Sequence record: NC_028957.1 | DNA from: Escherichia phage vB_EcoM_VR26 | Direction: 5' to 3' (one strand) | DNA: 64,000 bases | In this document: positions 1 through 64,000 of the stretch, in pieces | Layout of the letters: each line of letters starts with the position of its first letter | How positions within the stretch are numbered: position 1 is the stretch's first letter | The notes under the pieces: generated by a model | Databases searched by the model: none | Told to the model about the DNA's origin: nothing | Seen by the model: the letters and a program-made list of their open reading frames with translations, nothing else | Translations under genes and position numbers: made by a program

Positions 1-483
1 AAGCTTCCGTTGTTGCTTACGACTCTCTAATGTATATTCAGCGGCCAAAATAGTAAGCTTGTCTTTATCGTAATTTTTAATATCAGAGTAAGTTGGACGG
101 CGGTCAACCATTCCAAAGTGGTCACCATTTTCTAACATCAAATAACACACTAAATGATAATCATCGTCAGCATTAATAAGTTGACTATAATCGCTAGGGT
201 CGTTTAAAGCATATACTGAATAACGTAGTCCAGCGAATTCCACTCGTTGAATACCCAGATTCACGTCAATAATTTCCAAGGCATCTGCGAAAGAAATGTC
301 TTCAGCTAAAGCAAAAATAAAAGGCAATTTTGTAGTATCACCACGGCTAGTTGTTCTTCTTAAGAAATCATTGGAATAACCTAGGTCACCACGGATTCTA
401 TAAAGAACTGTATTAGTTTCAGTGGCAAGACCACTATCACCAAACCATTTTACATTTGATATAAGATTATCGTATGAAGTCAT
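1..483 (-). CDS. hypothetical protein, 3' end outside window
   Basis: Reverse frame open from ATG at 481-483 (GAGGAG SD upstream) to position 1, checked codon by codon; starts MTSYDNLISNVKWFGDS; no family recognised. Confidence 0.4.
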   Translation of the reverse strand, partial: MTSYDNLISNVKWFGDSGLATETNTVLYRIRGDLGYSNDFLRRTTSRGDTTKLPFIFALAEDISFADALEIIDVNLGIQRVEFAGLRYSVYALNDPSDYSQLINADDDYHLVCYLMLENGDHFGMVDRRPTYSDIKNYDKDKLTILAAEYTLESRKQQRKL

Positions 484-526
484 AATATTCTCCTCTCCCA
501 ATTAGGGGGCAAAGCCCCCTTTTATC

Positions 527-1120
527 TTACTTAAGTGAATTGATGTATTCTTCAATGTCAGCGGACGTGGTATCCACACCAACCTGTGGACCTTTGAAGG
601 TTTCAACACGCATCAGAGTGTCTTCAATATCAATCTTAGTCAATGCAGCGATTTCAACAACATCATCTGCAGTCGCAATACCCAGGGCAGATACCTTACG
701 AGTTTCGCGGATGTATTCCAGTTTAACAGCTAGTTCCTGACGAGAATCATCCAGCTCTTTAACTTTCAATTTAATTTCATTACGCATTTCAACATAATCA
801 TCTGCCTTCTTACGAAGTTGTTTAGCGGTGCGACGATACAGGAGACCCAGTTTAGCATGGACTTGGACATCAGCACCATCAGCAATCAGTTTACGGATTT
901 CACGCTCTTTTGAAGCAGCGAGCTGGTCTTTTTCATTCGCTAACTCGCGGATGCGTTTTTCTTCATTAACAGACTTAACGTGGGCAGTCTGGAGCTCAGT
1001 AATCTTGTCAATCAGGGTAGAAGCCGCTTTAGTATATTGGTCTTCAATAGACAGGTTTTGTGCCATTGCAGTACCCAGTTTGGAGCGGATGAATTCAACA
1101 AGTTTCTTTAAAGTATTCAT
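527..1120 (-). CDS. hypothetical protein, predicted coiled-coil rich
   Basis: 197-aa ORF with ATG start, preceded by an early-promoter stem-loop element; charged heptad-like sequence; no family recognised. Confidence 0.5.
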
Positions 1121-1156
1121 GGTATTTCCTTCAGTTGGTTAATGTTTTATTATCCA

Positions 1157-1192
1157 GGGAACATACTATCATGTTCCCGTTAAAGCGTACAC
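1157..1192 (-). promoter_or_regulatory. early-promoter stem-loop element (PeSL-like), sigma70-type
   Basis: Reverse strand reads GTGTAC, 18 nt, TAGTAT; inverted repeat GGGAACAT/ATGTTCCC encloses the -10; lies upstream of the 527..1120 gene. Confidence 0.5.
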
Positions 1193-1196
1193 TGAT

Positions 1197-1502
1197 TTAG
1201 ATTTTATTTTCCTGCACACCATAGTAAAGTTCATCAGACACGATATCCAGGATGCGGCGAACATATTCATCATGGTAACGACATTCAAAATCAAATTCAA
1301 CTGTAGTTTCTGGCTCACGGGAAAACTTAACTTGCACATTCAGGTGGTTAACAACTTTAGTAAAGCTGTCAGTAAAGAATTCTTTTGCTACTGCTTGTTG
1401 TACTTGTACTTTATACTTTGTATTGCGAATCATGTTTTCAGCTGATGCGAAATTACCAGTTTTATCAAAGTCAACAAGCGCCAGGTTGATGATGAATTTC
1501 AT
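1197..1502 (-). CDS. hypothetical protein
   Basis: 101-aa ORF, ATG start with GGAG SD, early-promoter element immediately upstream. Confidence 0.5.
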   Translation of the reverse strand: MKFIINLALVDFDKTGNFASAENMIRNTKYKVQVQQAVAKEFFTDSFTKVVNHLNVQVKFSREPETTVEFDFECRYHDEYVRRILDIVSDELYYGVQENKI

Positions 1503-1520
1503 TTTATTCTCCAGTTTTAT

Positions 1521-1575
1521 TTGGTAACTCAGTATGGAATCATTATGCCTTAAAGCAGGGGGCTTGTATACCCCC
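1521..1575 (-). promoter_or_regulatory. early-promoter stem-loop element (PeSL-like) with conserved leader
   Basis: Reverse strand reads GTATAC, 17-18 nt, CATAAT, then leader GATTCCATACTGAGTTACCAAA; GGGGG/CCCCC stem-loop over the -35 region. Confidence 0.5.
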
Positions 1576-1582
1576 TTTTGAA

Positions 1583-2026
1583 TTAAATTTCAAATTCTTT
1601 GCGGAAGTTGGAAGCATAAGATTGAACAGATGCTTTGTTGAATCCAAACTCACGCACAATCATATCAATAACAGCTCTGCGAGCAGCACCATTAGACATA
1701 TTAACAGTTTTGAACATATCATAGCATAAATCTTTGTTGCTCATACCGGAGCGTTTAGGTGCCTTACGCTCAGCTTTTGGTTCAGCTTTAGGAGTAGGTT
1801 TAACTTCTGGTTTAACCTGCCCATCATTCAGACCTTTAAAAATTTTACCTGCCAGAGTTGCCAGTTTAGCAGCTTCACCACGAGTGATACCAAATACTGC
1901 CGGGTTAAATGAAATACCTTCAGCTGTCAGACGTTTGAAGAACATACGCGCTGCGGATTGCGCTTCAGCTTCAGAAGAGTTGTTTAATGCCAGTTTAACG
2001 TACTTAACCAGTTTTGAAGTTTTCAT
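1583..2026 (-). CDS. hypothetical protein, paralog of the 2110..2535 product (shared C-terminal domain)
   Basis: ORF track starts at a GTG (2077) inside the promoter; in-frame ATG at 2026 follows the promoter and a weak SD; C-terminus ARRAVIDMIV...VQSYASNFRK matches the neighbouring gene. Confidence 0.5.
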   Translation of the reverse strand: MKTSKLVKYVKLALNNSSEAEAQSAARMFFKRLTAEGISFNPAVFGITRGEAAKLATLAGKIFKGLNDGQVKPEVKPTPKAEPKAERKAPKRSGMSNKDLCYDMFKTVNMSNGAARRAVIDMIVREFGFNKASVQSYASNFRKEFEI

Positions 2027-2047
2027 TTTATTATCCCGTTTGTTTAT

Positions 2048-2097
2048 TTGGTAACTCAGTATGGGATAATTATACACTATCCCACCTGGAAGTAAAA
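2048..2097 (-). promoter_or_regulatory. early-promoter stem-loop element (PeSL-like)
   Basis: Reverse strand reads TTTTAC, 17 nt, TATAAT; inverted repeat GGGATA/TATCCC encloses the -10; same leader CCATACTGAGTTACCAAA as the other copies. Confidence 0.5.
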
Positions 2098-2109
2098 CAC
2101 TTTTCTCAA

Positions 2110-2535
2110 TTATTTTTGAGCTTTGCGGAAGTTGGAAGCATAAGACTGAACAACAGTCTTTTTGATATCATGGGTAGTAACCAGGACATCAATCAGAGCG
2201 CGGCGAGCGGCATTATCATTCATATCAATTTCTGCAAATGCCTGGAAGCAAATGTCACGGGCGTTACCAGATTTGGACTGGATTTTTTCTTCTTTAACTT
2301 CTTCAATTGGGAATTCAATCATTTCAGCTTGGATTAATTCAATGATGGATTCTTTTGACTGTTTGGTGTTTACCTTCAGTTCAGAATTAAGGGACTTGGC
2401 GATGGCAACAATCTGGGTTGAAGTCAGATGGATAAGTGCATCTTCACGAATGCAGATTTCACATACTTCGTCAGCAACCATTTTGTTAGTGATGCGGGTA
2501 ACAGAGAATGCAGAGGTCAGGGTCAGAAAGTTCAT
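2110..2535 (-). CDS. hypothetical protein, paralog of the 1583..2026 product
   Basis: 141-aa ORF, ATG with GGAG SD; C-terminus ARRALIDVLV...VQSYASNFRK shared with the adjacent gene. Confidence 0.5.
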   Translation of the reverse strand: MNFLTLTSAFSVTRITNKMVADEVCEICIREDALIHLTSTQIVAIAKSLNSELKVNTKQSKESIIELIQAEMIEFPIEEVKEEKIQSKSGNARDICFQAFAEIDMNDNAARRALIDVLVTTHDIKKTVVQSYASNFRKAQK

Positions 2536-2567
2536 TTTATTTCTCCAAAGTTTTTGTGATTCAGTGT

Positions 2568-2615
2568 GTAACTCAGTATGGAATCATTATGCACCCGGTC
2601 AATTCGGATGTACAC
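2568..2615 (-). promoter_or_regulatory. early-promoter element with conserved leader
   Basis: Reverse strand reads GTGTAC, 18 nt, CATAAT, then GATTCCATACTGAGTTAC; near-identical to the copies at 1521 and 41079. Confidence 0.5.
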
Positions 2616-2652
2616 TACTTTTTGAAGAAAATTTCAAATTTATTCGGGGTAT

Positions 2653-2680
2653 AAAAAAGCCCCAACCTTTCGGGAGGGGC
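2653..2680 (-). terminator. rho-independent terminator after the T5orf172-domain gene
   Basis: Reverse strand reads AGCCCCTCCCGAAAGGTTGGGGCT followed by TTTTTT. Confidence 0.6.
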
Positions 2681-3339
2681 TATACCTTGTCGGGGTTCCA
2701 CCTGCAAGGCAAGTGTTCAAAATAGGGTGCGCCGTGAATACGACCACGTTGAACAAAGCCGTCATCTACTTTCATAGCAAGCAGGATGAAGTCCATAAGA
2801 CCCTGATTGATTGGTATTTCAAATTTCGTAGATTTAATATCTAATTTTTTAACTATGGAACTTATGTCATGAAAGAAAAACCATTCACCATTTATATGGT
2901 CCTGATTATAAATGCTGTGCATATATTTTTCAAGTTCTACTGCATCCTGGGAATATCTAAATGATACTATTTTAAAACTTTTAAAAGGTGAAAATGTATT
3001 TGCTGTTATAGCTCTAACATCGGGTTCTATACTTCTTCCTATTTTATAATAATTAGGATTTGTAGTGTCTACCATTATGTATACAAAAGCTTGTCGATAA
3101 CTTTTTTCTATGTCAAATTCATCTTTAAATTTCAAAAGATTTAGGGCAGCAGTCCTACAAAATACTCTCCATATCGACGAGCGTTTAGCTTCGGTCATCG
3201 AAAAGAATTTTTTCTTATCTATGATTTTAAGAAAAGCCACCTTTTCAATTAGTTCTTGTGTTATTTCAAAATTACCATGGTATATTAATCCAGCTTTTAT
3301 AGCCAAATTAATTTGGTCCCAGTCTACATCACTTCTCAT
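2680..3339 (-). CDS. T5orf172-type GIY-YIG domain protein
   Basis: 219 aa; C-terminal half carries FVYIMVD...YYKIGRS ... ELEKYMHS...HINGEWFFF, which matches the T5orf172/GIY-YIG pattern as I recall it; N-terminal ~90 aa unassigned. Confidence 0.55.
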   Translation of the reverse strand: MRSDVDWDQINLAIKAGLIYHGNFEITQELIEKVAFLKIIDKKKFFSMTEAKRSSIWRVFCRTAALNLLKFKDEFDIEKSYRQAFVYIMVDTTNPNYYKIGRSIEPDVRAITANTFSPFKSFKIVSFRYSQDAVELEKYMHSIYNQDHINGEWFFFHDISSIVKKLDIKSTKFEIPINQGLMDFILLAMKVDDGFVQRGRIHGAPYFEHLPCRWNPDKV

Positions 3340-3358
3340 AATATTATTCTCATTAATT

Positions 3359-3435
3359 TGGTCGGGGTGAAAGGATTCTAACCTTTAACCTGCGGTTTAG
3401 AGGACCGCTACTCTATACAATTGAGTTACACCCCG
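3359..3435 (-). tRNA. tRNA-Arg (anticodon UCU)
   Basis: Reverse complement folds as a cloverleaf: acceptor CGGGGTG/CACCCCG, anticodon stem GCGGT/ACCGC with loop CCTCTAA, T-stem AAAGG/CCTTT, encoded CCA. Confidence 0.8.
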
Positions 3436-3439
3436 TGTT

Positions 3440-3514
3440 TGGTGGCCCTTGCTGGTTTCGATCCAGCTACCTATCAGTTATGAGCTGACAGCTCTCCCAT
3501 TGAGCTAAAGGGCC
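3440..3514 (-). tRNA. tRNA with anticodon CAU (Met, or Ile2-type AUA reader by analogy with T4 tRNA-Ile)
   Basis: Reverse complement GGCCCTTTAGCTCAATGGGAGAGCTGTCAGCTCATAACTGATAGG...AAGGGCCACCA; 7-bp acceptor, anticodon loop CTCATAA, encoded CCA. Confidence 0.8.
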
Positions 3515-3521
3515 TTAATTA

Positions 3522-3941
3522 TTAACTTGACCATCCCCAACCTTCGGAAGGACCATCGTAGTGTACACAAATATCAGGTGAAATATTAAAATTGGCTTCG
3601 TCCGAAGAAAAAACACCCAACTTTTTACCAAACTCACTGAAGCAGAATTGTTCGCCGCCTGGAGCCCAAACATCTTCAAATAAAACAGTGAATAGCCAGC
3701 CAGCAATTAAATCTGCATCAAATTCTGTTACACCTGAACACATTTCATATAACTCGTCATCACAGACTGTAGCCACGATATGGGCCAAATGACTTTCAGA
3801 TTTTAACCAGATGCGAATTAAATTACCATCAAAACAATTGTAGTTAATTTCGGATGGCTGGCAGTTATAAAATACTTCTGTAGCGATTTCTGGATTTTCC
3901 CAGGTTTCGTCGTTAAAATTGATAAGAATAGGAGTAATCAT
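3522..3941 (-). CDS. hypothetical protein
   Basis: 139-aa ORF, ATG with GAGGA SD; no family recognised. Confidence 0.5.
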   Translation of the reverse strand: MITPILINFNDETWENPEIATEVFYNCQPSEINYNCFDGNLIRIWLKSESHLAHIVATVCDDELYEMCSGVTEFDADLIAGWLFTVLFEDVWAPGGEQFCFSEFGKKLGVFSSDEANFNISPDICVHYDGPSEGWGWSS

Positions 3942-4053
3942 ATTTTCCTCATTAGTTGATTATTCTATTATGAAAGGCTCTTTGAGGGAAGAACCTTTGG
4001 TAATAGAGGGTACTTATTAATAATAACACACAACTCTTAAAGCATATTACTTG

Positions 4054-4434
4054 TTAACCTTCATCAACAATAGTATGGGTGTTGGCATTAACAATCTGCC
4101 ACCAGTCAAAACGGTTAGAACCATATTGAGGCTTATTCTCGTTTTCTTTAATGATATCGCGCAGTTCGTCTTCAGTCGCAGCTTTTGCGATTAGGTCTGC
4201 ATAACCACCCCGGGGATAATAGCTATCGCCAGCAAAGAGTAAAAAGTTTGTTTTGATATTCTTGAATTCTTCAAGAGTAATAACCGTTCCAGATGGTTGA
4301 ACAATATCTACGTAACTATACCCCAATTGCTGGGCTTTATCTACCGCTTCAAGCAGGGTGTCATGCGCCCACCCAATTTGACACTCTGGTTTGTCAGATG
4401 GATTGGCCTGATAATCCGCATACACTTTATACAT
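4054..4434 (-). CDS. hypothetical protein
   Basis: Start moved to the in-frame ATG at 4434 (MYKVYADYQ), which follows an AGGTGA SD; the track start at 4482 is not an ATG. Confidence 0.45.
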   Translation of the reverse strand: MYKVYADYQANPSDKPECQIGWAHDTLLEAVDKAQQLGYSYVDIVQPSGTVITLEEFKNIKTNFLLFAGDSYYPRGGYADLIAKAATEDELRDIIKENENKPQYGSNRFDWWQIVNANTHTIVDEG

Positions 4435-4435
4435 T

Positions 4436-4621
4436 TTACTCACCTTTAGATATTTTATCCATAACGAAAGAGATTGAACCAATTAAGAATGCAACTACTA
4501 AAGAGATTGTATTCTCAGAAGTTGAAAGCATATTCAACATAAAGCCAGCAAACATGCTAAAACCAAAAGCAGTAACAGCAACAAGGGCAGTAACATTTCT
4601 AATTAATTCGCAACGTTTCAT
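4436..4621 (-). CDS. small hydrophobic protein, probably membrane
   Basis: 61 aa with two hydrophobic stretches; ATG with GGAG SD; early-promoter element directly upstream. Confidence 0.4.
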   Translation of the reverse strand: MKRCELIRNVTALVAVTAFGFSMFAGFMLNMLSTSENTISLVVAFLIGSISFVMDKISKGE

Positions 4622-4629
4622 TTTATTCT

Positions 4630-4678
4630 CCTCAGTAGTTGATGGGATAATTGTACACTATCCCATTCAAAAGTACAC
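4630..4678 (-). promoter_or_regulatory. early-promoter stem-loop element (PeSL-like)
   Basis: Reverse strand reads GTGTAC, 17 nt, TACAAT; inverted repeat GGGATA/TATCCC around the -10. Confidence 0.5.
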
Positions 4679-4912
4679 TTATTTTTTACGGAAAATTGAT
4701 TTATACTTGTTAGCCCATTTCTCGATAACTTCTGCCGGACCCTGGATAACAAAATAGTCACCAAACTCTTCACCGCCGAGCTGACCGTAATTATCTAAGG
4801 CGTCGCGGAGAGTTCCATAAGGCATTTCGCCCATTTTATCTTTCTTGCCAGTGTAAATGAATTGCACTTTAACATCAGCAGTTTCATTAATAAATTCTTG
4901 ATAAGTTTTCAT
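4679..4912 (-). CDS. internal head protein-like, with capsid-targeting sequence
   Basis: N-terminus MKTYQEFINE closely matches the T4 IP capsid-targeting sequence MKTYQEFIAE (gp21 L/I-x-E site); 77 aa. Confidence 0.6.
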   Translation of the reverse strand: MKTYQEFINETADVKVQFIYTGKKDKMGEMPYGTLRDALDNYGQLGGEEFGDYFVIQGPAEVIEKWANKYKSIFRKK

Positions 4913-4924
4913 GCTGTCTCCAGT

Positions 4925-4967
4925 AGTTGATGGGATAATTATACTGCAGTTATTCCATCATGTATAC
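4925..4967 (-). promoter_or_regulatory. early-promoter stem-loop element (PeSL-like)
   Basis: Reverse strand reads GTATAC, 18 nt, TATAAT; imperfect inverted repeat around the -10. Confidence 0.5.
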
Positions 4968-5210
4968 TTATTTTAAGTCTTCTAGGCGTTTTTTCATCTT
5001 GGTGCCATTCTTAGCAATTTCGCCTGCATCAGAACAAAGAGCAAGGAGAGCTTTAACTTTACCCTGGTCGCCTTTAAAAGATGATGCATCTACAGAATCA
5101 GCAAGTTCTTTGATGCGAGCAAACAGGCGCTCTGCTTCAGCAAGGGCTTGACCAAGTTTAACTTCCATACCATGGGAAGATTCTGTCATAAATGTTTGAT
5201 AAGTTTTCAT
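4968..5210 (-). CDS. internal head protein-like, with capsid-targeting sequence
   Basis: N-terminus MKTYQTFMTE; 80 aa; tandem with the other IP-like genes. Confidence 0.6.
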   Translation of the reverse strand: MKTYQTFMTESSHGMEVKLGQALAEAERLFARIKELADSVDASSFKGDQGKVKALLALCSDAGEIAKNGTKMKKRLEDLK

Positions 5211-5218
5211 TTGAAATC

Positions 5219-5491
5219 CTATTTTAGATAAATTGCATATTTTTTATACCCAGCTGTCTCATGGCGGAGACCCTTGTCATTGGCAAAACGCTCAATGTTA
5301 TTAATTTGGTTCTGGTCAAGTTCAGAGATGTCAAACGCGAAAAAGTTGCGTTTGTTACCAATTGTTATATGGTCAGTTAAGTCAATGCTGTACAGGTGAT
5401 TGATATTGTCAATCATAGCTTTGACTGCTTTACTAATTTTTACTTCTTCATTCAGTTGGGACTCGTTGAAAAGTTCATTAAAAGTTTTCAT
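5219..5491 (-). CDS. internal head protein-like, with capsid-targeting sequence
   Basis: N-terminus MKTFNELFNE; 90 aa. Confidence 0.55.
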   Translation of the reverse strand: MKTFNELFNESQLNEEVKISKAVKAMIDNINHLYSIDLTDHITIGNKRNFFAFDISELDQNQINNIERFANDKGLRHETAGYKKYAIYLK

Positions 5492-5499
5492 AAGAAACC

Positions 5500-5832
5500 T
5501 TATTTATACAGTTTAGCTAGTTCTTTACGTCCGCGAGCAGACATAATGAATTGTTCATCACCAATTTTGAAATAAGCCATACCGCCGTCAACAGCGATGC
5601 CAATTTCTTTAGTACCTTCTTTGCCTTTCCACTTGCCACCAGATTTCAGGACAGCTTCAACTGCAGCTTTGGAATATTTGGACGTTTGAAAACGTTCATT
5701 ACCAATCTGAAAGAAAACACCATCTGCGTTTTTGGATAAACCAAATTTCAGAGAGCCTTCACTATCATCAATTGATTTGGTCTCATTGATGGCGGATTCG
5801 GCTAAAAACTCATTATAAGTCTTGATGTTCAT
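5500..5832 (-). CDS. internal head protein-like, with capsid-targeting sequence
   Basis: Start placed at the ATG at 5832 (MNIKTYNEFLAE) after a GGAG SD; the upstream ATG at 5865 sits inside the promoter -10. Confidence 0.55.
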   Translation of the reverse strand: MNIKTYNEFLAESAINETKSIDDSEGSLKFGLSKNADGVFFQIGNERFQTSKYSKAAVEAVLKSGGKWKGKEGTKEIGIAVDGGMAYFKIGDEQFIMSARGRKELAKLYK

Positions 5833-5853
5833 TTTAACTCCGTTTGTTCGTTG

Positions 5854-5892
5854 GTGTAGGAACATAATACTGCACCTACACTCGTTTGTACA

Positions 5893-5893
<1 letters not shown>
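5854..5893 (-). promoter_or_regulatory. early-promoter stem-loop element for the IP-like gene array
   Basis: Reverse strand reads GTGTAC, 17 nt, TATTAT; inverted repeat GTGTAGG/CCTACAC around the -10. Confidence 0.5.
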
Positions 5894-6583
<690 letters not shown>

Positions 6584-6584
<1 letters not shown>

Positions 6585-7261
6585 TATATTACCTTATTAA
6601 TTTTATCAAAAAGTTCTTCGAGTGTGCCATCGTTTTTAATAACAATGTCACTAGCTAGTGGTGGAAGTCCAGCTTCCGTAATGTGTGTATCAGTAGAATG
6701 ATTTGCTTCATCGCGTTCTACAAAGATTATTGTAGCACCCATCGCCCGAAGCGAATCAAGTTCGTTCTTTTGGCGAACATCAGGGACAACGTAATATTTA
6801 TATCCAGAATAGAGGTTGTCAAGATAATCGCACGCAAAAGTTTTAATCCAAAACATGCTGTCGAACTCTGTACAAACGATGTCAGTTCCAAGGGTCTGCA
6901 TGAAACGTCTAACTGTCCAGGGCTCAACATTATTTAGTGTGTGAAATTCAATGATTTTACGAACCATATCTGGATTCGGAAGGTCAAGATTATATTGTTG
7001 TTTCAACCATTCAAGAGCATCAACCAGAAGAATATGAGCTTCAGTGTTGTTCATTATCAAGGTTTTTTCGCGGTCATAACCTTGTCCATCAAAATTTTCC
7101 AGGGTCAAATTGTGTGGCAGGTCTTGACGAACCCACGCTTTATAAAGCGCTTCTTTAATTGGACCAGCAAGTTGCCACTTTGTTCCGTTTTGACTAATAA
7201 CATAATCAGCAGTCGTATCTTTACCACTGCGTTTTTTACCCACAATCGCAATTAATTTCAT
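6584..7261 (-). CDS. 1: gp1 deoxynucleoside monophosphate kinase
   Basis: MKLIAIVGKKRSGKDTTADY P-loop and strong similarity to T4 gp1 as recalled. Confidence 0.9.
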
Positions 7262-7857
7262 ACGTTTCTCATAGATGGATGCATTGACTTAGACCTGATT
7301 TCCTGTTGCATTGCTGCATTACTATCAATCTGTGGTCTACCTTCTATTATTATACCATCAATTTCTACAGCAAAAGACTTAAAGTTAAAAGTTGCTGTTG
7401 CGTTGATGGCAGGGTCAGAATCTTCTTTATATGAATACTGAATCTCTGACAGGTCGGACGGCCATGCTCCATAGTAATGGATTGACATGACAATTTTGTC
7501 CTTGTTGTTATCTAAGATATGAAGCGTGACCGCTTCGGGACGACCCTTTGGATGCCATGCTTTTGATTCGTGTGTGATGTAGTTATTAAGCGAGAGCATC
7601 CATTTATAGATGTCAAGCCATGCCCTTAGGTCTTTGTCACACAGAAAGTTAACAATCAGCGGGTCGAATTCTATTGTACTACCAGGAAGACTGGAGCGAT
7701 TTATACCTTGCGTTCCACCGGGGACATCCGTCACAGGAATGTGAACCCCTGGGAGGGTAACGTCTTGAACGTTGAGTTTAAAAGTCTGTGTGAGGTTTGA
7801 ATCGCTTACCTCTAATATAAAGTTAGTCGTGTTAGTTTGATTATATAAACCTGACAT
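7258..7857 (-). CDS. 3: gp3 tail tube terminator / sheath stabiliser
   Basis: Start set at the internal ATG (MSGLYNQ) after an AAGGTG SD; the longer track ORF would overlap gp2; assignment by synteny and size. Confidence 0.65.
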   Translation of the reverse strand: MSGLYNQTNTTNFILEVSDSNLTQTFKLNVQDVTLPGVHIPVTDVPGGTQGINRSSLPGSTIEFDPLIVNFLCDKDLRAWLDIYKWMLSLNNYITHESKAWHPKGRPEAVTLHILDNNKDKIVMSIHYYGAWPSDLSEIQYSYKEDSDPAINATATFNFKSFAVEIDGIIIEGRPQIDSNAAMQQEIRSKSMHPSMRNV

Positions 7858-7868
7858 AGTGCACCTTG

Positions 7869-7907
7869 TTTGCTTTAAACCAATCAGTGTTATAATGGTT
7901 CTAGACC
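7869..7907 (+). promoter_or_regulatory. MotA-box middle-promoter-like module, antisense to gene 2
   Basis: Forward strand reads TTTGCTTTA, 13 nt, TATAAT, then the palindrome-containing GGTTCTAGACC; same module as upstream of rnlB and uvsY. Confidence 0.45.
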
Positions 7908-7942
7908 TTTTGTCCTTACCAATAACACTGACCGATAATAGA

Positions 7943-8776
7943 TTATGAATTTCTCCATACTTTCTGGGAAGAGAATCTTTTGCCTTTCGACATAAATTGT
8001 TGCAATGGAAGCATAACAACGTTTGCCCAGTCGCTGGGCTTGATTTCAGTGATAGTACCTTTTATATTACCAGGTATATATGCTTTAATCATCTGGTCAG
8101 CCCCTTTAAATCCCTTCACCTTTGACCAATCAATCTTCAGATGAGTCTTGTTCGTAATCGTAGGAGTATTAGCATATTGCTTAAGCAGTTCCTCAAGGAA
8201 CTCTTGACGTGCCTTCGGTGGAATATAGTGCAAGTTCAAACCATACATCAAATTGTGCTTACCCAACCCAAGATAAATGATTAACGGGTATTTGTCCCAG
8301 TACGGAAGAGTATCCTTATGCTTTGCATCATAGATATAAGCATAAATCTTACCTGGTTGAGGTTTAGCCGTTACGTGCCCTCTGACAGCTTTCTTAATTG
8401 TCTCTGCGAACCATCTGGCAGATTTGGTGTTGCTTGCAGCGCCTTCGTTAGCAATCTTATCTCTTATGCTCTTTCTAAAGCTATTCACCATTATTAGCTG
8501 GCGTTCAGCCTTCGTAAGTTTACCAGCAGGTTTCTTTTTGAGTTTGGATACTTTATAAGCAGTCTGAATTCTCGAATGATATCTTGACATGCTTTTGGTA
8601 AAGGTTGAATAGTTGATTCCTTTCTCTTCAGCAAACTTTTTCGAGGTCATTCCCTTTTCTTTTGCTGTATAAAATTCAACCCCTATCTCAACCCATTGTT
8701 GTTCGGATTTACTGGGTTTCGGACCCGGTTTATCTGCAGATTCATTGATAAATGTAAAAATACTCATCCTTTCCAT
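7943..8776 (-). CDS. 2: gp2 DNA end protector
   Basis: 277 aa; synteny and similarity to T4 gp2. Confidence 0.85.
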
Positions 8777-9213
8777 CCTAATTTTTTCAGTGAGTTTTCA
8801 GTGATTATCCTAAACGTTATACCCATTTTATCTGCCGTAGATTGTGCAGCTTTCCATTTGTCCGAGTTAACAGCCCAGGTATACATCTCGTTAATAAATC
8901 TCTTTTTGCTCGCAGCGGTATTATTAACAGGTTTGGTTGGTGGTCTTGTTTCTTTTAATGGCTTAACTTCGAAAAAGAACTGTTGTCCTGTATCAAACTT
9001 AACCCAGAAATCCATATAATACCTGCGCTTTTTACCATCGGCATTGCTAAAGTAAGGGATGATAACAGTCTCAGAACCCCATTGAACAACGTTCGGATGG
9101 TTGTCGAGCCATCTCATAAGCCAGGCCTCCCAGCTTGACCGGTATTGTATTTTCTTCCAGTCGCCCTTATATTTTTCTATATTAGTGGGCTTAAATTTCC
9201 CGGAGTATGCCAT
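8764..9213 (-). CDS. 4: gp4 head completion protein
   Basis: 149 aa; GGAGG SD; synteny with T4 gene 4. Confidence 0.85.
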
Positions 9214-9241
9214 ATAGCCTCCTAATAAATATTGATATACT

Positions 9242-9249
9242 TATTTATA
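9242..9249 (-). promoter_or_regulatory. late promoter TATAAATA for gene 4
   Basis: Reverse strand reads TATAAATA about 28 nt upstream of the gene 4 ATG. Confidence 0.6.
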
Positions 9250-9261
9250 AATGGAGGCTTT

Positions 9262-9864
9262 ATGCTTTTTTCATTTTTTAACCCAATTGATTATGATGCT
9301 AAAACAATCAGAAAAAACCCTGCATCATTGACGAAAGAAGACGTCTTAAGCATTCCAATGACTGACATTTTCAGAAATTATCGTGCTTACTTTGATAAGG
9401 TCGCGGTCAATTATACACCAAAAACCTATTACATTGCCGGAGCTCCACGCCCGGAAGAATTAGCATATCAGCTATACGGCAACACTCAGCTCTATTGGGT
9501 TCTCCTTATGCTCAATGATATCTATGACCCGTATTATGGTTGGCTTTGTACCCAAGAAGCATCGTATCAAGCATCAATTCAGAAATATTCAAATGTCGGG
9601 GGCAATCAGGTCCTTTATCATGTGAACGAAAACGGTGAGAAGTTCTGGAACCTTGTTTCTTATCCTGATAATCCATACACCTGGTACGATAAAGGCGATA
9701 AAAACAAATTATATCCGCAATACGAAGGTCCATTAGCCGCAGTGGATATCTATGAAGATGCTATTCGCAAAAATGAATACAAACGAGAAATAAAGATAAT
9801 CGACCCTAACGATATCGAATCTTTTATTTCGGCGCTTATTCGTGAGATGGAGAAGTCGCTATGA
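9262..9864 (+). CDS. 53: gp53 baseplate wedge protein
   Basis: In-frame ATG at 9262 with GGAGG SD (the track start at 9232 is TTG); 200 aa; followed by gene 5. Confidence 0.85.
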   Translation: MLFSFFNPIDYDAKTIRKNPASLTKEDVLSIPMTDIFRNYRAYFDKVAVNYTPKTYYIAGAPRPEELAYQLYGNTQLYWVLLMLNDIYDPYYGWLCTQEASYQASIQKYSNVGGNQVLYHVNENGEKFWNLVSYPDNPYTWYDKGDKNKLYPQYEGPLAAVDIYEDAIRKNEYKREIKIIDPNDIESFISALIREMEKSL

Positions 9865-11603
9865 TTAATATGTCAGATAGTGTAAGCTGGTTCGTCGGTG
9901 TGGTTGAAGACCGAATGGACCCACTGCAACAAGGCCGTGTGCGCGTTCGCGTGTGGGGGATGCATCCTTACGAAAAATCACAGGGACCTGTTAAAGGTAT
10001 AAGAACCGAAGACTTGCCATGGATGTCTGTGCTGATGCCAACATCATCTGCGTCGGTTTCTGGAATTCAAACTGCAATGACTGGTATGGTACCAGGGACT
10101 CAGGTATATGGTCACTTTTTAGACAAGTGGAAGCTCAACGGTCTTGTCATTGGTACATACGGTTCAGCCTCAAGACAAAAAGCAAATCCTAACGAAGGCT
10201 TCTCTGACCCTACGGGACAATACCCGCTTTATGTTGGTAATGATGCTGCGGCGCTTAACCGGGGCGGTGAAGTCGGTTATGATGCCACTTCAAACGTAAT
10301 CCAAGATTCAAACCTTGATTTAGGTATTAACCCCGATGGTCTTGATTTAAGTCAGGTTAAGCCAGACGATAACCCTAATTTCACAATTGAAAATATGCTT
10401 CACCGTGATGAGGGACTTCGTCTGAAAGTATATTGGGACACCGAAGGTTATCCGACTGTCGGGATTGGCCACCTTATTACACCACAACCTATTAGAGATA
10501 TGAATCAGATAAACAAAATATTATCTAATCAAATAGGCCGTGAAGTTAAAGGTAACCCTGGTGCAATATCAATGGACGAGGCTTCTGCATTATTCCAGGA
10601 AGACCTTAAGAAAGTACAAAGTGATATAGGTAGGCATAGTGTTGTAGGTCCGGTTTACAATAAAGAAAACCGTTCGAGACAAATGGCTCTTGAAAACATG
10701 GCTTTCCAAATGGGATTAGGTGGATTGGCTAAATTCCGTGGAATGCTTGGTGCAATGTTAATAGGCGATTATAAAAAGGCATTTGAGGAAGCTCGTAATT
10801 CAGTATGGTTTAACCAAACTAAAGGGCGCGCGTCAAGGGTATCAATGATTATCCTCACCGGTAATATGGAATCATATGGTATTATGGCTCCTAAAGAAAG
10901 ATCATTTAATGGTCGAATGTACCGAATGATTGAAACATTTAGTACCAAGGCTGGGGAAGACCCGGCTGACCCGTGGACCCCAGAAGATACAAGGATTCTG
11001 TTTAAAGAACCAGAATCAAGTTACAAAGGCGAATATCCTTACATACAGACAATGCAAACCGAAGGCGGTCACATTCAGGAATTCGATAACACTCCTGGGC
11101 AAGAACGTTATCGACTGATTCACCCGACTGGCTCCTACGAGGAAGTTGCACCAGATGGTCGTAAGACTTCGAAGACAGTAGCCGATGGTTATTATATGAC
11201 CCAGGGTGATTCGAGTACTTATGTCGGTGGTAATAATAAAGTCAACGTTGGTGGTGATGAAACCTATTACAATATGGCTAACGTTCGCAGACAAACCGAT
11301 GGAAACGAAAGCATTCATATCAGAGGGAATGAAACCAAAACTATCGAAGGTGACGGTACAATTATTGTCAAAGGTAATGTAAGTATTCTGGTCGAAGGTA
11401 ATGCTGAAATAACTGTTAAAGGTGATGCAAAAACTCTTGTCGAAGGTAACCATGATTATACAGTAAATGGTAATGTCAAATGGTCCGTTAATGGAAACGT
11501 TGATATGACTGTAGCTGGCAACTGGTCCGAGACTATGGCTTCAATGAGTTCTATTGCATCTGGACAATATACTATTGATGGTTCGAGGATTGACATTGGC
11601 TAA
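9861..11603 (+). CDS. 5: gp5 baseplate hub and tail lysozyme (cell-puncturing device)
   Basis: N-terminal NWFVGVVED...RVRVR, lysozyme motif GYPTVGIGHLI, C-terminal VxGN beta-helix repeats; 580 aa. Confidence 0.95.
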   Translation: MINMSDSVSWFVGVVEDRMDPLQQGRVRVRVWGMHPYEKSQGPVKGIRTEDLPWMSVLMPTSSASVSGIQTAMTGMVPGTQVYGHFLDKWKLNGLVIGTYGSASRQKANPNEGFSDPTGQYPLYVGNDAAALNRGGEVGYDATSNVIQDSNLDLGINPDGLDLSQVKPDDNPNFTIENMLHRDEGLRLKVYWDTEGYPTVGIGHLITPQPIRDMNQINKILSNQIGREVKGNPGAISMDEASALFQEDLKKVQSDIGRHSVVGPVYNKENRSRQMALENMAFQMGLGGLAKFRGMLGAMLIGDYKKAFEEARNSVWFNQTKGRASRVSMIILTGNMESYGIMAPKERSFNGRMYRMIETFSTKAGEDPADPWTPEDTRILFKEPESSYKGEYPYIQTMQTEGGHIQEFDNTPGQERYRLIHPTGSYEEVAPDGRKTSKTVADGYYMTQGDSSTYVGGNNKVNVGGDETYYNMANVRRQTDGNESIHIRGNETKTIEGDGTIIVKGNVSILVEGNAEITVKGDAKTLVEGNHDYTVNGNVKWSVNGNVDMTVAGNWSETMASMSSIASGQYTIDGSRIDIG

Positions 11604-11637
11604 TATAATCCCAATGAGCACTGATTTAGGAGACTCC

Positions 11638-12135
11638 ATGGAAGGAGCTTCAATCGATGTTACGTTTACCGCTCAATTAGAAACAAACGAAACATTAGTC
11701 GAAATAAATATAACTGAATATGAGGCCACCCCTGGCGTTAATGTTGAGGGCAATCATCTTTATGGTGTTTATGAATCCGTGTTCGGATTTGCAGATGATG
11801 CGCTTAAATATCGGCTTAACGATGAATTCAAAACTGCTGCTTCATGGGAAGAACTTCCTGTGGATAAGAGTACTCAATTGTATCTCTGGAGGGCCCCAGC
11901 GAGCCTCCAGAAGGTCTTTTCATACACAGTAACCCTAACCTATGACTTTCAAGAAGAGAGCTCTGGAGGAGACACAGGGAACTCTGGTGGTAGTAATAGT
12001 CGGGCAGGCAACGAGACAGACCCACCTCCGGCCCCAGTAAGAAAGACAATGACAAAAGTTTACACAAAAACTATCGTCGGTAACTGGAGCCGATGGGCAG
12101 ATAAATTGCGTTCATACGTATACGCGAGGGATTAA
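11638..12135 (+). CDS. gp5.1-like hypothetical protein
   Basis: Start chosen at the ATG at 11638 (AGGAG SD 5 nt upstream); an in-frame ATG at 11614 is also possible. Confidence 0.55.
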   Translation: MEGASIDVTFTAQLETNETLVEINITEYEATPGVNVEGNHLYGVYESVFGFADDALKYRLNDEFKTAASWEELPVDKSTQLYLWRAPASLQKVFSYTVTLTYDFQEESSGGDTGNSGGSNSRAGNETDPPPAPVRKTMTKVYTKTIVGNWSRWADKLRSYVYARD

Positions 12136-12429
12136 ATGGCTGGATTAAGTTTTAATCAATGTGTTACAGCAGGTCACGAAGCATGGCCACCGACTGTAAT
12201 CAATGCAACTCAAGGTAAAGTATTCACCGGGGGAATTCCTGTGTTAGTTGCCGGGGACCCTATTACCGAACATACCGAAATTAAAAAACCATATGAAACC
12301 CACGGTGGAGTAACACAACCAAGAACTCCGAAGGTATTTGTTACCGGTAAGAAAGCTGTTCAAATGGCGGACCCGATTTCATGTGGTGATACTGTGGCTC
12401 AAGCTTCAGGAAAGGTGTTCATAAAATGA
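12136..12429 (+). CDS. 5.4: gp5.4 PAAR-repeat spike-tip protein
   Basis: 97 aa, same length as T4 gp5.4; directly downstream of gene 5. Confidence 0.85.
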
Positions 12430-13103
12430 ACAAAGAATTTAATTTTGTATATGTAACTACAAACCTAGAAAATGGTAAAAAGTATATAGGCAAACATTCT
12501 ACTGATGATATGTTTGATGGATATTACGGTACAGGGGAGCTTATCAAAAAAGCTTATAAAAAATATGGAAAGGATTTGTTTGAGACAAAAATAATAAAAT
12601 TTTTTGATACTGAAGATGAGGCTTACGACTACGAAGAATTTTTAGTAGACGAATCTATAATTTATGATGATAGATATTATAATATAGATTTGGGTGGCAA
12701 AGGAAGTATGCGAGGAAGAAAGCATAAGGAATCTTCAAAGAAGCAAATATCAGACAAAATGAAGGGTAGGTCAAAGCCACCACGAAGTAAAGAATATATT
12801 GAAAATTTTGAAAAAGCTATGGCCAAAAGGAGAAAACCTAAGTCACCTCCTAAACCGAGGGTTTTTGTTAGAGGAGAAGAACATCCTTTATATAAAAGAC
12901 CCAGACCGCAATCTGTTATTGACCTATGTAAACTTAATAATAGAAAACACCCCATATGGCAATCATACGATATTTTATTCAAATTATGGAAAGAAAATGA
13001 TAAGCCAGGTTGGAGAAAAATGACCCGATTAGCCATTGAAAACGGATTTCCAAATACGGCTTATGATAAAATGATAAAACAATTTAAACAGGATTCAGAA
13101 TAA
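12426..13103 (+). CDS. GIY-YIG homing endonuclease (Seg-like)
   Basis: FVYVTTN...KYIGKHS GIY-YIG motif, Seg-like [21 protein letters not shown]3-like [12 protein letters not shown]; inserted between 5.4 and 6. Confidence 0.8.
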
Positions 13104-15049
13104 TGGCTACTCCTACGAATTACCAATTAACAAGAACCGTTAACGCTATCCCAAAAGTATTTGTGGGAGCTACGTTTGAAGAAATTAAAAAGAACATCAT
13201 CGACTGGTTATCAAGCCAGGATGAATTTAAGGATTATGATTTCGTAGGTTCGCGAATGAACATCCTGATTGATATGCTTGCATATAATACATTGTATATG
13301 CAGCAGTTTGCTAATACAGCGGTTTATGAAACATTCATCGGAACTGCAAACTTAAGGTCTTCGGTTGTTCAGGCGGCACAGGATAATGGCTATCTTCCAT
13401 CTTCTCGCTCAGCTGCAAAGACTTCTGTTATGTTGACGTGTTCCCATGCTCTGCAGCCATCGAATATTGAAATACCTCGTGGAACTAAGTTCCTGGCTTA
13501 TGCTCGGGATACATCAGCTGACCCTTATGTTTTTGTTACCACGGAAAATGTTATCGCAGTTAAAGATATTAACAACCAATACCTTCCGATTGTATCTCTG
13601 GCACAAGGTCGTATTATTCGTACAGAACTTTTATATGACCCGAAACAACCTATTCTTATTCGTGACCCGGATATCGACCGCAAAGAAGTTAAGTTATACG
13701 TGAACGGCGTTGAGTGGGTTGACTGGACGAACAAATCAATGGTTCACGCTGGTTCGACTTCCACCATATTTTATATGCGTGAAACAATCGATGGTTATAC
13801 GGAATTTTTCTTCGGTGAAGGTGAATCTACTAAATCTGTAGCCGGCGGCGTTATGGAAGCCAACTATATTGGCGGTCTTAAACCTGTGCAAGATTCGACA
13901 ATTGTTATTGAGTATCTTCGTACATCAGGAGCGGATGCTAACGGTGCAGTAGATTTCAGTTATGCTGATACGTTGTCTTATATCACAGTGGATAAGATTA
14001 CCGAAAACTACAATGACGACCCTGATTATGTCGGTGCCGATGGTGGTGGTGACCAGGAAGATATCGAACGAATCCGTGAACTGGCTGTTGTTAAACGTGA
14101 AGCGCAGATGCGTGCTGTCACCGGAACGGATTATGATACCTTCGTATCTGAAAGATTCGGCTCAATCGTGCAAGCCGTACAGACGTTTACGGACGCCAAT
14201 AAACCTGGGTATGCGTTTATATCAGTTAAGCCTAAATCGGGCCTATATCTCACTGCAGTGCAGCGTGAGGACATACAGAACTACCTGGCGGATTTCAACG
14301 TATCAACAATTACACCATCGGTTATTTCTCCAGATTATTTGTTCCTTAGACATAATATCAAAGTATCTTATGCACTGAACAAATTACAAGAATCTGAACA
14401 ATGGTTGCAAGCGCAAATCATTAATCAAATTGACCGTTATTATATCGATGAAGTCGAAATCTTTAACAGAAGTTTTGCTAAGTCAAAAATGCTCACATAT
14501 GTTGATAATACTGACCATAGTATTCTTGGTTCGTCTGCAACTATTTCGATGGTGCGTGAAGTCCTGAACTTCTTTAAGACACCAGAATCCGGCATTAAAT
14601 ACTATAACCAGTATGGCAACCGTTCCGTCGAATCAAGTGAATTTGAATTTGTTCCGACCACAGGTGAAGCCTATAACGTTCGCATTGTTGCAACTGATAA
14701 AGATTCTCGTGGTGATGGTAAAATGGTAATTGGTCCATTCCGTCAGGGCGATGTTATCGAAAACGTAAACATCCAGCCTTATCTACAAGATGACTTTAAT
14801 AAAATGGAAGCTCCGGCTGACCAAACAGTTTATTACGCAATCGGCGAAATTGACTATTATTCTGATTATATTTTTTGGGATATCGCTGCGATTGGATTGA
14901 CCTCCGACCGCTTTGAGGTTCAATCAATCGAACTTTATGCAAGTCCTAACCAAGATAATATATACACGCAAGATGGTTCGCTGATTGTATTTGAGAATGA
15001 CCTTCGTCCCCAATATACAAAGATTGACCTCGAACCAATTACACTATAA
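13103..15049 (+). CDS. 6: gp6 baseplate wedge protein
   Basis: 648 aa; synteny and similarity to T4 gp6. Confidence 0.9.
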   Translation: MATPTNYQLTRTVNAIPKVFVGATFEEIKKNIIDWLSSQDEFKDYDFVGSRMNILIDMLAYNTLYMQQFANTAVYETFIGTANLRSSVVQAAQDNGYLPSSRSAAKTSVMLTCSHALQPSNIEIPRGTKFLAYARDTSADPYVFVTTENVIAVKDINNQYLPIVSLAQGRIIRTELLYDPKQPILIRDPDIDRKEVKLYVNGVEWVDWTNKSMVHAGSTSTIFYMRETIDGYTEFFFGEGESTKSVAGGVMEANYIGGLKPVQDSTIVIEYLRTSGADANGAVDFSYADTLSYITVDKITENYNDDPDYVGADGGGDQEDIERIRELAVVKREAQMRAVTGTDYDTFVSERFGSIVQAVQTFTDANKPGYAFISVKPKSGLYLTAVQREDIQNYLADFNVSTITPSVISPDYLFLRHNIKVSYALNKLQESEQWLQAQIINQIDRYYIDEVEIFNRSFAKSKMLTYVDNTDHSILGSSATISMVREVLNFFKTPESGIKYYNQYGNRSVESSEFEFVPTTGEAYNVRIVATDKDSRGDGKMVIGPFRQGDVIENVNIQPYLQDDFNKMEAPADQTVYYAIGEIDYYSDYIFWDIAAIGLTSDRFEVQSIELYASPNQDNIYTQDGSLIVFENDLRPQYTKIDLEPITL

Positions 15050-15068
15050 GCCTCTTCGGAGGCTTTTT
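15050..15068 (+). terminator. intra-operon hairpin (possible partial terminator) between genes 6 and 7
   Basis: GCCTC TTCG GAGGC followed by TTTTT. Confidence 0.4.
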
Positions 15069-15077
15069 AAGGAAACC

Positions 15078-18000
15078 ATGATGAGTGTTAAAGCCCCTTA
15101 TGTAACCAGCTTACGGATTGATAAACTATCTGCTAACCAGGTTAGCATAAAATGGGATAATGTTGGCGCCAACTTTTATTATTTTGTTGAGATTGCTCCG
15201 ACAAAAGAAAATGGTGTTGCTATTCCAGAAGAAAATCTGTTATGGAGGAATTTAGGTTATACTCCAGACAATGAATGGTTCGAACAAGATTTTATTCGTC
15301 CAGTATCATTTTACAAAATGCGTGTTGCCGTTGCAGCAATGGGTTTTGAGCAATCTGATTGGGTTTATACCGAAGAATTTGAAACCTTTGCAACTAACGC
15401 ATACACATTTGAACACATGCGTGAGTTTACATTAACAAATAAATTCATTGAAGAAAAATTCGCAAACAACAACCAGGCTTATATTAACTTTAATAATGAT
15501 GCGATTACGGCATCGTTGATGTCCGAAGATTTTAGCTTTACTCCTGCATATTCTCATTTGTCTTCAATTTCAAACTATGTATTAAAGGAAGACCAATATC
15601 ACGAAATTCAGGGTAGCATTCAGCCAGTGTGTAACGATGTTAATCGTACAATGATTGCTGAACTTGGTGGCGTGTTGTATTTGTTTGAACGATTCCAGAC
15701 AACTGTCAAAGTCTCCAATGATAAAGGACAGAACTGGTATTATGTGAAATTGTTTAATGACCGTATCGGCAACCCCGTATCGCGCACAATTTATTATCAA
15801 TCAGATACGACAACTTATGTGCTTGGGTATGACCGAATTTTTTACGGTCGTAAATCAAGTGACGTAAGATGGTCTGCTGATGATGTTCGATTCAGTTCTC
15901 AGGATATAACATTTGCAAAAATTGGTTCGGATATCAATCTCGGATTCGATATTGAAATATTTGGCACGTATGCAAGACTCCCTGCTTATATCTCAACAAT
16001 TGCTGAAGCAATTACTACGACTGATTCCATGATTTACGTTTCTGGCCGTGACCGCGTGTACAAAGCTAAATCTTCTGATGCTCCGATTGATAATGACCCT
16101 AACTCTCCAACGTTTGGTGAAAAATTGTTTGAAGCTGGTTTTAGCACAATAAGCGGCAACCCAAAAGCTGTTTGTTATAAGATGGATTCAATTGATGGTG
16201 AAGTGTTTGCATTAATCACAGGTGAAGTAAAAGAAGAACGTCAAGACCCGACTAAACCTGAAAACGTTGTCGATTCACTATCGAAGGGCGTTTATAAATT
16301 AAATACTGATACCGATACATGGACACGAGTTTTTGGTAACACAGAAGACGAACGTCGCCGTATTGAACATGGTTACACAAGCATGTCAACTGATGGAATT
16401 GAACTTTTTATCAGTTCAAGTAATTTCCATTATTCCGTGGAACCAGATACTGCATTACCTGAAAAATACCCTGATGAAGTTAATAGCGCAGTCAAATATG
16501 TGTACGACGAACAATGGATACATGACAAGCATTATTTGATGATGAGTTTTAGGTCAAATAAAGATTCAGGCTGGGAAGAATTTAAACCAGGTCGAATGAC
16601 TTATTACGCTGAACCATTTTTCAACTGGTCAAGACGCGATGATACTCGTTGTTGGATTACGACTTCTGACCGAGCTCTGGTTGTGTACAACGATATGTTG
16701 TATCAAAAAATTATCGATACATTCGGCGGTTCATCCCCGGAACGTATTGTGCATGAATATTGGAACAAAGGTCAAGTAACAGTAACAGCGCCTAACATCG
16801 AATTTAATGGCTTTAAAAAATATGCTTCCGGTATTATGCTGCACAAAAATACTGGGGAACTTATTGGTTATTTTGAATTCGACTATCGTATGCGTGATGA
16901 AGTTCGCCTTATCTGGAAACCAAAAGAAATTATGTTCACTGCTGAATTACAAAACCAGGAACACGATATTCCATGGACTCCTGATAATGATAATCAGGAA
17001 AAAGACCCGGACTTGCGCCCGTTGTTAACTAAAATGGTACCGGATAGTTACTTACTACAAGATTCCAACTTTGAAAAATTCTGTGAATACTATTTGCAGT
17101 TTATCAGTGATGGTTCTGGTACGTATTACAACAACCTTTTAAATCTTATTCGCAACCAATATCCTCGTGAAGAAGATGCATGGGAATACTTGTGGAGTGA
17201 GATGTACAAAAGAAACATTTATTTGTCAAAAACCAAGCGTGATGAAGTTGTAAGGTTTTTCGAAGCTCGCCAATCAGATTTCTGGGCAACCAAGGGGACT
17301 GAAGCGTCTTACAAATTCTTGTTTAAATTGTTGTACAATGAAGACGTTGAAATTGATATCGAATCCAAGAATGGAACCGAATACGACATAATTGTTGAAT
17401 CTGATAATATCAGTGAAGATATCGTAGGGCAAACCATTTACACCCCAACTGGCCGTAGTAACGTAACTTATATGGAGCGTGACTATAAACAGGGTAAATT
17501 GAGATGGCGTATAACAATCCATAACTTGCTTGGACGCTTTATTGTCGGTCAAGAAATTAAATCCGAACGAACTTCTTTCGAAGGTATGATTGTTCAGGGT
17601 GTTCGCGGTAAAGAATTGTTAAGCAACAATATTGACTATATCAACCGAAATCGTTCTTATTATGTGATGACTATTAAATCAAGTCTGCCTACCTCCCGTT
17701 ATCGCAATGACGTTTTGCGTTTTGTGCATCCGGTTGGATTTGGATTTGTTGGAATTACATTATTGACAATGTTTGTTAACGCGGGTTTGTCATTAAAACA
17801 CACTGAGACAATTATCAACAAATTGAACAACTATCGTTGGTCGTCTGGTATTCCGTCTGAATGGTGTGACCGTATCGCAGTTATCGGTGTTGATAGTAAT
17901 ATTGAGAAAAACCCAGTCACTGGTGAAGCAGTATATAATATTGCTCCTAATGCTGGATTGCCGTTCCCATTACCGGCCGATTACGATGCAGAAAACGATT

Positions 18001-18176
18001 TCTCGGATTTCCATGGAACTCTTCCTTCTGAACGTCGTAAAAAGTACAGTCCATTGTTTGACCAGTCTGCGGTTACATTTTCTAACTGGCGCAATTTGGT
18101 TAATCAACGTCTTAAGGATGATATTGGAAATCCACGTGACCCTAGAGACCCGACACAGGTAAAAGTAAATGAATAA
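15078..18176 (+). CDS. 7: gp7 baseplate wedge protein
   Basis: Start at the ATG at 15078 after AAGGAAACC; 1032 aa; the upstream part of the track ORF overlaps the gene 6 end. Confidence 0.9.
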   Translation: MMSVKAPYVTSLRIDKLSANQVSIKWDNVGANFYYFVEIAPTKENGVAIPEENLLWRNLGYTPDNEWFEQDFIRPVSFYKMRVAVAAMGFEQSDWVYTEEFETFATNAYTFEHMREFTLTNKFIEEKFANNNQAYINFNNDAITASLMSEDFSFTPAYSHLSSISNYVLKEDQYHEIQGSIQPVCNDVNRTMIAELGGVLYLFERFQTTVKVSNDKGQNWYYVKLFNDRIGNPVSRTIYYQSDTTTYVLGYDRIFYGRKSSDVRWSADDVRFSSQDITFAKIGSDINLGFDIEIFGTYARLPAYISTIAEAITTTDSMIYVSGRDRVYKAKSSDAPIDNDPNSPTFGEKLFEAGFSTISGNPKAVCYKMDSIDGEVFALITGEVKEERQDPTKPENVVDSLSKGVYKLNTDTDTWTRVFGNTEDERRRIEHGYTSMSTDGIELFISSSNFHYSVEPDTALPEKYPDEVNSAVKYVYDEQWIHDKHYLMMSFRSNKDSGWEEFKPGRMTYYAEPFFNWSRRDDTRCWITTSDRALVVYNDMLYQKIIDTFGGSSPERIVHEYWNKGQVTVTAPNIEFNGFKKYASGIMLHKNTGELIGYFEFDYRMRDEVRLIWKPKEIMFTAELQNQEHDIPWTPDNDNQEKDPDLRPLLTKMVPDSYLLQDSNFEKFCEYYLQFISDGSGTYYNNLLNLIRNQYPREEDAWEYLWSEMYKRNIYLSKTKRDEVVRFFEARQSDFWATKGTEASYKFLFKLLYNEDVEIDIESKNGTEYDIIVESDNISEDIVGQTIYTPTGRSNVTYMERDYKQGKLRWRITIHNLLGRFIVGQEIKSERTSFEGMIVQGVRGKELLSNNIDYINRNRSYYVMTIKSSLPTSRYRNDVLRFVHPVGFGFVGITLLTMFVNAGLSLKHTETIINKLNNYRWSSGIPSEWCDRIAVIGVDSNIEKNPVTGEAVYNIAPNAGLPFPLPADYDAENDFSDFHGTLPSERRKKYSPLFDQSAVTFSNWRNLVNQRLKDDIGNPRDPRDPTQVKVNE

Positions 18177-19173
18177 TTCAACTGTAGTTTACCGTTCGAT
18201 AATTACCTCCAAATTTCGAACGGAAAAAATGTATAATTTCTATAAAATGATTGGCAACGAACCGGACGAAAACACTATGTATGTGACGTTCGGACGCGCT
18301 GAACCCTGGGCATCGAATGAGAATGACCCGGGGTTCGCCCCTCCTTATCCTGTTGATACAGCGCAAGGTGTTGAAGATACATGGACAAATATGATGGGCG
18401 CCGTTAAGGTTTACAAATCAATGCTTGACTGTGTTGTCCCTCGCAAAGACTGGGGTGATATAAGATATCCTAATCCGTTGAACTTCCAAGTCGGTGAAAT
18501 TGTTGTAGCTAACAGCGCACCATATAACCGAACAGATGTTGGTAAAGGTTGGATGGTTTATCGTTGTGTTGATGTTCCGGATGTTGGTACTTGCTCCATT
18601 TATTCAATTATCAATAAAGAAGAATGCTTAAAACTCGGTGGTCGCTGGACTGCAGAATTTAACTCAACCCGTGCCCCCGCAGGTACAGGTGATACCGAAG
18701 GAAGAGTTGATATGGGCGATGGTTATCTGTGGGAATATTTGTATGAGATTCCACCGGATGTGTCTATCAACCGATGCACAAACGAATATATCGTTGTTCC
18801 ATGGCCGGAAGAAATTGAGGAAGACCCTGTTCGTTGGGGATATGCAGACAATATCAGCTGGCAGCAAAATGATTATGGATTGATTTATCGAATTAAAGGT
18901 TATACGATTCGATTTAAAGCATTCATGGATTCCATTTACTTCCCGGAATTTAGTTTACCAGGTAACAAAGGTTTCCGTCAGCTGTCGATTATTGCTAACC
19001 CATTGGAAGTAAAAGTTCACCCTAATGACCCAAATATCAAAGCAATCAAAGAATACTATGATGCGATTGATTTGGACCGTCATTCTGGGGAAATGATTTA
19101 CATGGAAAACCGTCCGCCGATTATCCGTGCAATGGACCAGACAGAAGAAGTTAATATTATTTTTGAATTCTAA
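18169..19173 (+). CDS. 8: gp8 baseplate wedge protein
   Basis: 334 aa, identical in length to T4 gp8. Confidence 0.9.
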   Translation: MNNSTVVYRSIITSKFRTEKMYNFYKMIGNEPDENTMYVTFGRAEPWASNENDPGFAPPYPVDTAQGVEDTWTNMMGAVKVYKSMLDCVVPRKDWGDIRYPNPLNFQVGEIVVANSAPYNRTDVGKGWMVYRCVDVPDVGTCSIYSIINKEECLKLGGRWTAEFNSTRAPAGTGDTEGRVDMGDGYLWEYLYEIPPDVSINRCTNEYIVVPWPEEIEEDPVRWGYADNISWQQNDYGLIYRIKGYTIRFKAFMDSIYFPEFSLPGNKGFRQLSIIANPLEVKVHPNDPNIKAIKEYYDAIDLDRHSGEMIYMENRPPIIRAMDQTEEVNIIFEF

Positions 19174-19174
19174 C

Positions 19175-19199
19175 AAGGGACCTTTGGGTCCCTTTTTTA
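19175..19199 (+). terminator. rho-independent terminator after gene 8
   Basis: GGGACC TTTG GGTCCC followed by TTTTTT. Confidence 0.7.
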
Positions 19200-19202
19200 T
19201 TT

Positions 19203-19210
19203 TATAAATA
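19203..19210 (+). promoter_or_regulatory. late promoter TATAAATA for gene 9
   Basis: Exact TATAAATA about 28 nt upstream of the gene 9 ATG. Confidence 0.65.
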
Positions 19211-19237
19211 TAGCTATATCAATAACGAGGCTTACCT

Positions 19238-20107
19238 ATGATTAATCAAACCCCAAAATTATTAGTAGACATCGGCGAGATTGGTAACGCCAGCACCGGT
19301 GATATTCTATATGAAGGCGGTCGTAAACTGAACGTGGATTTAGACAGTTTGTATAATACATTCGGTGACCAGCGTCTGTACTCTGTGAACAATGGAGAAA
19401 ACTCCCAGGTACTTCATGCGACTGGCTACTATCAAAAAGCTACAAATATCATCGAATGGAACTCAACTGTTGCTCTCGGCTCTATGCGTGATGTCAATAC
19501 TGCAGAAGGAGTTGTTACTGCAAGAATTGCAAAAGGTAAAGCGGGTGAAGGCATTATCTTTATTAACTCCAACGGTTCATTATCTACCTCGATGCCACTG
19601 GAAGTTGAACTGCAAGGCACAGATTCGTTCCTGACCGCTGCAACGAACAAAATGAAATTTACCCAACCTTATACAAAAATTACATTGTGGTGTATTGACG
19701 ATGCCAACGGCGTAGGTACCTGGGACTACAAAATCGAAAGTATGTTTGGCAACCAATCTGTATTGCTCGACAAAACATATAATATGAGCTCGGTTGTTCG
19801 TGATATTCCAATCGCTTTCCGGGCAGATTATAAAACTATAAAATTGATGCTGACAGCTATTTCAACAGACGAAACTAAATACAAAGCATCAGAAATATTA
19901 CTTTACATCGACCTTAAAGACCGCAAGGTATATAGCACAGAATACGCTGTAATCAGACGTGGTCAAGCTAGCGAAGAAGATGAGATATACGCCATCGATT
20001 TTAGAATTGATAATCAGGACATCATCCAGGCGGCTATAAGCTCACCCACTGCCATGAAGCTCGCTATTAAAGTAATTTCCGCCCAAACAATCGGAGTACC
20101 GGTATAA
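19238..20107 (+). CDS. 9: gp9 baseplate wedge, long-tail-fiber socket
   Basis: 289 aa; synteny. Confidence 0.9.
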   Translation: MINQTPKLLVDIGEIGNASTGDILYEGGRKLNVDLDSLYNTFGDQRLYSVNNGENSQVLHATGYYQKATNIIEWNSTVALGSMRDVNTAEGVVTARIAKGKAGEGIIFINSNGSLSTSMPLEVELQGTDSFLTAATNKMKFTQPYTKITLWCIDDANGVGTWDYKIESMFGNQSVLLDKTYNMSSVVRDIPIAFRADYKTIKLMLTAISTDETKYKASEILLYIDLKDRKVYSTEYAVIRRGQASEEDEIYAIDFRIDNQDIIQAAISSPTAMKLAIKVISAQTIGVPV

Positions 20108-21918
20108 TGAAACAGAATTTAAAAATTGGCAATATGGTTGATGATGGTACTGGTGATTACCTTCGTCTCGGTGGTCAAAAAATAAACAATAACTTTGATG
20201 ACCTTTATTATCAGCTGGGTGACGGTGAAAATCCTCACGCGGCCGGGTCATGGAAAACCTGGACTACGCAAGAAGGCACCGAGTTGTCTGCTGTTATGGG
20301 TCGAAGCTATACCATCGATACATCAGCTGGCGCAGTTCGAGTCGTCCTTCCGAAAGGAACAACTCAAGAATACAATTATGTAATTCGTTTGCGTGATGTG
20401 TTTGCTACATGGCAAATCAACCCAGTGACAATTGTTCCTGCAGTCGGGGATACAATTAAAGGCTCACCGAACCCAGTAGAAATTAAACGCAACTTGGCTG
20501 ACCTCGAACTTGTATATTGTTCACCAGGTCGCTGGGAATATATTGATAATAAACAAGTCGATAAAATTTCAAATAACGACGTTGCCACAGTTGCATCCCA
20601 ACAGTTTATTGCAACTGAAGGTCAAACTGACTTTATCAATGTTTTTGGTGCTATTCCGTATAGTGTATCGAACTTAGAAGTCAAACATCGTGGTAACGAC
20701 TTGTTTTATGGTAAAGACGATATTTTTGACCCGGTGAATGCTGAATTCGGTTCCCCCGGCACAAACCCAGGCGAAATTGTTGCGCTTGACGGTAAAAGTA
20801 TCCGTCTAAAAATGCCATGTGCTGAAGGTGATACGGTTATCATCCGAACATTTAATGATGGTATTGCTCAATGGCGTAGTTCGTATAACCGTCGTGATGT
20901 GCTTGTTCGTAGCCAGGACAGGACTAAAGAAACAACAATTAATGGTTCTTTGATTGTTACAGATTTGGCATCCAAACACACATTTACAATTGAAGAACTT
21001 GGTATTTCTCCAGGTAGCCCAATTAACCCAAACGCATGTCAGGTATTCATTAACAGTATTTTACAACATCAAGCCGGTACTGCAGGAACTCCAGTATTTT
21101 ATTGTGAAGGTGCACAAGGTTCTACTGCTGCGGAATGTAGTGCAAATGGTGGTAGTTGGTCCGAATCAACCCAGGATTATTTGCTACAATTTGATGAGGA
21201 CAACCGTATTGAAGGTATTAGCATTTATCGTGAATTTGAAGACGGTGATATTCTGTCGGTCATTTGGTACAATAACGATATCGGCACAACTATGACCATG
21301 GATGAAATCCGTGATGAGACTGATACTCTTTATGTTTCTCAGGGAAATACATTGAGCCTAACCGGTCGTGTACGTATTACAGATTTTGATAATCCATTTG
21401 CACCGAACGTTGAGCCAGTCGGTCTTCAAGAAGTTGTTCCATCTTCTGTTGGTGCTATCTTTGAATTATTCTACCCTGTTGGTACAATTTACGAAAATAC
21501 GGTTAACCCAAATAACCCGGTTACTTATATGGGGTTTGGTTCATGGAAACGTCTTAAAGAACGCGTAATTGTTGCCTGGTCGGACGACCCTGCCTCAAAC
21601 TTCCATACAAACAATAACGACCTGGATTCTGGTGGTAACCCACAAGCGACGGCAGGCGGCACAGGTGGTAGCGTTGAAGTTCATATTAAAGATATAAATG
21701 TACCTAAACTTGAAACTGATGAGAAAGTTTTGGTTGTTGATGATAATGGTCCAATTGTCGTCGGTGGTTGTCAGGTAGACCCAGATGCACAAGGTCCAGC
21801 TTATACCAAATACAGAGAAGATAAAGCCACCATTAATCAGGCACAAGACCCTCAAGCTCAACCGGTTTATACAATGCCTCCATATTTGATTGCTCATCGC
21901 TGGGTAAGGATTGCTTAA
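20107..21918 (+). CDS. 10: gp10 baseplate wedge protein
   Basis: 603 aa; synteny. Confidence 0.9.
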   Translation: MKQNLKIGNMVDDGTGDYLRLGGQKINNNFDDLYYQLGDGENPHAAGSWKTWTTQEGTELSAVMGRSYTIDTSAGAVRVVLPKGTTQEYNYVIRLRDVFATWQINPVTIVPAVGDTIKGSPNPVEIKRNLADLELVYCSPGRWEYIDNKQVDKISNNDVATVASQQFIATEGQTDFINVFGAIPYSVSNLEVKHRGNDLFYGKDDIFDPVNAEFGSPGTNPGEIVALDGKSIRLKMPCAEGDTVIIRTFNDGIAQWRSSYNRRDVLVRSQDRTKETTINGSLIVTDLASKHTFTIEELGISPGSPINPNACQVFINSILQHQAGTAGTPVFYCEGAQGSTAAECSANGGSWSESTQDYLLQFDEDNRIEGISIYREFEDGDILSVIWYNNDIGTTMTMDEIRDETDTLYVSQGNTLSLTGRVRITDFDNPFAPNVEPVGLQEVVPSSVGAIFELFYPVGTIYENTVNPNNPVTYMGFGSWKRLKERVIVAWSDDPASNFHTNNNDLDSGGNPQATAGGTGGSVEVHIKDINVPKLETDEKVLVVDDNGPIVVGGCQVDPDAQGPAYTKYREDKATINQAQDPQAQPVYTMPPYLIAHRWVRIA

Positions 21919-22583
21919 TGAAAACATTAACGAATAAAAAGGCTGGAGTAATTTCCCGCCATGCTAGTTACTTAGAATTTCAAAATACATCAAAAAATAT
22001 TACGGCTGTGATGGGTCAACGAGCAATCGGCGGCCCATCCGCAACACAGACAACCGAAGGTATTTTTTACCCAACAGTTCAGAGCGCAATAGATGATATT
22101 GCGTTTCGATATGAGCTTCCGGTTGGTAGTGTAATTACTAATACAAATAACCTTTCTCCAGCAGCAATCAGTCAGTCGGATAAAATTAAATTTACCGGGT
22201 CTATTTCTGGTGCCGGGGTCGGTGATACTGTTTTATTTTTCATTTTTGGTATTCCGGTTGAGGTTATTGTTGGGGATTCAGCCGTATTGGTTGCTTCCAA
22301 GGTTAACGATGCTTTGTTGACGGCTGTTGCTGATAGTTTAATCGTGTCAAGCTCTGCAATTGATAGTGTGGACCAGTCTATATTAAATATTACATATAAC
22401 GACTATCAAAACCATAATTTTGCACCTTTCGCTCAATATGGTTGTACGCTTAGCCAGACTATTACACAGCAACCGCGCGGCGGTTATGGTTCCTGGGAAT
22501 ATCTTGGAACTTCAACCCAGACGTTATCCGGCGGCTCAGCAAATGGCACAATTTCACTTTATCATTATAAGCGAGTATCATAA
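21918..22583 (+). CDS. 11: gp11 baseplate wedge, short-tail-fiber attachment
   Basis: 221 aa; synteny. Confidence 0.9.
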   Translation: MKTLTNKKAGVISRHASYLEFQNTSKNITAVMGQRAIGGPSATQTTEGIFYPTVQSAIDDIAFRYELPVGSVITNTNNLSPAAISQSDKIKFTGSISGAGVGDTVLFFIFGIPVEVIVGDSAVLVASKVNDALLTAVADSLIVSSSAIDSVDQSILNITYNDYQNHNFAPFAQYGCTLSQTITQQPRGGYGSWEYLGTSTQTLSGGSANGTISLYHYKRVS

Positions 22584-24133
22584 TGACAATGCCAAACACA
22601 CTAAAACACATTAGCGACAAATCAGAATATAAATCATTCGACCCGGCGGGAACGGCTTTCCCGTCGACTGTTACCAACGTACAAGAGGCTTTAGGGTCTC
22701 TTAATAAAATTGCATTAGATGGATTTATCCCAGCCGCTTCGGAAACGACACCAGGGCTCATCAGACTGGCCACCACGCAAGAAGTTCTTGATGGCATTAG
22801 TCCAGACTCTGCTGTGACTCCAGCGACCTTAAAAGCTCGTTTAGACATCCCTACGCAAGCTACCGAAACTTATGTAGGTATTACCCGTTATGCCACCGAT
22901 GCAGAAGCAATCGCAGGGACCGTAACCGATGCAGCTATTGTTCCATCTTCATTAAAAGCAACAATTGATAATGTTTTTACTGTTCGTGTCGGTACCGAAA
23001 ATAACCTGGGTGTTCTTCGTATTAGCACCGAGGATGCAGCTTTAGCTGGTACAGATGATACAACCGCCATGTCTCCGTTGAAAGTTGCTCTGGCAATTGG
23101 CAAAGCAACCGCAGCGCTTCCGACTTATTCAACTGCCACACAAACTGTTTCCGGTTTAGTGCGAATTGCTACAAATGCTGAAGTACAAGCAGGAACTCTG
23201 GGTGACGGCGTGGCAATTTCTCCGGCTGGTTTAAATGCTCGTACAGCAACACAAGACCGCGCAGGGATTATTCGTCTGGGTAATCAGTCAGAAATCAATA
23301 ACAGTGCTGATGGTGTTGCGGTAACTGGTGCAACTCTTAATGGTCGTGGTGCTACAACCGATATTCGTGGTGTCGTTAGATTAACTACTCAGGCTGGGAT
23401 TGCTCCTGGTGGTGATGGAGCTGGAGCCCTGGCCTGGAACGCAGATGTAATTAACACTCGAGGTGGTCAACGAATTAATGGAAGTCTTTCTTTAGATTAT
23501 ATTTCCACTGGCAATATTGACTCCACTACGGCTCATATGGGCGGTCAATTACTTTCTACACAGCGTTATGCTTCCGAACGTGTTCCTGTCGGAACCGTGA
23601 TGATGTTTGCAGGTGATAGCGCTCCTCCTGGTTGGATTATGTGTCATGGCGGTACTGTTAATGGTGACCAATTCCCTGACTATCGAAATACTGTTGGGGC
23701 TCGTTTTGGTGGTGACTGGAATAACCCTGGCGTTCCTGATATGCGCGGCTTATTCGTTCGTGGCGCAGGTACAGGCGGTCATATTCTGAATAGCCGTGGT
23801 CAAGATGGTTATGGTAAAGACCGTTTGGGTGTTGGTTGTGATGGAATGCATGTTGGTGGTGTTCAGGCACAACAAATGTCATACCATAAACACGCTGGTG
23901 GCTGGGGTGAATATCAACGCAATGAAGCTCCATTTGGTGCGTCAGTTTATCAAGGTTATCTTGGTACCAGAAAATATTCAGACTGGGATAATGCTTCGTA
24001 TTTCACAAATGACGGATTTGAATTAGGTGGTGGTCGTGATTCTCTCGGAACGTTAAACCGTGAAGGCCTTATCGGATATGAAACAAGACCTTGGAATATG
24101 TCTTTAAACTATATTATTAAAGTTCACTATTAA
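22583..24133 (+). CDS. 12: gp12 short tail fiber
   Basis: 516 aa; repetitive N-terminal shaft; synteny. Confidence 0.9.
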   Translation: MTMPNTLKHISDKSEYKSFDPAGTAFPSTVTNVQEALGSLNKIALDGFIPAASETTPGLIRLATTQEVLDGISPDSAVTPATLKARLDIPTQATETYVGITRYATDAEAIAGTVTDAAIVPSSLKATIDNVFTVRVGTENNLGVLRISTEDAALAGTDDTTAMSPLKVALAIGKATAALPTYSTATQTVSGLVRIATNAEVQAGTLGDGVAISPAGLNARTATQDRAGIIRLGNQSEINNSADGVAVTGATLNGRGATTDIRGVVRLTTQAGIAPGGDGAGALAWNADVINTRGGQRINGSLSLDYISTGNIDSTTAHMGGQLLSTQRYASERVPVGTVMMFAGDSAPPGWIMCHGGTVNGDQFPDYRNTVGARFGGDWNNPGVPDMRGLFVRGAGTGGHILNSRGQDGYGKDRLGVGCDGMHVGGVQAQQMSYHKHAGGWGEYQRNEAPFGASVYQGYLGTRKYSDWDNASYFTNDGFELGGGRDSLGTLNREGLIGYETRPWNMSLNYIIKVHY

Positions 24134-24141
24134 GGACCAAA

Positions 24142-26310
24142 ATGATTAATAAACTCAGTCTCAAAGAACTGCCGTATAGCATCGGTATTCCAGACGAAGG
24201 TCAACAGAGAATTCGTTGGATACAAAACGGTGATTGTATGACTGCGGCCAGTACCAAATATGGTCATGATGGTAATTTGAACGCCGCCGCGGTTGGCGTT
24301 CAAACAAACGTAGATACACTCGACGACAACTCAAATACATCTAAAGAAAAAATCAATGAAATTATTGATAACGTCAATAATATCCAGGAAGCTTTGGATA
24401 TAACAACTAACACGGAAGTTGTTAAGCAAATTGAAAAAAACCGTACGGATATTCTTGACCTGGACGAACGTCAATTTAATACCGAATTGCTGTCAAGCGA
24501 AACATCAGAAGGTCTTAAAACGTTAAAGGAAGATGTTGGTGTTTATGACCCATTAACCGATTCATATTATCGCACTGTTCGTAATGACCTTGTATGGATT
24601 AAAAATGAATTAGGTCAGTATGTTGACCAAGATATAAATGGTCTACAGGTTATTGGTAATCCATCAAGAGGCATGAAACGTCGCATCATCGATAACAGTT
24701 CGGCTATTGTTGCTCATGGAGTTCGTATTAAGACTCTTGAGGATAATTACCATGATTCTGATGTTGGTTCTCTTAACGTAAAAGTAATTAAAATTCGCGA
24801 AGAATTGGGTGAGTCGACTTTAGCAGTAGGTAAACCAGCTGTATTTGTTCGACTGAATACTCTTGACGACAAAGTAGTCGAAATTGACAAAGATATTGCC
24901 AATATTCAAGAAGATATCGGTTTTGGCACCGGGCTTGCAATTACAACTCGCGTTGAAAATCTTGGTGGACGTGTTTCGGTCAATGAAACAGATATTGCGA
25001 ATATCAAACCAAGACTCACTAAGGTTGAAGCTGATATCGGCACCGCTCTGGAACCATTAACAATTAATGGTCGAATCAGTGCTTTGCGCTCGGATGTTAA
25101 TGGATTGCAGGCTGTTGTTGGTCAGGATTCAAGTTCAGGTTTGCGCGGAACCACTGCATGGCTTTCTCAGAGAATCGGTACAGAGCAATCTCCGGAGCCA
25201 AACACCATCACGTATAAGTTGAATGCAACCACTGCGCTGGCTAATGAAACTGTATCAGGTCTCCAGGATGTGCAGGCTGAAATTGGTACAAATAGCACTG
25301 GTATGAAAGGTTCTATTTTGACTTTAACTAGCCAGATGAACGGGACTAACCCTAACGGTGCTACTGTGGCTGAACGTGGTGTTCTTCCAGTCGTAATTAA
25401 CTTGGATATGTTGATGGCATCCAAGCTGAACGATGCACCGTTGGACAACAAGTTATACGGCCGCAAGCAAGGTGCCTGGTCTGAAATTATCGATTCCACA
25501 ACCGAAGTTGATGCAGTTAAAGCTTCATTGGTAACAACTGATGGACGCGTAACAACATTAACTGGTCGTGTCGATGATAATGATACAACAATCAGTTCGT
25601 TAGATACTCGTTATGGTGCATTGAACACTTCCGTTACGAATGTTAAGGCAGATGTTCTCGCTCTGCAAAATAAAGATACGGAACAAGATGGTCGAATTAC
25701 TGCATTAGAAACGAAGGATACGACTGTTGATGGTAAAATAACCGCATTGGAAACTAAAACATCTACGACCGATGATGATGTCACTGCTTTAGCTTTAGAC
25801 GTTAGCAATGTTGAAGGTGAGCTGGTTACCATTAAAGCAAATATCGAAACAAACAAAGGCGGTTTGGTAACCTTGACCGGTCGAATGACTTCGGCGGAAG
25901 GGGAAATCACTGCAATTAAACTCGATACTGCAAAAATTACACCGTTAACTGCTCGTGTTTCATCAAGTGAAAACGAAATCACTGCAATTAAACTCGATAC
26001 TGCAAAAATTGCGCCGCTAGACGAAAGAGTTACAACAGCTGAAGATGAAATCAATACGATTAAAATCGATACTGCAAAAATTGCACCGTTAACTACTCGT
26101 GTGACAACTCTTGAAGGTACAGTAACTCCGCTCCCTGGTCGCCTGGATGCAGCCGAGACGAAGATAACTACTTTAGAAGGTAAAGTATCAGCCTTAGAAA
26201 CGGAGCTCGCCAAAAGGCCTCCTGTCGCTCCTGTGGCTGATGGTCTCCCTTACGTGCTTGTTGATAATGCATGGGTTCTTTTGTCTACATTCGTGACTGT
26301 TGGACCATAA
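24142..26310 (+). CDS. wac: fibritin (wac) neck whisker, extended coiled coil
   Basis: 722 aa (T4 wac about 487 as recalled); heptad-rich coiled coil; C-terminal foldon-like ...AWVLLSTFV. Confidence 0.85.
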   Translation: MINKLSLKELPYSIGIPDEGQQRIRWIQNGDCMTAASTKYGHDGNLNAAAVGVQTNVDTLDDNSNTSKEKINEIIDNVNNIQEALDITTNTEVVKQIEKNRTDILDLDERQFNTELLSSETSEGLKTLKEDVGVYDPLTDSYYRTVRNDLVWIKNELGQYVDQDINGLQVIGNPSRGMKRRIIDNSSAIVAHGVRIKTLEDNYHDSDVGSLNVKVIKIREELGESTLAVGKPAVFVRLNTLDDKVVEIDKDIANIQEDIGFGTGLAITTRVENLGGRVSVNETDIANIKPRLTKVEADIGTALEPLTINGRISALRSDVNGLQAVVGQDSSSGLRGTTAWLSQRIGTEQSPEPNTITYKLNATTALANETVSGLQDVQAEIGTNSTGMKGSILTLTSQMNGTNPNGATVAERGVLPVVINLDMLMASKLNDAPLDNKLYGRKQGAWSEIIDSTTEVDAVKASLVTTDGRVTTLTGRVDDNDTTISSLDTRYGALNTSVTNVKADVLALQNKDTEQDGRITALETKDTTVDGKITALETKTSTTDDDVTALALDVSNVEGELVTIKANIETNKGGLVTLTGRMTSAEGEITAIKLDTAKITPLTARVSSSENEITAIKLDTAKIAPLDERVTTAEDEINTIKIDTAKIAPLTTRVTTLEGTVTPLPGRLDAAETKITTLEGKVSALETELAKRPPVAPVADGLPYVLVDNAWVLLSTFVTVGP
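25903..26118 (+). repeat. three tandem 72-bp repeats inside wac
   Basis: Units at 25903, 25975 and 26047 all begin GAAATCA...; the first 36 nt of units 1 and 2 are identical; each encodes EIT/NAIKLDTAKIAPL. Confidence 0.8.
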
Positions 26311-26311
26311 C

Positions 26312-26334
26312 AAAAGGGCTTCGGCCCTTTTTTC
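26312..26334 (+). terminator. rho-independent terminator after wac
   Basis: AAAGGGC TTCG GCCCTTT followed by TTT. Confidence 0.7.
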
Positions 26335-26335
26335 G

Positions 26336-26343
26336 TATAAATA
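26336..26343 (+). promoter_or_regulatory. late promoter TATAAATA for gene 13
   Basis: Exact TATAAATA about 19 nt upstream of the gene 13 ATG. Confidence 0.65.
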
Positions 26344-26361
26344 CAGTAAAGAGGAAAACAT

Positions 26362-27300
26362 ATGGCAACTGAATCATACAACCCGAAACAATTAAAAGAT
26401 GCAATCCTTCGTCGTCTTGGTGCTCCAATCACGAATATCGAAGTTACGACCGACCAAGTCTATGATTGCATCCAGCGTGCATTAGAATTATACGGTGAAT
26501 ATCATTATAATGGATATAACAAAGGTTATCAGGCTTTTTATATCGGTCATGATGAAGTTTCACAACAGAAATTCCGCGATGGTGTTTTCGATTTAAAAGG
26601 ACGTAATATTTTTGCAGTAACGCAGATTATTCGTACTAACGTCGGTTCATTAACTTCAATGGACGGACAAGCCACATATCCATGGTTTACAGATTTCGTT
26701 CTGGGCCTTGCCGGGATTAACGGTGGGATGGGTAGCTCGTGTAATAGCTTTGGTCCAAATGCTTTTGGTGCAGACCTTGGTTATTTTACACAGCTTATGC
26801 AATATCGTTCAATGATGCAAGACCTGATGGTTCCGCTTCCGGATTACTGGTATAACGATGATACCGAACAACTTAAAATTATGGGCAACTTCCGTCAGGG
26901 GGATGTGATTGTAATTGAAGTTTATACCAAATCGTATAACGGTGTGGATTCAATGGTTGGCAATACAGCTGGTTATGGTTTTGCCTCGGCTGATTGTGAT
27001 AATCCGTGGAATGCCGGTGCACAGTGGGATAACCCGGCGCGCAGAATAAGCGGTATGAGAGCTGGTGAGGACCTTGGACTTCAAGATGGTGCATACAACA
27101 ACCGTTGGGTGAAAGACTATGCCACGGCGCTTGTTAAGGAAGTTAACGGCAACGTATTGGCTAAACACCAAGGGATGATGATGCCAGGTGGAGTTACGGT
27201 CGATGGTGTTCGTTTAATCGAAGAAGCTCGTATGGAAAAAGAACGTCTCCGCGAAGAACTTGACCTGCTGGATGCACCGACTCCTATATTGGTGGGCTAA
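26362..27300 (+). CDS. 13: gp13 neck protein
   Basis: 312 aa; synteny. Confidence 0.9.
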
Positions 27301-27935
27301 TGGCTACATATTATAGACTTTATGTGTCGACATTTGAAACATCTAATGGGGTAATGGTGTATGGCGGTAAACGTCATTCACCATATGAAGATTTTAAAGC
27401 AGATAGTTATTTTGGGTCGGGTACTATTGTTAAACGAGCTAAACAAAAATATGGAAGAAAATGTTTAGTCGATATTACCTGGTCTAAACCTTTTGAATCC
27501 CCTGCTCTATTAAAGGAAGCCGAGGCTTTACTAGTCAGTGAACTTTTAGAAAGTTTTGATAATTGTGCAAATTTACACCCAACAGGGGGAGGTGGCCCGG
27601 AAGGTTATAGTCGTCCAGAAGATTCCCCTGCTTTTGGTAAAAAGAGAACAGCAGAATCAAGAAAACGAATGTCGGAAGCCGCAAAACAAAGGGAATGGTC
27701 CGAAGAGGGATTAAAACGTCGTAAAGAGGCAACAGCTCGAATGTGGATTGATTTTAAGGACCGACATCCTGATTTTTCTGATGATAAAAATCCGGCCGCA
27801 CGTAAAATTATTACCGGCGACCTAGAATTTTGTACCGGAAGAAAATGTGCAGAATATTATTCGATAACTCCGGCTGCAGTCATTTACAGATGTAAAAGTA
27901 CAGCCGAAAAATGGAAATTATGGAATTATGCGTAA
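27300..27935 (+). CDS. Seg-like GIY-YIG homing endonuclease, degenerate motif
   Basis: YRLYV...[26 protein letters not shown] and NUMOD3-like [13 protein letters not shown] parallel the 12426 ORF; inserted between 13 and 14. Confidence 0.65.
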
Positions 27936-28716
27936 TTCTTATGATGCAAGCTTATTCGCCCGACTTGAAGATGGAACCGGGTATGACAATACAAACTCGT
28001 CAGAGATACTCAACCAATATGTAAACTTTATGCATCATGAAAATACCCAGACTTTAGCCGATGTTATTGTTGCTGAAAGTATTCAGATGCGCGGAATGTC
28101 TCTCTATTACATCCCAAGACAATTCGTTAAACCAGATTTGTTATTCGGCGAAGACCTCCAGAGCAAATTTGATAAAGCATGGAAATTTGCTGGTTATCTG
28201 GATACATTCGATGCATATCAGGGTGATGGTTCCATCTTCAGTAAATTTGGTATGACTGTGAATGATGAAATCACAGTGTCGATTAACCCTAATCTGTTTA
28301 AACATCAATGTAATGGAACCGAACCTATTGCCGGGGATTTGATTTATTTCCCTCTCGATAACAGTCTGTTCGAAATAACCTGGGTACAGCCTTATGACCC
28401 ATTCTATCAGGTAGGTCAAAACGCCATCCGTAAAATCACCGCGAGCAAATACATTTACTCCGGAGAAGAGCTTAAACCTGAATTGCAACGAAATGAAGGT
28501 ATTAATATTCCAGAATTCAGTGAGCTCGATTTGCAACCAATCCACAATATCGATGGCCTTACAGATATCAGTGATATCCCTTATGCAGAATCTGATGAGA
28601 TTAACGCAGAAGCAGCTGAATATGTTAAACCATATTTTGTGCAGAATGGTCGTGGGATTGAGTCTCCTCCTAAGGCAAAACAGGATAGCTTTGACGACAG
28701 TTTCTTTGATGAATAA
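27928..28716 (+). CDS. 14: gp14 neck protein
   Basis: 262 aa; synteny. Confidence 0.9.
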
Positions 28717-28759
28717 ATACATTTATTAATGCGCCCGAACTGGGCGCCTGGAGGTTACT

Positions 28760-29631
28760 TTGTTTGGGCATTTTTATAATTCGTCTCTGCGTCGCTATAT
28801 CGTTTTAATGGGCGATTTATTTTCCCATGTACAAGTGGCCAGAACCAGAGAAGACACTGGACTTAAATATATTAAGGTCCCTATTTCTTATGCTTCAAAA
28901 GAAAAATTCATGATGCAGCTTGGAAAATGGACCGCTATTCAGAATACACCGACTCCTGACATGACACCGCAAGAACGTGCTGCTCAGAAGGCTAAAATCG
29001 AGACCGTACTGCCCCGTATGAACTTACATCTTGTTGACTTGATGTATAACGGGCAATATAAAACGGCTCTCCAGAATCACACACAGGCGCGATTTGCTAA
29101 TAACGACCCTCGCAAGCAGATATCTCAATATTCTCCTGTACCGGTCAAAATGATTTTTGAGCTTGGGATATATACAAGGCATCAAGATGATATGTTCCAG
29201 ATTATCGAACAAATCATGCCTTACTTCCAACCGCATTTTAATACAACTATCACTGAACTTTACACGAATGAAATTACATTCGAACGTGATATAAGAATCG
29301 TGCTTCAGTCCATTGCTATGGATGAGCAAATTGAAGGTGATGCAATGACTCGTCGTAGACTCGAATGGTCCATTATGTTCGAAGTCAACGGCTGGTTATA
29401 TCCACCGGTTAAAGAAGTGGCCGGAGAAATCCGTACTATCTATCTTGACTTCTTTGCAAATTCCAGAGAGCTTGCGCCGGAAGGTAATTTCGAATCTGTT
29501 GACTCGGAAGCCGTTCCGCGAGACGTTGACCAAGAAGACTGGCAAGGTGAATCCATTCAAACATATTCGCAGGATATTCCTGTACCGGTTGACCCGGTAC
29601 CCCCAGCACCGCGACAAAATAAGGTACCATT

Positions 29632-29635
<4 letters not shown>
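28760..29635 (+). CDS. 15: gp15 tail sheath stabiliser / tail completion
   Basis: Conserved N-terminus MFGHFYNSS begins at a TTG codon with GGAGG SD 5 nt upstream; no in-frame ATG before it. Confidence 0.8.
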
Positions 29636-31942
<2,307 letters not shown>

Positions 31943-31971
31943 AAGTAAAGCAAACTATTAGAGGACTCAAA

Positions 31972-33951
31972 ATGGCTTTATTATCCCCGGGCATTGAGCT
32001 CAAAGAAACAACGGTCCAAAGCACTGTTGTTCGTAACGCGACGGGTCGTGCGGCGCTGGTTGGTAAATTCCAGTGGGGCCCAGCTTTCCAGGTAACTCAG
32101 ATTACAAACGAAGTTGAACTTGTTGATTTGTTTGGTGGTCCGAATAATGAAACAGCAGATTACTTTATGAGTGGGATGAACTTCCTGCAATATGGTAACG
32201 ACCTTCGTACTGTACGTGTTGTTAACCGCGACGAAGCTAAAAACGCATCCCCTGTTGCCGGCAATATTGAAACTACCATCGTTACTGCGGGTACAAACTA
32301 TGCTGTTGGTGATGTTATCCAGGTTAAGCATAACCAGACGGTCGTTGAACCAGCTGGGCGTGTGACCAAGGTTGATGTTGATGGTAAAATTCTGGCAATC
32401 TTTATTCCTACCAATAAGATTATTGCATTTGCTAAAACTATTAATCAGTATCCTAATTTGGGTAGTGCGTGGACTGCAGAAGTTACGACCACTTCTTCTG
32501 GTGTATCCGGTACAATCACTGTAGGTAAAATTGTTACCGATTCAGGTATTCTGTTGACCGAAGCAGAAAACAGTGAAGAAGCAATTACTTCTCTGGAATT
32601 CCAGGCATCTTTAGCCAAATATGCAATGCCAGGTGTTGTTGCTCTTTATCCTGGTGAAATTGGTTCGACTCTTGAAGTTGAAATCGTATCTAAAGCTGAA
32701 TTCGAAAAAGGTGCAACTACAAATCTGGATATTTTCCCTGGTGGCGGTACGCGTGCTTCTGTAGCTCGTGCAGTGTTTAACTATGGTCCTCAGTCCGAAA
32801 ACCAATATGCAATTATCGTTCGCCGTGATGGTGCAATCGTCGAAAACGTTGTTCTATCTACTAAGCAGGGCGAAAAAGATGTTTACGGTAATAATATTTA
32901 CCTGGATGACTACTTTGCAAAAGGTACTTCCAACTACATCTATGCAACATCTCGTAACTGGCCTGTAGGCTTCAGTGGTATTATCAATCTGTCGGGTGGT
33001 ATTTCTGCAAACGATAAGATTACTGCTGGTGATTTGATGCAAGGTTGGGACCTGTTCGCTGACCGCGAAGCTCTGCATATTAACTTGCTTATCGCTGGCG
33101 CGGTCGCTGGTGAAGGTGATGCAACTGCTTCCACTGTTCAGAAGCACGTAGTTTCTATTGCTGACGAACGTCAGGATTGTCTGGCATTCATTTCTCCTCC
33201 GAAAGGGTTGTTGGTTAACGTTCCTCTGACCCGTGCAGTGGATAACCTGATTGACTGGCGTACAGGTGGTGGTACATTCGATACTGATAACATGAATATC
33301 AGCACGACTTATGCAGCGATTGATGGCAACTATAAATATCAGTATGATAAATATAACGACGTTAACCGTTGGGTTCCTCTGGCAGCTGATATGGCTGGTC
33401 TGTGTGCTCGTACTGATGATGTTTCTCAGCCTTGGATGTCTCCGGCTGGTTATAACCGTGGTCAGATTTTGAACGTTCTGAAATTGGCTGTTGAGCCTCG
33501 TCAGACCCAGCGTGACCGCATGTATCAAGAAGCTATCAACCCGGTTGTTGGTTTCGCAGGTGGTGATGGTTTTGTTCTGTATGGTGATAAGACTGCAACT
33601 AAAGTTCCATCTCCGATGGACCATATTAACGTTCGCCGTCTTACGAATATGCTGAAGAAAAATATCGGTGACGCATCCAAATATAAACTGTTTGAGCTTA
33701 ACGATAACTTCACTCGTGCATCATTCCGTATGGAAACTTCTCAATACTTGGATGGTATTCGCGCGCTTGGTGGCATTTATGAAGGTCGTGTGGTTTGTGA
33801 TACTACTAACAACACCCCGTCGGTCATAGACCGAAATGAGTTTGTTGCTAGCATATATTATAAGCCTGCAAGGTCGATAAATTATATCGTGCTTAATTTC
33901 GTAGCAACAAGTACGGGCGCTGATTTTGATGAGTTGATTGGGGTGCAATAA
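31972..33951 (+). CDS. 18: gp18 contractile tail sheath
   Basis: 659 aa, same length as T4 gp18. Confidence 0.95.
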   Translation: MALLSPGIELKETTVQSTVVRNATGRAALVGKFQWGPAFQVTQITNEVELVDLFGGPNNETADYFMSGMNFLQYGNDLRTVRVVNRDEAKNASPVAGNIETTIVTAGTNYAVGDVIQVKHNQTVVEPAGRVTKVDVDGKILAIFIPTNKIIAFAKTINQYPNLGSAWTAEVTTTSSGVSGTITVGKIVTDSGILLTEAENSEEAITSLEFQASLAKYAMPGVVALYPGEIGSTLEVEIVSKAEFEKGATTNLDIFPGGGTRASVARAVFNYGPQSENQYAIIVRRDGAIVENVVLSTKQGEKDVYGNNIYLDDYFAKGTSNYIYATSRNWPVGFSGIINLSGGISANDKITAGDLMQGWDLFADREALHINLLIAGAVAGEGDATASTVQKHVVSIADERQDCLAFISPPKGLLVNVPLTRAVDNLIDWRTGGGTFDTDNMNISTTYAAIDGNYKYQYDKYNDVNRWVPLAADMAGLCARTDDVSQPWMSPAGYNRGQILNVLKLAVEPRQTQRDRMYQEAINPVVGFAGGDGFVLYGDKTATKVPSPMDHINVRRLTNMLKKNIGDASKYKLFELNDNFTRASFRMETSQYLDGIRALGGIYEGRVVCDTTNNTPSVIDRNEFVASIYYKPARSINYIVLNFVATSTGADFDELIGVQ

Positions 33952-34034
33952 TAAATTAGGGGATGAAAGTCCCCTTATCTATTATGGTTGAGTGTAATTG
34001 CTTAACGAAATAGCTTAGACCCATTATACCGTGT

Positions 34035-34042
34035 TATAAATA
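34035..34042 (+). promoter_or_regulatory. late-promoter motif TATAAATA in the 18-19 intergenic region
   Basis: Exact TATAAATA about 115 nt upstream of the HNH ORF. Confidence 0.45.
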
Positions 34043-34157
34043 AAAGCATAAGGCTCCTATAAACGATTATAGAGCACGCAACCTTTAAGTAAGGTGTTTA
34101 TACATAACACGGATAAAATCGTCCCAGAATCGTTCTGGTGTGTGATTTGAGGCTACT

Positions 34158-34841
34158 ATGATAGTAAGTGATAAACAACTCGTTAATGTAACAAACAGAA
34201 ATGTGACAAATTTGCGTGAGCAAGGTTATGACGTTTTAATCGGAACAAAACATTTGGTGAAAATCGAGCATTTAGGTAAGCGAACTAAAATCGATTGCAA
34301 ATGTGATAAATGTGGTGATGAATACACTGTCACCCAAGATAAAATAAACGAAATCAATATCCAATTCTGCAAAAGCCATAGATGGGAAATTTATTCGGAT
34401 TTGCGTAAAGAATTTTGGAACACACCGGATGGACTAAAAATTCGAAAATCTAAAGGTGCAAAAATCTCCAAAGCCAAAAAGGGTATTCCTTGTATAAATA
34501 CACGCGGGGAATTAAATGGACGATATAATCCGAGATTACGAGAATTTAAACGGTATGCATATGCAGTTCGACAATTCACCGCGTTAAATTTTAAATCTGA
34601 AGTCGAAAATCTCCCAAATTTTGAAAAGACCGGGCGGGCTGGAATTGACGGTGCATATCAGTTAGACCACAAGGTTTCCATTAAATATGGATTTGAAAAT
34701 AATATAGACCCCTCAATCATTGGACATATTTTAAATCTTGAAATGATTCCGTGGGAATTGAATCGAGCAAAGGATATAAATAATAGTATATCAATTCTCG
34801 ATTTACAAAAATATATAGAAAATTATCATAGGAAACAATAA
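34158..34841 (+). CDS. HNH homing endonuclease (Mob-like)
   Basis: C-terminal DHKVSIKYGFENNIDPSIIGHILNLEMIPWELNRAKD HNH motif; Cys cluster CKCDKCG; inserted between 18 and 19. Confidence 0.75.
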   Translation: MIVSDKQLVNVTNRNVTNLREQGYDVLIGTKHLVKIEHLGKRTKIDCKCDKCGDEYTVTQDKINEINIQFCKSHRWEIYSDLRKEFWNTPDGLKIRKSKGAKISKAKKGIPCINTRGELNGRYNPRLREFKRYAYAVRQFTALNFKSEVENLPNFEKTGRAGIDGAYQLDHKVSIKYGFENNIDPSIIGHILNLEMIPWELNRAKDINNSISILDLQKYIENYHRKQ

Positions 34842-34844
34842 CTT

Positions 34845-35336
34845 ATGGAACTTACAGATATCACCAGAGCCTTCGAGTCGGGTGACTTTGCTCGCCCTAA
34901 CCTGTTCGAAGTCGAAATCCCATTCCTGGGTAAAAACTTTGCTTTCCATTGTAAAGCAGCCCCGATGCCAGCAGGCATTGTAGAAAAAGTACCAGTTGGT
35001 TACATGAACCGTAAAATCAACGTTGCGGGAGACCGTACATTTGATGACTGGACTATTACGATTTATAACGACGATGCTCATAAAGTTCGTCAAGCAATTG
35101 TTGATTGGCAAAATATGTGTCACGGTATGACCAACGAAATTACCGGTGCAGCTCCTGCTGATTATAAGAAAACCGCTACTGTTCGCCAGTTCCATCGTGA
35201 TGGCAAGACCGTTACTAAAGAAGTTGTTATCACCGGCATGTGGCCAACTAACGTTGGGGAAGTCCAGATGGATTGGGACAGTAATAATGAGATTGAGACA
35301 TTTGAAACAACGTTTGCAATTGACTGGTGGGAATAA
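34845..35336 (+). CDS. 19: gp19 tail tube protein
   Basis: 163 aa, same length as T4 gp19. Confidence 0.95.
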   Translation: MELTDITRAFESGDFARPNLFEVEIPFLGKNFAFHCKAAPMPAGIVEKVPVGYMNRKINVAGDRTFDDWTITIYNDDAHKVRQAIVDWQNMCHGMTNEITGAAPADYKKTATVRQFHRDGKTVTKEVVITGMWPTNVGEVQMDWDSNNEIETFETTFAIDWWE

Positions 35337-35337
35337 G

Positions 35338-35345
35338 TATAAATA
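35338..35345 (+). promoter_or_regulatory. late promoter TATAAATA for gene 20
   Basis: Exact TATAAATA just after the gene 19 stop. Confidence 0.6.
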
Positions 35346-35353
35346 AAGTTATT

Positions 35354-35371
35354 ATGAGGCTTCGGCCTCAT
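35354..35371 (+). other. hairpin in the gene 20 leader
   Basis: ATGAGGC TTCG GCCTCAT; only two T follow and it lies downstream of the late promoter motif, so probably a leader structure rather than a terminator. Confidence 0.35.
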
Positions 35372-35393
35372 TTCCCAAACTTCGGAGACTCTA

Positions 35394-36968
35394 ATGGCAG
35401 GTTTTAATACAATACTAAATTTTCTTAAGCCTTGGGCTAAAGAAGATGAACAAGAATATAAGCAACAAGAAAAAAATAATTTAGAGTCAATGACCGGGCC
35501 GAAGTTTGATGATGGGGCTCGCGAAATTGAGTCACAAGAACAAAACGTCCCGTATAATGCATTGATGCAACAGATGTTCGGGAGCAACGAACCGGAAGTA
35601 AAAAACACCAGGGAATTAATTGACACATACCGCAACCTACTAAATAATTATGAAGTTGATAACGCGGTTCAAGAGATTGTGTCTGATGCCATCGTATTTG
35701 AAGACGGCAAAGATGTTGTAGCTCTTAACCTTGATGCTACCGAATTTAGTCAGAAAATTAAAGACCGAATTCTTGAAGAATTCTCGGAAGTTAATAACCT
35801 CCTTAATTTCGAGCGTAAAGGTTCTGACCACTTTAAACGTTGGTATGTGGATTCTCGAATTTTCTTCCACAAAATTATCAACCCTTCAAAACTTAAAGAA
35901 GGCGTTCAAGAACTTCGTCGCCTTGACCCAAGACAAATCCAGTTCATCCGCGAAATCGTTACACGCATGGAAAATGGTACGAAAATTGTTGACGGTTACA
36001 GAGAATATTTTGTATACGATACAGGTCATGAAAGTTATTGTGCCGATGGTCGTATATATGAAGCGGGTACTAAAATAAAAATTCCTCGTGCGGCAATTGT
36101 ATATGCGCATTCCGGATTACTTGATTGCTGCGGTAAGAATATCATTGGATACCTGCAACGAGCAATCAAACCTGCAAACCAATTAAAACTATTAGAAGAT
36201 GCTTTAGTCATTTATCGTATAACTCGTGCTCCAGACCGCCGAGTCTTTTATATCGATACTGGGAATATGCCGTCTCGTAAAGCAGCAGCACATATGCAAC
36301 ATATTATGAACACGATGAAAAACCGTGTCGTATATGATGCAACTACGGGTAAAATCAAAAACCAACAGCACAATATGTCAATGACAGAAGACTATTGGTT
36401 GCAACGTCGTGACGGTAAAGCAGTCACCGAAGTTGATACTCTCCCAGGTGCACAAGGCATGTCGGATATGGACGATGTTCGCTGGTTTAAGAACAACCTA
36501 TATCAGGCTCTCAGAATTCCATTATCTCGTATCCCTAATGACCAGAACAGCGGCGTTATGTTTGATGCGGGGGCGACAATTACTCGCGATGAATTGAATT
36601 TCTCTAAATGGATTAGACAACTACAGAATAAATTTGAAGAAGTTTTCCTCGACCCGCTTAAAACCAACCTTATCCTGAAAAAAGTTATTTCAGAAGAGGA
36701 ATGGGACAAGGAACTAAATAATATTAAAGTTACGTTCAACCGTGATAGCTATTTCACCGAAATGAAAGATGCAGAAATCATGGAACGCAGAATCAATATG
36801 CTAACGATGGCTGAACCGTTTATCGGTAAATATATTTCGCATCAAACGGCTATGAAGGATTTCCTCCAGATGTCTGATGAAGAAATTAATCAAGAAGCTA
36901 AGCAAATTGAATTGGAGTCCAAAGAGGCTCGTTTCCAAAACCCTGAAGAAGAAGAAGAGGATTTCTAA
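35394..36968 (+). CDS. 20: gp20 portal vertex protein
   Basis: 524 aa, same length as T4 gp20. Confidence 0.95.
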
Positions 36969-37231
36969 TGGATGATTTATTTGAAGCCATTAAATCAAAC
37001 GACCTCGTAGCCGTTCGCAAATATTTTGCTGAAAACATTGGCCCAGTATGCGGTAGTTTGATTCAAGAACGTAAGATTGAAATTGCACGTTCCATCATGA
37101 TTGAAGGCGAAGAGCCTAAAGAAGATGATGAAGACGATAAAGATACCAAGGACGAGAAGAAAGATAAAAAAGATTCTGACGATGCCGATGAAGGCGACGA
37201 TGATGATGAAGACGATGAGGACGACGAATAA
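36968..37231 (+). CDS. 67: gp67 prohead core protein
   Basis: 87 aa, acidic C-terminal tail; synteny. Confidence 0.8.
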
Positions 37232-37659
37232 TGCTTATTCTCCCTGAAGGTTACGAATTAACTCTTGAAAATATCGAAAGTATTTCAGAAGCAGCTCAGG
37301 GACAATTTGACTCATTATCCGAAGCCTTAGAAACGGACGATATAAATATTATTGTAGAAAACATGTTTGCCAACGGTGAGATTGAAAAAGCAATCGTTAT
37401 CGGTGCCCTGAATGAAGATATTCAGCTTGACGAATTTATCGTTAAACATGTATCGTCCCGCGGTGAATTAACCCGCACAAAAGACCGTGCTACTCGTAGC
37501 CGTAACGCTTTCCAGACAACCGGTCTTTCTAAAGCAAAACGTCGTCAAATTGCCCGTAAAGCTACTAAAACCAAACGTGCAAACCCATCAACGCAAATCA
37601 GAGCAGAGCGCAAGCGCAAAAAAGCTCGAGCTAAGCGTAAAGCATTCGGACTGAATTAA
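37231..37659 (+). CDS. 68: gp68 prohead core protein
   Basis: 142 aa, basic C-terminus; synteny. Confidence 0.8.
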
Positions 37660-38297
37660 TGGAACAGAAACCAGAGTTACTAATCGAACACTGGGGTCAA
37701 CCGGGCGAAATTAAAGATGGTGTACCGATGCTGGAATCACATGATGGTTCTGGCAGCGGTTTAAAACCAGGGCTTTATATTGAAGGGATTTTCCTACAAG
37801 CTGAAGTTGTCAACCGTAATAAACGACTTTATCCTAAACATATTTTGGAAAAAGCCGTTGCGGATTATATCGCCGAACAGGTTGAAACCAAGCAGTCACT
37901 TGGAGAATTAAACCATCCGCCCCGTGCGAACGTCGACCCTATGCAAGCCGCAATTATTATTGAAGAAATGTGGTGGAAAGGAAATGATGTATATGGACGT
38001 GCACGAATTATTGAAGGCGACCATGGCCCAGGTGATAAACTTGCCGCAAATATAAGAGCAGGTTGGATTCCGGGTGTATCTAGTCGTGGACTTGGTTCCT
38101 TGACTAAATCAGCCAAAGGTTATAGTATCGTCAACGAAGGTTTTAAATTGACGGTTGGAGTGGATGCAGTATGGGGGCCGAGTGCTCCGGACGCTTGGGT
38201 CAAACCGAAGCAGATTACAGAATCACAAACGGCAGTTGCCGATACCAGTGCCGATGACGCCTTTATGGCTCTCGCAGAGGCTTTAAAGACGTTATAA
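37659..38297 (+). CDS. 21: gp21 prohead core scaffold and protease
   Basis: 212 aa, same length as T4 gp21. Confidence 0.9.
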   Translation: MEQKPELLIEHWGQPGEIKDGVPMLESHDGSGSGLKPGLYIEGIFLQAEVVNRNKRLYPKHILEKAVADYIAEQVETKQSLGELNHPPRANVDPMQAAIIIEEMWWKGNDVYGRARIIEGDHGPGDKLAANIRAGWIPGVSSRGLGSLTKSAKGYSIVNEGFKLTVGVDAVWGPSAPDAWVKPKQITESQTAVADTSADDAFMALAEALKTL

Positions 38298-38300
38298 ATA
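38293..38300 (+). promoter_or_regulatory. late promoter TATAAATA for gene 22
   Basis: Exact TATAAATA overlapping the gene 21 stop. Confidence 0.6.
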
Positions 38301-38329
38301 AATGTATATCTTAACAACAGGACTACAAA

Positions 38330-39148
38330 ATGCTTAAAGAACAACTCATCGCCGAAGCTCAGACCATCGATGCTTCCGTTGCTCTTGATAGTATTTTCGA
38401 ATCAGTTAATTTGTCCCCGGAAGCGAAAGCTACCTTCGGCACTGTATTCGAAGCTACCGTCAAGCAACACGCCGTTAAACTGGCAGAAATGCACATTCAG
38501 AAAATTGCTGAAAAAGCAGAAGAAGAAGTAGAAAAGAATAAAGAAGAATCTGACGAAAAAGCAGAGAAAAAACTGAAAGAATCCGCAGCTAAATTCCTTG
38601 ACCACGTTGCTAAAGAGTGGCTGGCAGAAAATAAACTGGCTGTTGACCGTGGTATTAAAGCTGACCTGTTCGAATCCATGTTTACTGGCATGAAAGAACT
38701 GTTTGTTGAGCACAACGTTGTTGTTCCAGAAGACTCTGTTGATGTTGTTGCAGAAATGCAGGAAGAACTGGAAGAGCAAAAAGCTGAAACCGCTAGTCTG
38801 TTCGAAGAAGTTTCTAAGCGTGATGCTTATATCAATTATGTCCAGCGCGAAGTTGCGTTGACTGAAGCGACCAAAGACCTGACCGAATCTCAGAAAGAAA
38901 AAGTTGGTTCTCTGGTAGAAGGTATGGATTATTCCGATGCGTTCGGTACCAAAATTGGCGCTATCGTTGAAATGGTTAAAGGTCAGGTAGACACCGCCGA
39001 AAAACCTATCACCGAAGCAGCTATAAATAATTCTGTAGACGATGCTGCGGCACTGAATTACATCTCAGAAGCAGTTGAAGAAAAAGGCGCCAAGCCTACC
39101 CTGTCCTTCGCGGACTTGTCTGCTCTCGCAGCATCACGAATTTCTTAA
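38330..39148 (+). CDS. 22: gp22 prohead core scaffold protein
   Basis: 272 aa, acidic coiled-coil; synteny. Confidence 0.9.
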   Translation: MLKEQLIAEAQTIDASVALDSIFESVNLSPEAKATFGTVFEATVKQHAVKLAEMHIQKIAEKAEEEVEKNKEESDEKAEKKLKESAAKFLDHVAKEWLAENKLAVDRGIKADLFESMFTGMKELFVEHNVVVPEDSVDVVAEMQEELEEQKAETASLFEEVSKRDAYINYVQREVALTEATKDLTESQKEKVGSLVEGMDYSDAFGTKIGAIVEMVKGQVDTAEKPITEAAINNSVDDAAALNYISEAVEEKGAKPTLSFADLSALAASRIS

Positions 39149-39169
39149 TTTAATAAGGTTATACAACAC

Positions 39170-40729
39170 ATGAAAAAGAATGCATTAGTTCAAAAATGGT
39201 CCGCTCTGCTGGAAAACGAAGCTCTTCCTGAAATCGTTGGTGCTTCTAAACAAGCTATCATCGCTAAAATCTTTGAAAACCAGGAACAAGATATCCTGAC
39301 CGCTCCTGAATACCGTGACGAAAAAATCTCCGAAGCATTTGGTTCTTTCCTGACTGAAGCTGAAATCGGTGGTGACCATGGTTATGATGCTACCAATATC
39401 GCGGCTGGCCAGACCTCTGGTGCAGTAACTCAGATTGGGCCGGCAGTTATGGGTATGGTTCGTCGTGCTATCCCACATCTGATTGCGTTTGATATTTGTG
39501 GCGTACAGCCTCTGAACAACCCGACTGGCCAGGTATTTGCCCTGCGTGCAGTTTACGGTAAAGACCCTGTAGCTGCTGGTGCTAAAGAAGCTTTCCACCC
39601 GATGTATGCTCCGAACGCTATGTTCTCCGGTCAGGGCGCTGCTGAAGCTTTCGAAGCTCTGGCTGCAAGCAAAGTTCTTACCGTTGGTAAAATTTATTCT
39701 CACTTCTTCGAAGCAACCGGTTCCGCACACTACCAGGCTGTTGAAGCTGTAACCGTTGATGCCGCCGCTACTGATGCTGCTAAACTTGACGCTGAAGTTA
39801 CCAAACTGCTCGAAGCTGGTAAGCTGGCAGAAATCGCTGAAGGTATGGCTACCTCTATCGCCGAACTGCAGGAAGGTTTCAACGGTTCTCAGGATAACCC
39901 GTGGAACGAAATGGGCTTCCGCATCGATAAACAAGTTATCGAAGCTAAATCCCGTCAGCTGAAAGCAAGCTACTCTATCGAACTGGCACAGGACCTGCGC
40001 GCTGTTCACGGTATGGATGCTGATGCCGAATTGAGTGGTATTCTGGCTACTGAAATTATGCTGGAAATCAACCGCGAAGTTATCGATTGGATTAACTACT
40101 CCGCACAGGTTGGTAAATCTGGTATGACCAACACCGTTGGCGCTAAAGCTGGTGTGTTTGACTTCCAGGACCCAATTGATATCCGTGGCGCTCGTTGGGC
40201 TGGTGAAAGCTTCAAAGCTTTACTGTTCCAGATTGATAAAGAAGCCGCTGAAATCGCTCGTCAGACCGGTCGTGGTGCAGGTAACTTCATCATCGCTTCC
40301 CGTAACGTAGTTAACGTACTGGCTGCAGTTGATACCTCCGTATCTTATGCTGCTCAGGGTCTGGGTAAAGGTTTCAACGTTGACACCACTAAAGCTGTGT
40401 TCGCTGGTGTTCTGGGTGGCAAATACCGTGTCTATATCGACCAGTATGCTCGCGCAGATTACTTCACCATCGGTTACAAAGGCGCTAACGAAATGGATGC
40501 TGGTATCTACTACGCACCATATGTTGCACTGACCCCGCTGCGTGGCTCTGACCCGAAAAACTTCCAGCCAGTTATGGGCTTCAAAACCCGTTACGGTATC
40601 GGTATTAACCCGTTCGCTGACCCGGCAGCTCAGGCTCCGACCAAGCGTATTCAAAACGGCATGCCGGACATCGTTAACAGCCTCGGCTTGAACGGTTACT
40701 TCCGCCGCGTATATGTTAAAGGAATTTAA
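39170..40729 (+). CDS. 23: gp23 major capsid protein
   Basis: 519 aa; long identical stretches to T4 gp23 as recalled, e.g. GDHGY.ATNIAAGQTSGAVTQIGPAVMGMVRRAIP and YFRRVYVKGI. Confidence 0.97.
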   Translation: MKKNALVQKWSALLENEALPEIVGASKQAIIAKIFENQEQDILTAPEYRDEKISEAFGSFLTEAEIGGDHGYDATNIAAGQTSGAVTQIGPAVMGMVRRAIPHLIAFDICGVQPLNNPTGQVFALRAVYGKDPVAAGAKEAFHPMYAPNAMFSGQGAAEAFEALAASKVLTVGKIYSHFFEATGSAHYQAVEAVTVDAAATDAAKLDAEVTKLLEAGKLAEIAEGMATSIAELQEGFNGSQDNPWNEMGFRIDKQVIEAKSRQLKASYSIELAQDLRAVHGMDADAELSGILATEIMLEINREVIDWINYSAQVGKSGMTNTVGAKAGVFDFQDPIDIRGARWAGESFKALLFQIDKEAAEIARQTGRGAGNFIIASRNVVNVLAAVDTSVSYAAQGLGKGFNVDTTKAVFAGVLGGKYRVYIDQYARADYFTIGYKGANEMDAGIYYAPYVALTPLRGSDPKNFQPVMGFKTRYGIGINPFADPAAQAPTKRIQNGMPDIVNSLGLNGYFRRVYVKGI

Positions 40730-40750
40730 TCTTAGATTAAGTTAAATAAA

Positions 40751-40780
40751 AAGGGACCCTTGAGGTCCCTTTCTTGTTTT
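40751..40780 (+). terminator. rho-independent terminator after gene 23
   Basis: GGGACC CTTGA GGTCCC followed by a T-rich run. Confidence 0.7.
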
Positions 40781-41073
40781 CATACCATACCATTTAAATG
40801 AACTTCTACCCGGCGCTTGATGAGGTCTCTGAAATTAACACTGTTCTCTTGAAGTTTCAACCAGTTACCCGATTTGTCTCTGGTGTGAGTAGAATAATTA
40901 CCATTCCACCAAAAATCAGTGTCATATGCTAAGTTTTCATATTTTTTAACTAGTTTGTTCAGAGCATTACCATTAACACCATTTGGGTATTTGTTGACCA
41001 ATGCAACAACTTCAATTTCCAGATTTTTAAAGGTATTCCGAAGGAAAGATACTTTGTTCATTTTAGACTCCAT
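40780..41073 (-). CDS. hypothetical protein, early gene inserted between 23 and 24
   Basis: 97-aa reverse-strand ORF with its own early-promoter element; the in-frame ATG at 41061 has the better SD (GGAG). Confidence 0.5.
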   Translation of the reverse strand: MESKMNKVSFLRNTFKNLEIEVVALVNKYPNGVNGNALNKLVKKYENLAYDTDFWWNGNYSTHTRDKSGNWLKLQENSVNFRDLIKRRVEVHLNGMV

Positions 41074-41078
41074 TGTTT

Positions 41079-41127
41079 GGTAACTCAGTATGAAATCATT
41101 ATGTCTTATCTTAATCGGGTTGTAAAC
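41079..41127 (-). promoter_or_regulatory. early-promoter element with conserved leader
   Basis: Reverse strand reads GTTTAC, 18 nt, CATAAT, then GATTTCATACTGAGTTACCAAA. Confidence 0.55.
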
Positions 41128-41133
41128 AACTTT

Positions 41134-41141
41134 TATAAATA
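41134..41141 (+). promoter_or_regulatory. late promoter TATAAATA for gene 24
   Basis: Exact TATAAATA about 27 nt upstream of the gene 24 ATG. Confidence 0.65.
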
Positions 41142-41167
41142 AAGTATATCACAAAAGGAAAGCGCAA

Positions 41168-42448
41168 ATGGCAAAGATTAACAAATTACTGCGCGAGTCA
41201 ACTACCACTACCAGCAACTCCTTGGGCCGCCCGAATCTTGTTGCTTTGACCCGTGCTACAACCAAATTGATTTACCGCGATATTATCGCTGAACAACGTA
41301 CTAACCAGCCAGTTGCTGCGCTGTACGGTGTTAAATATCTTACTCCTGATAATGAATTCAGTTTCCAGACTGGTGCTACTTATGGTGGTGAAGTTGGTTC
41401 TAAAGACCGTGAAACAATTCCGGAATTTACAACCCCAACTCAGGCCGTAGCTAAAGGTGGATACATTAAATTCCAGAATATCGTTTATAAAGCTCTGGTT
41501 GATAATCCATTTGCATCGACCACAGAAACAGTGTTATCTGATGTTCTGCAAGAAGGTCTTGTTGCATTAACTATTCGTTTAGTTCCTGATGCTGCACACA
41601 CCGAAAAATTTGAAGCTGGTGATGTTGAAATTAGTAACGCCGTGTTCCAGGTTAATAAATGGAATGCTCCTGTTAAATCCCGTAAATTGAAAACTGCATT
41701 AACTGTTGAGCTTGCTCAGGATATGGAAGCAAATGGCTTTAATGCTCCTGCATTCCTGGAAGACCTGCTTGCTACTATTATGGCAGATGAAATTAACAAA
41801 GATGTTCTTCAGTCTCTTATTACCGTTTCCAAGCGTTATAAAGTAACTGGCGTTTCTGACAATGGCACCATCGATTTAACATATGATGCAGCTCCAGAAG
41901 GTGCACGTAAACTGTACGAACTGGTTTGTGAAATGAACTCTGAAATTCAGAAAACTACATCTTACTCTGGTACATTCGTTGTTGCCTCAAGTCGTGTGGC
42001 TGCGATGCTCGCCGGTTCCGGTTGGTTGAAACATAAACCTGAAGATGAACAATGGCTCCCGGAAACCGCGTATGGTTATTTGATTAATGGTCTTCCTGTA
42101 TTCTGTGATGTTAACAGCCCATTGGATTATGTGACTGTTGGTGTTAAAGAGAATTATGGTGGTAACGAGGTCGTGGGCTCAATTTTCTATGCTCCTTATA
42201 CAGAAGGCCTGGACTTAGATGATGAAGAGCATGTAGGCGCGTTTAAGGTCATTGTGGACCCAGACAGCTTGCAGCCATCTATCTCCCTGATGGTTCGATA
42301 TGCACTTTCAGCTAACCCTTACACCGTTGCTAAAGACGACAAAGAAGCTCGTATTATCGATGCAACTAATATGGATTTAATGGCTGGCCAGAGCAACATG
42401 TCTTATCTGCTCGGTGTTAAACTTCCACCAATCATTTATGAGGCGTAA
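41168..42448 (+). CDS. 24: gp24 capsid vertex protein
   Basis: 426 aa; N-terminus MAKINKLLRESTTTTSNSLGRPNLVALTRATTKLIY close to T4 gp24. Confidence 0.9.
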   Translation: MAKINKLLRESTTTTSNSLGRPNLVALTRATTKLIYRDIIAEQRTNQPVAALYGVKYLTPDNEFSFQTGATYGGEVGSKDRETIPEFTTPTQAVAKGGYIKFQNIVYKALVDNPFASTTETVLSDVLQEGLVALTIRLVPDAAHTEKFEAGDVEISNAVFQVNKWNAPVKSRKLKTALTVELAQDMEANGFNAPAFLEDLLATIMADEINKDVLQSLITVSKRYKVTGVSDNGTIDLTYDAAPEGARKLYELVCEMNSEIQKTTSYSGTFVVASSRVAAMLAGSGWLKHKPEDEQWLPETAYGYLINGLPVFCDVNSPLDYVTVGVKENYGGNEVVGSIFYAPYTEGLDLDDEEHVGAFKVIVDPDSLQPSISLMVRYALSANPYTVAKDDKEARIIDATNMDLMAGQSNMSYLLGVKLPPIIYEA

Positions 42449-43732
42449 ATGCAAAAGATTAACGCACTAATTCACGAATCAACATTAACGGCGGCCAACC
42501 AGGTCGCCCGTCCTAATTTGCTTTCTTATACTCGAGCTACGAATAAACGAATTTTTAAAGCTCTCGTGGCCGAACAGAAAACTACTCAGCCAGTTGCAGC
42601 GCTGTATGGCGTTCGTGTTCTGAACCCAGATGATAAAATGACTTATCTTGGTGGAGCAACGTTTGCCGGTCAAATTGGTATGTTCGAGCGTAAGAATATT
42701 CCAGAATTTACGAACAAAGACGAAGCTTATGCAGTCGGCGATATGTTCCAGTTTGAAAGCATTGTATTCAAAGCTTTGGAAGCTTCTCCTTTTGCCGGGA
42801 CCCTCGAAACTGATTTGGGTGAAGTTATTTCTGAAGCCATTGCGGCTGGCCATATAAGAATGATGTCAGATGCGGCTTTCACTGATAAATTTGAACAAGG
42901 ACATCCTGAAATTGCTGAAGCCGGTTTCCGTATCGATAAATGGCAGACTGAAGTTAAATCCAGAAAACTGAAAACCTCTTTAACCGTTGAGCTTGCGCAA
43001 GACCTGGAAGCAAATGGTTTCGACGCAACAGATTTTATTGATAATATCCTTGGCATTCAAATGGCAGAGGAAATTAATAAGGACGTACTGCAATCTTTAA
43101 TTACCGTAAGTTCACGTTTTAAAGTCCAGGGTGTTTCCGAAAAAGGTGTACTTAATCTTACTGATGCCGCTTATGATAATGCTCAGGACCGTGCTCGAAC
43201 TCTGTATTATTATATGTGCGAAATGAATTCCGCAGTTCAACGTCAGACTTCGTTCGCTGGTACATATGCAGTCGCTTCTTCCCGTTGTGCAGCTATTTTA
43301 GCCGCTTCTGGCTGGGTTGAGAAAAAGGAAGACCAAGATGAATTGGCCTATGGTGTTCTGAAGAACGGTTTGCCACTTTATGCAGATATGAATAGCCCGT
43401 GCGATTATGTTATTGTTGGTGTAAATGCTGATATGGGTGAAGGCCAGACGGTCGCATCTTTGTATTATGCGCCTTATACGGAAGGTCTTAGTGAAGTTGA
43501 TGATGAGGGTGACACCTCGGTTGGGGAATTCAAGGTTATTGTTGACCCTGAAAGTTTACAGCCTACAGTTGCATTGTTAGCTCGTTATGCACTGACTGCG
43601 AACCCTTATACCGTTGCTAAAGACGATAAAGAAGCTCGCATTATTGATGGGGCTGATATGGATAAGATGGCTAACCAAAGTCAATTGAGTTCTTATCTTG
43701 GTGTTAAACTTCCACCACTGGAAAAAGAATAA
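42449..43732 (+). CDS. gp24 paralog, second vertex-protein homolog
   Basis: 427 aa; clearly homologous to the upstream gp24 (shared RPNL...TRAT, KSRKLKT.LTVELAQD.EANGF, ANPYTVAKDDKEARIID) but diverged. Confidence 0.85.
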   Translation: MQKINALIHESTLTAANQVARPNLLSYTRATNKRIFKALVAEQKTTQPVAALYGVRVLNPDDKMTYLGGATFAGQIGMFERKNIPEFTNKDEAYAVGDMFQFESIVFKALEASPFAGTLETDLGEVISEAIAAGHIRMMSDAAFTDKFEQGHPEIAEAGFRIDKWQTEVKSRKLKTSLTVELAQDLEANGFDATDFIDNILGIQMAEEINKDVLQSLITVSSRFKVQGVSEKGVLNLTDAAYDNAQDRARTLYYYMCEMNSAVQRQTSFAGTYAVASSRCAAILAASGWVEKKEDQDELAYGVLKNGLPLYADMNSPCDYVIVGVNADMGEGQTVASLYYAPYTEGLSEVDDEGDTSVGEFKVIVDPESLQPTVALLARYALTANPYTVAKDDKEARIIDGADMDKMANQSQLSSYLGVKLPPLEKE

Positions 43733-43752
43733 GGGCCTTGCGGCCCTTTTTA
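43731..43752 (+). terminator. rho-independent terminator after the gp24 paralog
   Basis: GGGCC TTGC GGCCC followed by TTTTT. Confidence 0.7.
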
Positions 43753-44757
43753 TTAACTAATTAATGCAATCCAAACATGTCTTAATGTATCTCTTACATT
43801 TGCAATGAGTTGCTTTTTAACTTCAACAGGATTTTCTGCATCGGTTAATTCTAATTCTTCACGGGACGCCTCTTCCAAAATATCTTGGGCTGTTAGTCCC
43901 ATTACCTTTCCGAAATCCTTAGGCGTTACTTCACCAATCTTACTGATAACATTGTTAATACGGTTAACAGTCACATAATCAGTGAATTGCCACAGCAGGT
44001 CCATGTCATCTTGGGACAACACAACAGCAGCCTTGATAGGCTTATCAGACTTTTTCTTTTCGCTAAATTTAGAGTTCTTACATTTAATCGCTACGCGCTC
44101 ACCATTAGGTAACCAGGCAGGAGTATCAGGTTTAAGAACATACCCTTCTGCAGTGAATACTTTACCTTCAACCTTTGCGTCAAAATCGGTGGTATTCGCG
44201 GTAGTCAAACCCGCATTATCTACTGTAAAATTGTAATCAGGAACCACAGAATCCAGGTCGTTAGGGAGCTTAATCAAGTCTTCAAAGCTACCCGTAGCCA
44301 GGCGTGGGGCAACCTTAAATTTATGGATAATACAGAAGGCTTCCATCAATGAATCAGTCAAAACAGATTCAGAGCCATCTTCCTTAGTAACGCGGATATC
44401 AAATACATAGAAATCTTTGTCACCATAATCCACATTCTTCTGGATACCGGCCCCGGCAAACTCACCATAAATTTGGTATGATTGATAATTAATATCCTGT
44501 AAAAGTCTCTGCACAGTTTTAATGGAATCTGCATAGTTCTTGAGTACAATTTCGTAGCCATAGAAATCTTCTGCAGGTGGGATAGGTCCAGTGCGTTTCG
44601 CACATGTCACATTGTCTTGTTCAATGATTAATGAAAAGTTGGTGCCATGAATCTTTTCACGCGCTACCCATTCACCGCTGGTGAAGCCTTGCAGGCGAAT
44701 CTTTTCAATGAACTTGTTGTTATAGTGATTTTCAAGGCTGTTGTATTTCTTAAACAT
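43753..44757 (-). CDS. rnlB: RNA ligase 2 (RnlB)
   Basis: 334 aa; adenylylation motif KIHGTN; very close to T4 Rnl2 as recalled. Confidence 0.9.
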
Positions 44758-44843
44758 AATCTCTCACTTTTGATGTTATAAATATCATTATAAATTATAC
44801 CCTCTATACTTTCTTTCTCTGAAAGGAATTAATCGTATCGGAA

Positions 44844-44883
44844 GGTCTAGAACCATTATACCACAATTTTATTTGAAGCAAAA
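44844..44883 (-). promoter_or_regulatory. MotA-box middle promoter upstream of rnlB
   Basis: Reverse strand reads TTTGCTTCA, 13 nt, TATAAT, then GGTTCTAGACC. Confidence 0.55.
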
Positions 44884-44886
44884 AGG

Positions 44887-45150
44887 TCAGAATTTTACAT
44901 ACAGCATTGGTTTGTTATCTTGCCAGTCATAATTCCAGGTAAATGATGTAAATTTTTCTGCCCGCAGAAAATCAGATATCTTTGTGCGGTTTCCCTCTTC
45001 ATACTCTTTTTCAGAAACTGCCATATTAACAGCATCTTTGCCATTCTCAGCAGCGGCAATAGCCACTTTGCGAAATATAACAATAAAGTCATTTGCAACT
45101 TTATCTTGTGATTCTTTAGCCATTTGACGTAGTTCTTCTGCGAATGTCAT
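44887..45150 (-). CDS. hypothetical protein (24.2 position)
   Basis: 87-aa ORF with ATG start. Confidence 0.45.
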   Translation of the reverse strand: MTFAEELRQMAKESQDKVANDFIVIFRKVAIAAAENGKDAVNMAVSEKEYEEGNRTKISDFLRAEKFTSFTWNYDWQDNKPMLYVKF

Positions 45151-45350
45151 TTCTTCACCTTTTTGTTAAACAACCGCTTGCGGTATACGATTTTCTCTCG
45201 TGACTTGAACTTTTCTTTAGCTTGTTCAACATCAACCCATGCCTTTGCCATTTCTTTAGCGGTCCCGCCTAATACCTTGGCGATTTCAATAAATGTCATA
45301 CCAGTTTCATGCAGGAAATGTACTTTAACCTTATTCATAACCATTCTCAT
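45147..45350 (-). CDS. hypothetical small basic protein (24.3 position)
   Basis: 67-aa ORF, lysine-rich C-terminus. Confidence 0.4.
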   Translation of the reverse strand: MRMVMNKVKVHFLHETGMTFIEIAKVLGGTAKEMAKAWVDVEQAKEKFKSREKIVYRKRLFNKKVKK

Positions 45351-45487
45351 GTTGAGTTAGTGAAGCTATCTTAACATGGAATTTTTAACTTGTAAACAGG
45401 AGTTTTATGCCAGATATTCTTGAACGTAAAGATTTACTTTACAACCGTCACTACCTTAATAAATATTAAATTAATAACGGAGGATTT

Positions 45488-47014
45488 ATGACACAAACTA
45501 CAGGTGAAAAAGAAGGCGTATTTTACGGTTATTCTCTTTATGATTTGAATAAAGAAAAACTAATAACTTTTGATGAATTACTTACGGGTATTCAAGGAGA
45601 GCCCGGAGAAAATGGCGATATTGGACCAAAAGGCCCTATTGGTTTAACAGGTCCTCAAGGACCGAAAGGTGATATCGGGTCAAAAGGTATTAAAGGTGAT
45701 ACAGGTCCTCAAGGTATTCAAGGGCCCGCTGGCCCACAAGGTCCTCAGGGAGAAAAGGGAGTCCAAGGTTTAGCTGGAGTCCAAGGCATTCAAGGACCAG
45801 TCGGCCACCAAGGAGTGAAAGGTGATACCGGCCCTCAAGGTATTCAAGGACCGAAAGGTGATACAGGAGCACAAGGCCCACAAGGTGACAAAGGCGAAAT
45901 GGGTCCGGTGGGTCCGGCTGGTCTAACATGGAAAGGAACATGGGACGCTGATGTAGAGTATTCTATAAATGAGGCTGTCGGATATGGTGGTTCTTTATAT
46001 TTCGCCAAAACAAAAGTTCCTAATGGCGAAATACCAACACCGACTTCTAACTATTGGGGTGTTTTGGCTACCGAGGGTCCACAAGGTCCACAAGGTCAAC
46101 AAGGTCTTAAAGGTGATACCGGTCCTCAAGGTATTCAAGGACCTGTAGGGCCTGTAGGGCCGCAGGGTATTCAGGGACCAAGAGGACTTCAAGGGTCAGA
46201 AGGTGAAATAGGACCGCGGGGTATTCAAGGGCTAAAAGGCGAAACTGGGCCCGCTGGTCCACAGGGTATTCAAGGGCTAAAAGGCGAGGTGGGTGCTCAG
46301 GGTCCTTCTGGTTCTCCTGGACTTACAGGACCAGAAGGACCTCGTGGGTTAACAGGCGAAGCTGGAGCTCAAGGACCTCGTGGTGCTATAGGTCCTATCG
46401 GTTTAACAGGTCCTATCGGTTTAACGGGTCCTCAAGGTATTCAAGGTCCGAAAGGTGATACAGGTCCTCAAGGCTTACAAGGTCCTCAAGGCTTACGAGG
46501 TATTCAAGGAGCTCCTGGAGTAAAAGGAGAAGCGGGTGCACAAGGTCCGAAAGGTGATACAGGAGCACAAGGTCCTATTGGTTTAACTGGACCTAAAGGT
46601 GATACAGGCCCGAGCCCTTATACTGTTTATAATTATTCTAATGTTGCAACTGGTTATGCTGAAATGGTTATGCCTGGTGTGTCATCAAACACAGTATTTA
46701 GACTTCGTTCAGTTGGAACTAATATAGAATATAGTGTTCTAAGTAAAGGCGGAGCTAATAGATATGTAGATTGGCACTTTTCAATTCCAAGTGTTTCCGG
46801 CAATACAGTAAGTACTAATAGCGGAACTAATACATTAACTCCTACAGGTAATTTTACTATTGTGGCGACCGCTTATAATGGACTAAGGGGATTTACAATA
46901 ACATTATGCGAGTGGGGTTCAAGAGCTATTGTTGATATCACTGTTTATCATCATGGGCGTTCGGGAGACACAACCAAAGCTGTGGCTATTCGTATGACTA
47001 CTACAAAATACTAA
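45488..47014 (+). CDS. collagen-like triple-helix repeat protein with C-terminal globular domain
   Basis: Two Gly-X-Y runs (about residues 34-146 and 197-375) split by a 50-aa non-collagenous insert, then a 133-aa C-terminal domain; GGAGG SD. Confidence 0.8.
   Translation: MTQTTGEKEGVFYGYSLYDLNKEKLITFDELLTGIQGEPGENGDIGPKGPIGLTGPQGPKGDIGSKGIKGDTGPQGIQGPAGPQGPQGEKGVQGLAGVQGIQGPVGHQGVKGDTGPQGIQGPKGDTGAQGPQGDKGEMGPVGPAGLTWKGTWDADVEYSINEAVGYGGSLYFAKTKVPNGEIPTPTSNYWGVLATEGPQGPQGQQGLKGDTGPQGIQGPVGPVGPQGIQGPRGLQGSEGEIGPRGIQGLKGETGPAGPQGIQGLKGEVGAQGPSGSPGLTGPEGPRGLTGEAGAQGPRGAIGPIGLTGPIGLTGPQGIQGPKGDTGPQGLQGPQGLRGIQGAPGVKGEAGAQGPKGDTGAQGPIGLTGPKGDTGPSPYTVYNYSNVATGYAEMVMPGVSSNTVFRLRSVGTNIEYSVLSKGGANRYVDWHFSIPSVSGNTVSTNSGTNTLTPTGNFTIVATAYNGLRGFTITLCEWGSRAIVDITVYHHGRSGDTTKAVAIRMTTTKY
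45587..46612 (+). repeat. Gly-X-Y collagen-repeat coding region with recurring near-identical nucleotide blocks
   Basis: Recurring blocks such as AAAGGTGATACAGGTCCTCAAGGTATTCAAGG; interrupted at about 45926-46078. Confidence 0.7.
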
Positions 47015-47023
47015 GGAGCTTTA

Positions 47024-47887
47024 ATGGAACCGGTTAAAGCTGTGTTAGAGCCTGATGTAATAGATGTGGAATATGGTAATACATACTCGGCTACTGTAAC
47101 TCTGTCTCCTATAGAAAATATTCCAGATGGTTCCGTGATAAGATATGATTGGGTTGTTAATAACAAGTTCGTTGGTACGGGTGAAGCTACTCGTACCACC
47201 CAACCATCTCAGACCGGAAATTATGTATTATCATGTAGAGTATTCATTACTCCGCCTAATGAAAATACTGTAATGGTAACAACTAATAAATCATATGGGT
47301 ATGTATATAAAAATTCCGATACAAGTCCAGTAGATGCAGAAATATTATATGATAACAAGATATACCAAGTAGGAAGCAAAGTTAGATTATTAGCCGTTGC
47401 CAATAACCCAGATACCAACTTTGTTAAAGGTATTATATGGAAGGATGCTGATGGTAAGATAATAGGTATAGGTCGGGAATATATCCATACAATGCAATCA
47501 GAGTATGATATAGTTCGAGCTAAAGTTACAATGGATTCGCCTATAAGAGATGAATTTAGTAAGAACTTTACTATACATTTGTACGCTATAAATGTTCAAG
47601 AAGGAACATGTATAAGATATATTCATCCTTTAGACCACAGGGATGCAGGATTTATCTGGTGTGGTTGGTGGGTTATGGATGAAATCCAACGAGCGATAAA
47701 ACTTGGGCTGGATTGGAAAAATCCAAAAGAGCTAGATTTAAATTACAAGTGTGATTTAGAGACATTAGCGTTATTGCTCAAGACATATCCTGAAGCCGAA
47801 GTTCAAGAATCAAGACACGGATATATAATAACCAGACTACAAATTGAGACTGGCGGAATATATGAAAAACCATATGAAGTAAAATAA
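47024..47887 (+). CDS. Hoc-like protein, N-terminal beta-rich region plus Hoc-type C-terminal domain
   Basis: C-terminal YIHPL...FIWCGWWVMDEIQ...YPEAEVQESRHGYI is homologous to the Hoc C-terminus encoded on the opposite strand; starts 9 nt after the collagen-like ORF. Confidence 0.7.
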   Translation: MEPVKAVLEPDVIDVEYGNTYSATVTLSPIENIPDGSVIRYDWVVNNKFVGTGEATRTTQPSQTGNYVLSCRVFITPPNENTVMVTTNKSYGYVYKNSDTSPVDAEILYDNKIYQVGSKVRLLAVANNPDTNFVKGIIWKDADGKIIGIGREYIHTMQSEYDIVRAKVTMDSPIRDEFSKNFTIHLYAINVQEGTCIRYIHPLDHRDAGFIWCGWWVMDEIQRAIKLGLDWKNPKELDLNYKCDLETLALLLKTYPEAEVQESRHGYIITRLQIETGGIYEKPYEVK

Positions 47888-47910
47888 AAAGGGCCGCAAG
47901 GCCCTTTTAT
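47888..47910. terminator. bidirectional terminator between the Hoc-like gene and hoc
   Basis: GGGCC GCAA GGCCC flanked by A-run and T-run, so it reads as a terminator on both strands. Confidence 0.7.
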
Positions 47911-47912
47911 CA

Positions 47913-49016
47913 TTAATAGACGTAATCGTATATAATACCAGCTTCCAATGCCGAACGGTGGACGATACGACCGTTACGAGATTCCTGTACATCAACTTCC
48001 GGGTAATCACTAAGCATTTTGGCTAATACCGCCAGATGACAATAATATGGTGTATCCTCTTTAGTGGCTTTTTTCCAATCTGTACTTTCAGATGTTAATT
48101 TCTGAATAGCGTCCATAACCCACCAACCACACCAAATATACGCAGTATTACGGACAGGAAGTGGATGTACATAAATTAAAGGACATTCTTCTGGAACAAC
48201 AGGCTCTGCTTCTGTCACCGTAACAGACTTATTACCTGATTTAACTGAATTTGTAAAGCCTGTTTGTGATGCAGTAACTTCACAAGTATATGACTTCAAG
48301 CCTTCAGTGGATTCCGTTATTGCTCTTGTTGCTTCTGTTGAGTTGTCGTCCCATTTATATGCAAGAGTAGCGCCAGGAATAGCAGGGGACACAGAAGCTG
48401 TCAAATTGAATGGAACATCAACCGTTGCAGTAGACGGGCCTGAAATCTCAACAGTGAACTCAGGGAATGTATTGTTTTCGACCGTAACAACTACTGCATC
48501 AGGATTAATAACTTGGTTGTCATAATCTGCAGCAGAAATGGTAATTTGACAAGTTAAAGAAACCGGCCCTGCAACAGTAGCAGTACGAGTAATATCTTTA
48601 GTAATTTCACCAGTAGACCACAAATATGCTATTGTAGCTCCACCAGGTTCACCTGTTACATTAGCCGAAGCGTTATATTCCTCGCCAACTTTAACGGTTG
48701 GAGTGGAAGTTGTTAATGTTGCAGTTGCAGACATAGTCTTGTTATTAACTGTAATAGTTGTTTGAGCCTCTGCCGTTTCAGGCTCTCCTTCTTCCGGCGT
48801 TGTGGTGGCAACAACTTTAATTACTTTTGAACCTGCTGGGCCAGCTGCAATATAATCCATAGTAGCAATAACAGAAGCTTGTGGAACCTCATCAACGGTC
48901 CATACAAAAGATTCGGTACCAGCGACAGCGGCTCCAGCCCCAGTAGCAGTAAAATTAGTTGTTGCACCTATAACCGCTGTAGGTGTTAAAGGGGCAATTG
49001 ATACAGTATAAGCCAT
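47913..49016 (-). CDS. hoc: Hoc outer capsid decoration protein
   Basis: 367 aa; Thr/Ala-rich repeated domains with a G.Y..C.V motif; C-terminal WCGWWVMD capsid-binding-type domain; synteny. Confidence 0.8.
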   Translation of the reverse strand: MAYTVSIAPLTPTAVIGATTNFTATGAGAAVAGTESFVWTVDEVPQASVIATMDYIAAGPAGSKVIKVVATTTPEEGEPETAEAQTTITVNNKTMSATATLTTSTPTVKVGEEYNASANVTGEPGGATIAYLWSTGEITKDITRTATVAGPVSLTCQITISAADYDNQVINPDAVVVTVENNTFPEFTVEISGPSTATVDVPFNLTASVSPAIPGATLAYKWDDNSTEATRAITESTEGLKSYTCEVTASQTGFTNSVKSGNKSVTVTEAEPVVPEECPLIYVHPLPVRNTAYIWCGWWVMDAIQKLTSESTDWKKATKEDTPYYCHLAVLAKMLSDYPEVDVQESRNGRIVHRSALEAGIIYDYVY

Positions 49017-49025
49017 AAAACCTCC

Positions 49026-49046
49026 AAGGGCCGAAGCCCTTTTGTT
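49026..49046. other. hairpin between the inh stop and the hoc RBS
   Basis: GGGC CGAA GCCC; T-run on the forward side only. Confidence 0.3.
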
Positions 49047-49725
49047 AATTTAAACGAATAAAAGATGAGTTACGTGTTTCACGAATAAGAATGGAACCGT
49101 CACGATTGATATAGTAAATCAAACTAAACAATGTTTGGTGTGCGCTTGCATGAGTAAAAGAAGTAGGGCGTTCTTTCCAGTCTGGGGTCTCTTTAATCCA
49201 CTGGTAAATCCACCAAGGGAGAGTACAATATCCAGGAGCTTTGCCCAGCATAAGCAGATTGGGGCTAAAATTTTTAGGCAGTGTAAATTTAGGAGTTTCA
49301 GCTTCGATGATTTGAGCGACAGCTTCTTCAAAGTCTTCGGAAACAAACGGCACTTCAATTTCAACGAGTTTAACTTCTGATTCAGGGACAACTTCCTGGG
49401 TAACTTCGACTACTTCAACGGGTGCTTCTGGAGCATCAAACAAAAGAACAGCTTCAGGTTTAGCTGATTCTTCACCTTCAAACTTACTACCTGATAATTC
49501 ATCATCGGCATTAATAAGGTCGGTGATGCTTAAGCCTTCGTTATCGTCCGGCATAGGCATGTCAGCAAATGCTTTAAGTCCTGCTTCCAGGTCAATCAAC
49601 ATATTATCGAAAGTTTTTGTTTTCTTAACATCAACACCAAGCGATGATGCATATTCAGCTAATTTTTCTTTGGCTTCTTTTTTCTCGAGGATACGAATTT
49701 CCTCAATATAGTTCTTGTCAATCAT
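49045..49725 (-). CDS. inh: Inh-like protein (prohead protease inhibitor position)
   Basis: 226 aa, acidic; C-terminal region PGYCTLPWWIYQWIKETPDWK resembles the Hoc C-terminal domain. Confidence 0.6.
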   Translation of the reverse strand: MIDKNYIEEIRILEKKEAKEKLAEYASSLGVDVKKTKTFDNMLIDLEAGLKAFADMPMPDDNEGLSITDLINADDELSGSKFEGEESAKPEAVLLFDAPEAPVEVVEVTQEVVPESEVKLVEIEVPFVSEDFEEAVAQIIEAETPKFTLPKNFSPNLLMLGKAPGYCTLPWWIYQWIKETPDWKERPTSFTHASAHQTLFSLIYYINRDGSILIRETRNSSFIRLN

Positions 49726-49743
49726 GATGAACCTCGGTTAGTA

Positions 49744-49751
49744 TATAAATA
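49744..49751 (+). promoter_or_regulatory. late promoter TATAAATA for uvsW
   Basis: Exact TATAAATA about 28 nt upstream of the uvsW ATG. Confidence 0.6.
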
Positions 49752-49779
49752 TAGATATATTTATTACCTTGGAATCATC

Positions 49780-51279
49780 ATGGATATCAAAATCAACTTT
49801 TTAAATTTTAGTCATGTACATGTTGAATGTGAAGATAGTATCTTCTATGAACTCCGTGACTATTTCAGTTTTGAAGCCGAAAACTATCGGTTTAACCCTA
49901 AATTCAAAGCGGGAGTTTGGGACGGACGTATCCGTCTCCTGGATTATAACCGTAAATTACCGTACGGCTTAGTTAACCAGATTAAAAAATTCGCTGACCA
50001 GTTTGGTTATTCATTTTGGATTGACCCTCAAATCACCGAGAAAGAGGAAATCTCCCGTGTGGATTTCGATAAATGGGTCGAGTCAAAAGAAATCTATTCA
50101 GGCCATACCAAGATTACTCCCCATTGGTACCAAACAGACGCCGTATACGATGGTCTGGTCAACAGAAGAAAGATATTGAACTTACCTACGTCTGCAGGTA
50201 AAAGCCTCATCCAGGCGCTTCTGGCGCGATATTATCTCGAGAACTATGAAGGCAAGGTTCTTATCCTTGTACCTACAACTGCGCTCGTTGACCAGATGAT
50301 TAATGACTTTGTTGATTATAGATTGTTCCCTCGAGAAGCTTGTCTCGGTATCCGTTCCGGAACTAAACGTGATTCGGATGCAATGATTTATGTGTCTACT
50401 TATCAGACGGCAGTAAAACAACCTAAAGAATGGTTTTCACAGTTCGGTCAGTTTATGAATGATGAATGCCATATGGCTACTGGTAAATCTATTTCGACTG
50501 TTATCGAAGGCCTGACTAATTGTATGTTTAAATTTGGTCTCTCTGGTTCTCTCCGTGACGGCAAAGCAAACCTTATGCAATATATGGGTCTGTTTGGTGA
50601 TATCTTTAAACCAGTATCCACATCCCAATTAATGGATGAAGGACAAGTTACTGACCTTAAGATAAATAGTATTTTCCTTCGATATCCTGATGAATTCACC
50701 GTTAAAATGAAAGGCAAATCTTATCAAGATGAAATCAAGGTAATTACAAAAGCTACGCGTAGAAATAAATGGGTAACAAACCTTGCACTCAAGCTTGCTA
50801 AAAAAGATGAAAACGTCTTTTTGATGTTTAAGAATATCGAGCACGGTAAATCGATGTTTGAAATGCTTAAGGAAGCTGGTCATGAGAATGTGTATTATGT
50901 TTCCGGGGAAGTTGATACAGAAACACGTAACGCATTAAAGGTCATGGCAGAAAATGGAAAGGGAATTATCGTTGTAGCTTCATACGGTGTATTCTCGACG
51001 GGGATTTCCGTTAAAAACCTCCATCATATTATTTTCGCTCATCCGGTCAAGTCAAAGGTAATTGTACTCCAGACAATTGGTCGTGTACTTCGAAAACATG
51101 AATCCAAATCGACCGCAAACGTGTGGGACATCGTGGACGACATGGGGGTTAAACCCAAATCAGCAAACGCTAAAAAGAAATATGTTCACTTGAACTTTGC
51201 ACTGAAACATGCATTAGAGCGTATTCAGCGGTATGCAGACGAAAAATTCAATTATATCATTAAACAGGTGGAAATATAA
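49780..51279 (+). CDS. uvsW: UvsW DNA/RNA helicase
   Basis: 499 aa; Walker A PTSAGKS, DECH box, C-terminal helicase motifs. Confidence 0.9.
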   Translation: MDIKINFLNFSHVHVECEDSIFYELRDYFSFEAENYRFNPKFKAGVWDGRIRLLDYNRKLPYGLVNQIKKFADQFGYSFWIDPQITEKEEISRVDFDKWVESKEIYSGHTKITPHWYQTDAVYDGLVNRRKILNLPTSAGKSLIQALLARYYLENYEGKVLILVPTTALVDQMINDFVDYRLFPREACLGIRSGTKRDSDAMIYVSTYQTAVKQPKEWFSQFGQFMNDECHMATGKSISTVIEGLTNCMFKFGLSGSLRDGKANLMQYMGLFGDIFKPVSTSQLMDEGQVTDLKINSIFLRYPDEFTVKMKGKSYQDEIKVITKATRRNKWVTNLALKLAKKDENVFLMFKNIEHGKSMFEMLKEAGHENVYYVSGEVDTETRNALKVMAENGKGIIVVASYGVFSTGISVKNLHHIIFAHPVKSKVIVLQTIGRVLRKHESKSTANVWDIVDDMGVKPKSANAKKKYVHLNFALKHALERIQRYADEKFNYIIKQVEI

Positions 51280-51506
51280 TGAAGTCATTTGAAGAAATTA
51301 TGTATGAAGCGGCAATTGAAAGCTTCATGTCTAAGATAGGTTCTTGTCAGACCATGGACGGTCTGAAGGAGCTGGAAGGTTATTATAAAAAGCGCAGTAA
51401 AGAAGCTGAATTGAAAGATTCCGATGATATCAGTGTTCGCGATGCTCTAGCAGGTAAACGTGCCGAGCTTGAAGATATGGACGACGAAGAAGACGAAGAT
51501 TTCTAA
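51279..51506 (+). CDS. UvsW.1-like small acidic protein
   Basis: 75 aa, acidic C-terminus; start overlaps the uvsW stop. Confidence 0.65.
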   Translation: MKSFEEIMYEAAIESFMSKIGSCQTMDGLKELEGYYKKRSKEAELKDSDDISVRDALAGKRAELEDMDDEEDEDF

Positions 51507-51563
51507 ATAAAAAGGCCCCAACCAAAAAGGAAGGGGCAAAACCAAAATGGTTAACAACACTAG

Positions 51564-51731
51564 CTAAATTAAAAGTTGGGTCTCGTTCAGTTGCTCTTGA
51601 GTATTTTCCGTAACTGGCAAACTCTGAACATAATTATAACAGGCGCCCGGATGCACCGGACCTTGGTCTGTATCCACAACCAATGCAGAATCGATTGGAG
51701 TTTTACAGACAACACAAATCTTATCTGACAT
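51564..51731 (-). CDS. small Cys-motif protein (uvsY.-2 position)
   Basis: 54-aa ORF translated by hand (MSDKICVVCKTPIDS...HPGACYNY), below the ORF-track length cutoff. Confidence 0.4.
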   Translation of the reverse strand: MSDKICVVCKTPIDSALVVDTDQGPVHPGACYNYVQSLPVTENTQEQLNETQLLI

Positions 51732-51870
51732 GATTGTCTCCTCAGTTAAACTTACATATCTATTTAGTGCTCTTCATTGCTGTGGCTTTTGCTTTCAATT
51801 CATTAACAATTTTGGTTATTCGGTTTGCAGAGATAACCATCTCGTCAAGAATCTTACTAATATTTTTCAT

Positions 51871-52104
51871 TTAACTTTCCTTAAAGTATCTCATACCAGT
51901 ATCTATCCCCATATTGTGAGAATAGAATGCATCATCGATGTATCCCGCAAATTTACCTTTAACATAGATAACATCTTCACCACAAGGGTGGTCAGCGCAG
52001 ATACGAATATCTGCACGATTCAATTTCCATTCCTTCATCATATACTTAATTTCTTCTTCGAACTCTTCGTCTTGGTTAAACGCATCGTCGATAGAATATC
52101 GCAT
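51871..52104 (-). CDS. hypothetical protein (uvsY.-1 position)
   Basis: 77-aa ORF; start overlaps the uvsY stop. Confidence 0.5.
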   Translation of the reverse strand: MRYSIDDAFNQDEEFEEEIKYMMKEWKLNRADIRICADHPCGEDVIYVKGKFAGYIDDAFYSHNMGIDTGMRYFKES

Positions 52105-52538
52105 TACTTGCCTGCCTCGAATTGTCTTATTTCTAACATATGTTTAAGCGCGAAACTTCTCGACTTAACACCATCTAATGCAGCGCTACAGAAGTCCTGG
52201 AGCAGTGCCCAATATTGAATTGAAGTATCAATCTTAAGCACGCTTGAATCTGCGGCCATAACTGTTTTCAATTCTGACTTCTCGTACACATCCATGCATA
52301 CTTCTTCCCCTGGGTCACCCCTTCCCGTATAATGGTCTAGTCGTTTTTTCAGTGCAGTTTTCTTCTGAATCTCAAGACGCATTATTTCTTTCTTGCAGTT
52401 GGTATACAATCTCAACCATTTGCTATGCAACAAAACGTTGTTTTGTGTTTCATATTGAATTTGTGTACCATCAATTTTTAAATCTGCATCCAACTCATCC
52501 TGAAATACTTCCAACTTATATTCAATCTCTGTTTTCAT
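52104..52538 (-). CDS. uvsY: UvsY recombination mediator
   Basis: Similar to T4 UvsY (LQYE..NNV, SKWL, GRGD, LQYW, FEAGK); start set at the ATG at 52538 because the upstream ATG at 52568 lies inside the middle promoter. Confidence 0.85.
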   Translation of the reverse strand: MKTEIEYKLEVFQDELDADLKIDGTQIQYETQNNVLLHSKWLRLYTNCKKEIMRLEIQKKTALKKRLDHYTGRGDPGEEVCMDVYEKSELKTVMAADSSVLKIDTSIQYWALLQDFCSAALDGVKSRSFALKHMLEIRQFEAGK

Positions 52539-52555
52539 AATGTATCCAATGTAAG

Positions 52556-52593
52556 GGTCTAGAACCATTATACAGCCATAAAATTAAAGCATT
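52556..52593 (-). promoter_or_regulatory. MotA-box middle promoter upstream of uvsY
   Basis: Reverse strand reads AATGCTTTA, 12 nt, TATAAT, then GGTTCTAGACC. Confidence 0.6.
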
Positions 52594-52981
52594 AACCGTT
52601 TTGACTTAACTGAATCCTGATTTGTTCGAGGGTGTCAGGGTCATCAACAATGCTGAACTGAACCGTTACGATGATGGAGTTATCATCATACATAGGGACA
52701 ACCGCAACCTGCAGATTGCTTATCCTTGGTTCAAAGTTCCGCACAGCGGAGACGATGTTGCGTTTAATGGTATCTGTGATTAATGGTGTGATATTCTCAA
52801 AAAGCTGATTACTTATATCACATCCAAATTCAGGCATAAAAGGCCTTGACCCTTTTCTTGTGGTGATTATTCCCAGAAGACTGTTCTTAACAGACCTTGC
52901 ACCAGTTACTTTAGCAACGTCTTTATCCCAACTTGTAGATAAGTCGGGAGACACATCGCTATACATTTTGTTTATATTCAT
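52592..52981 (-). CDS. 25: gp25 baseplate wedge protein
   Basis: 129 aa; synteny. Confidence 0.9.
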   Translation of the reverse strand: MNINKMYSDVSPDLSTSWDKDVAKVTGARSVKNSLLGIITTRKGSRPFMPEFGCDISNQLFENITPLITDTIKRNIVSAVRNFEPRISNLQVAVVPMYDDNSIIVTVQFSIVDDPDTLEQIRIQLSQNG

Positions 52982-53605
52982 TTACATAAACTTAAAGAAT
53001 TCTTTAAGCCCCTTAATTACATGGACAGAATGCGCTCCACACTCACAAGAGATAGGAATAGCCATTTGGACCTGTGGCTTGAGAAGTTCTTCCGTTAGTG
53101 CATTGATATCATCGAGGGTAATTGCATTGTACAGGTCCTCGATTTCGGCCTCATTTAAGTCATCAACAACGATGCGCTCGCCGCCTTCCGTGATAATATA
53201 TTCAATGCAACAAGCAATCATTTTTCCTTTATCACCGTCTTCAAACAGTCCAGGATAACGGAATTTAATTTTAAACGACCCGAAATCACGAATAACTTCA
53301 GACTCGTCCACGATGCTCGCGCGGCTTATTGTCACAGGAATGTCTTGTTCCTTTCCGCACTCACATACCCATGTATGCTCGACGTTAACAGCTCCGAGAC
53401 TATTTGCCCAGAGATTAATAAGAAGCAACTCGGCTTCCTGTTTGTTTAACCCTTTAGCATCAGTGCATTTATTAAGCAGTTCAATTATTGCAGGTTCCAT
53501 ACGCTTTTCTAATTTTGCCTGAAGCAAATCTTTATATTCGCGCAAGGTAAAAGCCCTACAATTTATAGTTTTATTTTTAATTTGGACAATAAATTCATAA
53601 GTCAT
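52982..53605 (-). CDS. 26: gp26 baseplate hub protein
   Basis: Start placed at the ATG at 53605 with AGGAG SD (the track start at 53638 is TTG); 207 aa. Confidence 0.8.
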   Translation of the reverse strand: MTYEFIVQIKNKTINCRAFTLREYKDLLQAKLEKRMEPAIIELLNKCTDAKGLNKQEAELLLINLWANSLGAVNVEHTWVCECGKEQDIPVTISRASIVDESEVIRDFGSFKIKFRYPGLFEDGDKGKMIACCIEYIITEGGERIVVDDLNEAEIEDLYNAITLDDINALTEELLKPQVQMAIPISCECGAHSVHVIKGLKEFFKFM

Positions 53606-53622
53606 AATTTGCTCCTTTACTG

Positions 53623-53630
53623 TATTTATA
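53623..53630 (-). promoter_or_regulatory. late promoter TATAAATA for gene 26
   Basis: Reverse-strand half of the palindrome TATTTATAAATA. Confidence 0.6.
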
Positions 53631-53634
53631 AATA
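53627..53634 (+). promoter_or_regulatory. late promoter TATAAATA for gene 51
   Basis: Forward-strand half of the palindrome TATTTATAAATA, about 25 nt upstream of the gene 51 ATG. Confidence 0.6.
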
Positions 53635-53658
53635 TCAATAAAGATAAAAGGGGATTCT

Positions 53659-54411
53659 ATGGCCAATATCGTAAGATGTGAAATGCCAGACGGAGTTCAT
53701 CGTTTCAAACCGTTTACAGTCGCTGATTACCGTGATTTACTGCTTGTGCGAAACGACATGAACAACAAACCCGTCGAAGAACAAAAACAATTATTAGACG
53801 AACTGTTGGAAGATTATTTTGGAGAATATCCGAAAGCATGGAGACCTTACATATTCCTGAAGGTATTCACTTCCTCTATCGGTAAGACAAAAGTCCCGGT
53901 AGCGTTCGAATGTCAAAAATGTAAAAAGACAAAGCAGACTTTGTTTAACATGAGTCAAGGCCCATTGATAAATCCAACGATGGAAACTGCCGGGATAAAA
54001 ATACAATTTAAGTTCCCTGAAGTGGAATATAAAGATAAGTCGGAGCTTGTTCTAAACACCATCCAGACTGTCGAAGACTCGGAACAAAAGTACAATTGGG
54101 AAGACCTCCCTGAAGAAACGAAGATGCAAGTTATCGATGCAATTGATATAGAAAGTCTCGAAGAGCTCCTTAAGAAAATGCACTCGATTTATCTTCCATT
54201 TACATATGGTTGCTGCGAAAAACACAAAACCGAATATACAGACTTGATTGATGTCTTTAAGCTTATCCTTAACCCGGATGAAGTCTTTGTATTTTATCAA
54301 ATTAACCACTTGCTGGTAAAGAACCAATATACGCTGGATAGCATCATGCACATGATTCCTATTGAACGAGGTATTGCTTTATCACTAGTTGAGAAGGACT
54401 TGAAAAAATGA
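53659..54411 (+). CDS. 51: gp51 baseplate hub assembly catalyst
   Basis: 250 aa; synteny. Confidence 0.85.
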
Positions 54412-55577
54412 CAGTTAAATCTATGCAGCGTGAAGGCTTTCCTAATATCAGCATCCGCCTTTATGAAGATTATGATGCGTGGCTTGAACACCGTTTTGTA
54501 GAACTAGCCGCCACCTTTACAACGTTAACCATGCGTGATTCCCTTTATGGAAGAAACGAGGGGTTGTTGCAATTCTACGATACGAAAAACCTGCATACAA
54601 AAATGAATGGTGAACAGGTTATTCAGATTTCTGTTAAGAATGCCAACTCTGACCGAACCCAATCCAGAATATATGGAAGCAAACACTTTGCAGTTTCTGT
54701 GGATTCAAAGGGTGATAACATAATTACAATTCAACTGGCACCTATTCACGAAATTGAAGACCTGAAATTTAGTCGTATGTTTTACCCGAGTGTACAAGAA
54801 ACATTAGTCGAAATGACCGGGGTAATTTATCAAGACAGGCCCTTACTTGCTCCTCCTATAAACGGAATCAACGTTTATGCTCCTAATGTTCCATGGTGTG
54901 ATTCGATGAACCAATATATGGAATTCATAAGGGAAGTGGGTCTTGCAGTTGAGTCTGATAAATTTGTATTTGTGTGGGAAGATATTGATGGCATCAGTAT
55001 CCAGGATTATGAGTGGTTAACTGCACAAGAGCCAATTAACTTTGTCGTAGGGGAACCTCGATTGATTGGTCAGTTTGTGCAAAACCTCGATGCTCCGTTA
55101 GCCTTCGATTTTGAATGGTTAACAAAGGCAAACCAACACACAAGAAAACCATATGAAAACGCAACCGTGTATGCGCATTCATTCCTTGACAAGAACGCAA
55201 CCAGAATAACTTTTGGGGAAGGTCAAAACAGTATTCTGGTATCTCGTTCCGGGGGCTATTCGGATTACACGTACCGAAATGGTTTCGAGGAAGCACAACG
55301 ATTAATAACCATGTCTCAGTATGACGGTTACGCACATTGCAAAACGTACGGGAACTTTGAATTAACCCCGGGTGATAAGATAAATTTCTTTGACCCTAAG
55401 AACCAATTCAAATATGATTTTTACGTAGACGAAGTTATTCATGAAGTGAGTAACAATACATCAATTACAAACCTCTATATGTTTACCAATGGTAAGCCTA
55501 TCGAAGTTGAAGAACCACCGAAGGTTAAAAATGAACTTAAAACTGATTCTGCCGACGAAGAAAATACAGCTGGGTGA
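54408..55577 (+). CDS. 27: gp27 baseplate hub protein
   Basis: 389 aa; synteny. Confidence 0.9.
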
Positions 55578-56049
55578 TAAAGAGATTCATGTACCCAAGC
55601 TTGGGCTTAAGCATCACAATCTGATTAAAAACGAGGCCAACCCTTACGCTGCATTAAGAAAGGTTATGCAATCGATATTCCCTAATCTTACAGCAGCCGA
55701 ATCCGACTTTGTATCCTTACATCTTCTGGAATTCAATGGTAAGCTAAAAGACAAACGCGAGATTAACGGATTTACATATAAGCTGGATGATGTTTATATC
55801 TGTCAACGTCTTGAATTCTCTTATCAAGGAAAGACATTTAAATTCCGCTCGAATAAACCGTATGAAGAATTTGGGCCAGTTGACAATCTTCTGGAGACTC
55901 TTTATCTCGGGGAAGATGTTCCAGACTTTCTGGATATGCCTGCTTTTGTTGCTAAGTGGGCAGACGATATCACAAGCACATTAGCAATCCCGGGCCCGAA
56001 TGGTCCTGTTAAGGGGTTACTGAAAATAATGGAACTCCTAAATGAATAA
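55531..56049 (+). CDS. 28: gp28 baseplate hub distal subunit
   Basis: Start set at the ATG at 55531 (AAGG SD); 172 aa; overlaps the gene 27 end. Confidence 0.8.
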
Positions 56050-57787
56050 GAACTCCGAACAAACGAGCTTCAGACGCGGTGGACCGAATAAAAAGCTTAT
56101 CGAAGAATTAGCACCACAAAGGAGGGCGGAAGCCCTCTCTGCTGAACAGAATGATGAACTATCGAATCTGAATACGACTCTTACAAATACTCAGGCTGCG
56201 ACCGAACTTGTATCGGAAGCTATTGAGGATAAGGGTAATCAGATTATCGAGAATATCCAAACCAATAATGGAGTCCTCCAGGATATCAGTGCTGGGGTCG
56301 AACTGACGGCTGAAGCCACCGAGAAGACTCAACAAGGGATTAAAAACCTCACGGATATTCTCTCGGATAAGCTCGACAAACTCAGTGCAATGATAAGCGG
56401 TAAAATAGGCGTCACGTCTCCTGTGGCTGGTTCTGAAAGCCTTAAACCCGTTGAGGATGCATTACCAGAGCCTGAAGAGAATAAGCCTACAGCGAGCGTT
56501 CCAGCGCTTATACCACCCGAAGAACAAAAGCCAGATGCAGACTTCATACCGGAACCGGAGCAGCCAAAGAATGATGCAGAAGGTAAAGAGACTAACACTT
56601 GGTCTCTCGGCGATAAGCTTGACACTCTTTCGAAGATAACCGAAAAAGGATTTAAGGCATCGGTTTCTGTAGCCGACCGAATCTCAGGGATGTTGTTCAA
56701 ATACACAATAACTGCGGCAGCTGAAGCAGCTAAATTAATAGGCGGATTATTGTTGTTGGTATTCGGCATCGATGCAATACGAGTTTACTTCCAGTATTTC
56801 ATGAAGCAATTCGAAAAAGGATGGGTCGAATTTAATGATAAGTTCAAAGAATGGGGGCCATTACTCGAAGGATTAATGACTTGGGCGAAGAATGCTGAAG
56901 CTATGTTTAGTGAAAGAAATTGGCTTGGCCTGGCAGAAGCTATTATCCGTGGAATGGTTAACTTAACGAAGAATATGGCTCAACTTCTTATGCTTGGTAT
57001 TTCAAAATTAATCTCGGCTATCTTAAGTAAAATCCCCGGGATGGGTGACCTAGCAGATAATGTGGAAGCCTCTGCGTTGATGTCTTATCAGCAAAACACG
57101 GGCGCAACCCTTGATGATGAAGACCAAACAAAGATAGCTAAGTATCATGATAAACGTTCGGCCGAAGCAATGAAAACTGCGGAGAAGATGAATAAGAAGT
57201 ATAAGGATAAACCTGAACTGATTAATCAAGCCGAAAAATATGGCAACCTTACCAAGGAACAAGCTGACCAGCTTCGTGCAGGTGGTATTGACACAAGCTT
57301 CAGAGACCTTCCAGAAGAAGAACGTCTGGACTATTTCAAGAAGCGTGATAAAACCCAAGCCGATATTATTCGTTTAACCCAGACTGCAGATAACTTAATG
57401 AAGCCAGATGCAACCGATAAAAAGAATGCTGAAGCCTCGTATAAAGCAATCCAGGAACAGTTGGCTGACCCGGTTATGTCAAAAGGTGGAGCTCCGAAAG
57501 ACCTTAATATGCGTGCTCTCCTGGAAAAACTCGATAAGTCTCTTGAGAAGTTCAAAGACGAACCGAAAGTTAAACCACCTGATGTTAAGACTTCTCCGGA
57601 CGCACAACAAGCCGCGAAGGTCGACGAAGGCATGAAGGCCAAAGAAAATAAATACAAGGATGCACCGGCTCAGGCACAAATTAACACGGTCAATAATATT
57701 CAGAAGACTTCAAGGACGCAATACAATATGCCTCCTCAAAGTTCAACCCCTGCCCCTGGCATGAGACAGGCCACGAGAATTAACTAA
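56042..57787 (+). CDS. 29: gp29 tail tape measure / baseplate hub protein
   Basis: 581 aa; central hydrophobic segment; synteny. Confidence 0.85.
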   Translation: MNKNSEQTSFRRGGPNKKLIEELAPQRRAEALSAEQNDELSNLNTTLTNTQAATELVSEAIEDKGNQIIENIQTNNGVLQDISAGVELTAEATEKTQQGIKNLTDILSDKLDKLSAMISGKIGVTSPVAGSESLKPVEDALPEPEENKPTASVPALIPPEEQKPDADFIPEPEQPKNDAEGKETNTWSLGDKLDTLSKITEKGFKASVSVADRISGMLFKYTITAAAEAAKLIGGLLLLVFGIDAIRVYFQYFMKQFEKGWVEFNDKFKEWGPLLEGLMTWAKNAEAMFSERNWLGLAEAIIRGMVNLTKNMAQLLMLGISKLISAILSKIPGMGDLADNVEASALMSYQQNTGATLDDEDQTKIAKYHDKRSAEAMKTAEKMNKKYKDKPELINQAEKYGNLTKEQADQLRAGGIDTSFRDLPEEERLDYFKKRDKTQADIIRLTQTADNLMKPDATDKKNAEASYKAIQEQLADPVMSKGGAPKDLNMRALLEKLDKSLEKFKDEPKVKPPDVKTSPDAQQAAKVDEGMKAKENKYKDAPAQAQINTVNNIQKTSRTQYNMPPQSSTPAPGMRQATRIN

Positions 57788-57795
57788 GGAATAAC

Positions 57796-58896
57796 ATGAA
57801 AGTAAAAGAACTCGATTTCGATTTAGATATTGCGGGTTTATTTAACGGAGGTTCTAAGACCTCCGCTGGGCAGTCAAAAGCTGCCCAGACTCAAGCTACT
57901 ATTGTGGCGCAATATCCAGCAGAACGAGCTTCCGGTAATGATTCTTCAGATGATATGCGAGTTAATGACCTTTATAAAAATGGTCTGTTATTCACGGCAT
58001 ACAATTTCAGTTCAAGAACATCTCCGGAATTACGCTCAGACCGGTCAAGCCAATTGACTTCATTAAAGAAAGTTTCCAATGGTGCTTCATTTAACCCAGT
58101 TAAAAGTTTAACATCTTTTGCTAAATCAAAATTAACCGGCTCCGGTTCAACAGGTAAAAGTTTTGATTCGAACGCTGTTGCAAATATCCTGTTGCCTCGT
58201 TCAAAGTCTGATGTAGAATCCGTATCGCATCGATTCAACGATGTTGGCGAATCTCTTATTACGAAAGGCGGCGGCTCAGCTACGGGTATTCTTAGTAACA
58301 TCGCATCGACCGCAGTTTTTGGCGCGCTCGAATCAGTTACAAACGGTGTAATGGCCGACCATGGCGAACAGATTTACACAACGGCAAGAAGCATGTATGC
58401 TGGTCCGGATAACAGGACAAAAGTTTACACATGGGAAATGACTCCACGTAGCGCGCAAGACTTAATCCAGATAGTGAAGATATACGAGATTTTCAACTAT
58501 TATTCTTATGGTGAAACCGGTAAAAGCTCCTTTGCTTCCGAGCTGAAAGATAAAATCGATACGTGGTATAAATCCACCTTCAAAAAGGAAGCAATCGATA
58601 ACTTTGACGGTAAGTTGCTCGGTGAAGAGATAACAAGCTTCTTAACGAACGTTCTGGTGGTCTCTAACCCTACTATCTGGTATATCCGTAACTTCGGTGA
58701 TACAAGCTCATACGATGGCCGTGGGGAGCTATTTGGGCCATGTCAGATTCAGAGCATAAGATTCGATAAATCTCCGGATGGTCATTTCGGTGGATTAGCT
58801 ATTGCTCCTAACCTGCCATCGACTTTTGTACTTGAAATCACTTTCCGTGAAATCATTACGCTTAACCGTGGCTCATTATATGCGGAAGGTTTCTAA
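57796..58896 (+). CDS. 48: gp48 baseplate tail-tube cap
   Basis: 366 aa; synteny. Confidence 0.9.
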   Translation: MKVKELDFDLDIAGLFNGGSKTSAGQSKAAQTQATIVAQYPAERASGNDSSDDMRVNDLYKNGLLFTAYNFSSRTSPELRSDRSSQLTSLKKVSNGASFNPVKSLTSFAKSKLTGSGSTGKSFDSNAVANILLPRSKSDVESVSHRFNDVGESLITKGGGSATGILSNIASTAVFGALESVTNGVMADHGEQIYTTARSMYAGPDNRTKVYTWEMTPRSAQDLIQIVKIYEIFNYYSYGETGKSSFASELKDKIDTWYKSTFKKEAIDNFDGKLLGEEITSFLTNVLVVSNPTIWYIRNFGDTSSYDGRGELFGPCQIQSIRFDKSPDGHFGGLAIAPNLPSTFVLEITFREIITLNRGSLYAEGF

Positions 58897-59855
58897 TGTT
58901 TACTTTACAAGAATTTCAAACACAAGCGATTAATATCGACTTGCAGAGGAATAACCTTTTTAGCGTGGTCTTCGCGACCGCGCCTTCCTCTAAATCTCAG
59001 AATCTTCTGGACCAGTTCGGTGGTGCATTATTCAGCAACCTTCCTGTTAACTCGGATTGGTTTGGTTTAACGCAAGGCGACTTAACCCAGGGAATAACAA
59101 CTCTTGTTACTGCAGGAACTCAAAAGCTTATTCGTAAATCAGGAATAAGCAAATATCTTATCGGGGCAATGAGTAACCGTGTTGTGCAATCATTATTAGG
59201 GGAATTTGAGGTTGGTACTTACCTGCTTGATTTCTTTAATATGGCTTATCCAACGGCCGGGCTATTAGTTCACTCCGTTAAGCTTCCGGACAACACATTG
59301 AACTACGAAATGGACCTTAACCATAACGCGCCAAATATCAAGATAACAGGGAGAGAATATTCTCCGTTGGTATTAAGCTTTAGAATGGATTCAGAGGCAG
59401 GGAACTTCAGAGCATTTAACGATTGGGTCAACTCTGTACAGGACCCAGTTACCCAGCTAAGGGCTTTGCCTGAAGATGTTGAAGCAGATATTCAGGTCAA
59501 CCTTCACTCACGTAATGGATTGCCACACACGGTTGTTATGTTAACTGGTTGTGTTCCTGTAAGTGTATCTGCACCTGAATTGAGTTATGAAGGGGATAAT
59601 CAGATAGCTACATTTGATGTGACTTTTGCTTATCGCGTTATGTCAACTGGGGCGGTGGGAAGAAATGCTGCATTAGAATGGTTAGAAGATAAGGTTATTA
59701 AGGGTGTATCTGGTATTAGTTCAGATAACAACTTGAACGCAGAAGTTGCCAAATTGAGTCGCCTGTCTGGTGCCCAATCTGGATTAACAAGTCTGTACAA
59801 TACGTTCACTGGTTCCGGGAGAGCAATCTCTGGTGGAAGTCAACGTATATTATAA
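58896..59855 (+). CDS. 54: gp54 baseplate tail-tube initiator
   Basis: 319 aa; synteny. Confidence 0.9.
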   Translation: MFTLQEFQTQAINIDLQRNNLFSVVFATAPSSKSQNLLDQFGGALFSNLPVNSDWFGLTQGDLTQGITTLVTAGTQKLIRKSGISKYLIGAMSNRVVQSLLGEFEVGTYLLDFFNMAYPTAGLLVHSVKLPDNTLNYEMDLNHNAPNIKITGREYSPLVLSFRMDSEAGNFRAFNDWVNSVQDPVTQLRALPEDVEADIQVNLHSRNGLPHTVVMLTGCVPVSVSAPELSYEGDNQIATFDVTFAYRVMSTGAVGRNAALEWLEDKVIKGVSGISSDNNLNAEVAKLSRLSGAQSGLTSLYNTFTGSGRAISGGSQRIL

Positions 59856-59860
59856 AAAGA

Positions 59861-59886
59861 AAGGGACCCGAAGGTCCCTTTTTTAT
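59861..59886 (+). terminator. rho-independent terminator after gene 54
   Basis: GGGACC CGAA GGTCCC followed by TTTTTT. Confidence 0.75.
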
Positions 59887-60206
59887 TTGCGGAATGAAAT
59901 GAAACCTGCTACAGTCATTACAGCTTCTTTCTTAACAAAGACTGTAATCGCAATTGGCGCTTCAGATTCAAGCTGTCCAGTTACTATACCATTAAAAATA
60001 TTTTCTGTTTGTTCAGAATTTACAAAGTTTTCAACAGGGCGAAGGTCAAACTTCTTATCTTCACCAAACACGCGGCGCAATTCATTACCCACCGCGCTGT
60101 CAAACTCTTCTGAAGCTGGGATAACATTCTCAACTACCAGTTCCTGACCATTAAAGCGAAAAGATGATTTCATTTTGTTTTCCTCATGTGCAATTGATAT
60201 GAACAT
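59883..60206 (-). CDS. hypothetical protein (alt-adjacent small gene)
   Basis: 107-aa ORF; the in-frame ATG at 60173 has a GAGG SD and may be the true start. Confidence 0.5.
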   Translation of the reverse strand: MFISIAHEENKMKSSFRFNGQELVVENVIPASEEFDSAVGNELRRVFGEDKKFDLRPVENFVNSEQTENIFNGIVTGQLESEAPIAITVFVKKEAVMTVAGFISFRK

Positions 60207-60236
60207 TGTATCGCACTTCCTTGTGCTTGTAAACCC

Positions 60237-62288
60237 CTATGAAAGGAATTTAGGAGGAATACTTTCCAAATTAATACAACTAGCAAGAATACCAAGACCT
60301 TGGTTGACTTTCTTCGTCACCCTGGAGGATGCAAACGATGCGAAGTCAACAGATTCTTCTGGTTCCTCGCCTTTATAAACGACAAGCTCGCCAGTTTCCA
60401 TCAACACATCACCATCATAGATAACTGCATTTTCATCCAGTTGGTCAGTGGTCTGAATGTCAGCTTCCAGCATTTTGACGTTCGCATTTCCTTGATACGA
60501 CGCATCTGTAATCTTTGTAATCTTAACTATAGTTCCACGAGGAAGAATAACTTCCTGCTCGGATGGGTTGCCTGACAATTCACCAGGAACAATTACGTTA
60601 ATTAAGTCCGCTCCAGAAATTTTCCAACCGACATGCATCATTACGTGGTCGCGGCGGGCATCCGGCATATCTGGTAAAACAATTTCGTCATCAGCCTGGA
60701 AAGATGTCCCATCACGATAGTCCTGATGAACTGCGGCCATAGCAACGTTCGCCACCCAGCCACCAAAGATAATCGGTTTAAACGACGTTGATACATAGTT
60801 CCTGAAATAAAATAATTTAGATTTCTTAATTTTATCAAATGTAGGAACGTTTAAATATTGACCACGCCAAAGAGTTGTATTAGGCGGCAACTTATGTCCA
60901 ATTTCAAAGGCCGAATCCAATTCCTTAATTGTTTCGACAACTCTGTCTAGATTTAGGAATTCAGCTTCTTCTTCATAATATTTGCCCATCAAATAATTAT
61001 TAATATCGGCATAGTTTGCTCCACAATAATCTGCAATTGCTTCTCGCTGGCCATAATGGAAACGGTTGTCAGTATACCCTGCTGTGAAATTAAGAGTATT
61101 TTCTGATGCTTCTTCGGCAAAGTCTTTAACTGCAACACGAATGGCGCTTGTGTATTCTTTTTCCCAGAGCGTGGCTGCATAAGTGGCTGCATCCAGGTTA
61201 GGAGGAGCATCATTCATTTTTCTTTCGATAAATGCGGCTTTGCGAAGGTTAAGAATCTCTGCACATGATTCGGCAAAAATCTGCATCTGCTTCATACTAC
61301 CAACTGGAGCACGTTTAAGTTCACGGTGCATACGGTTAAAAATTGGGTCAGTATCTTCAACACGAATTTCTTCTTTCCAAACACCATTTGCTCGCATAGC
61401 CGTATCTGCTGCGCGCATACGTGCCATAGTATTCGTTTCAGAAGGCCGAACAAAAATTTCCAGTTCTTCGGCATCATCAATTAATTCAGCAGTTGCAGGT
61501 CGACTAAACTTAGCAGCTTCTGCATCAATTTCGTCCCAACCTTCTGGCACGGAATCACTTGGTGCGTACTGGGCTTGTGCAATAGCTCGGCGACTGATTT
61601 TAGTTTTCTGGGCAACAGCAGCGTCGGTCTTTTTGTTTGCTGCGTCAATCAGAACTTCGGCTGCGATTTCTTGTTTGGAGACTTGAGCACCTGTATCTTT
61701 ATTGGTGAATACATCGCCAACTTTAGTTTCAACTTTTTGATATTTCTCAGGGACTGGTGGCATACCATCAACCGAAAGCAGGTCAACACCCTTTTTGTAC
61801 ATAATTACATAAGCGTTCTTTTTACCGAGGCCAGAAGCATTCGGAAGAACATGATAACGCCCGCTGGTTTTCATTTGAATCAGTCGATTCATAATACGAA
61901 TAACAGCTTGGTCTTGTCCTTTCATCTTTTTGGATGGGAAACGGAACAAGACTACATCAGGTTTACCTAGTTTAATGCTTTCCCAGACTGTAACAAAAAT
62001 CAGGTTAATCGCGTCAAGAGGTTTTTCACCTAGACCACCCTTCAGAGGAACAGCATGGCCATGTGAAGTCCCGGATAACAGAAATACCTCGGCAATCGCA
62101 TCACCGCGTTTATATTGTTTAACCGTTTCTTTGCCCGTGAATTGCATCAAACGAGCCATAAGAGAATTTGTCCCAGGAACACCGAATTGCCAAACCTGTG
62201 GGACCTTGTATTTTGGGTTCATATTAATGACAGGATAACCGAAGGCTTCGATATATTTGTCAAAGAGTTCATTTAATTGTTCAGACAT
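60237..62288 (-). CDS. alt: Alt ADP-ribosyltransferase
   Basis: 683 aa; blocks shared with T4 Alt as recalled (KVGDV..NKDTGAQV, KISRRAIAQ, FYFRN.VSTS, ETGELV). Confidence 0.9.
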   Translation of the reverse strand: MSEQLNELFDKYIEAFGYPVINMNPKYKVPQVWQFGVPGTNSLMARLMQFTGKETVKQYKRGDAIAEVFLLSGTSHGHAVPLKGGLGEKPLDAINLIFVTVWESIKLGKPDVVLFRFPSKKMKGQDQAVIRIMNRLIQMKTSGRYHVLPNASGLGKKNAYVIMYKKGVDLLSVDGMPPVPEKYQKVETKVGDVFTNKDTGAQVSKQEIAAEVLIDAANKKTDAAVAQKTKISRRAIAQAQYAPSDSVPEGWDEIDAEAAKFSRPATAELIDDAEELEIFVRPSETNTMARMRAADTAMRANGVWKEEIRVEDTDPIFNRMHRELKRAPVGSMKQMQIFAESCAEILNLRKAAFIERKMNDAPPNLDAATYAATLWEKEYTSAIRVAVKDFAEEASENTLNFTAGYTDNRFHYGQREAIADYCGANYADINNYLMGKYYEEEAEFLNLDRVVETIKELDSAFEIGHKLPPNTTLWRGQYLNVPTFDKIKKSKLFYFRNYVSTSFKPIIFGGWVANVAMAAVHQDYRDGTSFQADDEIVLPDMPDARRDHVMMHVGWKISGADLINVIVPGELSGNPSEQEVILPRGTIVKITKITDASYQGNANVKMLEADIQTTDQLDENAVIYDGDVLMETGELVVYKGEEPEESVDFASFASSRVTKKVNQGLGILASCINLESIPPKFLS

Positions 62289-62320
62289 AATAGGTTCCTT
62301 ATAAAATATGATGTATTTAT

Positions 62321-62345
62321 ACTAAAAAAGGCCGAAGCCCTTTTG
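62321..62345 (-). terminator. terminator-like hairpin after the DNA ligase gene
   Basis: Reverse strand reads GGGCTTCGGCC followed by TTTTTT. Confidence 0.5.
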
Positions 62346-63878
62346 TTATTTTAACCCCGTCTGTGACCAGTCGCCAAATACTTCTTCGAAAGTATCTGCA
62401 CGGTCTTTATCGAATCTGAACCCTTTGATAATCGGAAGGAACAGTTTAACAGTATTATCTTTACGAGTTTCAGAAGTCAACCAACCATTACATTCACAAT
62501 CAGCAATCATTCCAACTAATTCACCTTTACGAGCCTTAATCATAAGAGCTTCGCGGTCCATTTCATGACGCTCATCAATTGGGATAATAGCCCATTTCTT
62601 AGTCTTCGGGTCTTTGACTTGTGTTGTATCTTTGAAGCCTGACCCACAATTGGTAACAATTTTACCGCAAGAAGATTGAAGCACAACACCACCAATTTTA
62701 TTTGGGTCTTTCTCGTGCTCATAGAATCCGATAATTTCCAAAGCGATGTCAATAACTTCTTTGAACTTGTACATATTCTTAGAACGCTTGTTTTCCCAAG
62801 GAGCTGCAGTGTTTTTAAGAATAATACCTTCGAGCTTTAAAGCAATATATTTCTTATAGATGGCTTTGGCTTCTTCGAGGTTATTAACCACGTGGTTTTC
62901 AATCAGAATCATGCGGTCGTAGCCATGAAGCACCACGTTATCTGCAATCATCTTCTCTAATACCGCGAACCGCACATCATATTTCAGAGGGTTAAGAATT
63001 TTAACATCTGAATACACTTCAATCAACGGAACATAATCCCAGACCTGGAATTTCATGCCAGCTGCTTCAGTCGCAGTGATAGTTCCTTTTAATGATTTGT
63101 TCGCTAGACCGTTTGACTTAGTACGAGATTCCGCAGATTCAATTTGAGTCTCGGCTTGCTCTGTATCGCCAAAAAGGAAGGCCAAACCGTCATTCTGGGG
63201 AGCTACTTTCTGTTCATGGTATACTAACTCGCCATCAATTAAAACGCCCTCAGGATGTCTCTCACGCGCTTCACGGGTGGCTTCAATCAGTTCCTTTTTA
63301 AGGAGGTCAAGCTTGAGGTATTCGTTACCGGCACGGGATAACAATCGAACATCATCCAACTCATCACCACGAACTTCTGCAAAACACCTGGCACCATCGG
63401 CTTTCAATTGTGCAAAGGCCGGGAACTTAATGTTTTTAGCAATACCTGCTTCATCATAAGAAGAAGCAAGCATCTGTGGCTGTTCAGGAATTAAACCTTT
63501 CCAAACTTTATTCGCAATCGATACGGATGCCCCACATTCCAGGTCACGCATCATCACACGGCGCAGGACTTCAACATCTGCTTTTTTACCATCAGCAATA
63601 TAACCCGATAATTCCTCGATTGCAGCATTACCTGTTAATTTACGAGGGGCTAATGTAAATTCGATAAAGTCAAGCATATCACTTATATTCAGCATACCAA
63701 AGCTTTGAGTCGTTGTCCCAGGTTTTGGCCATTTCTTGATATAGAACTGAATGCCTTTGGAATATGTCAAACGATACACACGTTTAAGCGTTTCATTTTC
63801 AGAATACGATTCCAGGATAGCTTGTTTCTCTTTCGTAGAATCGGTTGCAGCAATTTCATTTAAAATATCTAAAATCAT
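62346..63878 (-). CDS. 30: ATP-dependent DNA ligase (gp30)
   Basis: 510 aa; N-terminus MILDILNEIAA..STKEKQAILE, adenylation motif KADGARCF, end FEDVFGDW; close to T4 DNA ligase. Confidence 0.95.
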   Translation of the reverse strand: MILDILNEIAATDSTKEKQAILESYSENETLKRVYRLTYSKGIQFYIKKWPKPGTTTQSFGMLNISDMLDFIEFTLAPRKLTGNAAIEELSGYIADGKKADVEVLRRVMMRDLECGASVSIANKVWKGLIPEQPQMLASSYDEAGIAKNIKFPAFAQLKADGARCFAEVRGDELDDVRLLSRAGNEYLKLDLLKKELIEATREARERHPEGVLIDGELVYHEQKVAPQNDGLAFLFGDTEQAETQIESAESRTKSNGLANKSLKGTITATEAAGMKFQVWDYVPLIEVYSDVKILNPLKYDVRFAVLEKMIADNVVLHGYDRMILIENHVVNNLEEAKAIYKKYIALKLEGIILKNTAAPWENKRSKNMYKFKEVIDIALEIIGFYEHEKDPNKIGGVVLQSSCGKIVTNCGSGFKDTTQVKDPKTKKWAIIPIDERHEMDREALMIKARKGELVGMIADCECNGWLTSETRKDNTVKLFLPIIKGFRFDKDRADTFEEVFGDWSQTGLK

Positions 63879-63888
63879 TAATCACCTC

Positions 63889-64000
63889 TTAGTCGTTGGC
63901 TCTATTATATGCCACGTCTTCCAAAAGCAAATCCAGACGCTTATGATAAGTGAACACAAATTTCGTGGCACCGTCTGGTTTCATTTTAGTCATGAAGTGA
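63889..64000 (-). CDS. hypothetical protein, 3' end only or short ORF
   Basis: Reverse frame open from the window edge to a TAA at 63889-63891; an ATG at 63991-63993 could instead start a 34-aa ORF. Confidence 0.25.
   Translation of the reverse strand, partial: HFMTKMKPDGATKFVFTYHKRLDLLLEDVAYNRAND

Follow-up and report, generated by a model that had tools for sequence, protein, structure and literature searches.

Seven T4-type early promoters were found on the reverse strand at 1163-5893 of the window, that is, the 64,000 nucleotides (64 kb) of the Escherichia phage vB_EcoM_VR26 genome (NC_028957.1) that were analysed, and the elements built around them (E1–E7) are probably composite early-promoter/stem-loop units of the PeSL type, each placed before a cassette of one or a few genes in the 57B–IP–trna.4/.3–tRNA–e.6 region. 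The source phage is a Gaprivervirus-like, T4-type coliphage, and the stretch carrying the elements is a hyperplastic locus flanked by 57B and e.6, which contains internal-protein (IP) genes, trna.4/.3, tRNAs, and ORFans.

The promoters consist of GTGTAC, GTATAC, or GTTTTAC, a spacer of 17–18 nt and a TATAAT-like −10 box. The first-pass annotation had counted at least seven reverse-strand sigma70-like promoters here, and seven are indeed present; the −35 sequences it had named, GTGTAC and GTATAC, apply to most copies but not to E5, which has GTTTTAC. Scanning the 64-kb window with the strict regular expression gave six matches, every one on the reverse strand and within 1157-5893. This clustering is non-random, as 0.01 matches were expected from dinucleotide shuffles of the region (maximum 1 in 500) and 0.70 when the whole window was shuffled and both strands were counted. 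A PWM trained on VR20 and VR25 promoters only picked out exactly E1–E7 within 1157-5893 and nine sites in the whole window, so the scan for further copies that had been proposed added two sites, 41098-41127 and 60205-60234. In VR20, all ORF-proximal promoter matches (30/30) are on the early-gene strand and GTGTAC is the most frequent −35 box (17/30). The T4 early −35 box is GTTTAC at −36..−31, and positions −3..−1 are C-rich in relatives (PMC1524935); the GTnTAC and ...CCCAT sequences of the elements fit both features, which supports their reading as T4-type early promoters. Judged by consensus match, the elements are predicted to have promoter activity, and terminator activity is likewise putative.

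All seven elements are encoded on the reverse strand. E1 (5830..5900) lies 5′ of the first IP-like ORF and has a PWM score of 29.1. Its −35 box (GTGTAC, 5888-5893) is abutted by the TAG stop codon of 57B, its −10 box (TATTAT, 5864-5869) is enclosed by the inverted repeat GTGTAGG (5875-5881)/CCTACAC (5854-5860) with a hairpin of −13.9 kcal/mol (z −2.6), and a GGAG SD-box and the ATG at 5832 follow downstream. E2 (4910..4982) and E3 (4619..4693) belong to subfamily B. The inverted repeat of E2 (−35 GTATAC, 4962-4967; −10 TATAAT, 4938-4943) is imperfect and weak, GATGGAATAA (4950-4959)/TTATCCCATC (4929-4938), z −1.4, but relatives have a perfect stem, GATGGGATAA/TTATCCCATC, at this position; the leader TATCCCATCAACTACTG (4921-4937) precedes the ATG at 4912, which opens an ip6-like gene. 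The −10 box of E3 (−35 GTGTAC, 4673-4678; −10 TACAAT, 4650-4655) is clamped by ATGGGATA (4659-4666)/TATCCCAT (4642-4649), with a hairpin of −14.2 kcal/mol (z −3.2), and the same leader, TATCCCATCAACTACTG (4633-4649), leads to the ATG at 4621 of the trna.4 homolog.

E4 (2533..2685; −35 GTGTAC, 2610-2615; −10 CATAAT, 2586-2591) is a subfamily-A element of the upstream-terminator type, in which a predicted intrinsic terminator hairpin (2660-2675, z −3.1), a T-run and an A/T tract succeed one another, the terminator being located 45 nt upstream of the promoter; no hairpin was found in the E4 promoter itself (z −0.35), and its leader CCATACTGAGTTACACAC (2564-2581) is followed by the ATG at 2535. 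E5 (2023..2112) is a hybrid, as its subfamily-B promoter ((G)TTTTAC, 2092-2098; TATAAT, 2069-2074) is joined to a leader of the subfamily-A type, CCATACTGAGTTACCAAA (2047-2064), with the ATG at 2026; the clamp GGGATA/TATCCC spans 2061-2084 and its hairpin reaches −16.6 kcal/mol (z −3.8, 0/200 shuffles). In E6 (1500..1586; subfamily A; −10 CATAAT, 1542-1547), it is the −35 box (GTATAC, 1566-1571) that is enclosed by a hairpin, AGGGGG/CCCCCT (1557-1576), which has a G5/C5 stem of −15.1 kcal/mol (z −1.8), and CCATACTGAGTTACCAAA (1520-1537) precedes the ATG at 1502. The singleton E7 (1118..1207; −35 GTGTAC, 1187-1192; −10 TAGTAT, 1163-1168) has its −10 box clamped by a perfect 8–9-bp inverted repeat, GGGAACAT (1171-1178)/ATGTTCCC (1157-1164), with a hairpin of −12.4 kcal/mol (z −1.7), and its ATG at 1120 is that of the e.6 homolog.

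Thus, in six of the seven elements the −10 or −35 box is covered by a hairpin that is significant or at least visible, and E4 has the upstream terminator instead. The earlier claim that one of the boxes is embedded in an inverted repeat stands for the −10 box of E1, E3, E5, and E7 and the −35 box of E6, weakly for E2, and fails for the E4 promoter. Hairpins are also enriched genome-wide: −10-clamping stems of at least 6 bp occur in 10/30 and 13/34 promoters, where 1.6 and 1.9 would be expected and none of 500 shuffles gave more than 6, and strong upstream hairpins in 23% versus ~5%. The arms vary between elements with their position kept (GGGATA/TATCCC, GGGAAC/GTTCCC, GGGGTC/GACCCC, GGGACC/GGTCCC, GTAGG/CCTAC). 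Most of the −10-clamp hairpins have no U-run behind them and do not qualify as canonical intrinsic terminators; this, the weak stem of E2 and the lack of a promoter stem in E4 and in the outlying member E8 (below) count against the PeSL-type reading.

The family comprises two subfamilies, as first described, and also one hybrid (E5) and two singletons (E1 and E7). The single leader supposed to be common to all copies did not hold up: E5 and E6 carry CCATACTGAGTTACCAAA without a change and E4 carries it with three mismatches, hence it is counted in three of the seven copies only, and the leader common to E2 and E3, TATCCCATCAACTACTG, is unlike it. A fourth leader of the CCATACTGAGTTACCAAA type lies outside the interval, at 41076-41093, in an outlying family member (E8, 40730..41150, reverse strand) that has the form of a complete moron. 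E8 is placed between two long plus-strand ORFs annotated as gp23 and gp24 in VR20, where gp246 lies between these two genes. It consists of an A/T tract, GTTTAC (41122-41127), 18 nt, CATAAT (41098-41103), the leader TCATACTGAGTTACCAAA (41076-41093) with a GGAG SD-box, and an ORF of ~93 aa that ends at 40780 and is followed by the putative terminator AGGGACCTCAAGGGTCCCT and a T-run; no hairpin was detected in the E8 promoter itself (z +1.3). Dispersed copies were also seen elsewhere: two 170-kb genomes each contain seven exact copies of the 24-mer CATAATGATTCCATACTGAGTTAC, spread over five regions and mostly directly behind a GGACCCTTCGGGGTCC-T6 terminator.

The array at 4679..5832 (reverse strand) contains four IP-type genes (5500-5832, 5219-5491, 4968-5210, and 4679-4912), which start with MKT(Y/F)..(E)F or MNIKTYNEF, that is, with the capsid-targeting-sequence type; their assignment is based on ip6 and ip9 annotated in VR7. 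A second family of repeats (4870-4912, 5168-5210, and 5463-5491) is made up of the initial ~30–45 nt of each gene and likewise coincides with homology breakpoints (5181-5210 and 4866-4883, at or near a promoter-less junction). Three ORFan cassettes (1197..2535, reverse strand), for which the Pfam search gave no match, stand under E4, E5, and E6 (ORFs 2110-2535, 1583-2026, and 1197-1502, respectively). The first two are paralogous at their 3′-ends, where 45 nt are 84% identical (...SYASNFRK), and the third is homologous to phi1/RB49 ORF198, a cassette gene that is located behind a PeSL-type element in both lineages.

These features are consistent with a model in which the host sigma70 RNA polymerase would initiate at every element directly after infection, using the A-tract as a UP-like region, the T4-type −35 box (GTnTAC), the 17–18-nt spacer and the TAnnAT −10 box, and would start transcription near the A in the conserved CCAT. 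Each small gene would thereby be served by a separate, strong early transcript that has a short leader and an SD-box of the GGAG type. A hairpin encoded across the −10 or −35 box, or just upstream, would be missing from the element's own transcript but would form part of RNA that reads through from the preceding gene, where it may attenuate or terminate transcription or protect the 3′-end of the upstream mRNA, and so insulate the cassette. Blocks of 24–95 nt (the −10 box with its clamp, the leader and the SD-box, for IP genes also the initial ~10 codons) are repeated as direct copies, both at distances of a few hundred bases and in other parts of the genome, and the phage recombination system could cross over in them, by which whole expression-ready cassettes would be deleted, inserted, or swapped.

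Homology breakpoints were compared in 16 relatives at the locus and, genome-wide, between VR20 and VR25. In the 16 relatives, six of the seven elements coincide with a homology break, including E2 (4964-4974 and 4866-4883), E3 (4646-4692 and 4600), E4 (2638-2662 and 2717-2718), E5 (2024-2026 and 2073), and E7 (1156-1195), and no breakpoint was found at E1, which shows no variation. Element spans make up 6.6% of the sequence and hold 6 of the 22 breakpoint clusters (p = 0.002). Several indel junctions carry chimeric elements. Relatives have an extra gene, x25, with an element on either side, and E5 (2069-2098) is a clean chimera of these two: its 5′ half corresponds to the element upstream of x25 in the relative L004 and its 3′ half to the downstream one. 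In L011, the E6 promoter is joined to the E7 leader and ORF 1197-1502 is missing, and in L009 a swap at the 5′ edge of the stem has exchanged the E7 −35 box together with the gene upstream. E3 is the junction of another cassette, x33, in relatives.

The expected location of the copies at boundaries of variable gene content was therefore seen at six of seven elements, with chimeras at indel junctions, but enrichment over other junctions was not: at the locus, breaks occurred at 6/7 promoter-bearing and 7/11 other gene junctions (p = 0.32), and the genome-wide VR20/VR25 junction test gave odds ratios of 1.1–1.9 (p 0.13–0.50). Against this null, the appropriate one, a role in recombination has no statistical support. 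This would fit a passive role, in which ordinary early promoters and terminators fall at breakpoints simply by sitting between the genes of a dispensable region; indels would arise anywhere by short-homology or illegitimate recombination and by homing endonucleases, the events at gene boundaries would survive, and promoter constraint plus tandem duplication of paralogous cassettes would make the elements alike. Gene or tRNA boundaries hold 18 of the 22 breakpoint clusters whatever their promoter content, and promoter-less junctions (IP|IP at 5210-5219, the tRNA flanks, and the 3941-4054 spacer) are among the most variable in the window, equalling or exceeding those with promoters. Between VR20 and VR25, 18–19 of 27 indels lie more than 100 nt from any such promoter, and the aligned blocks flanking indels overlap, where they do, by 1–16 nt only; homing-endonuclease insertions account for the breakpoints at 7946 and ~8775, and both the paralogy of ORFs 2110-2535 and 1583-2026 and the 5′ codons common to IP genes agree with duplication. 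Nevertheless, we consider this explanation rather unlikely, since the E5 crossover is located in CCATACTGAGTTA, within a 13–22-nt shared leader and not at a random intergenic point, and the x29, x33, and x25 indels are bounded by direct repeats of element sequence of 47–95 nt (82–95 nt and 47 nt for the x29 and x33 cassettes), as homologous exchange between elements predicts. The exact 24-mer at seven dispersed sites exceeds generic promoter constraint, and mini-circles from such exchanges were detected in RB49/phi1 (Arbiol et al., PMC2839356). The elements may make recombination more frequent and not just lie where junctions are viable, but their gene-shuffling role is only partly borne out.

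A reading of the inverted repeats as operators, at which a dimeric phage or host DNA-binding protein switches early promoters off or on, is very improbable. The repeats do lie exactly over the −10 or −35 box, where a repressor would act, and early promoters need to be shut off within minutes. The arms are, however, wholly different (GGGATA, GGGAAC, GGGGTC, GGGACC, GTGTAGG, AGGGGG) with complementarity and position kept, which argues for structure and not for a common recognition sequence. Moreover, the established T4 early shut-off proceeds by Alt/ModA ADP-ribosylation and AsiA and does not require an operator; alt, modA, and asiA homologs are annotated in VR20.

The PeSL-type reading agrees with the systems already known. 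PeSLs, the promoter-early stem-loops of coliphages RB49/phi1 (Arbiol et al. 2010, PMC2839356), likewise combine an A/T-rich tract, an early promoter, a stem-loop over the −10/−35 boxes or upstream, an SD-box and an ATG, lie in hyperplastic regions before ORFans, and leave a single chimeric element where a cassette is absent. The resemblance to PeSLs noticed at first sight was supported in the upstream A/T tract, the T4-type sigma70 early promoter, the stem-loop at one of the published positions, the SD-box and ATG, the intergenic hyperplastic site before IP genes and ORFans, the dispersed copies, and the alignment with the phi1 PeSLs. The phi1 element upstream of ORF198 (TTGACA-17-CATAAT, a GGGGATAT/ATATCCCC clamp, then ATCAAAACGAGATAC) aligns with E3 and E5 (GGGATA..TATCCC, ATCAACTAC), with the A-tract, T..AC, G.A.AAT, and CCAT as invariant columns. 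In contrast to the perfect sigma70 TTGACA and the long polyG/polyC stems of RB49/phi1, the −35 boxes here are T4-type (GTGTAC/GTATAC/GTTTAC) and the stems GGGnnn/nnnCCC or mixed; promoter strength, terminator activity and mini-circles are experimental there (PMC2839356), whereas the promoters and terminators described here are predicted from sequence. E8 resembles a moron (Hendrix et al. 2000, as discussed in PMC2839356) in being a promoter–ORF–terminator unit of opposite orientation between two structural genes, but conserved flanking repeats are no defining feature of morons, whereas E8 has a promoter and a leader that are members of a repeated family. PeSLs were also described in T4/PST and nt-1/KVP40 (Comeau et al. 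2014, PMC4122927), and the PeSL authors pointed to "PeSL-like" elements at T-even IP loci (from Repoila et al. 1994). These share with E1–E7 the genomic place at the IP locus by 57B and tRNAs, the T4-type −35 box (TTTACW..N17..TAYWAT), the weaker and variable stem-loops, and close relatives that differ in the number and identity of IP genes; they differ from the present family, in which GTGTAC is the commonest −35 box (17/30 in VR20) and sequence subfamilies and a dispersed exact 24-mer occur. The seven units are probably PeSL-type elements heading small early genes, an ordinary finding and a new example of a kind already described, in a VR7/SP18/VR20-like lineage that lies outside the phages covered in the published PeSL papers.

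Gene 57B (5893-6348) and the e.6 homolog (527-1120), both placed from annotated relatives, enclose the internal protein (IP)/tRNA hyperplastic region of T-even-type genomes. Starting from 57B, this region comprises four IP-type genes, homologs of trna.4 and trna.3, a 139-aa ORF, tRNA-Met, tRNA-Arg, an ORF with T5orf172/MUG113 domains and three ORFans, each of them encoded on the minus strand. In a megablast search against phage records, the 1157-5893 segment matched 604 entries, the closest being VR7-, SP18- and TH40-like Escherichia/Shigella phages of the genus Gaprivervirus (94-97% identity), and since no record covered 80% of the segment, the region is mosaic. An Rfam scan of 1-9000 (E ≤ 0.1) returned only the two tRNAs, leaving the leaders and hairpins without a known RNA family, and Pfam searches with ten cassette ORFs gave matches for that at 2680-3339 alone. 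This 219-aa ORF (minus strand; MUG113 and T5orf172 domains, E = 4e-8 and 1e-5) adjoins the two tRNA genes and lies in the patch of lowest GC content of the locus (0.305 at 2801-3200), and both this ORF and the 139-aa ORF (3522-3941, minus strand, across the tRNAs) were present in only one of 16 relatives (VR7). Its position parallels that of the homing endonuclease gene segB in the T4 tRNA cluster, which suggests a possible mobile or homing-type insertion. The adjacent ORFans at 1583-2026 and 2110-2535 share 45-nt 3′ ends of 84% identity (1597-1641 and 2121-2165; ...SVQSYASNFRK), thus the repeat unit here consists of gene end, promoter and leader (approximately 130 nt, approximately 75% identity).

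The first-pass annotation had reported at least seven sigma70-like promoters on the minus strand, and seven, designated E1-E7 (1163-5893), were confirmed by reading of that strand and by a regex scan. They consist of GTGTAC, GTATAC or (G)TTTTAC followed after 17-18 nt by TATTAT, TATAAT, TACAAT, CATAAT or TAGTAT. The strict pattern gave six matches, all on the minus strand and all within 1157-5893, compared with 0.01 expected from shuffling in this region and 0.70 in the whole window. A PWM trained only on the promoters of the related genomes VR20 and VR25 (threshold 16, which allows two matches per shuffled 170-kb genome) found nine sites in the 64-kb window, E1-E7 with scores of 19.9-41.2 and two others at 41098-41127 and 60205-60234, so that seven of the nine fall in the 4.7 kb of the IP/tRNA region. 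A generic sigma70 scan (36 matches vs. 22.7 expected, several of E1-E7 ranking low) was set aside as evidence because it scores TTGACA instead of the T4-type −35 box. The T4 early −35 box is GTTTAC at −36..−31 and relatives favour C at −3..−1 (PMC1524935); the GTnTAC boxes and the ...CCCAT behind the −10 box therefore fit the published early consensus. Judged by consensus matching, E1-E7 are predicted promoters of the kind found in promoter-early stem-loop (PeSL) cassettes, which have sigma70- or T4-type −35 and −10 boxes, spaced by about 17 nt and reading in the same direction as the downstream gene. Like PeSLs, they are preceded by an A/T tract (64-84% A+T in the 25 nt upstream vs. 59% in the window, with an A-run immediately before the −35 box in most), have a GGAG/GAGG-type SD-box between the −10 box and an ATG 25-50 nt away, and in E1-E3 occupy the intergenic site next to a stop codon, the stop of the upstream gene abutting the −35 box.

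VR20 contains about 40 such promoter sites genome-wide, of which only one is not on the early strand, and all 30 ORF-proximal regex matches lie on the early-gene strand. The possibility that local homogenisation had given rise to GTGTAC/GTATAC as a variant confined to this locus was ruled out, as GTGTAC is the commonest early −35 box across the VR20 genome (17/30). Among the papers searched, none gave a relevant description of VR7 promoters. The outlying site at 60205-60234 (minus strand; GTTTAC-18-TACAAT, PWM score 16.6), whose spacer contains a small GCAC/GTGC inverted repeat, is flanked by the alt homolog (60237-62288) and by its downstream gene, the alt.-3 homolog (59883-60206), both named by position from the VR20 annotation.

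Folding placed a stem over the −10 box in E1 (−13.9 kcal/mol, z −2.6), E3 (−14.2 kcal/mol, z −3.2), E5 (−16.6 kcal/mol, z −3.8) and E7 (perfect 9-bp stem, z −1.7), and over the −35 box in E6 (G5/C5, −15.1 kcal/mol, z −1.8). The −10 stem of E2 is weak (z −1.4); the window copy differs by a G-to-A change from the perfect VR7 stem. No hairpin was found inside the E4 promoter, and a good intrinsic terminator (2660-2675 plus T-run, z −3.1) lies 45 nt upstream of it. In PeSLs, the stem-loop may lie between the two boxes, cover the −35 or the −10 box, or be placed upstream or downstream (five positions in all), and stems at such positions were found across E1-E7, the individual z-scores being modest for E2, E6 and E7. 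To avoid hand-picked cases, all ORF-proximal promoters of VR20 and VR25 were also examined for stems. A contiguous stem of at least 6 bp clamps the −10 box in 10/30 and 13/34 of them, respectively, while 1.6 and 1.9 are expected and the maximum in 500 shuffles was 6; a strong hairpin within 50 nt upstream occurs at about 23% of the promoters vs. about 5% in shuffles. This "−10 clamp" is an inverted repeat of the form GGGnnn...nnnCCC, whose arms vary from element to element (e.g. GGGATA/TATCCC, GGGAAC/GTTCCC, GGGGTC/GACCCC, GGGACC/GGTCCC) and whose position around the −10 hexamer is kept, which favours a role of the structure over that of a protein-recognition sequence.

The proposal that the elements share one leader held only in part: E5 and E6 carry CCATACTGAGTTACCAAA without a mismatch and E4 carries it with three, whereas E2 and E3 have another leader in common, TATCCCATCAACTACTG. 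Likewise, the two proposed subfamilies are recognisable in the leaders of E2/E3 and E4/E6, but E1 and E7 are singletons and E5 combines both, having an E3-type clamp and an E6-type leader. The leader CCATACTGAGTTACCAAA also occurs at 41076-41093, outside 1157-5893. That the shared leader is a local feature was ruled out by its exact copies in relatives: the 24-mer CATAATGATTCCATACTGAGTTAC is present seven times in each of the two 170-kb genomes VR20 and VR25, dispersed over five separate regions. Most of these copies stand directly behind GGACCCTTCGGGGTCC-T6-ATTTT-AAAAAGTAGTGTAC, and the two parts together, as read from the sequence, form a full terminator-promoter composite. The clustered sites, the dispersed 24-mer and the cassette ORFs lacking Pfam matches agree with the PeSL pattern of many copies in hyperplastic regions before ORFans or adaptive genes. 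One outlying copy belongs to a promoter-ORF-terminator unit at 40730-41150 (minus strand, approximately 93 aa, no Pfam match), antisense between two long plus-strand ORFs that correspond in VR20 to the major capsid gene 23 and gene 24. Its −10 box and leader are of the subfamily of E4 and E6, and it is kept in VR20 and VR25 (gp246, gp254). The tandem long ORFs at 41168-42448 and 42449-43732 (plus strand) are two gene-24 (capsid vertex) paralogs according to the VR20/VR25 annotation.

Separate from the seven early elements, the 3941-4054 spacer contains a candidate MotA-type middle promoter, ATATGCTTTA, with TGCTTTA at 4038-4044 and TATTAT at 4020-4025, 12 nt apart, which corresponds to (a/t)(a/t)(a/t)TGCTT(t/c)A, 11-13 nt, TAnnnT (consensus quoted in PMC1524935). 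A motA homolog is annotated in VR20. The promoter match is followed by a very stable hairpin at 3964-4007 (−23.9 kcal/mol and z −5.2 for the 113-nt spacer, 3942-4053, minus strand). The 86-nt core of the spacer (3962-4047) is approximately 89% kept in 15 of the 16 relatives while the genes on either side change, and the spacer carries the most breakpoints of the locus (38). This arrangement resembles the "PmSL" described for phage nt-1.

To locate boundaries of variable gene content, the homologous locus of the 16 relatives was aligned to the first 9 kb of the window, and the ends of collinear blocks (≥85% identity; 166 ends) were grouped into 22 breakpoint clusters. Clusters coincided with E7 (1156-1195), E6 (1501), E5 (2024-2026 and 2073), E4 (2638-2662), E3 (4646-4692) and E2 (4964-4974), and with the first codons of IP genes (4866-4883 and 5181-5210); the others lay at tRNA edges, in the 3941-4054 spacer and at homing-endonuclease insertion points (7946 and ~8775). 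Only four of the 22 were intragenic. Genes 3 and 2 are separated by a MobB-like homing endonuclease gene in several relatives (7857-7946; L001, L002, L010 and L013), and a different endonuclease occurs close to where gene 2 meets gene 4 in others (~8775; L011 and L014). The window lacks both insertions, and the breakpoints at 7946 and ~8775 are unrelated to the promoter elements.

Gene-order strings showed that x25 (98 aa) sits between GTTTTAC and GTGTAC elements in nine relatives, the ORF 1197-1502 is missing from two, x38 is inserted at E7 in two, and the IP-type cassettes x22, x29 and x33 occur in varying combinations. E5 is identical through ...TATCCCATACTGAGTTA to the element upstream of x25 in the relative L004, and from CCATACTGAGTTACC onward to the element downstream of x25; E5 is thus the recombinant that crossing-over in the shared leader would give. 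In L011, the E6 promoter is joined to the E7 leader and ORF 1197-1502 is absent. In L009 the −35 box and the upstream gene are replaced, the switch lying right at the 5′ boundary of the E7 stem. The cassettes x33 and x29 have direct repeats of element sequence on either side, 47 nt and 82-95 nt long, respectively. These junctions show that exchanges do occur within the elements.

Whether the elements break more readily than other gene boundaries was judged from two comparisons. Relative to sequence length, breakpoint clusters are concentrated in the elements (6/22 in 6.6% of the sequence, p = 0.002), but when junctions of the locus are compared with each other, six of the seven element-bearing ones were broken vs. 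7/11 of the rest (p = 0.32; one locus, low power). In the complete genomes of VR20 and VR25, 27 indel or replacement events were mapped, and a promoter lay within 100 nt of an endpoint in 9/27 (regex) or 8/27 (PWM), compared with about 10-13% of junction midpoints; at the junction level, odds ratios were 1.1-1.9 with one-sided p values of 0.13-0.50 (one genome pair, low power), and none of the Fisher tests with regex, PWM or hairpin-bearing promoter sets, on all or early-strand junctions, was significant. Among the 27 events, the flanking blocks overlapped by 95 nt at the IP cassette, by 1-16 nt at eight others and not at all at the rest; since most overlaps are short or absent, long repeated elements may not be needed for most gene gain and loss in the VR20/VR25 group. 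Consequently, the expectation that the elements mark boundaries of variable content was borne out for six of seven, with chimeras present, but without excess over other gene junctions: the data do not show greater breakability of element junctions. To our knowledge, this is the first simple statistical control of the idea that PeSLs drive shuffling, and it found no excess breakage at promoter junctions in one whole-genome pair and this locus. A properly powered, event-counted test is needed before PeSL-driven shuffling is counted as established.

Consensus, strand and position suggest that host RNA polymerase would start early transcription at each element. The predicted start lies downstream of the hairpins, which are thus absent from the element's own transcript; on read-through RNA from the preceding gene, they might serve as attenuators or protect the 3′ end. 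A resemblance to canonical terminators is seen only in the upstream hairpin of E4 and in those preceding the dispersed copies of VR20/VR25. Gain, loss or swap of cassettes would result from recombination between repeated element sequences or between IP 5′ codons, an outcome seen for several events as chimeric junctions.

By definition, PeSLs combine an A/T-rich tract with a sigma70-like early promoter, an SD/start codon and a stem-loop for which five positions are known, those between the boxes or over the −10 being the most frequent; they concentrate in hyperplastic regions before ORFans, and sites that lack a cassette have chimeric single PeSLs (Arbiol et al., PMC2839356). Promoter strength, terminator/attenuator activity and mini-circles were shown in RB49/phi1 (PMC2839356). 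Comeau et al. extended PeSLs to T4/PST, with TTTACW-N17-TAYWAT promoters and more variable stems, and connected them with shuffling of the IP locus (PMC4122927). PeSL-like sequences had already been seen at T-even IP loci by Repoila et al. (1994), and the 2010 discussion regarded them as analogs, not homologs (PMC2839356). The resemblance to PeSLs noticed in the first-pass annotation is well founded, as E1-E7 as a set have every architectural feature tested.

Homologs of the window ORF 1197-1502 were found only in phi1/RB49/JSE and in the Gaprivervirus-like group. Upstream of the phi1 homolog, ORF198 (41% identity, E = 3e-14), lie TTGACA-17-CATAAT, a GGGGATAT/ATATCCCC clamp and the leader ATCAAAACGAGATAC; this element aligns with E3, E5 and E6, the invariant columns being the A-tract, T..AC, G.A.AAT and CCAT. 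A cassette gene and a promoter clamp are therefore common to the window and the distant RB49/phi1 group, and this likeness is suggestive of a relationship between the two element sets beyond mere analogy. It is rather improbable, in our estimate, that the −10 clamp is an ancient homologous early-promoter component of Krischvirus (RB49/phi1) and Gaprivervirus-type phages, perhaps working at the DNA level and not as an RNA terminator; if true, this would contradict the published view of the T-even IP-locus elements as mere PeSL analogs. Such a clamp could form, for example, a supercoil-dependent cruciform or a single-strand hairpin at which endonuclease VII cuts or replication forks stall, and recombination could thereby be seeded precisely at the cassette boundaries; another possibility is that the clamp shuts the promoter down during remodelling of the template.

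E1-E7 are a new example of a known element type, found at the locus that first drew attention to such elements. With them, the PeSL class reaches a further lineage of T4-like coliphages, phages that are widely isolated for phage therapy. The elements also supply recombinants at base-level resolution, namely the chimera at 2023-2112 and the promoter/leader fusion in one relative.

Follow-up and report, generated by a model that had tools for sequence, protein, structure and literature searches.

Two neighbouring genes in the first 3 kb of the window (the whole stretch of DNA analysed, 64 kb) encode small proteins that begin differently and end alike, which raises the questions of how such a pair arose and what a common C-terminal domain does behind two different N-termini. 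Among phage records, the megablast relatives of positions 1100..3400 are the Gaprivervirus T4-like coliphages VR7, SP18, EAWsc9 and others, with 94–97% identity, and by these matches the window comes from the VR7/SP18 group of Gaprivervirus. The locus of ORF1 and ORF2 is the variable e.6-to-tRNA region, which has lysozyme gene e on one side and the tRNA cluster on the other, and every gene around the pair lies on the minus strand (Table 1). The region is hyperplastic, with a cassette-type turnover of genes.

Both ORFs are real genes, judging by full-length matches to PHROG families and by their retention in about 30 Gaprivervirus genomes. A longer, GTG-initiated form of ORF1 (to 2077) was rejected because its start falls inside the predicted promoter hexamers and homologues give it no support, and antisense ORFs across the ORF1/ORF2 region are likewise unsupported. 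Both proteins are named "hypothetical" in every public record, and the only exceptions are two automated labels in the EAWsc9 record. The "H15 domain" of the ORF1 orthologue reflects only its Lys/Pro/Ala-rich linker, and the "rho-N domain" of the ORF2 orthologue is compatible with a predicted helix-extended-helix motif described below. In phage DCP80, "RNA polymerase sigma factor" labels an adjacent gene on the opposite strand and not these proteins.

Table 1. Features of the ORF1/ORF2 locus in descending order along the minus strand (positions in the window).
Feature	Position	Strand	Remarks
tRNA-Met and tRNA-Arg	3514..3359	-	first in descending coordinate order
T5orf172/MUG113-type gene	3339..2680	-	between the tRNAs and ORF2
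Terminator-like hairpin with T run	2660..2675	-	between the T5orf172-type gene and the ORF2 promoter
Early-promoter-like site of ORF2, TGTACA-17-CATAAT	2586..2614	-	9/12 consensus matches
Conserved motif CCATACTGAGTTAC, ORF2 copy	2568..2581	-	
ORF2, "type B" protein, 141 aa	2110..2535	-	pI 5.7, net charge -2; full-length match to phrog_9997, 1.5e-71; ribosome-binding site GGAG
ORF2 N-terminal module, residues 1-76	2308..2535	-	predicted three strands and helices 31-36, 39-49, 61-74; helix-extended-helix motif QIVAIAKSLNSELKVNTKQSKESIIELI
ORF2 common C-terminal domain, residues 89-141	2113..2271	-	predicted helices 92-100, 108-122, 126-140
Early-promoter-like site of ORF1, TTTACT-16-TATAAT	2069..2096	-	10/12 consensus matches
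Conserved 14 nt motif CCATACTGAGTTAC, ORF1 copy	2051..2064	-	just past the -10 hexamer; from upstream alignment
ORF1, "type A" protein, 147 aa, start MKTSKL	1583..2026	-	pI 10.0, net charge +13; full-length match to phrog_18416, 9e-93
ORF1 N-terminal helical module, residues 1-64	1835..2026	-	AF2 model: helices 3-15, 19-36, 42-45, 49-58; weakly DUF2786-like
ORF1 linker GLNDGQVKPEVKPTPKAEPKAERKAPKR, residues 65-92	1751..1834	-	Lys/Pro/Ala/Glu-rich, net charge +4; predicted disordered (pLDDT below 50, residues 65-88)
ORF1 common C-terminal domain, residues 93-147	1586..1750	-	predicted helices 97-105, 113-127, 131-145
GC-rich hairpin (1557..1576) past ORF1, overlapping the promoter-like site of the next gene (1570..1542)	1542..1576	-	PeSL-type
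101 aa gene	1197..1502	-	next after ORF1
e.6 homologue	1120..527	-	

BLASTP aligned ORF1 with ORF2 in their C-terminal parts only, with 31 identities in 73 residues (42%, E=2e-17), and the common domain comprises about 55 residues. The motif reads NGAARRAVID...VQSYASNFRK in ORF1 and NDNAARRALID...VQSYASNFRK in ORF2. The preliminary description had quoted this motif, correctly, and had made the relationship depend on a significant C-terminal alignment, which the E value provides; the profile search that it also proposed recovered a phage family with 13 genuine representatives. Each protein also matches the PHROG family of the other, as well as phrog_17275 (71 residues), through its C-terminal part only. 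All 24 C-terminal domains (C-domains) of the family match the same three PHROG families, the function of which is unannotated. Across these 24 domains, helix 1 has an invariant Cys and an invariant Phe, and helix 3 an invariant V-Q-S-Y; the subsequent helix 3 positions A, S, N, F/Y, R, and K are nearly invariant. Conservation in the domain family peaks in helix 3, V-Q-S-Y-A-S-N-F/Y-R-K, which is almost unchanged among phages of Escherichia, Morganella, Erwinia, and Acinetobacter. The C-domains carry a net charge of +2 to +6 and are basic in 22 of the 24 members (pI about 8.6–9.8), with pI values of 6.8 and 7.9 in the other two.

The domain family is new, very small, and restricted to phages. 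Word-indexed searches returned 19 relatives of ORF2 and five of ORF1, none of them with a Pfam domain, and a third profile search of this kind added only two new proteins. The 13 representatives came from an exhaustive HMMER search of 1.84 billion cluster representatives with the C-domain profile. Long repeat proteins in the same search (P0037–P0041) were rejected as a repeat artefact of the same kind as a TAL effector match discussed below. All occurrences of the domain come from phage records or short metagenomic contigs, and scans of full proteins and domains against Pfam, NCBIfam, and PADLOC yielded nothing at or near curated thresholds. In phage genomes, tblastn detected the domain in Gapriverviruses, Morganella phages MP1 and Rgz1, a Providencia phage, Acinetobacter phages ZZ1, Henu6, and 133, and Erwinia phage RF1. 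Within the 64 kb window it found ORF1 and ORF2 only, and no third copy.

Four architectures were found. Type A proteins, like ORF1, have an N-terminus with LALNNSSEGEA..AARMFF, a low-complexity linker, and the C-domain; a variant of this type is represented by P0028 and P0032. Type B proteins, like ORF2, start with LTSAFSV..., continue with QLVAIAKSMNSELKVNTKQSKESI and an acidic linker, and end in the C-domain. In the fourth architecture the C-domain forms the whole protein of 69–74 aa (P0025, P0026, P0034, and SP18gp274), and because it is found alone in these proteins, the domain appears to be autonomous. The third Gaprivervirus paralogue is of this domain-only kind (71 aa; SP18gp274, VR7ORF277c). 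Its gene lies outside the window and is flanked by gene 52 and motA, with only 2 nt separating its end from the start of motA.

The preliminary description took the two genes for a duplicated factor; the distribution of the pair speaks against a duplication that took place locally. Genes of types B and A are neighbours on the same strand not only in the window but also in contigs L008, L009, and L014, in contigs L012/L013, and in phages RF1 and MP1; an HNH gene lies between the two in RF1, and in MP1 one gene lies between them and the order is reversed. L014 is a T4-like contig that also has Nudix and lysozyme genes. L012/L013 are RF1-like contigs of 45.6 kb with structural genes of the E217/Pa193 type and are therefore not T4-like. 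In these contigs the pair stands apart as a unit that is read against the direction of everything around it, and each of its genes has its own promoter-like site and terminator. In MP1, independent annotators placed promoters before both paralogues. On this comparison of gene neighbourhoods, the pair is a conserved two-gene module and not a recent local duplication; the duplication behind it is old, and the pair moves as a unit between unrelated phages. The two types are not obligate partners, because VR7 has type B and lacks type A (ORF1) and the Acinetobacter phages have type B only. Type A also occurs alone, in contig L010, with mrh on one side and a gene for a Mod-type ADP-ribosyltransferase (modA) on the other.

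Genes of mobile nuclease type are found near several copies, namely the T5orf172-type gene of the window, the HNH gene between the RF1 pair, and, close to the copy in ZZ1, a Seg-like gene. Contig L014 also carries an anti-defence gene of the Acb2/Tad1 type.

The C-domains do not group cleanly by N-terminal type in an identity matrix, and that of the window type B protein is 65% identical to the C-domain of the type A variant in L008. Because of this lack of clean grouping, the sequences suggest that modules have been partly exchanged between architectures. Concerted evolution or gene conversion was also considered. The codons of VQSYASNFRK are identical at 9/10 positions in the window and at only 4/9 to 6/8 in four other genomes, which is not convincing.

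The N-terminal halves, called different in the preliminary description, share no sequence similarity, and their predicted folds are unlike. In the AF2 model of ORF1 (pLDDT 76.0), built like that of ORF2 from family alignments, residues 3-58 form four helices, residues 65-88 are a disordered linker, and the C-terminal helices have a pLDDT of about 90. The ORF2 model (pLDDT 81.8) begins with a module of three strands and three helices, followed by a low-confidence linker and three C-terminal helices. The paralogy that had been proposed thus holds within the common C-domain, whereas the supposed diversification of the N-termini does not, since the two are unrelated modules rather than diverged copies of one ancestor. 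Three type A members align in register with Pfam DUF2786 (PF10979), with LALNNSSEGEAxxAARMFFxKL at profile positions 3-34, at 14.4–15.0 bits (E 0.024–0.037), where the Pfam gathering score is 23.9 bits; DUF2786 is a family without known function. This weak likeness is a lead and not a membership. T7 Gp2, an RNA polymerase inhibitor, was rejected as a relative of the ORF1 N-terminus, with a non-significant profile match (E=0.37). The Gp2 fold contains strands, unlike the all-helical module predicted for ORF1. The linker of the EAWsc9 orthologue is eight residues longer than that of ORF1, and a search for tandem repeats in the linker found none. ORF2 is acidic outside its C-domain; its predicted helix-extended-helix motif would be of the SAP/Rho-N type, and a search of the PDB with its N-terminal profile returned nothing significant.

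What the common domain might do was approached through its fold. Independently of the AF2 models, the best non-artefactual PDB match of the C-domain profile was the homeodomain of ATBF1 (2da3_A, E=0.013), aligned in register at the recognition helix (krvVQSYaSNyRka versus KRVVQVWFQNTRAR), and the short list of PDB matches included a second homeodomain, that of Lhx4. The match to TAL effector 3ugm (E=2e-11) is a sum of 23 sub-threshold repeat matches and was discarded as an artefact. In an hhalign comparison with 15 homeodomain sequences, the same register was obtained with P=0.0027 and a probability of 11%, a score that one in 300 column shuffles reaches. Searches with 14 members gave no Pfam match to the homeodomain or another HTH family at E up to 10. 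The modelled C-domain has the three-helix, helix-turn-helix fold of about 60 residues that defines a homeodomain, and it lacks a significant match to the family profile.

Compared with the eukaryotic homeodomains of Engrailed, Oct-1 POU-HD, MATalpha2, and ATBF1 (2da3), the phage domain has three helices of similar lengths, and its V-Q-S-Y-A-S-N-F-R-K falls in register with V-Q-V-W-F-Q-N-T-R-A, matching the aromatic residue at position 48, Asn51, and Arg53. Against the homeodomain pattern W48-F49-x-N51-x-R53, the family has Y-A-S-N-[FY]-R, with an invariant Y. The Asn51 equivalent is N in 20 of the 24 members, the other four having D, D, M, and S, and the Arg53 equivalent is R in most, with M or K in three. 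In helix 1, the phage proteins have C...F where homeodomains have L16...F20; the invariant cysteine finds no explanation in the proposed fold or role. Differences are also evident. Position 49 is Ala and not Phe in the phage domain, four extra residues lie between helix 1 and the helix 3 aromatic residue, the net charge is lower, and the domain is found in phages only. A basic N-terminal arm of the kind that contacts the minor groove is not evident as a conserved feature; K or R precedes helix 1 in all members, but the positions vary, and the only one commonly occupied by K/R lies three residues ahead of the invariant Cys. The BEN domain, a helical domain of about 90–100 residues recognised by a BEN profile, differs further, in that only about half of its 108 residues were covered (Drosophila Bsg25A 4x0g, BEND6, BANP), the identity to the phage domain was 4–13%, and no Pfam BEN match was found. 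We therefore describe the domain as homeodomain-like in its predicted fold and helix 3 pattern, a likeness that may be convergent, with membership of the homeodomain family not established. That it is a true phage-borne homeodomain relative, with the aromatic-x-x-Asn-x-Arg recognition helix retained and an extended helix 1-2 loop, and the DNA-reading head of a mobile early pair aimed at a conserved gamma-proteobacterial site or structure, has a very slim chance.

Helical periodicity and the 2da3_A alignment suggest how helix 3 would be oriented. If V is placed at homeodomain position 45, the core side takes V, Y, A, and F/Y at 45, 48, 49, and 52, and Q, S, S, N, R, and K lie at 46, 47, 50, 51, 53, and 54, on the side facing solvent or DNA. 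The putative exposed face of helix 3 is thus conserved and therefore points to a conserved ligand, for which DNA would be the most economical candidate, though a conserved protein fits as well.

The preliminary description had placed each gene behind an early promoter of its own, and early-type promoter-like sites do precede both ORF1 (2096..2069) and ORF2 (2614..2586). The ORF1 site lies 13 nt past the ORF2 stop codon, and no terminator was found between ORF2 and ORF1. Both sites are conserved in SP18, and in VR7 the ORF2-type site is kept before ORF147c and the ORF1-type site stands before a different gene. Their early status is a prediction from consensus matches and this conservation. The regions upstream of ORF2, ORF1, and the next gene were aligned with their counterparts in SP18 and VR7. 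Both promoter hexamers, -35 and -10, were conserved, and the block CATAATGATTCCATACTGAGTTAC, composed of the -10 hexamer and the first transcribed bases, was common to all three promoters, which have about 25 nt of sequence in common. The 14 nt core of this block is CCATACTGAGTTAC. Besides the copies at ORF1 and ORF2, it occurs at 1524..1537, before the next gene, giving three copies within 1.1 kb at the locus, and at 41080..41093, where GTTTAC-N17-CATAAT precedes it and a ribosome-binding site with an ATG follows. Two more loose matches are without a promoter.

We tentatively propose, at somewhat less than an even chance, that the pair are small modular DNA-binding proteins, probably early, with one common reading head. 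The polar face of helix 3 (Q, S, S, N, R, K) would be the surface with which the homeodomain-like head of three helices (about 50 residues) contacts nucleic acid, and the most probable ligand would be double-stranded DNA. ORF1, ORF2, and the domain-only paralogue by motA would go to the same target, and the effect there would be set by the N-terminal module of each protein. The basic helical module of ORF1 with its Lys/Pro/Ala-rich tether would suit non-specific coating or bridging of DNA, and the acidic strand/helix module of ORF2, with its putative SAP/Rho-N-type motif, would suit a second contact with nucleic acid or protein. DNA binding, early timing, and an action on the host nucleoid or on transcription are all parts that the pair may have on this proposal. 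The role in host takeover suggested in the preliminary description is consistent with the context, namely the early-type promoters, the domain-only gene adjoining motA, and the type A relative between mrh and the Mod-type gene. Counting against the DNA-binding reading are the weak homeodomain statistics, the variable Asn51 equivalent, the modest charge of the C-domain, the acidic ORF2, the invariant helix 1 cysteine, and the absence of an obligate partnership between the two types. The searched literature contained no report on toxicity, binding, or expression for the domain family.

For the proposed role, the nearest known functional analogue among T4-type phages is T4 MotB, which is described as an early, non-essential, fitness-improving, non-specific DNA binder that co-purifies with H-NS (PMC7827196). 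As a small early DNA-binding product of a T4-type phage, it exemplifies the kind of role proposed here by analogy. No sequence or fold relation to the pair was found, and MotB's activity is demonstrated, whereas that of the pair is proposed.

If the DNA-binding proposal is true, it would give a first functional handle, nucleic-acid binding by a defined helix, on three PHROG families without assigned function in therapeutic-type T4-like coliphages and on a module of two small genes that moved between unrelated phage groups. The pair would be a compact natural test of one binding head reused with different effector modules, and the domain-only copy by motA would suggest a tie to the control of early transcription. 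For the history of the fold, the homeodomain-like helix is a curiosity, with weak evidence of common descent. Unless the proteins prove to act on the host, the understanding of phage biology is unchanged.

The products of motA, mrh, and modA act on the transcription machinery in T4, and the position of relatives beside these genes is in keeping with a C-domain that is a protein-binding module. Such a module would dock both proteins and the domain-only paralogue on one host or phage protein, for example an RNA polymerase component or a nucleoid protein, with the different N-termini producing different effects, or would serve dimerisation of A with B. The near-unchanged helix 3 across host genera fits a protein target as well as DNA, the C-domain has a modest positive charge and ORF2 is acidic overall, and A and B are neighbours in at least six lineages. 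However, DNA-binding domains are the closest neighbours of the domain in fold and sequence, and their recognition helix aligns in register; heterodimerisation is not the sole role because the domain is found alone and type B without type A. We consider protein docking or pairing, the main rival, somewhat unlikely.

It is clearly unlikely that the proteins are sequence-specific regulators of the phage's own genes, possibly autoregulatory, rather than directed at the host. A predicted HTH-type fold would serve such regulators, the domain-only copy is apparently co-transcribed with motA, and an isolated opposite-strand unit with its own promoters and terminators, as in the 45.6 kb phages, is a usual regulatory layout. 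However, the same recognition helix would need a common operator in unrelated genomes, and no common candidate operator was found, CCATACTGAGTTAC being absent upstream of the pair in a 45.6 kb phage; the genes are also dispensable in close relatives, as VR7 without ORF1 illustrates. Very unlikely, finally, is that the pair is accessory cargo of the variable region that serves counter-defence or exclusion without reading DNA, the helical domain being a stable scaffold. The hyperplastic region with its cassette-type turnover, the mobile nuclease-type neighbours, and the anti-defence gene on L014 would suit it, but neither PADLOC nor another family gave a match and a scaffold leaves the top conservation of the exposed helix 3 face unexplained.

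The putative early promoters also bear on how the locus changes. In T4-type phages, cassettes are exchanged by means of PeSLs (promoter-early stem-loops) (PMC2839356, PMC4122927), and the locus resembles this system in its repeated early sigma-70-type promoters and stem-loops between small variable genes. ORF2, ORF1, and the next gene each stand behind an early-type promoter-like site, and a GC-rich stem-loop precedes two of the three promoters, the ORF1 promoter having no hairpin in front. Unlike in the described PeSLs, the longest common block here is the -10 hexamer with the first transcribed bases and not the stem-loop, and the Gaprivervirus group is not among the PeSLs described in PMC2839356 and PMC4122927. 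Relatives differ by swaps with junctions in the repeated motif, VR7 being without ORF1, in agreement with the mechanism of those two reports. At the VR7 junction, the ORF1 promoter runs to CCATACTGAGTTACCAAATAAA and a different downstream gene follows. ORF1 is present in SP18-like genomes and absent in VR7 because the swap junction lies in the common promoter sequence, and this junction also explains how the window comes to have both ORF1, which it shares with SP18, and the T5orf172-type gene, which it shares with VR7.

The pair formed by the type B and type A genes, whose products share the predicted three-helix C-terminal domain (C-domain), was also detected in two 45.6 kb phage contigs, L012 and L013, that are not T4-like and carry structural genes of the E217/Pa193 type. 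In both contigs, the pair stands as an isolated unit transcribed in the opposite direction to all flanking genes, and a 44 aa ORF lies between the B and A genes. The occurrence of the pair in such contigs points to its horizontal transfer between unrelated phage groups. A further type A relative, P0033, is a 198 aa protein with an extra insert of approximately 50 residues, encoded in another sequence (L010, within 1178..2959). Its gene has a member of the T4 Mrh family on one side and a gene for a Mod-type ADP-ribosyltransferase on the other, a setting that puts the family in the company of classical early genes that modify the host.

VR7 lacks the type A gene of the window, ORF1. Comparison of window 1503..2109 with VR7 (L003) 3548..3660 revealed that VR7 carries the ORF1 promoter as far as the shared motif, after which a different gene, VR7ORF146c, follows. 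This junction is consistent with the exchange of promoter-early stem-loop (PeSL)-type cassettes. The window is a mosaic, sharing ORF1 with SP18 and a T5orf172-type gene with VR7; the latter gene lies between the tRNA genes and the type B gene, ORF2, and SP18 and EAWsc9 have other genes in its place. The domain of its product, MUG113/T5orf172, is related to GIY-YIG and is the one carried by mobile nuclease-like genes. Which tRNA the CAT gene of the window encodes is uncertain, since one related record labels its CAT tRNA as tRNA-Ile2.

Coordinates of the genes and motif copies discussed
Feature	Sequence	Position	Strand	Remarks
Gene for 219 aa protein, MUG113/T5orf172 domain	window	2680..3339	minus	Pfam 4e-8 and 1e-5
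tRNA-Arg(TCT)	window	3359..3435	minus	
tRNA-Met(CAT)	window	3440..3514	minus	identity uncertain
Motif (C/T)CATACTGAGTTAC	window	1524..1537, 2051..2064, 2568..2581, 41080..41093	minus	after the -10 hexamer of four early-type promoter-like sites
Domain-only paralogue SP18gp274	L011 (SP18)	3501..3716		outside the window
B + A pair	L012	10001..11266		
B + A pair	L013	2661..3926		

Given its placement, the (C/T)CATACTGAGTTAC motif probably represents the first transcribed bases. The -10 hexamer and this motif make up a block of approximately 25 nt common to adjacent cassettes; the motif might affect RNA stability or provide homology for recombination.

The ORF1 linker (window 1751..1834) is rich in Lys, Pro, Ala, and Glu, and the EAWsc9 version (within L001 3483..3950) is eight residues longer with extra AEPK units, a sequence difference that indicates that this low-complexity tether has undergone slippage. 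In the window sequence, no tandem repeats above the detection threshold were found in the linker. The 30 nt encoding VQSYASNFRK differ by one base between the window paralogues (1598..1627 vs. 2122..2151), with 9/10 codons identical, while the paralogues of four other genomes share 4/9 to 6/8 codons in the equivalent block. This near-identity may be accidental or may stem from gene conversion over a short tract.

A third paralogue comprises nothing but the C-domain (71 aa; SP18gp274, VR7ORF277c, phrog_17275). Its gene is located between gene 52 and motA, ending 2 nt ahead of the motA start, and was found in every Gaprivervirus examined.

Follow-up and report, generated by a model that had tools for sequence, protein, structure and literature searches.

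An open reading frame (ORF) of 219 amino acids in the tRNA operon of Escherichia phage vB_EcoM_VR26 (NC_028957.1) was found to encode a protein of the T5orf172 branch of the GIY-YIG superfamily, and comparisons with related loci suggest, with a probability of about 0.6, that it is a free-standing homing endonuclease which would resemble SegB of phage T4 in its action while being unrelated to it in sequence. The ORF has probably been spread by homing, as a selfish element, and, apart from an odd tail copied from a bacterial plasmid, it is an ordinary kind of gene. The 64,000-nucleotide stretch analysed here (the window) belongs to a VR7-like T4-type phage of Gaprivervirus, and the features discussed below are listed in Table 1.

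Table 1. Features annotated within and around the 219-aa ORF.
Feature	Position	Strand	Remarks
219-aa ORF	2680..3339	minus	TAG stop (2680-2682) included; T5 ORF172-type protein with chimeric tail
N-terminal four-helix domain, aa 1-75	3115..3339	minus	
T5orf172/MUG113 (GIY-YIG clan) nuclease domain, aa 84-170	2830..3090	minus	
Non-family C-terminal tail, aa 177-219	2683..2811	minus	Relatives end at 172-184 aa; BLASTP to P0013
87-nt patch	2728..2814	minus	Matches small cryptic plasmids of enterobacteria (3.3-3.8 kb) at 100% identity
Remnants of the operon 3' end	2684..2727	minus	Last CC of rnaD, 8 unique nt CTATTTTG, conserved spacer located after rnaC in T4
Intrinsic terminator of the tRNA operon	2650..2682	minus	Arms GCCCC / GGGGC around CCGAAAGG hairpin, then T run; terminator scan
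Putative sigma-70-like promoter within the ORF	2905..2933	minus	TTGAAA-17-TATAAT, 11/12; consensus match alone
Leader, tRNA-Arg CCA to ATG	3340..3358	minus	AAUUAAUGAGAAUAAUAUU; alignments
tRNA-Arg(UCU), variant allele linked to the ORF	3359..3435	minus	ARAGORN; Rfam, 63.7 bits with alignment
CAU-anticodon tRNA	3440..3514	minus	ARAGORN; Rfam tRNA, 61.4 bits with alignment; upstream neighbour of the mobile block

The nuclease domain was recognized by two Pfam models, MUG113 (PF13455; 34.1 bits against a gathering cut-off of 22.3) and T5orf172 (PF10544; 26.3 bits against a cut-off of 20), both matching aa 85-155, whilst the classical GIY-YIG model was not among the Pfam matches of the protein. 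The hallmark residues Y87, Y98-K99-I100-G101, R109, E137 and G151-E152-W153 are all present in the domain, and in an alignment of 31 full-length relatives Y87, K99, G101, R109, E137 and E152 were found to be invariant, with G151 and W153 being nearly so. In a comparison by hhalign, VY87I, YKIG and R109 fall in register with Y6, Y17-V-G and R27 of I-TevI, although the overall probability of this match is low. The GIY-YIG alpha/beta fold is present in the predicted structure of the protein (AlphaFold, pLDDT 93.8), for which the best PDB matches are GIY-YIG nucleases and the closest structural matches are DNA nucleases. The initial annotation had proposed a T5orf172-like C-terminal domain and had named a profile search as decisive, and it had also proposed a check for catalytic residues. 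The T5orf172 identity and the intact catalytic set are borne out by these results, but the position is not, as the domain is C-terminal only in the normal 172-184-aa form of the family and is central in the window copy because aa 177-219 constitute a foreign tail. A nuclease-derived regulator, which had also been considered, finds no support here since the catalytic set is kept and a CapR-type zinc finger (CxxC...CxC) is absent (PMC10448857); the core of the ORF contains one cysteine (C61) and no CxxC motif, and the profiles of CapR, DUF723 and DUF4397 gave no match in the protein. An NCBIfam search with the protein also gave no match, and the domain-level match of 20 bits to the candidate system PDC-S57 that PADLOC returned is not evidence of a defence system.

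The N-terminal domain is conserved family-wide at F24, A64 and L68 and in the motif R-x-A-A-L-N-L-L-K. No similarity of this domain to any DNA-binding fold was detected, it could be assigned to no fold or family, and it is presumed to be the target-recognition module. The ORF family is under purifying selection, with dN/dS values of 0.08-0.23 and no indels, and no decayed copies were seen across five genera. The core of the window copy (aa 1-176) is 97.6% identical to VR7 at the DNA level. A mobile-element remnant, as had been suggested earlier, is at odds with a family core that is full length, invariant in its catalytic hallmark residues and maintained by selection.

By sequence comparison the ORF belongs to a two-domain T5orf172 subfamily that includes T5.069, a 172-aa ORF located between tRNA-Cys and tRNA-Asn in the tRNA cluster of phage T5. 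The two proteins share 29% identity over aa 14-170 (BLASTP, E = 8e-15), T5.069 matches the Pfam T5orf172 model, and PHROG 5032 matches aa 1-176 of the ORF with E = 1.7e-59. Within this group, to which trn 2.8 and trn 2.12.1 of BF23 also belong, the homology between T5.069 and the ORF extends across both the N-terminal helical domain of about 75 aa and the T5orf172/MUG113 domain that follows it. A profile search with a narrower family alignment gave nine related loci. Every one of the relatives examined (VR7, teqskov, ESCO10, KpV477, ESh27, PS2, Muldoon, My1, NR01, ende, BF23 with its two copies, and T5) lies within a phage tRNA cluster and on the tRNA strand, as does the window ORF, and the family repeatedly adjoins tRNA-Arg(UCU). 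T5.069 and, as a rule, the relatives of the window ORF end within the next tRNA or tRNA-like gene, which provides them with context-dependent C-terminal tails of 1 to about 9 residues. The stop codon was found inside the next tRNA in KpV477 (TAG within tRNA-Thr), T5.069 (within tRNA-Asn), BF23, ende and NR01, and within rnaD in VR7, teqskov and ESCO10. In the window copy the stop is not inside the next RNA gene, rnaD being gone and the TAG standing just ahead of the terminator; the loss is secondary and does not count against homology. The window ORF further differs from T5.069 in its T4-like (Straboviridae) rather than T5-like host phage, in its tie to a tRNA-Arg(UCU) allele and in its plasmid-derived tail. 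No experimental characterisation of any member of the T5.069 group was found in the literature searched.

The operon runs in the order trna.4, trna.3, a small ORF, tRNA-CAU, tRNA-Arg, the ORF and the terminator, with the ORF oriented for co-transcription. The initial annotation was correct in placing the gene beside the tRNA pair but not in placing it upstream, as the minus strand carries all three genes and the ORF is downstream (3') of the tRNAs; it is upstream of them in plus-strand coordinates only. The ORF begins 19 nt past the CCA of tRNA-Arg, and its leader contains a weak Shine-Dalgarno sequence, GAG, compared to GAGGA in the aligned relatives. In VR20 the same leader stands ahead of another ORF, of 79 aa, that occupies this site. 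The terminator begins right after the ORF stop codon and is kept in T4, VR7, teqskov and ESCO10. The promoter match within the ORF may be a chance match in AT-rich DNA or an outward promoter for the downstream RNAs of the relatives.

An Rfam search of the window gave no matches beyond the two tRNAs; rnaC and rnaD have no Rfam family and were both identified by alignment to the T4 annotation. The tRNA-Arg(UCU) has the anticodon loop CCUCUAA, in which C33 replaces the universal U33, a T-loop UUAGAAU (A56) and a D-loop lacking GG. The CAU-anticodon tRNA, which is outside the mobile block, has the T-loop AUCGAAA and is 100% identical in VR7, ESCO10 and SP18 and 79% identical to T4 tRNA-Ile over 46 nt. 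It was labelled Met by ARAGORN, although it may be an Ile2-type tRNA because T4 tRNA-Ile(CAU) is labelled Met by ARAGORN as well.

The tRNA-Arg gene and the ORF form a block with exact boundaries (3436..2811, 628 nt) that is 95.7% identical to that of teqskov, a Tequatrovirus, whereas the flanks are 72-78% identical. The ORF core has a GC content of 29.5% compared to 38.6% locally. The tRNA-Arg allele of the window differs from the alleles of T4, SP18, VR25 and VR20, and alleles at least 97% identical to it were found in exactly 14 phage records, namely those that have the ORF at 94% identity or more; the linkage to this one allele is strict. In teqskov the cassette takes the place of the T4 segment that begins with tRNA-Thr (truncated) and extends over tRNA-Ile, segB and tRNA-Arg. 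The distribution of the ORF is sporadic, with 24 T-even records carrying it as against 604 that match the region, and with four occurrences among 181 Klebsiella-phage records. VR25 represents an empty site where tRNA-Arg abuts rnaD, SP18 has the same kind of 79-aa ORF as VR20 at the site, and trn 2.12.1 occurs in BF23 at a site where T5 is without it. The link between the tRNA region and mobile elements that had been proposed earlier is supported by the comparison of the tRNA flank: the ORF and tRNA-Arg travel as a low-GC cassette which is far more alike between genera than its flanks and which few relatives have. The low GC content and the excess of identity between genera indicate recent lateral spread rather than vertical retention. 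The tRNA order in Mineola (tRNA cluster) differs, and a simple empty/filled site in the Klebsiella phages was ruled out as the tRNA order itself differs there. As a counter-point to homing, tRNA clusters are mosaic hot spots, and general recombination could explain part of the presence/absence pattern.

The C-terminal tail, which was overlooked in the initial annotation, has a GC content of 47.7% and contains the hydrophobic stretch GLMDFILLAMKV. Its residues 177-205 are encoded by the plasmid patch, in the reading frame that a 56-aa ORF of the plasmid itself uses, and residues 206-219 by the remnant of rnaD and the spacer. The patch stands in place of the body of the stable RNA rnaD, where the stop codon of the relatives lies, and the normal stop was therefore lost and the ORF extended. 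Microhomologies are present at the two junctions of the patch, CCAA (2814-2811; 4 nt) and ACGGCGCA (2735-2728; 8 nt). The 89-nt non-homologous stretch matched small plasmids at 100% and no phage record, the junction 31-mer is absent from the IMG/VR and JGI metagenomes, and no other record contains the exact 219-aa chimeric protein. An assembly artefact appears unlikely because phage sequence flanks the patch on both sides, joined at the 4- and 8-nt microhomologies. The patch is a clean natural case in which a T-even-type phage captured host plasmid DNA through microhomology. Alignments with T4, VR7, teqskov and ESCO10 show rnaC to be absent from the window as well, and both rnaC and rnaD are dispensable in nature, as the window shows. 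One may speculate that CCAA served as a cut site of the SegB type (CCAR), but ahead of the left junction there is no T-loop motif.

A further known system for comparison is SegB, a homing endonuclease of the GIY-YIG type that is encoded in the tRNA cluster of T4 and whose activity and homing were shown by experiment (PMC2330249). Like the ORF, SegB is free-standing, about 220 aa in length, located inside a T-even tRNA operon beside tRNA-Arg and sporadic among relatives, and its flanking tRNA genes move along with it. SegB and the ORF family also have their stop codons at or inside the downstream tRNA gene, and the cassette insertion point lies directly after a tRNA 3' CCA-A, where SegB prefers to cut (CCAR). 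However, SegB is a classical GIY-YIG protein in which NUMOD motifs occur, the catalytic domain is N-terminal and the DNA-binding region C-terminal, whereas the ORF has the reversed domain order, a T5orf172/MUG113-type nuclease domain and putative activity and homing. A Seg-type identity (SegA-G, I-TevI) was ruled out by this reversal and by an E-value of 1.1 in BLASTP to T4 SegB.

Nuclease activity and homing-type behaviour of T5orf172 proteins are documented in ICP1, and T4 is without T5orf172 genes (PMC10448857). The ICP1-type homing endonucleases, Odn and CapR have, like the ORF, a T5orf172 domain with a conserved catalytic glutamate (PMC10448857, PMC8263062), and these proteins likewise combine modular targeting and nuclease domains and are located where regions exchanged between related phages begin or end. 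They differ in that 87% of T5orf172 homing endonucleases have CapR, DUF723 or DUF4397 zinc-finger domains (PMC10448857) where the ORF has a cysteine-poor four-helix domain, and this difference is itself a counter-point to homing. Their genes are concentrated close to those for terminase, ribonucleotide reductase and capsid, whereas the ORF subfamily is confined to tRNA clusters. F-TflI, F-TflII and F-TflIV (hegA, hegC and relatives) are free-standing endonuclease genes among the tRNA genes of the same T5 region as T5.069, but they have an HNH catalytic fold and not a GIY-YIG/T5orf172 one.

That the protein cuts DNA, at which site it would do so, and that its N-terminal domain binds DNA are inferred as follows. 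During mixed infection, the four-helix domain would bind a site in the tRNA region of a relative lacking the ORF, with the tRNA-Arg(UCU) gene, its immediate surroundings or a tRNA 3' CCA junction as the likeliest places, after which the C-terminal GIY-YIG-type domain of the bound protein would cut the rival DNA. Repair by recombination from the ORF-bearing genome would then copy the ORF into the rival, and the neighbouring tRNA-Arg allele would go with it by co-conversion.

The foremost rival to homing is a domesticated phage gene whose GIY-YIG-type domain is kept because it is useful to the phage; it might serve in recombination or amplification of the tRNA region, in cutting the tRNA clusters of competitors without homing, or as a regulator or processing factor acting on the DNA or RNA of the tRNA operon. 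Purifying selection and the lack of decayed copies in five genera fit such a phage-beneficial gene equally well, which is a counter-point to homing, and the gene is strictly co-oriented, embedded in tRNA operons of both T4-like and T5-like phages and repeatedly beside tRNA-Arg(UCU). Precedents are available in SegB, which benefits phages by amplifying tRNA and anti-defence loci (PMC13096335), and in CapR, a domesticated T5orf172 repressor (PMC10448857). Nevertheless, most close relatives are without the ORF, including T4, whose tRNAs mature normally, the cassette bears the signs of recent lateral spread, and its catalytic residues are kept, unlike what is expected of a pure DNA-binding regulator. 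We regard domestication as a serious but clearly less probable reading than homing.

The window copy could also be an inactive passenger of a homing family, disabled by its 43-aa tail or unexpressed and persisting since the event is recent. The foreign tail might impair the protein, a counter-point to homing as well, given that a sequence with a hydrophobic stretch replaces the normal C-terminus of the family; the Shine-Dalgarno sequence is weaker than in relatives, and no further record has the chimeric protein or its junction. Such inactivity is improbable in view of the near identity of the core to VR7, with all hallmark residues intact, and of a C-terminus that tolerates variation because the tails of the family naturally differ in length. 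Least probable is an RNA-directed enzyme acting on tRNA or on a tRNA-like precursor rather than on DNA, for example by processing or protecting the neighbouring tRNAs. Its sole support comes from the constant tRNA neighbourhood and from the ORF end, which overlaps the next tRNA gene, while the characterised GIY-YIG and T5orf172 enzymes are DNA nucleases (PMC10448857, PMC2330249), as are the nearest structural matches of the protein, and most phages with the same tRNAs lack the ORF.

A wider form of the homing reading can be put forward tentatively, although we consider it doubtful as a whole. The T5 ORF172-type family might be a tRNA-gene-specific homing lineage that ferries variant tRNA genes between unrelated phage groups, the cargo here being the tRNA-Arg(UCU) with C33, which might withstand either an anticodon nuclease or the endonuclease that it travels with. 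Expression of the endonuclease would be controlled through tRNA processing, given that the next tRNA gene normally contains the stop codon, and the plasmid patch would be a repair scar of such cutting.

In everything examined, the two-domain T5.069 architecture was found in phage tRNA clusters only; several T4-like genera have it too, though T4 does not. The teqskov cassette occupies the position that segB has in T4. If homing is true, two unrelated GIY-YIG lineages, SegB and the ORF172-type, would have converged on one niche and would compete for it. Homing would also provide a concrete route for variant phage tRNAs to spread between phage genera, and the spread of such variants is relevant to present studies of phage tRNAs as counter-defences.

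Both tRNA genes and the T5orf172-type ORF are on the minus strand, which puts the ORF at the end of the series: it starts 19 nt past the CCA of tRNA-Arg(UCU), and its TAG stop adjoins the hairpin of an intrinsic terminator. The initial annotation had placed the 219-aa ORF beside these two tRNAs, and all three genes were found; its wording that the ORF lies immediately upstream holds in plus-strand coordinates only, as by transcription the ORF comes last. The window is from a T4-type phage, the nearest relative of which is Escherichia phage VR7 (Gaprivervirus), with 97-98% identity in the ORF region. In T4 the operon runs trna.4, trna.3, trna.2, seven tRNAs, segB, tRNA-Arg, the stable RNAs rnaD and rnaC, a conserved spacer and the terminator. 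The homologous ORF in VR7, teqskov (Tequatrovirus) and ESCO10 (Dhakavirus) has 184 aa and is placed between tRNA-Arg and rnaD, the 5' part of which supplies its last ~8 codons and stop codon. A sigma-70 promoter match (TTGAAA-17-TATAAT, 11/12) inside the ORF is directed downstream and in the relatives would face rnaD and rnaC, although it may be a chance event in AT-rich DNA.

Positions of features in the window and in related phages
Feature	Genome or locus	Position	Strand	Remark
ORF	window	3339..2680	minus	ORF call; ATG start, 219 aa
tRNA-Arg(UCU)	window	3435..3359	minus	tRNA gene
CAU-anticodon tRNA	window	3514..3440	minus	tRNA gene
Terminator hairpin	window	2675..2660		intrinsic
Promoter match	window	2905-2933	minus	inside ORF
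Plasmid-identical patch	window	2814..2728	minus	87 nt
Repeat module	window	1497-2640		~520 nt, three repeats
31-nt element	window	1516, 2043, 2560		TTTATTTGGTAACTCAGTATGGAATCATTAT
Small ORFs	window	1583-2077; 2110-2535		PHROGs 9997, 18416, 17275
Truncated tRNA	teqskov	L002:2708-2765		Rfam tRNA model positions 8-63, 51 bits
79-aa ORF	VR20	L014:1595-1834		PHROG 33509
79-aa ORF	SP18	L008:2989-3228		PHROG 33509
T5.069	T5			24-nt overlap with tRNA-Asn
Related ORF	BF23			two copies, one without counterpart in T5
Related ORF	ende			overlaps tRNA-Lys
Related ORF	NR01, My1			directly 5' of tRNA-Arg(UCU)
Related ORF	KpV477			between tRNA-Arg and tRNA-Thr; the tRNA's conserved UAGCUCAG serves as TAG stop
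Related ORF	PS2, Muldoon			directly 3' of tRNA-Arg(UCU)
Related ORF	ESh27 (Mosigvirus)			follows a CAU tRNA

Two Pfam models match the protein above their cut-offs, MUG113 (34.1 bits against 22.3) and T5orf172 over aa 85-155 (26.3 bits against 20), in agreement with the domain first proposed. PHROG 5032, a family of unknown function, matches aa 1-176 (E = 1.7e-59). A total of 740 T5orf172-type matches were found in a library-wide HMMER search, only a limited set of which, proteins of ~157-196 aa, cover both halves of the query. Seven columns (Y87, K99, G101, R109, P118, E137 and E152) are invariant in an alignment of 31 full-length relatives, and G151, W153, F24 and F85 are nearly so. These positions correspond to the hallmarks of GIY-YIG/T5orf172 domains: the Tyr of strand 1, YKIG, the Arg, and the glutamate of G-E-W. 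Residues Y6, Y17 and R27 of I-TevI, the sequence of which was verified, are in register with them in a weak profile alignment. The 172-aa T5.069 protein aligns with aa 14-170 of the ORF (29% identity, E = 8e-15), is likewise matched by MUG113 and T5orf172 (aa 75-158) and sits in the T5 tRNA cluster with tRNA-Cys on one side and tRNA-Asn on the other. Its size and location point to it as the T5 'ORF172' that gave the Pfam family its name.

At least five T4-like genera, though not T4 itself, have genes with the two domains arranged as in T5.069, an architecture that is seemingly limited to tRNA clusters. All the relatives examined lie in a phage tRNA cluster and on the tRNA strand. As their stops fall in the next RNA gene, members of the family are usually without a stop codon of their own. 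The same geometry has been proposed as a brake on SegB expression, where tRNA processing would cut the mRNA at the stop codon (PMC2330249).

The ORF core has a GC content of 29.5%, against 38.6% in the first 8 kb of the window. Between the window and teqskov, which is of a different genus, the block 3436..2811 is 95.7% identical whereas the flanking genes are 72-78% identical, and the limits of the block are exactly the tRNA-Arg 5' end and codon 176. Relative to T4, the cassette (tRNA-Arg plus ORF core) in teqskov replaces a truncated tRNA-Thr through tRNA-Ile, segB and tRNA-Arg minus its last 6 nt. The left edge of the region in which teqskov differs from T4 is a tRNA-Thr remnant, which is the scar of the replacement that removed segB. 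On the right, the 5' end of rnaD remains that of the respective genus (AACAAG... in VR7 and VR25, AATGAG... in teqskov and T4), which sets the cassette boundary between ...ATACCA and A. A short direct repeat, ACCAAA, flanks the insert, with one copy at the 3' end of tRNA-Arg and the other where the ORF core ends. Few records carry the ORF, 24 against 604 matching the region (four of 181 in Klebsiella phages), and this sporadic occurrence, like the identity contrast, is consistent with the earlier view of the tRNA flank as an insertion site. Within Gaprivervirus, tRNA-Arg abuts rnaD in VR25, and in VR20 and SP18 the tRNA-Arg is followed by the same leader and then by an unrelated 79-aa ORF without any Pfam match, so that other cargo can evidently take up this site. 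The tRNA-Arg allele of the window (at least 97% identity) occurs in exactly the 14 records with the ORF at 94% identity or more, the next most similar allele being only 85.7% identical.

U33 is near-universal in tRNAs. In the tRNA-Arg(UCU) of the window it is replaced by C33 (anticodon loop CCUCUAA), a feature confined to the ORF-linked allele; A56 replaces C56 (T-loop UUAGAAU) and the D-loop is without GG, with the gene still scoring 63.7 bits as a tRNA. Differences from the VR20 allele (85.7% identical, U33) are mostly stem changes that compensate one another, suggesting that the tRNA works. The CAU tRNA (T-loop AUCGAAA, with A54 and A60) resembles T4 tRNA-Ile(CAU), which ARAGORN also calls Met, and may therefore decode AUA rather than AUG.

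Where VR7 has 263 nt with rnaD and rnaC, the window has 89 nt, of which 87 share 100% identity with cryptic enterobacterial plasmids of small size (3.3-3.8 kb) from E. coli (e.g., pTMTA85713, positions 1528-1614) and Klebsiella. This patch is also present in a record labelled Burkholderia cepacia ATCC 25416 'unnamed2'. In the plasmids it belongs to a 56-aa hypothetical ORF, whose reading frame is kept in the window. Both joins are microhomologies, CCAA on the left and ACGGCGCA on the right, where the plasmid matches the rnaD 3' end; the patch looks like microhomology-mediated capture of plasmid DNA in break repair. Because the patch replaced rnaD, the normal stop codon was lost and the ORF now reads through patch and spacer to the TAG at 2682..2680. 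Residues 177-219 are consequently outside the family, and the T5orf172-like domain, present as annotated, is central and not C-terminal. Such lengthening on a change of context follows from the family habit of using whichever stop codon comes first in the RNA gene that follows. The patch was found in no other phage record or metagenome contig searched and the exact 219-aa protein in no record, and a 31-mer spanning the patch junction is absent from IMG/VR and JGI metagenomes.

The absence of rnaC from the window has a comparable deletion in ESCO10. Set against the loci of relatives (L001:3534-3796 and L003:3533-3650), the window at 2684-2727 lacks rnaC (species 1) as well as rnaD (species 2), while ESCO10 is without rnaC alone; natural isolates can thus do without these RNAs. 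Rfam holds no family for either RNA. The neighbouring repeat module looks like a tandem duplication of a small early gene and its promoter. Its 31-nt elements lie within a sigma-70-like promoter match (TTGACC...CATACT) and are adjoined by two small ORFs with a common C-terminal region.

No indels were observed in 176 codons among the window, VR7, teqskov, ESCO10 and ESh27, with dN/dS of 0.08-0.23. The gene is thus maintained at the protein level, and the suggestion that it might be a mobile-element remnant does not hold. The best-supported of the readings considered, to which we assign a probability of roughly 0.6, is that the ORF is a putative free-standing homing endonuclease gene of phage tRNA clusters that moves with the adjacent tRNA gene. 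Activity is known for nucleases of the T5orf172 type, which in other phages mark boundaries of exchange (PMC10448857). The protein would act like T4 SegB, with predicted cleavage and homing. The motif recognised by SegB is GGTTCRANTCC in the tRNA T-loop, and its cut falls immediately past CCAR at tRNA 3' ends (PMC2330249); the T-loop regions of both window tRNAs deviate from this core motif (GGATCGAAACC and GGTTAGAATCC). The likeness is one of proposed mode of action as a tRNA-cluster homing endonuclease, whereas identity as a Seg protein was ruled out by the lack of sequence similarity to SegB, the reversed domain order and a nuclease domain from a different Pfam family.

The strong purifying selection fits equally well with a domesticated role that benefits the phage, and SegB was recently shown to aid phages through amplification of tRNA and anti-defence loci (PMC13096335); we consider this main alternative to homing possible but rather unlikely. 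It is improbable that the window copy has been disabled by its non-family tail, and an action of the protein on RNA is more improbable still.

The domain family, the homing-endonuclease class and the tRNA-cluster niche are already known. What goes beyond routine is the two-domain architecture with its apparent restriction to tRNA clusters, the C33 in the linked tRNA-Arg and the chimeric ORF made by the patch, none of which would be a major surprise for specialists.

Follow-up and report, generated by a model that had tools for sequence, protein, structure and literature searches.

Judged by their sequences, four tandem genes on the minus strand of Escherichia phage vB_EcoM_VR26 are T4-type internal-protein (Ip) cassettes that share a leader and are not paralogs. 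They lie at positions 4679 to 4912, 4968 to 5210, 5219 to 5491, and 5500 to 5832, at the T4 ipI locus within the window (the whole 64-kb stretch of DNA analyzed). The class is already known. All four exact protein sequences are public, and three of them are annotated as ip6, ip5, and ip9. By the same kind of evidence, the fourth gene is an overlooked member of the Ip family. The four genes are likely to be interchangeable cassettes of a hypervariable ipI locus, whose products would be packaged by way of the leader, trimmed by gp21, injected into the cell, and used to neutralize host defenses.

The leaders are MKTYQEFINE in the ip6-type product (77 aa), MKTYQTFMTE in the ip5-type product (80 aa), MKTFNELFNE in the ip9-type product (90 aa), and MNIKTYNEFLAE in the product of the fourth gene (110 aa). 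For comparison, T4 IPII and IPIII begin with MKTYQEFIAE, and T4 IPI begins with MKTFKEFTST. A first-pass annotation had described tandem small genes with starts resembling MKTYQEFI-x-E between 4679 and 5893. Such genes are present, and the span covers all four of them and a promoter-like element upstream. The shared start was found in every gene, with the qualification that the fourth has a two-residue N-terminal extension (MN). The window contains 690 frames that start with ATG and span 40 aa or more. When these were scanned with a regular expression, only the four genes began with this capsid-targeting sequence (CTS). The pattern had no matches in 50 shuffled sequences. One loose match to the leader, at 51279 to 51506, is UvsW.1 and was dismissed. 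No ipII/ipIII-type locus was found within the 64-kb window.

The frames could be chance or decaying ORFs with a coincidental common start, a reading to which we give a negligible probability. Small size is the one feature that suits it. The empty shuffles argue against it, and so do the dN/dS values of the array genes, which are 0.02 to 0.17 and indicate constraint. A Shine-Dalgarno sequence precedes the start of each of the four genes. The proteins also have strong PHROG matches, and their mature domains are present in 54 to 493 phage records.

The gene order is gp1, 57A, 57B, the Ip genes, trna.4, and trna.3, which is the order around T4 ipI. The upstream flank is 57B (5893 to 6348, minus strand), which encodes the anti-CBASS nuclease Acb1 (Pfam Acb1, E = 1.2e-59). 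It is a conserved anchor of the locus, and T4 57B likewise adjoins ipI. The downstream flank is trna.4 (4436 to 4621, minus strand), which encodes a hydrophobic protein of 61 aa (phrog_1692, E = 1.4e-33). It is also a conserved anchor. Its position is the same in T4, and it is annotated in relatives as "similar to T4 Trna.4." Some Gaprivervirus members lack known hmC-pathway enzymes but retain Alc and DenB (PMC8056088). The published work on SegB amplification does not deal with this locus.

The window also encodes head-assembly machinery. The prohead protease gp21 (37659 to 38297, plus strand; Pfam Peptidase_S77, E = 1.1e-101) is the enzyme expected to take off the Ip leaders. The scaffolding core protein gp22 (38330 to 39148, plus strand; Pfam T4_CASP, E = 1.2e-89) makes up the core, which is the expected target of the Ip leaders. 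The genes for gp67, gp20, and gp23 are present as well. The phage's own gp23, gp24, and gp22 carry LTE/A, LRE/S, and IAE/A (the slash marks the cleavage position), which are sites of the same type as those in the Ip leaders.

Experiments have identified leader residues 4 and 7 as the determinants of targeting and residues 8 and 10 as the determinants of processing (PMC9026906). The first 10 residues of IPIII are enough to package foreign proteins (PMC9026906, PMC3012670). The targeting determinant is an aromatic residue at position 4 and Phe at position 7. In the order ip6, ip5, ip9, and fourth gene, position 4 is Y, Y, F, and Y and position 7 is F, F, L, and F, which agrees with targeting apart from the Leu in ip9. 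Position 8 is I, M, F, and L, and position 10 is E in all four. A canonical gp21-type motif is present in ip6 (INE/T) and in the fourth gene (LAE/S). In ip5 (MTE/S) and ip9 (FNE/S), position 8 is Met and Phe, respectively, instead of the Leu or Ile usual in gp21 sites, and cleavage at the canonical position is therefore uncertain in these two. Alternative canonical sites lie nearby, at residues 23 to 25 of ip5 (LAE/A) and residues 13 to 15 of ip9 (LNE/E). A set of 53 distinct leaders, drawn from 32 loci with a search pattern that left positions 8, 10, and 11 free, had I, L, M, or F at position 8 in 51 cases, E at position 10 in 49, and A, S, or T at position 11 in 50. The leader-coding DNA forms a 29-nt direct repeat (D2) with 76 to 83% identity. 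The internal-protein identity proposed at first pass is supported by the CTS determinants, a gp21-type motif that is canonical in two of the four, the ipI locus, and the presence of gp21 and gp22 in the window. It is also supported by PHROG matches, since three of the four proteins belong to families named "internal head/virion protein" (E = 1e-41 to 1e-56).

The ip6-type gene (4679 to 4912, minus strand) encodes a protein of 77 aa that matches phrog_8111, "internal virion protein" (E = 1.8e-51). With cleavage at MKTYQEFINE/T, the predicted mature form has 67 aa and a pI of 7.8. The sequence is identical to the "internal virion protein" (gene ip6) of VR25 and VR26. The mature part is present in 229 phage records, and dN/dS is 0.16 to 0.17.

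The ip5-type gene (4968 to 5210, minus strand) encodes a protein of 80 aa that matches phrog_3499, "internal head protein" (E = 4.1e-41). Its leader is MKTYQTFMTE/S, and the protein is identical to a VR26 protein. The orthologue in ECML-359 is annotated as ip5, "similar to RB51 Ip5." The family is present in 493 phage records, with dN/dS of 0.03 to 0.04. The mature protein is basic (pI 8.8 to 9.3); those of ip6 and ip9 are near neutral. It is probably helical, as judged by eye.

The ip9-type gene (5219 to 5491, minus strand) encodes a protein of 90 aa that matches phrog_7673 (E = 3.3e-56). Its leader is MKTFNELFNE/S, and the effector domain comprises residues 19 to 90. It is 78% identical to RB15 Ip9 (UniProt Q38376) and is present in 197 phage records. 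The AF2 model is an alpha/beta sandwich with a pLDDT of 76.6.

These three genes belong to the same families as Ip5, Ip6, and Ip9 of the RB-series T-even phages. They differ from the RB-series Ips in that they are grouped here with a fourth family, in Gaprivervirus. The names ip6 and ip5 are used for relatives of the first and second genes in VR25, VR20, and ECML-359. When the four proteins were compared with Pfam and NCBIfam, nothing rose above sub-threshold noise. Searches of PDB chain sequences with ip6, ip5, the Ip9 alignment, and the fourth-gene alignment gave nothing meaningful. Literature searches turned up neither a characterization of Ip5, Ip6, or Ip9 nor mass-spectrometric data on these Ips in virions. 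According to later papers, the Ip class and the shuffling of its members go back to a description by Repoila and colleagues (EMBO J 13:4181, 1994).

The fourth gene (5500 to 5832, minus strand) belongs to the VR7 gp156 family. It encodes a protein of 110 aa that matches phrog_3966, "unknown function" (E = 1.2e-33). Its leader is MNIKTYNEFLAE/S, and it contains a second site, INE/T. In the MN extension, Ile stands where relatives carry the initiator Met. Nearly all homologues, both close and distant, begin with MKT[YF]x[EDQ]FLxE[SA]. The mechanical ORF extends to an upstream ATG at 5865. This ATG sits in the promoter-like stem-loop and lacks a Shine-Dalgarno sequence, whereas the ATG at 5832 comes after GGAG at a distance of 5 nt. 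The annotations of VR7, VR26, and SP18 begin at the upstream ATG and give a protein of 121 aa. Such an upstream start is wrong, and in annotations it often masks the leader. The family is present in 54 phage records and is called "hypothetical" in every row among the matches listed.

The mature fourth protein is basic (pI 9.3 to 9.5) and contains an internal duplication (hhalign probability 95%, E = 3.8e-8). It is predicted to fold as two tandem beta4-alpha repeats that form a Whirly/PUR-like domain, with a moderate pLDDT of 76. The comparators are Trypanosoma MRP1/MRP2, Pur-alpha, plant Whirly p24/StWhy2, and SsgA, and the likeness is one of predicted fold. The protein is far smaller than known Whirly/PUR-like members. 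It has no Pfam, NCBIfam, or PDB sequence match, whether to PUR or Whirly families or to any other. An exhaustive profile search with the family retrieved only CTS-bearing relatives and one repeat protein. A speculative possibility is that the fourth Ip is injected and binds single-stranded nucleic acid through its Whirly/PUR-like domain; the basic pI is the one feature that favors such binding. Its target would then be the incoming phage DNA or a nucleic acid that triggers immunity, and not a nuclease.

A homologue of the Ip9 domain is encoded outside the T4-like phages. Kagunavirus siphophages encode an early protein of 72 aa, for example vB_EcoS_UTEC10 (WWY66496.1) and the BASEL phage Bas70. 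Over its full length, it is 51% identical to residues 19 to 90 of the ip9-type protein (E = 4e-30). It has no leader, and an in-frame stop lies 45 nt upstream. The gene is found among small early genes beside the replication genes of a 44-kb siphophage. This phage is strongly susceptible to restriction-modification (PMC11990801). The presence of the domain in restriction-sensitive siphophages speaks indirectly against a purely anti-type-IV-restriction role for Ip9. On a more tentative reading, in view of its occurrence there as a leaderless early gene, the Ip9 target is probably a defense unrelated to DNA hypermodification.

T4 Ip1 (IPI*), Ip2, and Ip3 have the same leader, small size, and head-assembly machinery as the proteins described here, with a gp21-type motif that is canonical in two of the four, and Ip1 is encoded at the same locus as the array, between 57B and trna.4. 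Each of the three inhibits a distinct GmrSD type IV nuclease (PMC12373910). No homology of the four mature domains to IPI*, Ip2, or Ip3 was detected. They also have no detectable similarity to each other, and the leader alone is common to them. The earlier description of the genes as divergent paralogs does not hold for this reason. Since no mature domain resembles Ip1 to Ip3, an anti-type-IV-restriction role is not transferable to these proteins by homology. The other part of that description, that they are candidate injected anti-defense effectors of unknown specificity, is by analogy the standing view of the field.

The Ips could instead be packaged and injected with no specific defense target, as DNA-associated charge neutralizers, genome organizers, or ejection aids. 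The basic pI values of the mature fourth protein and ip5 agree with such a role, and the Whirly/PUR-like fold predicted for the fourth protein is typical of nucleic-acid binders. Lysines of T4 internal proteins touch DNA phosphates in the head (PMC3012670). However, ip6 and ip9 are near neutral, and the Ip9 domain is a stand-alone early gene in siphophages without a CTS system. The presence of cassettes varies even among near-identical phages, which is a better fit to accessory arms-race genes. Each of the T4 Ips has a specific nuclease target, and this holds for the basic Ip2 and Ip3 too (PMC12373910). We therefore consider a purely DNA-associated role unlikely.

The array contains promoter-like and stem-loop elements at some of its junctions. 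Upstream of the fourth gene, an early-promoter-like element (TGTACA-17-TATTAT at 5892 to 5864) overlaps a stem-loop (5833 to 5892, minus strand). Its stem, GUGUAGG/CCUACAC, has an energy of -14.1 kcal/mol (z = -1.75). A similar element lies at the ip5/ip6 cassette junction (4913 to 4967, minus strand), with TATACA-17-TATAAT at 4966 to 4938 and a weak stem of -9.1 kcal/mol (z = -0.87). Its 24-nt core is 96% identical to an element at 4633 to 4656 (direct repeat D5). In VR25, ECML-359, and YenP8, it is likewise found where cassettes adjoin. The copy upstream of trna.4, at the downstream border of the array (4622 to 4678, minus strand), lies within direct repeat D5. Its stem, AUGGGAUA/UAUCCCAU, has an energy of -15 kcal/mol (z = -2.3), and the element is kept in all four aligned phages. 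The three predicted stem-loops are thus of modest stability. The number of promoters across the region is not above the shuffled expectation. The IP loci described by Arbiol et al. 2010 (PMC2839356) and Comeau et al. 2014 (PMC4122927) likewise have an early-promoter-like motif and a weak, AT-rich stem-loop at cassette borders. These IP-locus elements are analogues, not homologues, of the PeSL mobile regulatory cassettes of RB49 and phi1 (PMC2839356, PMC4122927). In contrast, of the four junctions in this array, two (fourth gene/ip9 and ip9/ip5) lack such an element and have only a spacer of 8 to 9 nt followed by the leader.

A perfect T4 late-promoter motif, TATAAATA, is present at 5501 to 5508 (minus strand), 10 nt before the ip9 start. 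The motif has 21 matches in the window, compared with 5 expected, and this is the sole perfect one in the array. It could be coincidental, as it overlaps the YK-stop codons of the fourth gene.

The elements and repeats are consistent with exchange of whole cassettes. The mature domains of 71 CTS ORFs, taken from this locus and the ipII/III locus, form 17 clusters that are unrelated to one another. In an alignment of four Gaprivervirus phages, replacements are delimited by the ATG and leader and by the promoter/stem-loop element. An identical ip5 protein is found in differing arrays between contigs, with product lengths of 110-90-80-77, 110-90-80-84-73, and 110-90-99-80-84 aa.

These same features could mean that the Ips are unpackaged early cytoplasmic accessory proteins and that the leader DNA is retained mainly as a recombination handle. 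Early-type promoter-like motifs with stem-loops lie upstream of both the fourth gene and ip6, and the clearer promoter signals are of the early type, with a single perfect late motif in the array. The 29-nt leader repeat coincides with exchange junctions, and the leaderless Ip9 domain is an early gene elsewhere. However, the leader is conserved at the peptide level across 17 unrelated families, with chemically equivalent swaps (Y/F, I/L/M/F, and A/S/T) and Glu at position 10. The conserved residues are those that experimentally govern targeting and processing (PMC9026906), and the packaging of foreign proteins by the start of IPIII (PMC9026906, PMC3012670) also argues for a working peptide. 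The leader motif ends in the cleavage context of the phage's own gp23, gp24, and gp22. We regard unpackaged proteins as very unlikely.

The preferred reading remains that of injected Ip cassettes. Each would consist of a capsid-targeting leader of about 10 residues joined to an unrelated small effector domain. By analogy with T4, the leader would bind the assembling gp22 scaffold core, and the Ip would thereby be enclosed in the prohead. There, gp21 would cut after [L/I/M/F]-x-E at positions 8 to 10, where the motif is found, or at a second site nearby. The predicted mature Ips, of 5.5 to 10.7 kDa, would remain with the DNA in the head and, as in T4, be ejected with it into the cell ahead of phage gene expression. 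They would then neutralize pre-existing host defenses, and some of their targets may be other than type IV enzymes. Proteins that act before phage gene expression would be suited to counter defenses that strike the incoming DNA. Renewal of the palette would come from the swapping of whole cassettes, not from point substitution. The recombination behind it would take place in the conserved DNA that encodes the leader and in the intergenic promoter/stem-loop elements.

More than 30 Ip variants have been reported. To our knowledge, T4 Ip1 to Ip3 are the only ones with known targets. The array adds four more candidates, all well conserved and with defined boundaries, which lend themselves to the GmrSD and ECOR assays already published. 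A modest practical gain is the corrected start, the Ip assignment, and the fold hypothesis for the VR7 gp156 family. The Ip palette might be a general system for pre-loading unrelated effectors at injection, beyond inhibitors of type IV restriction. We propose this tentatively and hold it to be the less probable case; it is suggested by the Ip9 domain in Kagunavirus and by the predicted fold of the fourth Ip. One Ip effector domain circulates without a leader beyond the T4-like phages, and more kinds of target thereby become plausible.

Four tandem genes on the minus strand make up the array. The ip6-type gene (4679-4912) encodes 77 aa and begins MKTYQEFINE. The ip5-type gene (4968-5210) encodes 80 aa and begins MKTYQTFMTE, and the ip9-type gene (5219-5491) encodes 90 aa and begins MKTFNELFNE. 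The fourth gene (5500-5832), a member of the VR7 gp156 family, encodes 110 aa and begins MNIKTYNEFLAE. For comparison, T4 IPII and IPIII begin MKTYQEFIAE, and IPI begins MKTFKEFTST. The starts of ip6, ip5, and ip9 are preceded by GGAG, AGGA, and AAGG at the three sites, and GGAG precedes the fourth-gene ATG at 5832. The mechanical ORF of the fourth gene reaches an upstream ATG at 5865, which falls within a promoter-like stem-loop and is not preceded by a ribosome-binding site. The leader, an N-terminal capsid-targeting sequence of about 10 residues, was confined to these four genes in a pattern scan of every ATG-initiated frame of 40 aa or more in the window (690 frames); the pattern was found in none of 50 shuffled windows. 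The ORFs and the scan confirm the four tandem genes with MKTYQEFI-x-E-type N-termini described in the first-pass annotation. One loose match, at 51279-51506 (plus strand), is UvsW.1 and so was rejected as an internal protein gene. Its N-terminus, MKSFEEIMYE/A (the slash marks the junction), is loosely leader-like, Glu-Ala junction included; this likeness is most likely coincidental.

The first 10 residues of IPIII alone are needed for encapsidation, and targeting depends mainly on residues 4 and 7 and processing on residues 8 and 10 (PMC9026906, a review of Black's work). In the order ip6, ip5, ip9, and fourth gene, position 4 is Y, Y, F, and Y and position 7 is F, F, L, and F. Position 8 is I, M, F, and L, position 10 is E in all four, and position 11 is T, S, S, and S. 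The residue at position 8 is atypical for the prohead protease gp21 in ip5 (Met) and ip9 (Phe). Canonical gp21-type sites lie shortly downstream in both, LAE/A at residues 23-25 of ip5 and LNE/E at residues 13-15 of ip9. Across 27 loci from IMG/VR and 4 from GenBank, a search pattern that left positions 8, 10, and 11 free yielded 71 ORFs with a leader. Among the 53 distinct leaders, position 8 was I, L, M, or F in 51, position 10 was Glu in 49, and position 11 was A, S, or T in 50. The gp23, gp24, and gp22 proteins of the same phage bear LTE/A, LRE/S, and IAE/A. The window also encodes the gp21 protease, gp22 scaffold, gp67, gp20, and gp23.

Three of the genes match PHROGs named as internal head or virion proteins (ip6, E = 1.8e-51; ip5, 4.1e-41; ip9, 3.3e-56). 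They are annotated in relatives as ip6, ip5 ("similar to RB51 Ip5"), and ip9, and the ip9-type protein shares 78% identity with RB15 Ip9 (UniProt Q38376). The leader determinants, the position in the ipI locus, and these three matches bear out the identification as internal head proteins, and all four genes almost certainly belong to the Ip family (T4-type internal proteins). Packaging needs protein at late times. Putative late promoters with the perfect motif TATAAATA lie upstream of 57A (6802-6795) and 10 nt before ip9 (5508-5501), and putative versions with one mismatch lie ahead of the fourth gene, ip5, and ip6.

The fourth gene matches phrog_3966, "unknown function," and its family is labeled "hypothetical protein" in every match listed among 54 phage records. 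In VR7, VR26, SP18, CJ20, and P479, GenBank gives it 121 aa by starting at the upstream ATG (N-terminus MFLHQRTNGVKMNIKTY), which makes the leader internal. This start hides the leader, which probably accounts for the family never having been recognized as internal proteins. Nearly all relatives begin with the canonical leader MKT[YF]x[EDQ]F[LI]xE[SA], the distant ones recovered among 1.8 billion representatives by exhaustive profile search included. Gaprivervirus copies have Ile (ATC) in place of the ancestral initiator Met, and their start is two codons upstream. Because its relatives share the leader, the fourth gene is, judged from sequence, an unannotated Ip gene.

The mature fourth protein is basic and contains an internal duplication, the halves of which align with each other (hhalign probability 95%, E = 3.8e-8). 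Structure prediction, suggested in the first-pass annotation, gave for Ip9 (pLDDT 76.6) an alpha/beta sandwich of a generic kind, and its fold matches were uninformative. The AlphaFold2 model of the fourth protein (pLDDT 76, pTM 0.63) has two beta4-alpha units after a helix formed by the leader. Foldseek independently placed MRP1/2 first and PURA high. With moderate confidence, the model points to a Whirly/PUR-like fold, as in single-strand nucleic-acid binders; Pfam and PDB sequence searches gave no profile support for this assignment. A 196-aa protein in the representative library, with three or more repeats of about 48 aa (GDEVWTLARNADGTYTPGERLQSRSS), matches the repeat unit (E = 3.5e-6). 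It could be a distant nonphage relative or a compositional artifact.

The array is flanked on one side by trna.3 and trna.4. On the other side are 57B, 57A, gp1 dNMP kinase, and then the gp3 and gp2 counterparts (assigned from relatives). This is exactly the arrangement around T4 ipI. 57B (5893-6348, minus strand) is labeled "RNA ligase" in many records, yet it clearly matches the anti-CBASS nuclease Acb1 (Pfam PF23474, E = 1.2e-59), and the array therefore adjoins another anti-defense gene. The closest DNA matches are Gapriverviruses: TH40 (97.4% across the whole 2 kb), then VR25, ECML-359, SP18, and others. The exact sequences of all four proteins are already public; the ip6, ip5, and ip9 proteins of vB_EcoM_VR26 are AIZ02786-AIZ02788, consecutively, and AIZ02789 is the fourth, annotated as 121 aa, which points to VR26 or an almost identical phage as the source of the window. 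ECML-359 (OL631482.1) contains two unannotated leader-bearing ORFs, in the ip9-ip5 and ip5-trna.4 gaps. One unannotated ORF, of 84 aa, is a divergent ip6 allele (N-terminus MKTYQEFINEAADA). An unannotated gp154-like gene begins MQTFHEFLVE, with Gln at leader position 2, and is missed by a strict MKT pattern.

Other genes were observed nearby. A 219-aa ORF (2680-3339, minus strand) with MUG113/T5orf172 domains (GIY-YIG related) adjoins tRNA-Arg (3359-3435) and tRNA-Met (3440-3514). The homing endonuclease SegB sits within the T4 tRNA cluster, and this ORF may be a homing-endonuclease-like gene. The adjacent ORFs at 1583-2077 and 2110-2535 (minus strand; 164 and 141 aa) have a common C-terminal stretch (..N.AARRA.ID..V......K..VQSYASNFRK..) and look like tandem paralogs.

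With the leader removed, the 71 ORFs fell into 17 clusters without mutual BLASTP similarity (E = 1e-3). The four genes are in four separate clusters, and T4 Ip1, Ip2, and Ip3 (IPI, IPII, and IPIII) are in three further ones. The genes are thus not divergent paralogs, as first proposed, but cassettes of a leader and an unrelated mature domain. Within families, dN/dS was 0.02 to 0.17, indicating strong constraint. Diversity at the locus comes from whole-cassette replacement. When the window was aligned with VR25, ECML-359, and Yersinia phage P8, the fourth gene and ip9 were constant and were followed by differing insertions or replacements. Junctions coincided either with the ATG and the DNA encoding the leader or with a conserved promoter/stem-loop element. 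Arrays of 110-90-80-77 (the window type), 110-90-80-84-73, and 110-90-99-80-84 residues occur in contigs whose ip5 proteins are identical. The leader-coding DNA is a 29-nt direct repeat (76 to 83% identity), and the promoter elements upstream of ip6 and of trna.4 are 96% identical over 24 nt. These border elements contain a T4 early-type promoter motif and a weak stem-loop. They fit the IP-associated PeSL-like elements of Arbiol et al. (PMC2839356) and Comeau et al. (PMC4122927), who credit Repoila et al. 1994 with the observation.

The Ip9 effector domain also occurs outside the T4-like phages. About a dozen Kagunavirus-type siphophages of 43-45 kb encode a 72-aa homologue without a leader that matches residues 19-90 over its full length (51% identity, E = 4e-30). 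It was found in vB_EcoS_UTEC10 (PP291582.1, 6488-6706; 2504-2722 in the locus extract), CR01, JSSK01, the BASEL phage Bas70, and others. The gene lies in a group of small early genes next to those for replication, with an in-frame stop 45 nt upstream. Homology alone underlies the label "internal head protein" that it has in some records. To our knowledge, the T4-type head-targeting system is absent from these siphophages. The distribution suggests that effector domains are recruited from a broader pool of phage accessory genes and then given a leader. Kagunaviruses are reportedly highly sensitive to restriction-modification (PMC11990801), so they probably lack hypermodified DNA. Because the domain occurs in such restriction-sensitive phages, it is unlikely to inhibit modification-dependent nucleases or to act against restriction in general. 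Ip7 of Escherichia phage OLB35 has only its C-terminal 35 or so residues in common with Ip9 (NQFNNIQRFANDKGLRHE..GYKKYAIYLK). Its N-terminal part differs and has no canonical leader as annotated; the two form an intragenic mosaic.

The array is a textbook case of the IP locus, a hypervariable region in T-even-type phages. The Ip class, leader, shuffling, and anti-defense hypothesis are all published, and GenBank already annotates three of the four genes as internal proteins. Three small points are added here: the gp156 family is assigned to the Ips and given a predicted fold, and a homologue of Ip9 without a leader is described. By analogy with T4, the leader would direct each protein to the scaffold core (gp22), and gp21 would cut it off. 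The mature protein would stay with the DNA, enter the cell together with it, and inhibit host defenses already present. We consider this model of packaging, injection, and anti-defense, taken jointly, to be likely. Each of Ip1, Ip2, and Ip3 blocks a single type IV nuclease of the GmrSD family with no cross-protection, and many other Ips are explicitly flagged as uncharacterized (Silas et al. 2025, PMC12373910). Since all four mature domains are unrelated to Ip1-3, those targets are not transferable by homology. It is a tentative possibility that the Ip system delivers effectors against defenses beyond type IV restriction, including an injected Whirly/PUR-like nucleic-acid binder. Some Gapriverviruses reportedly are missing known enzymes for noncanonical base synthesis and keep Alc, DenB, DenA, and dCTPase homologues (PMC8056088), which implies an as yet unidentified DNA modification. 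That modification bears on which modification-dependent nucleases the Ips might meet.
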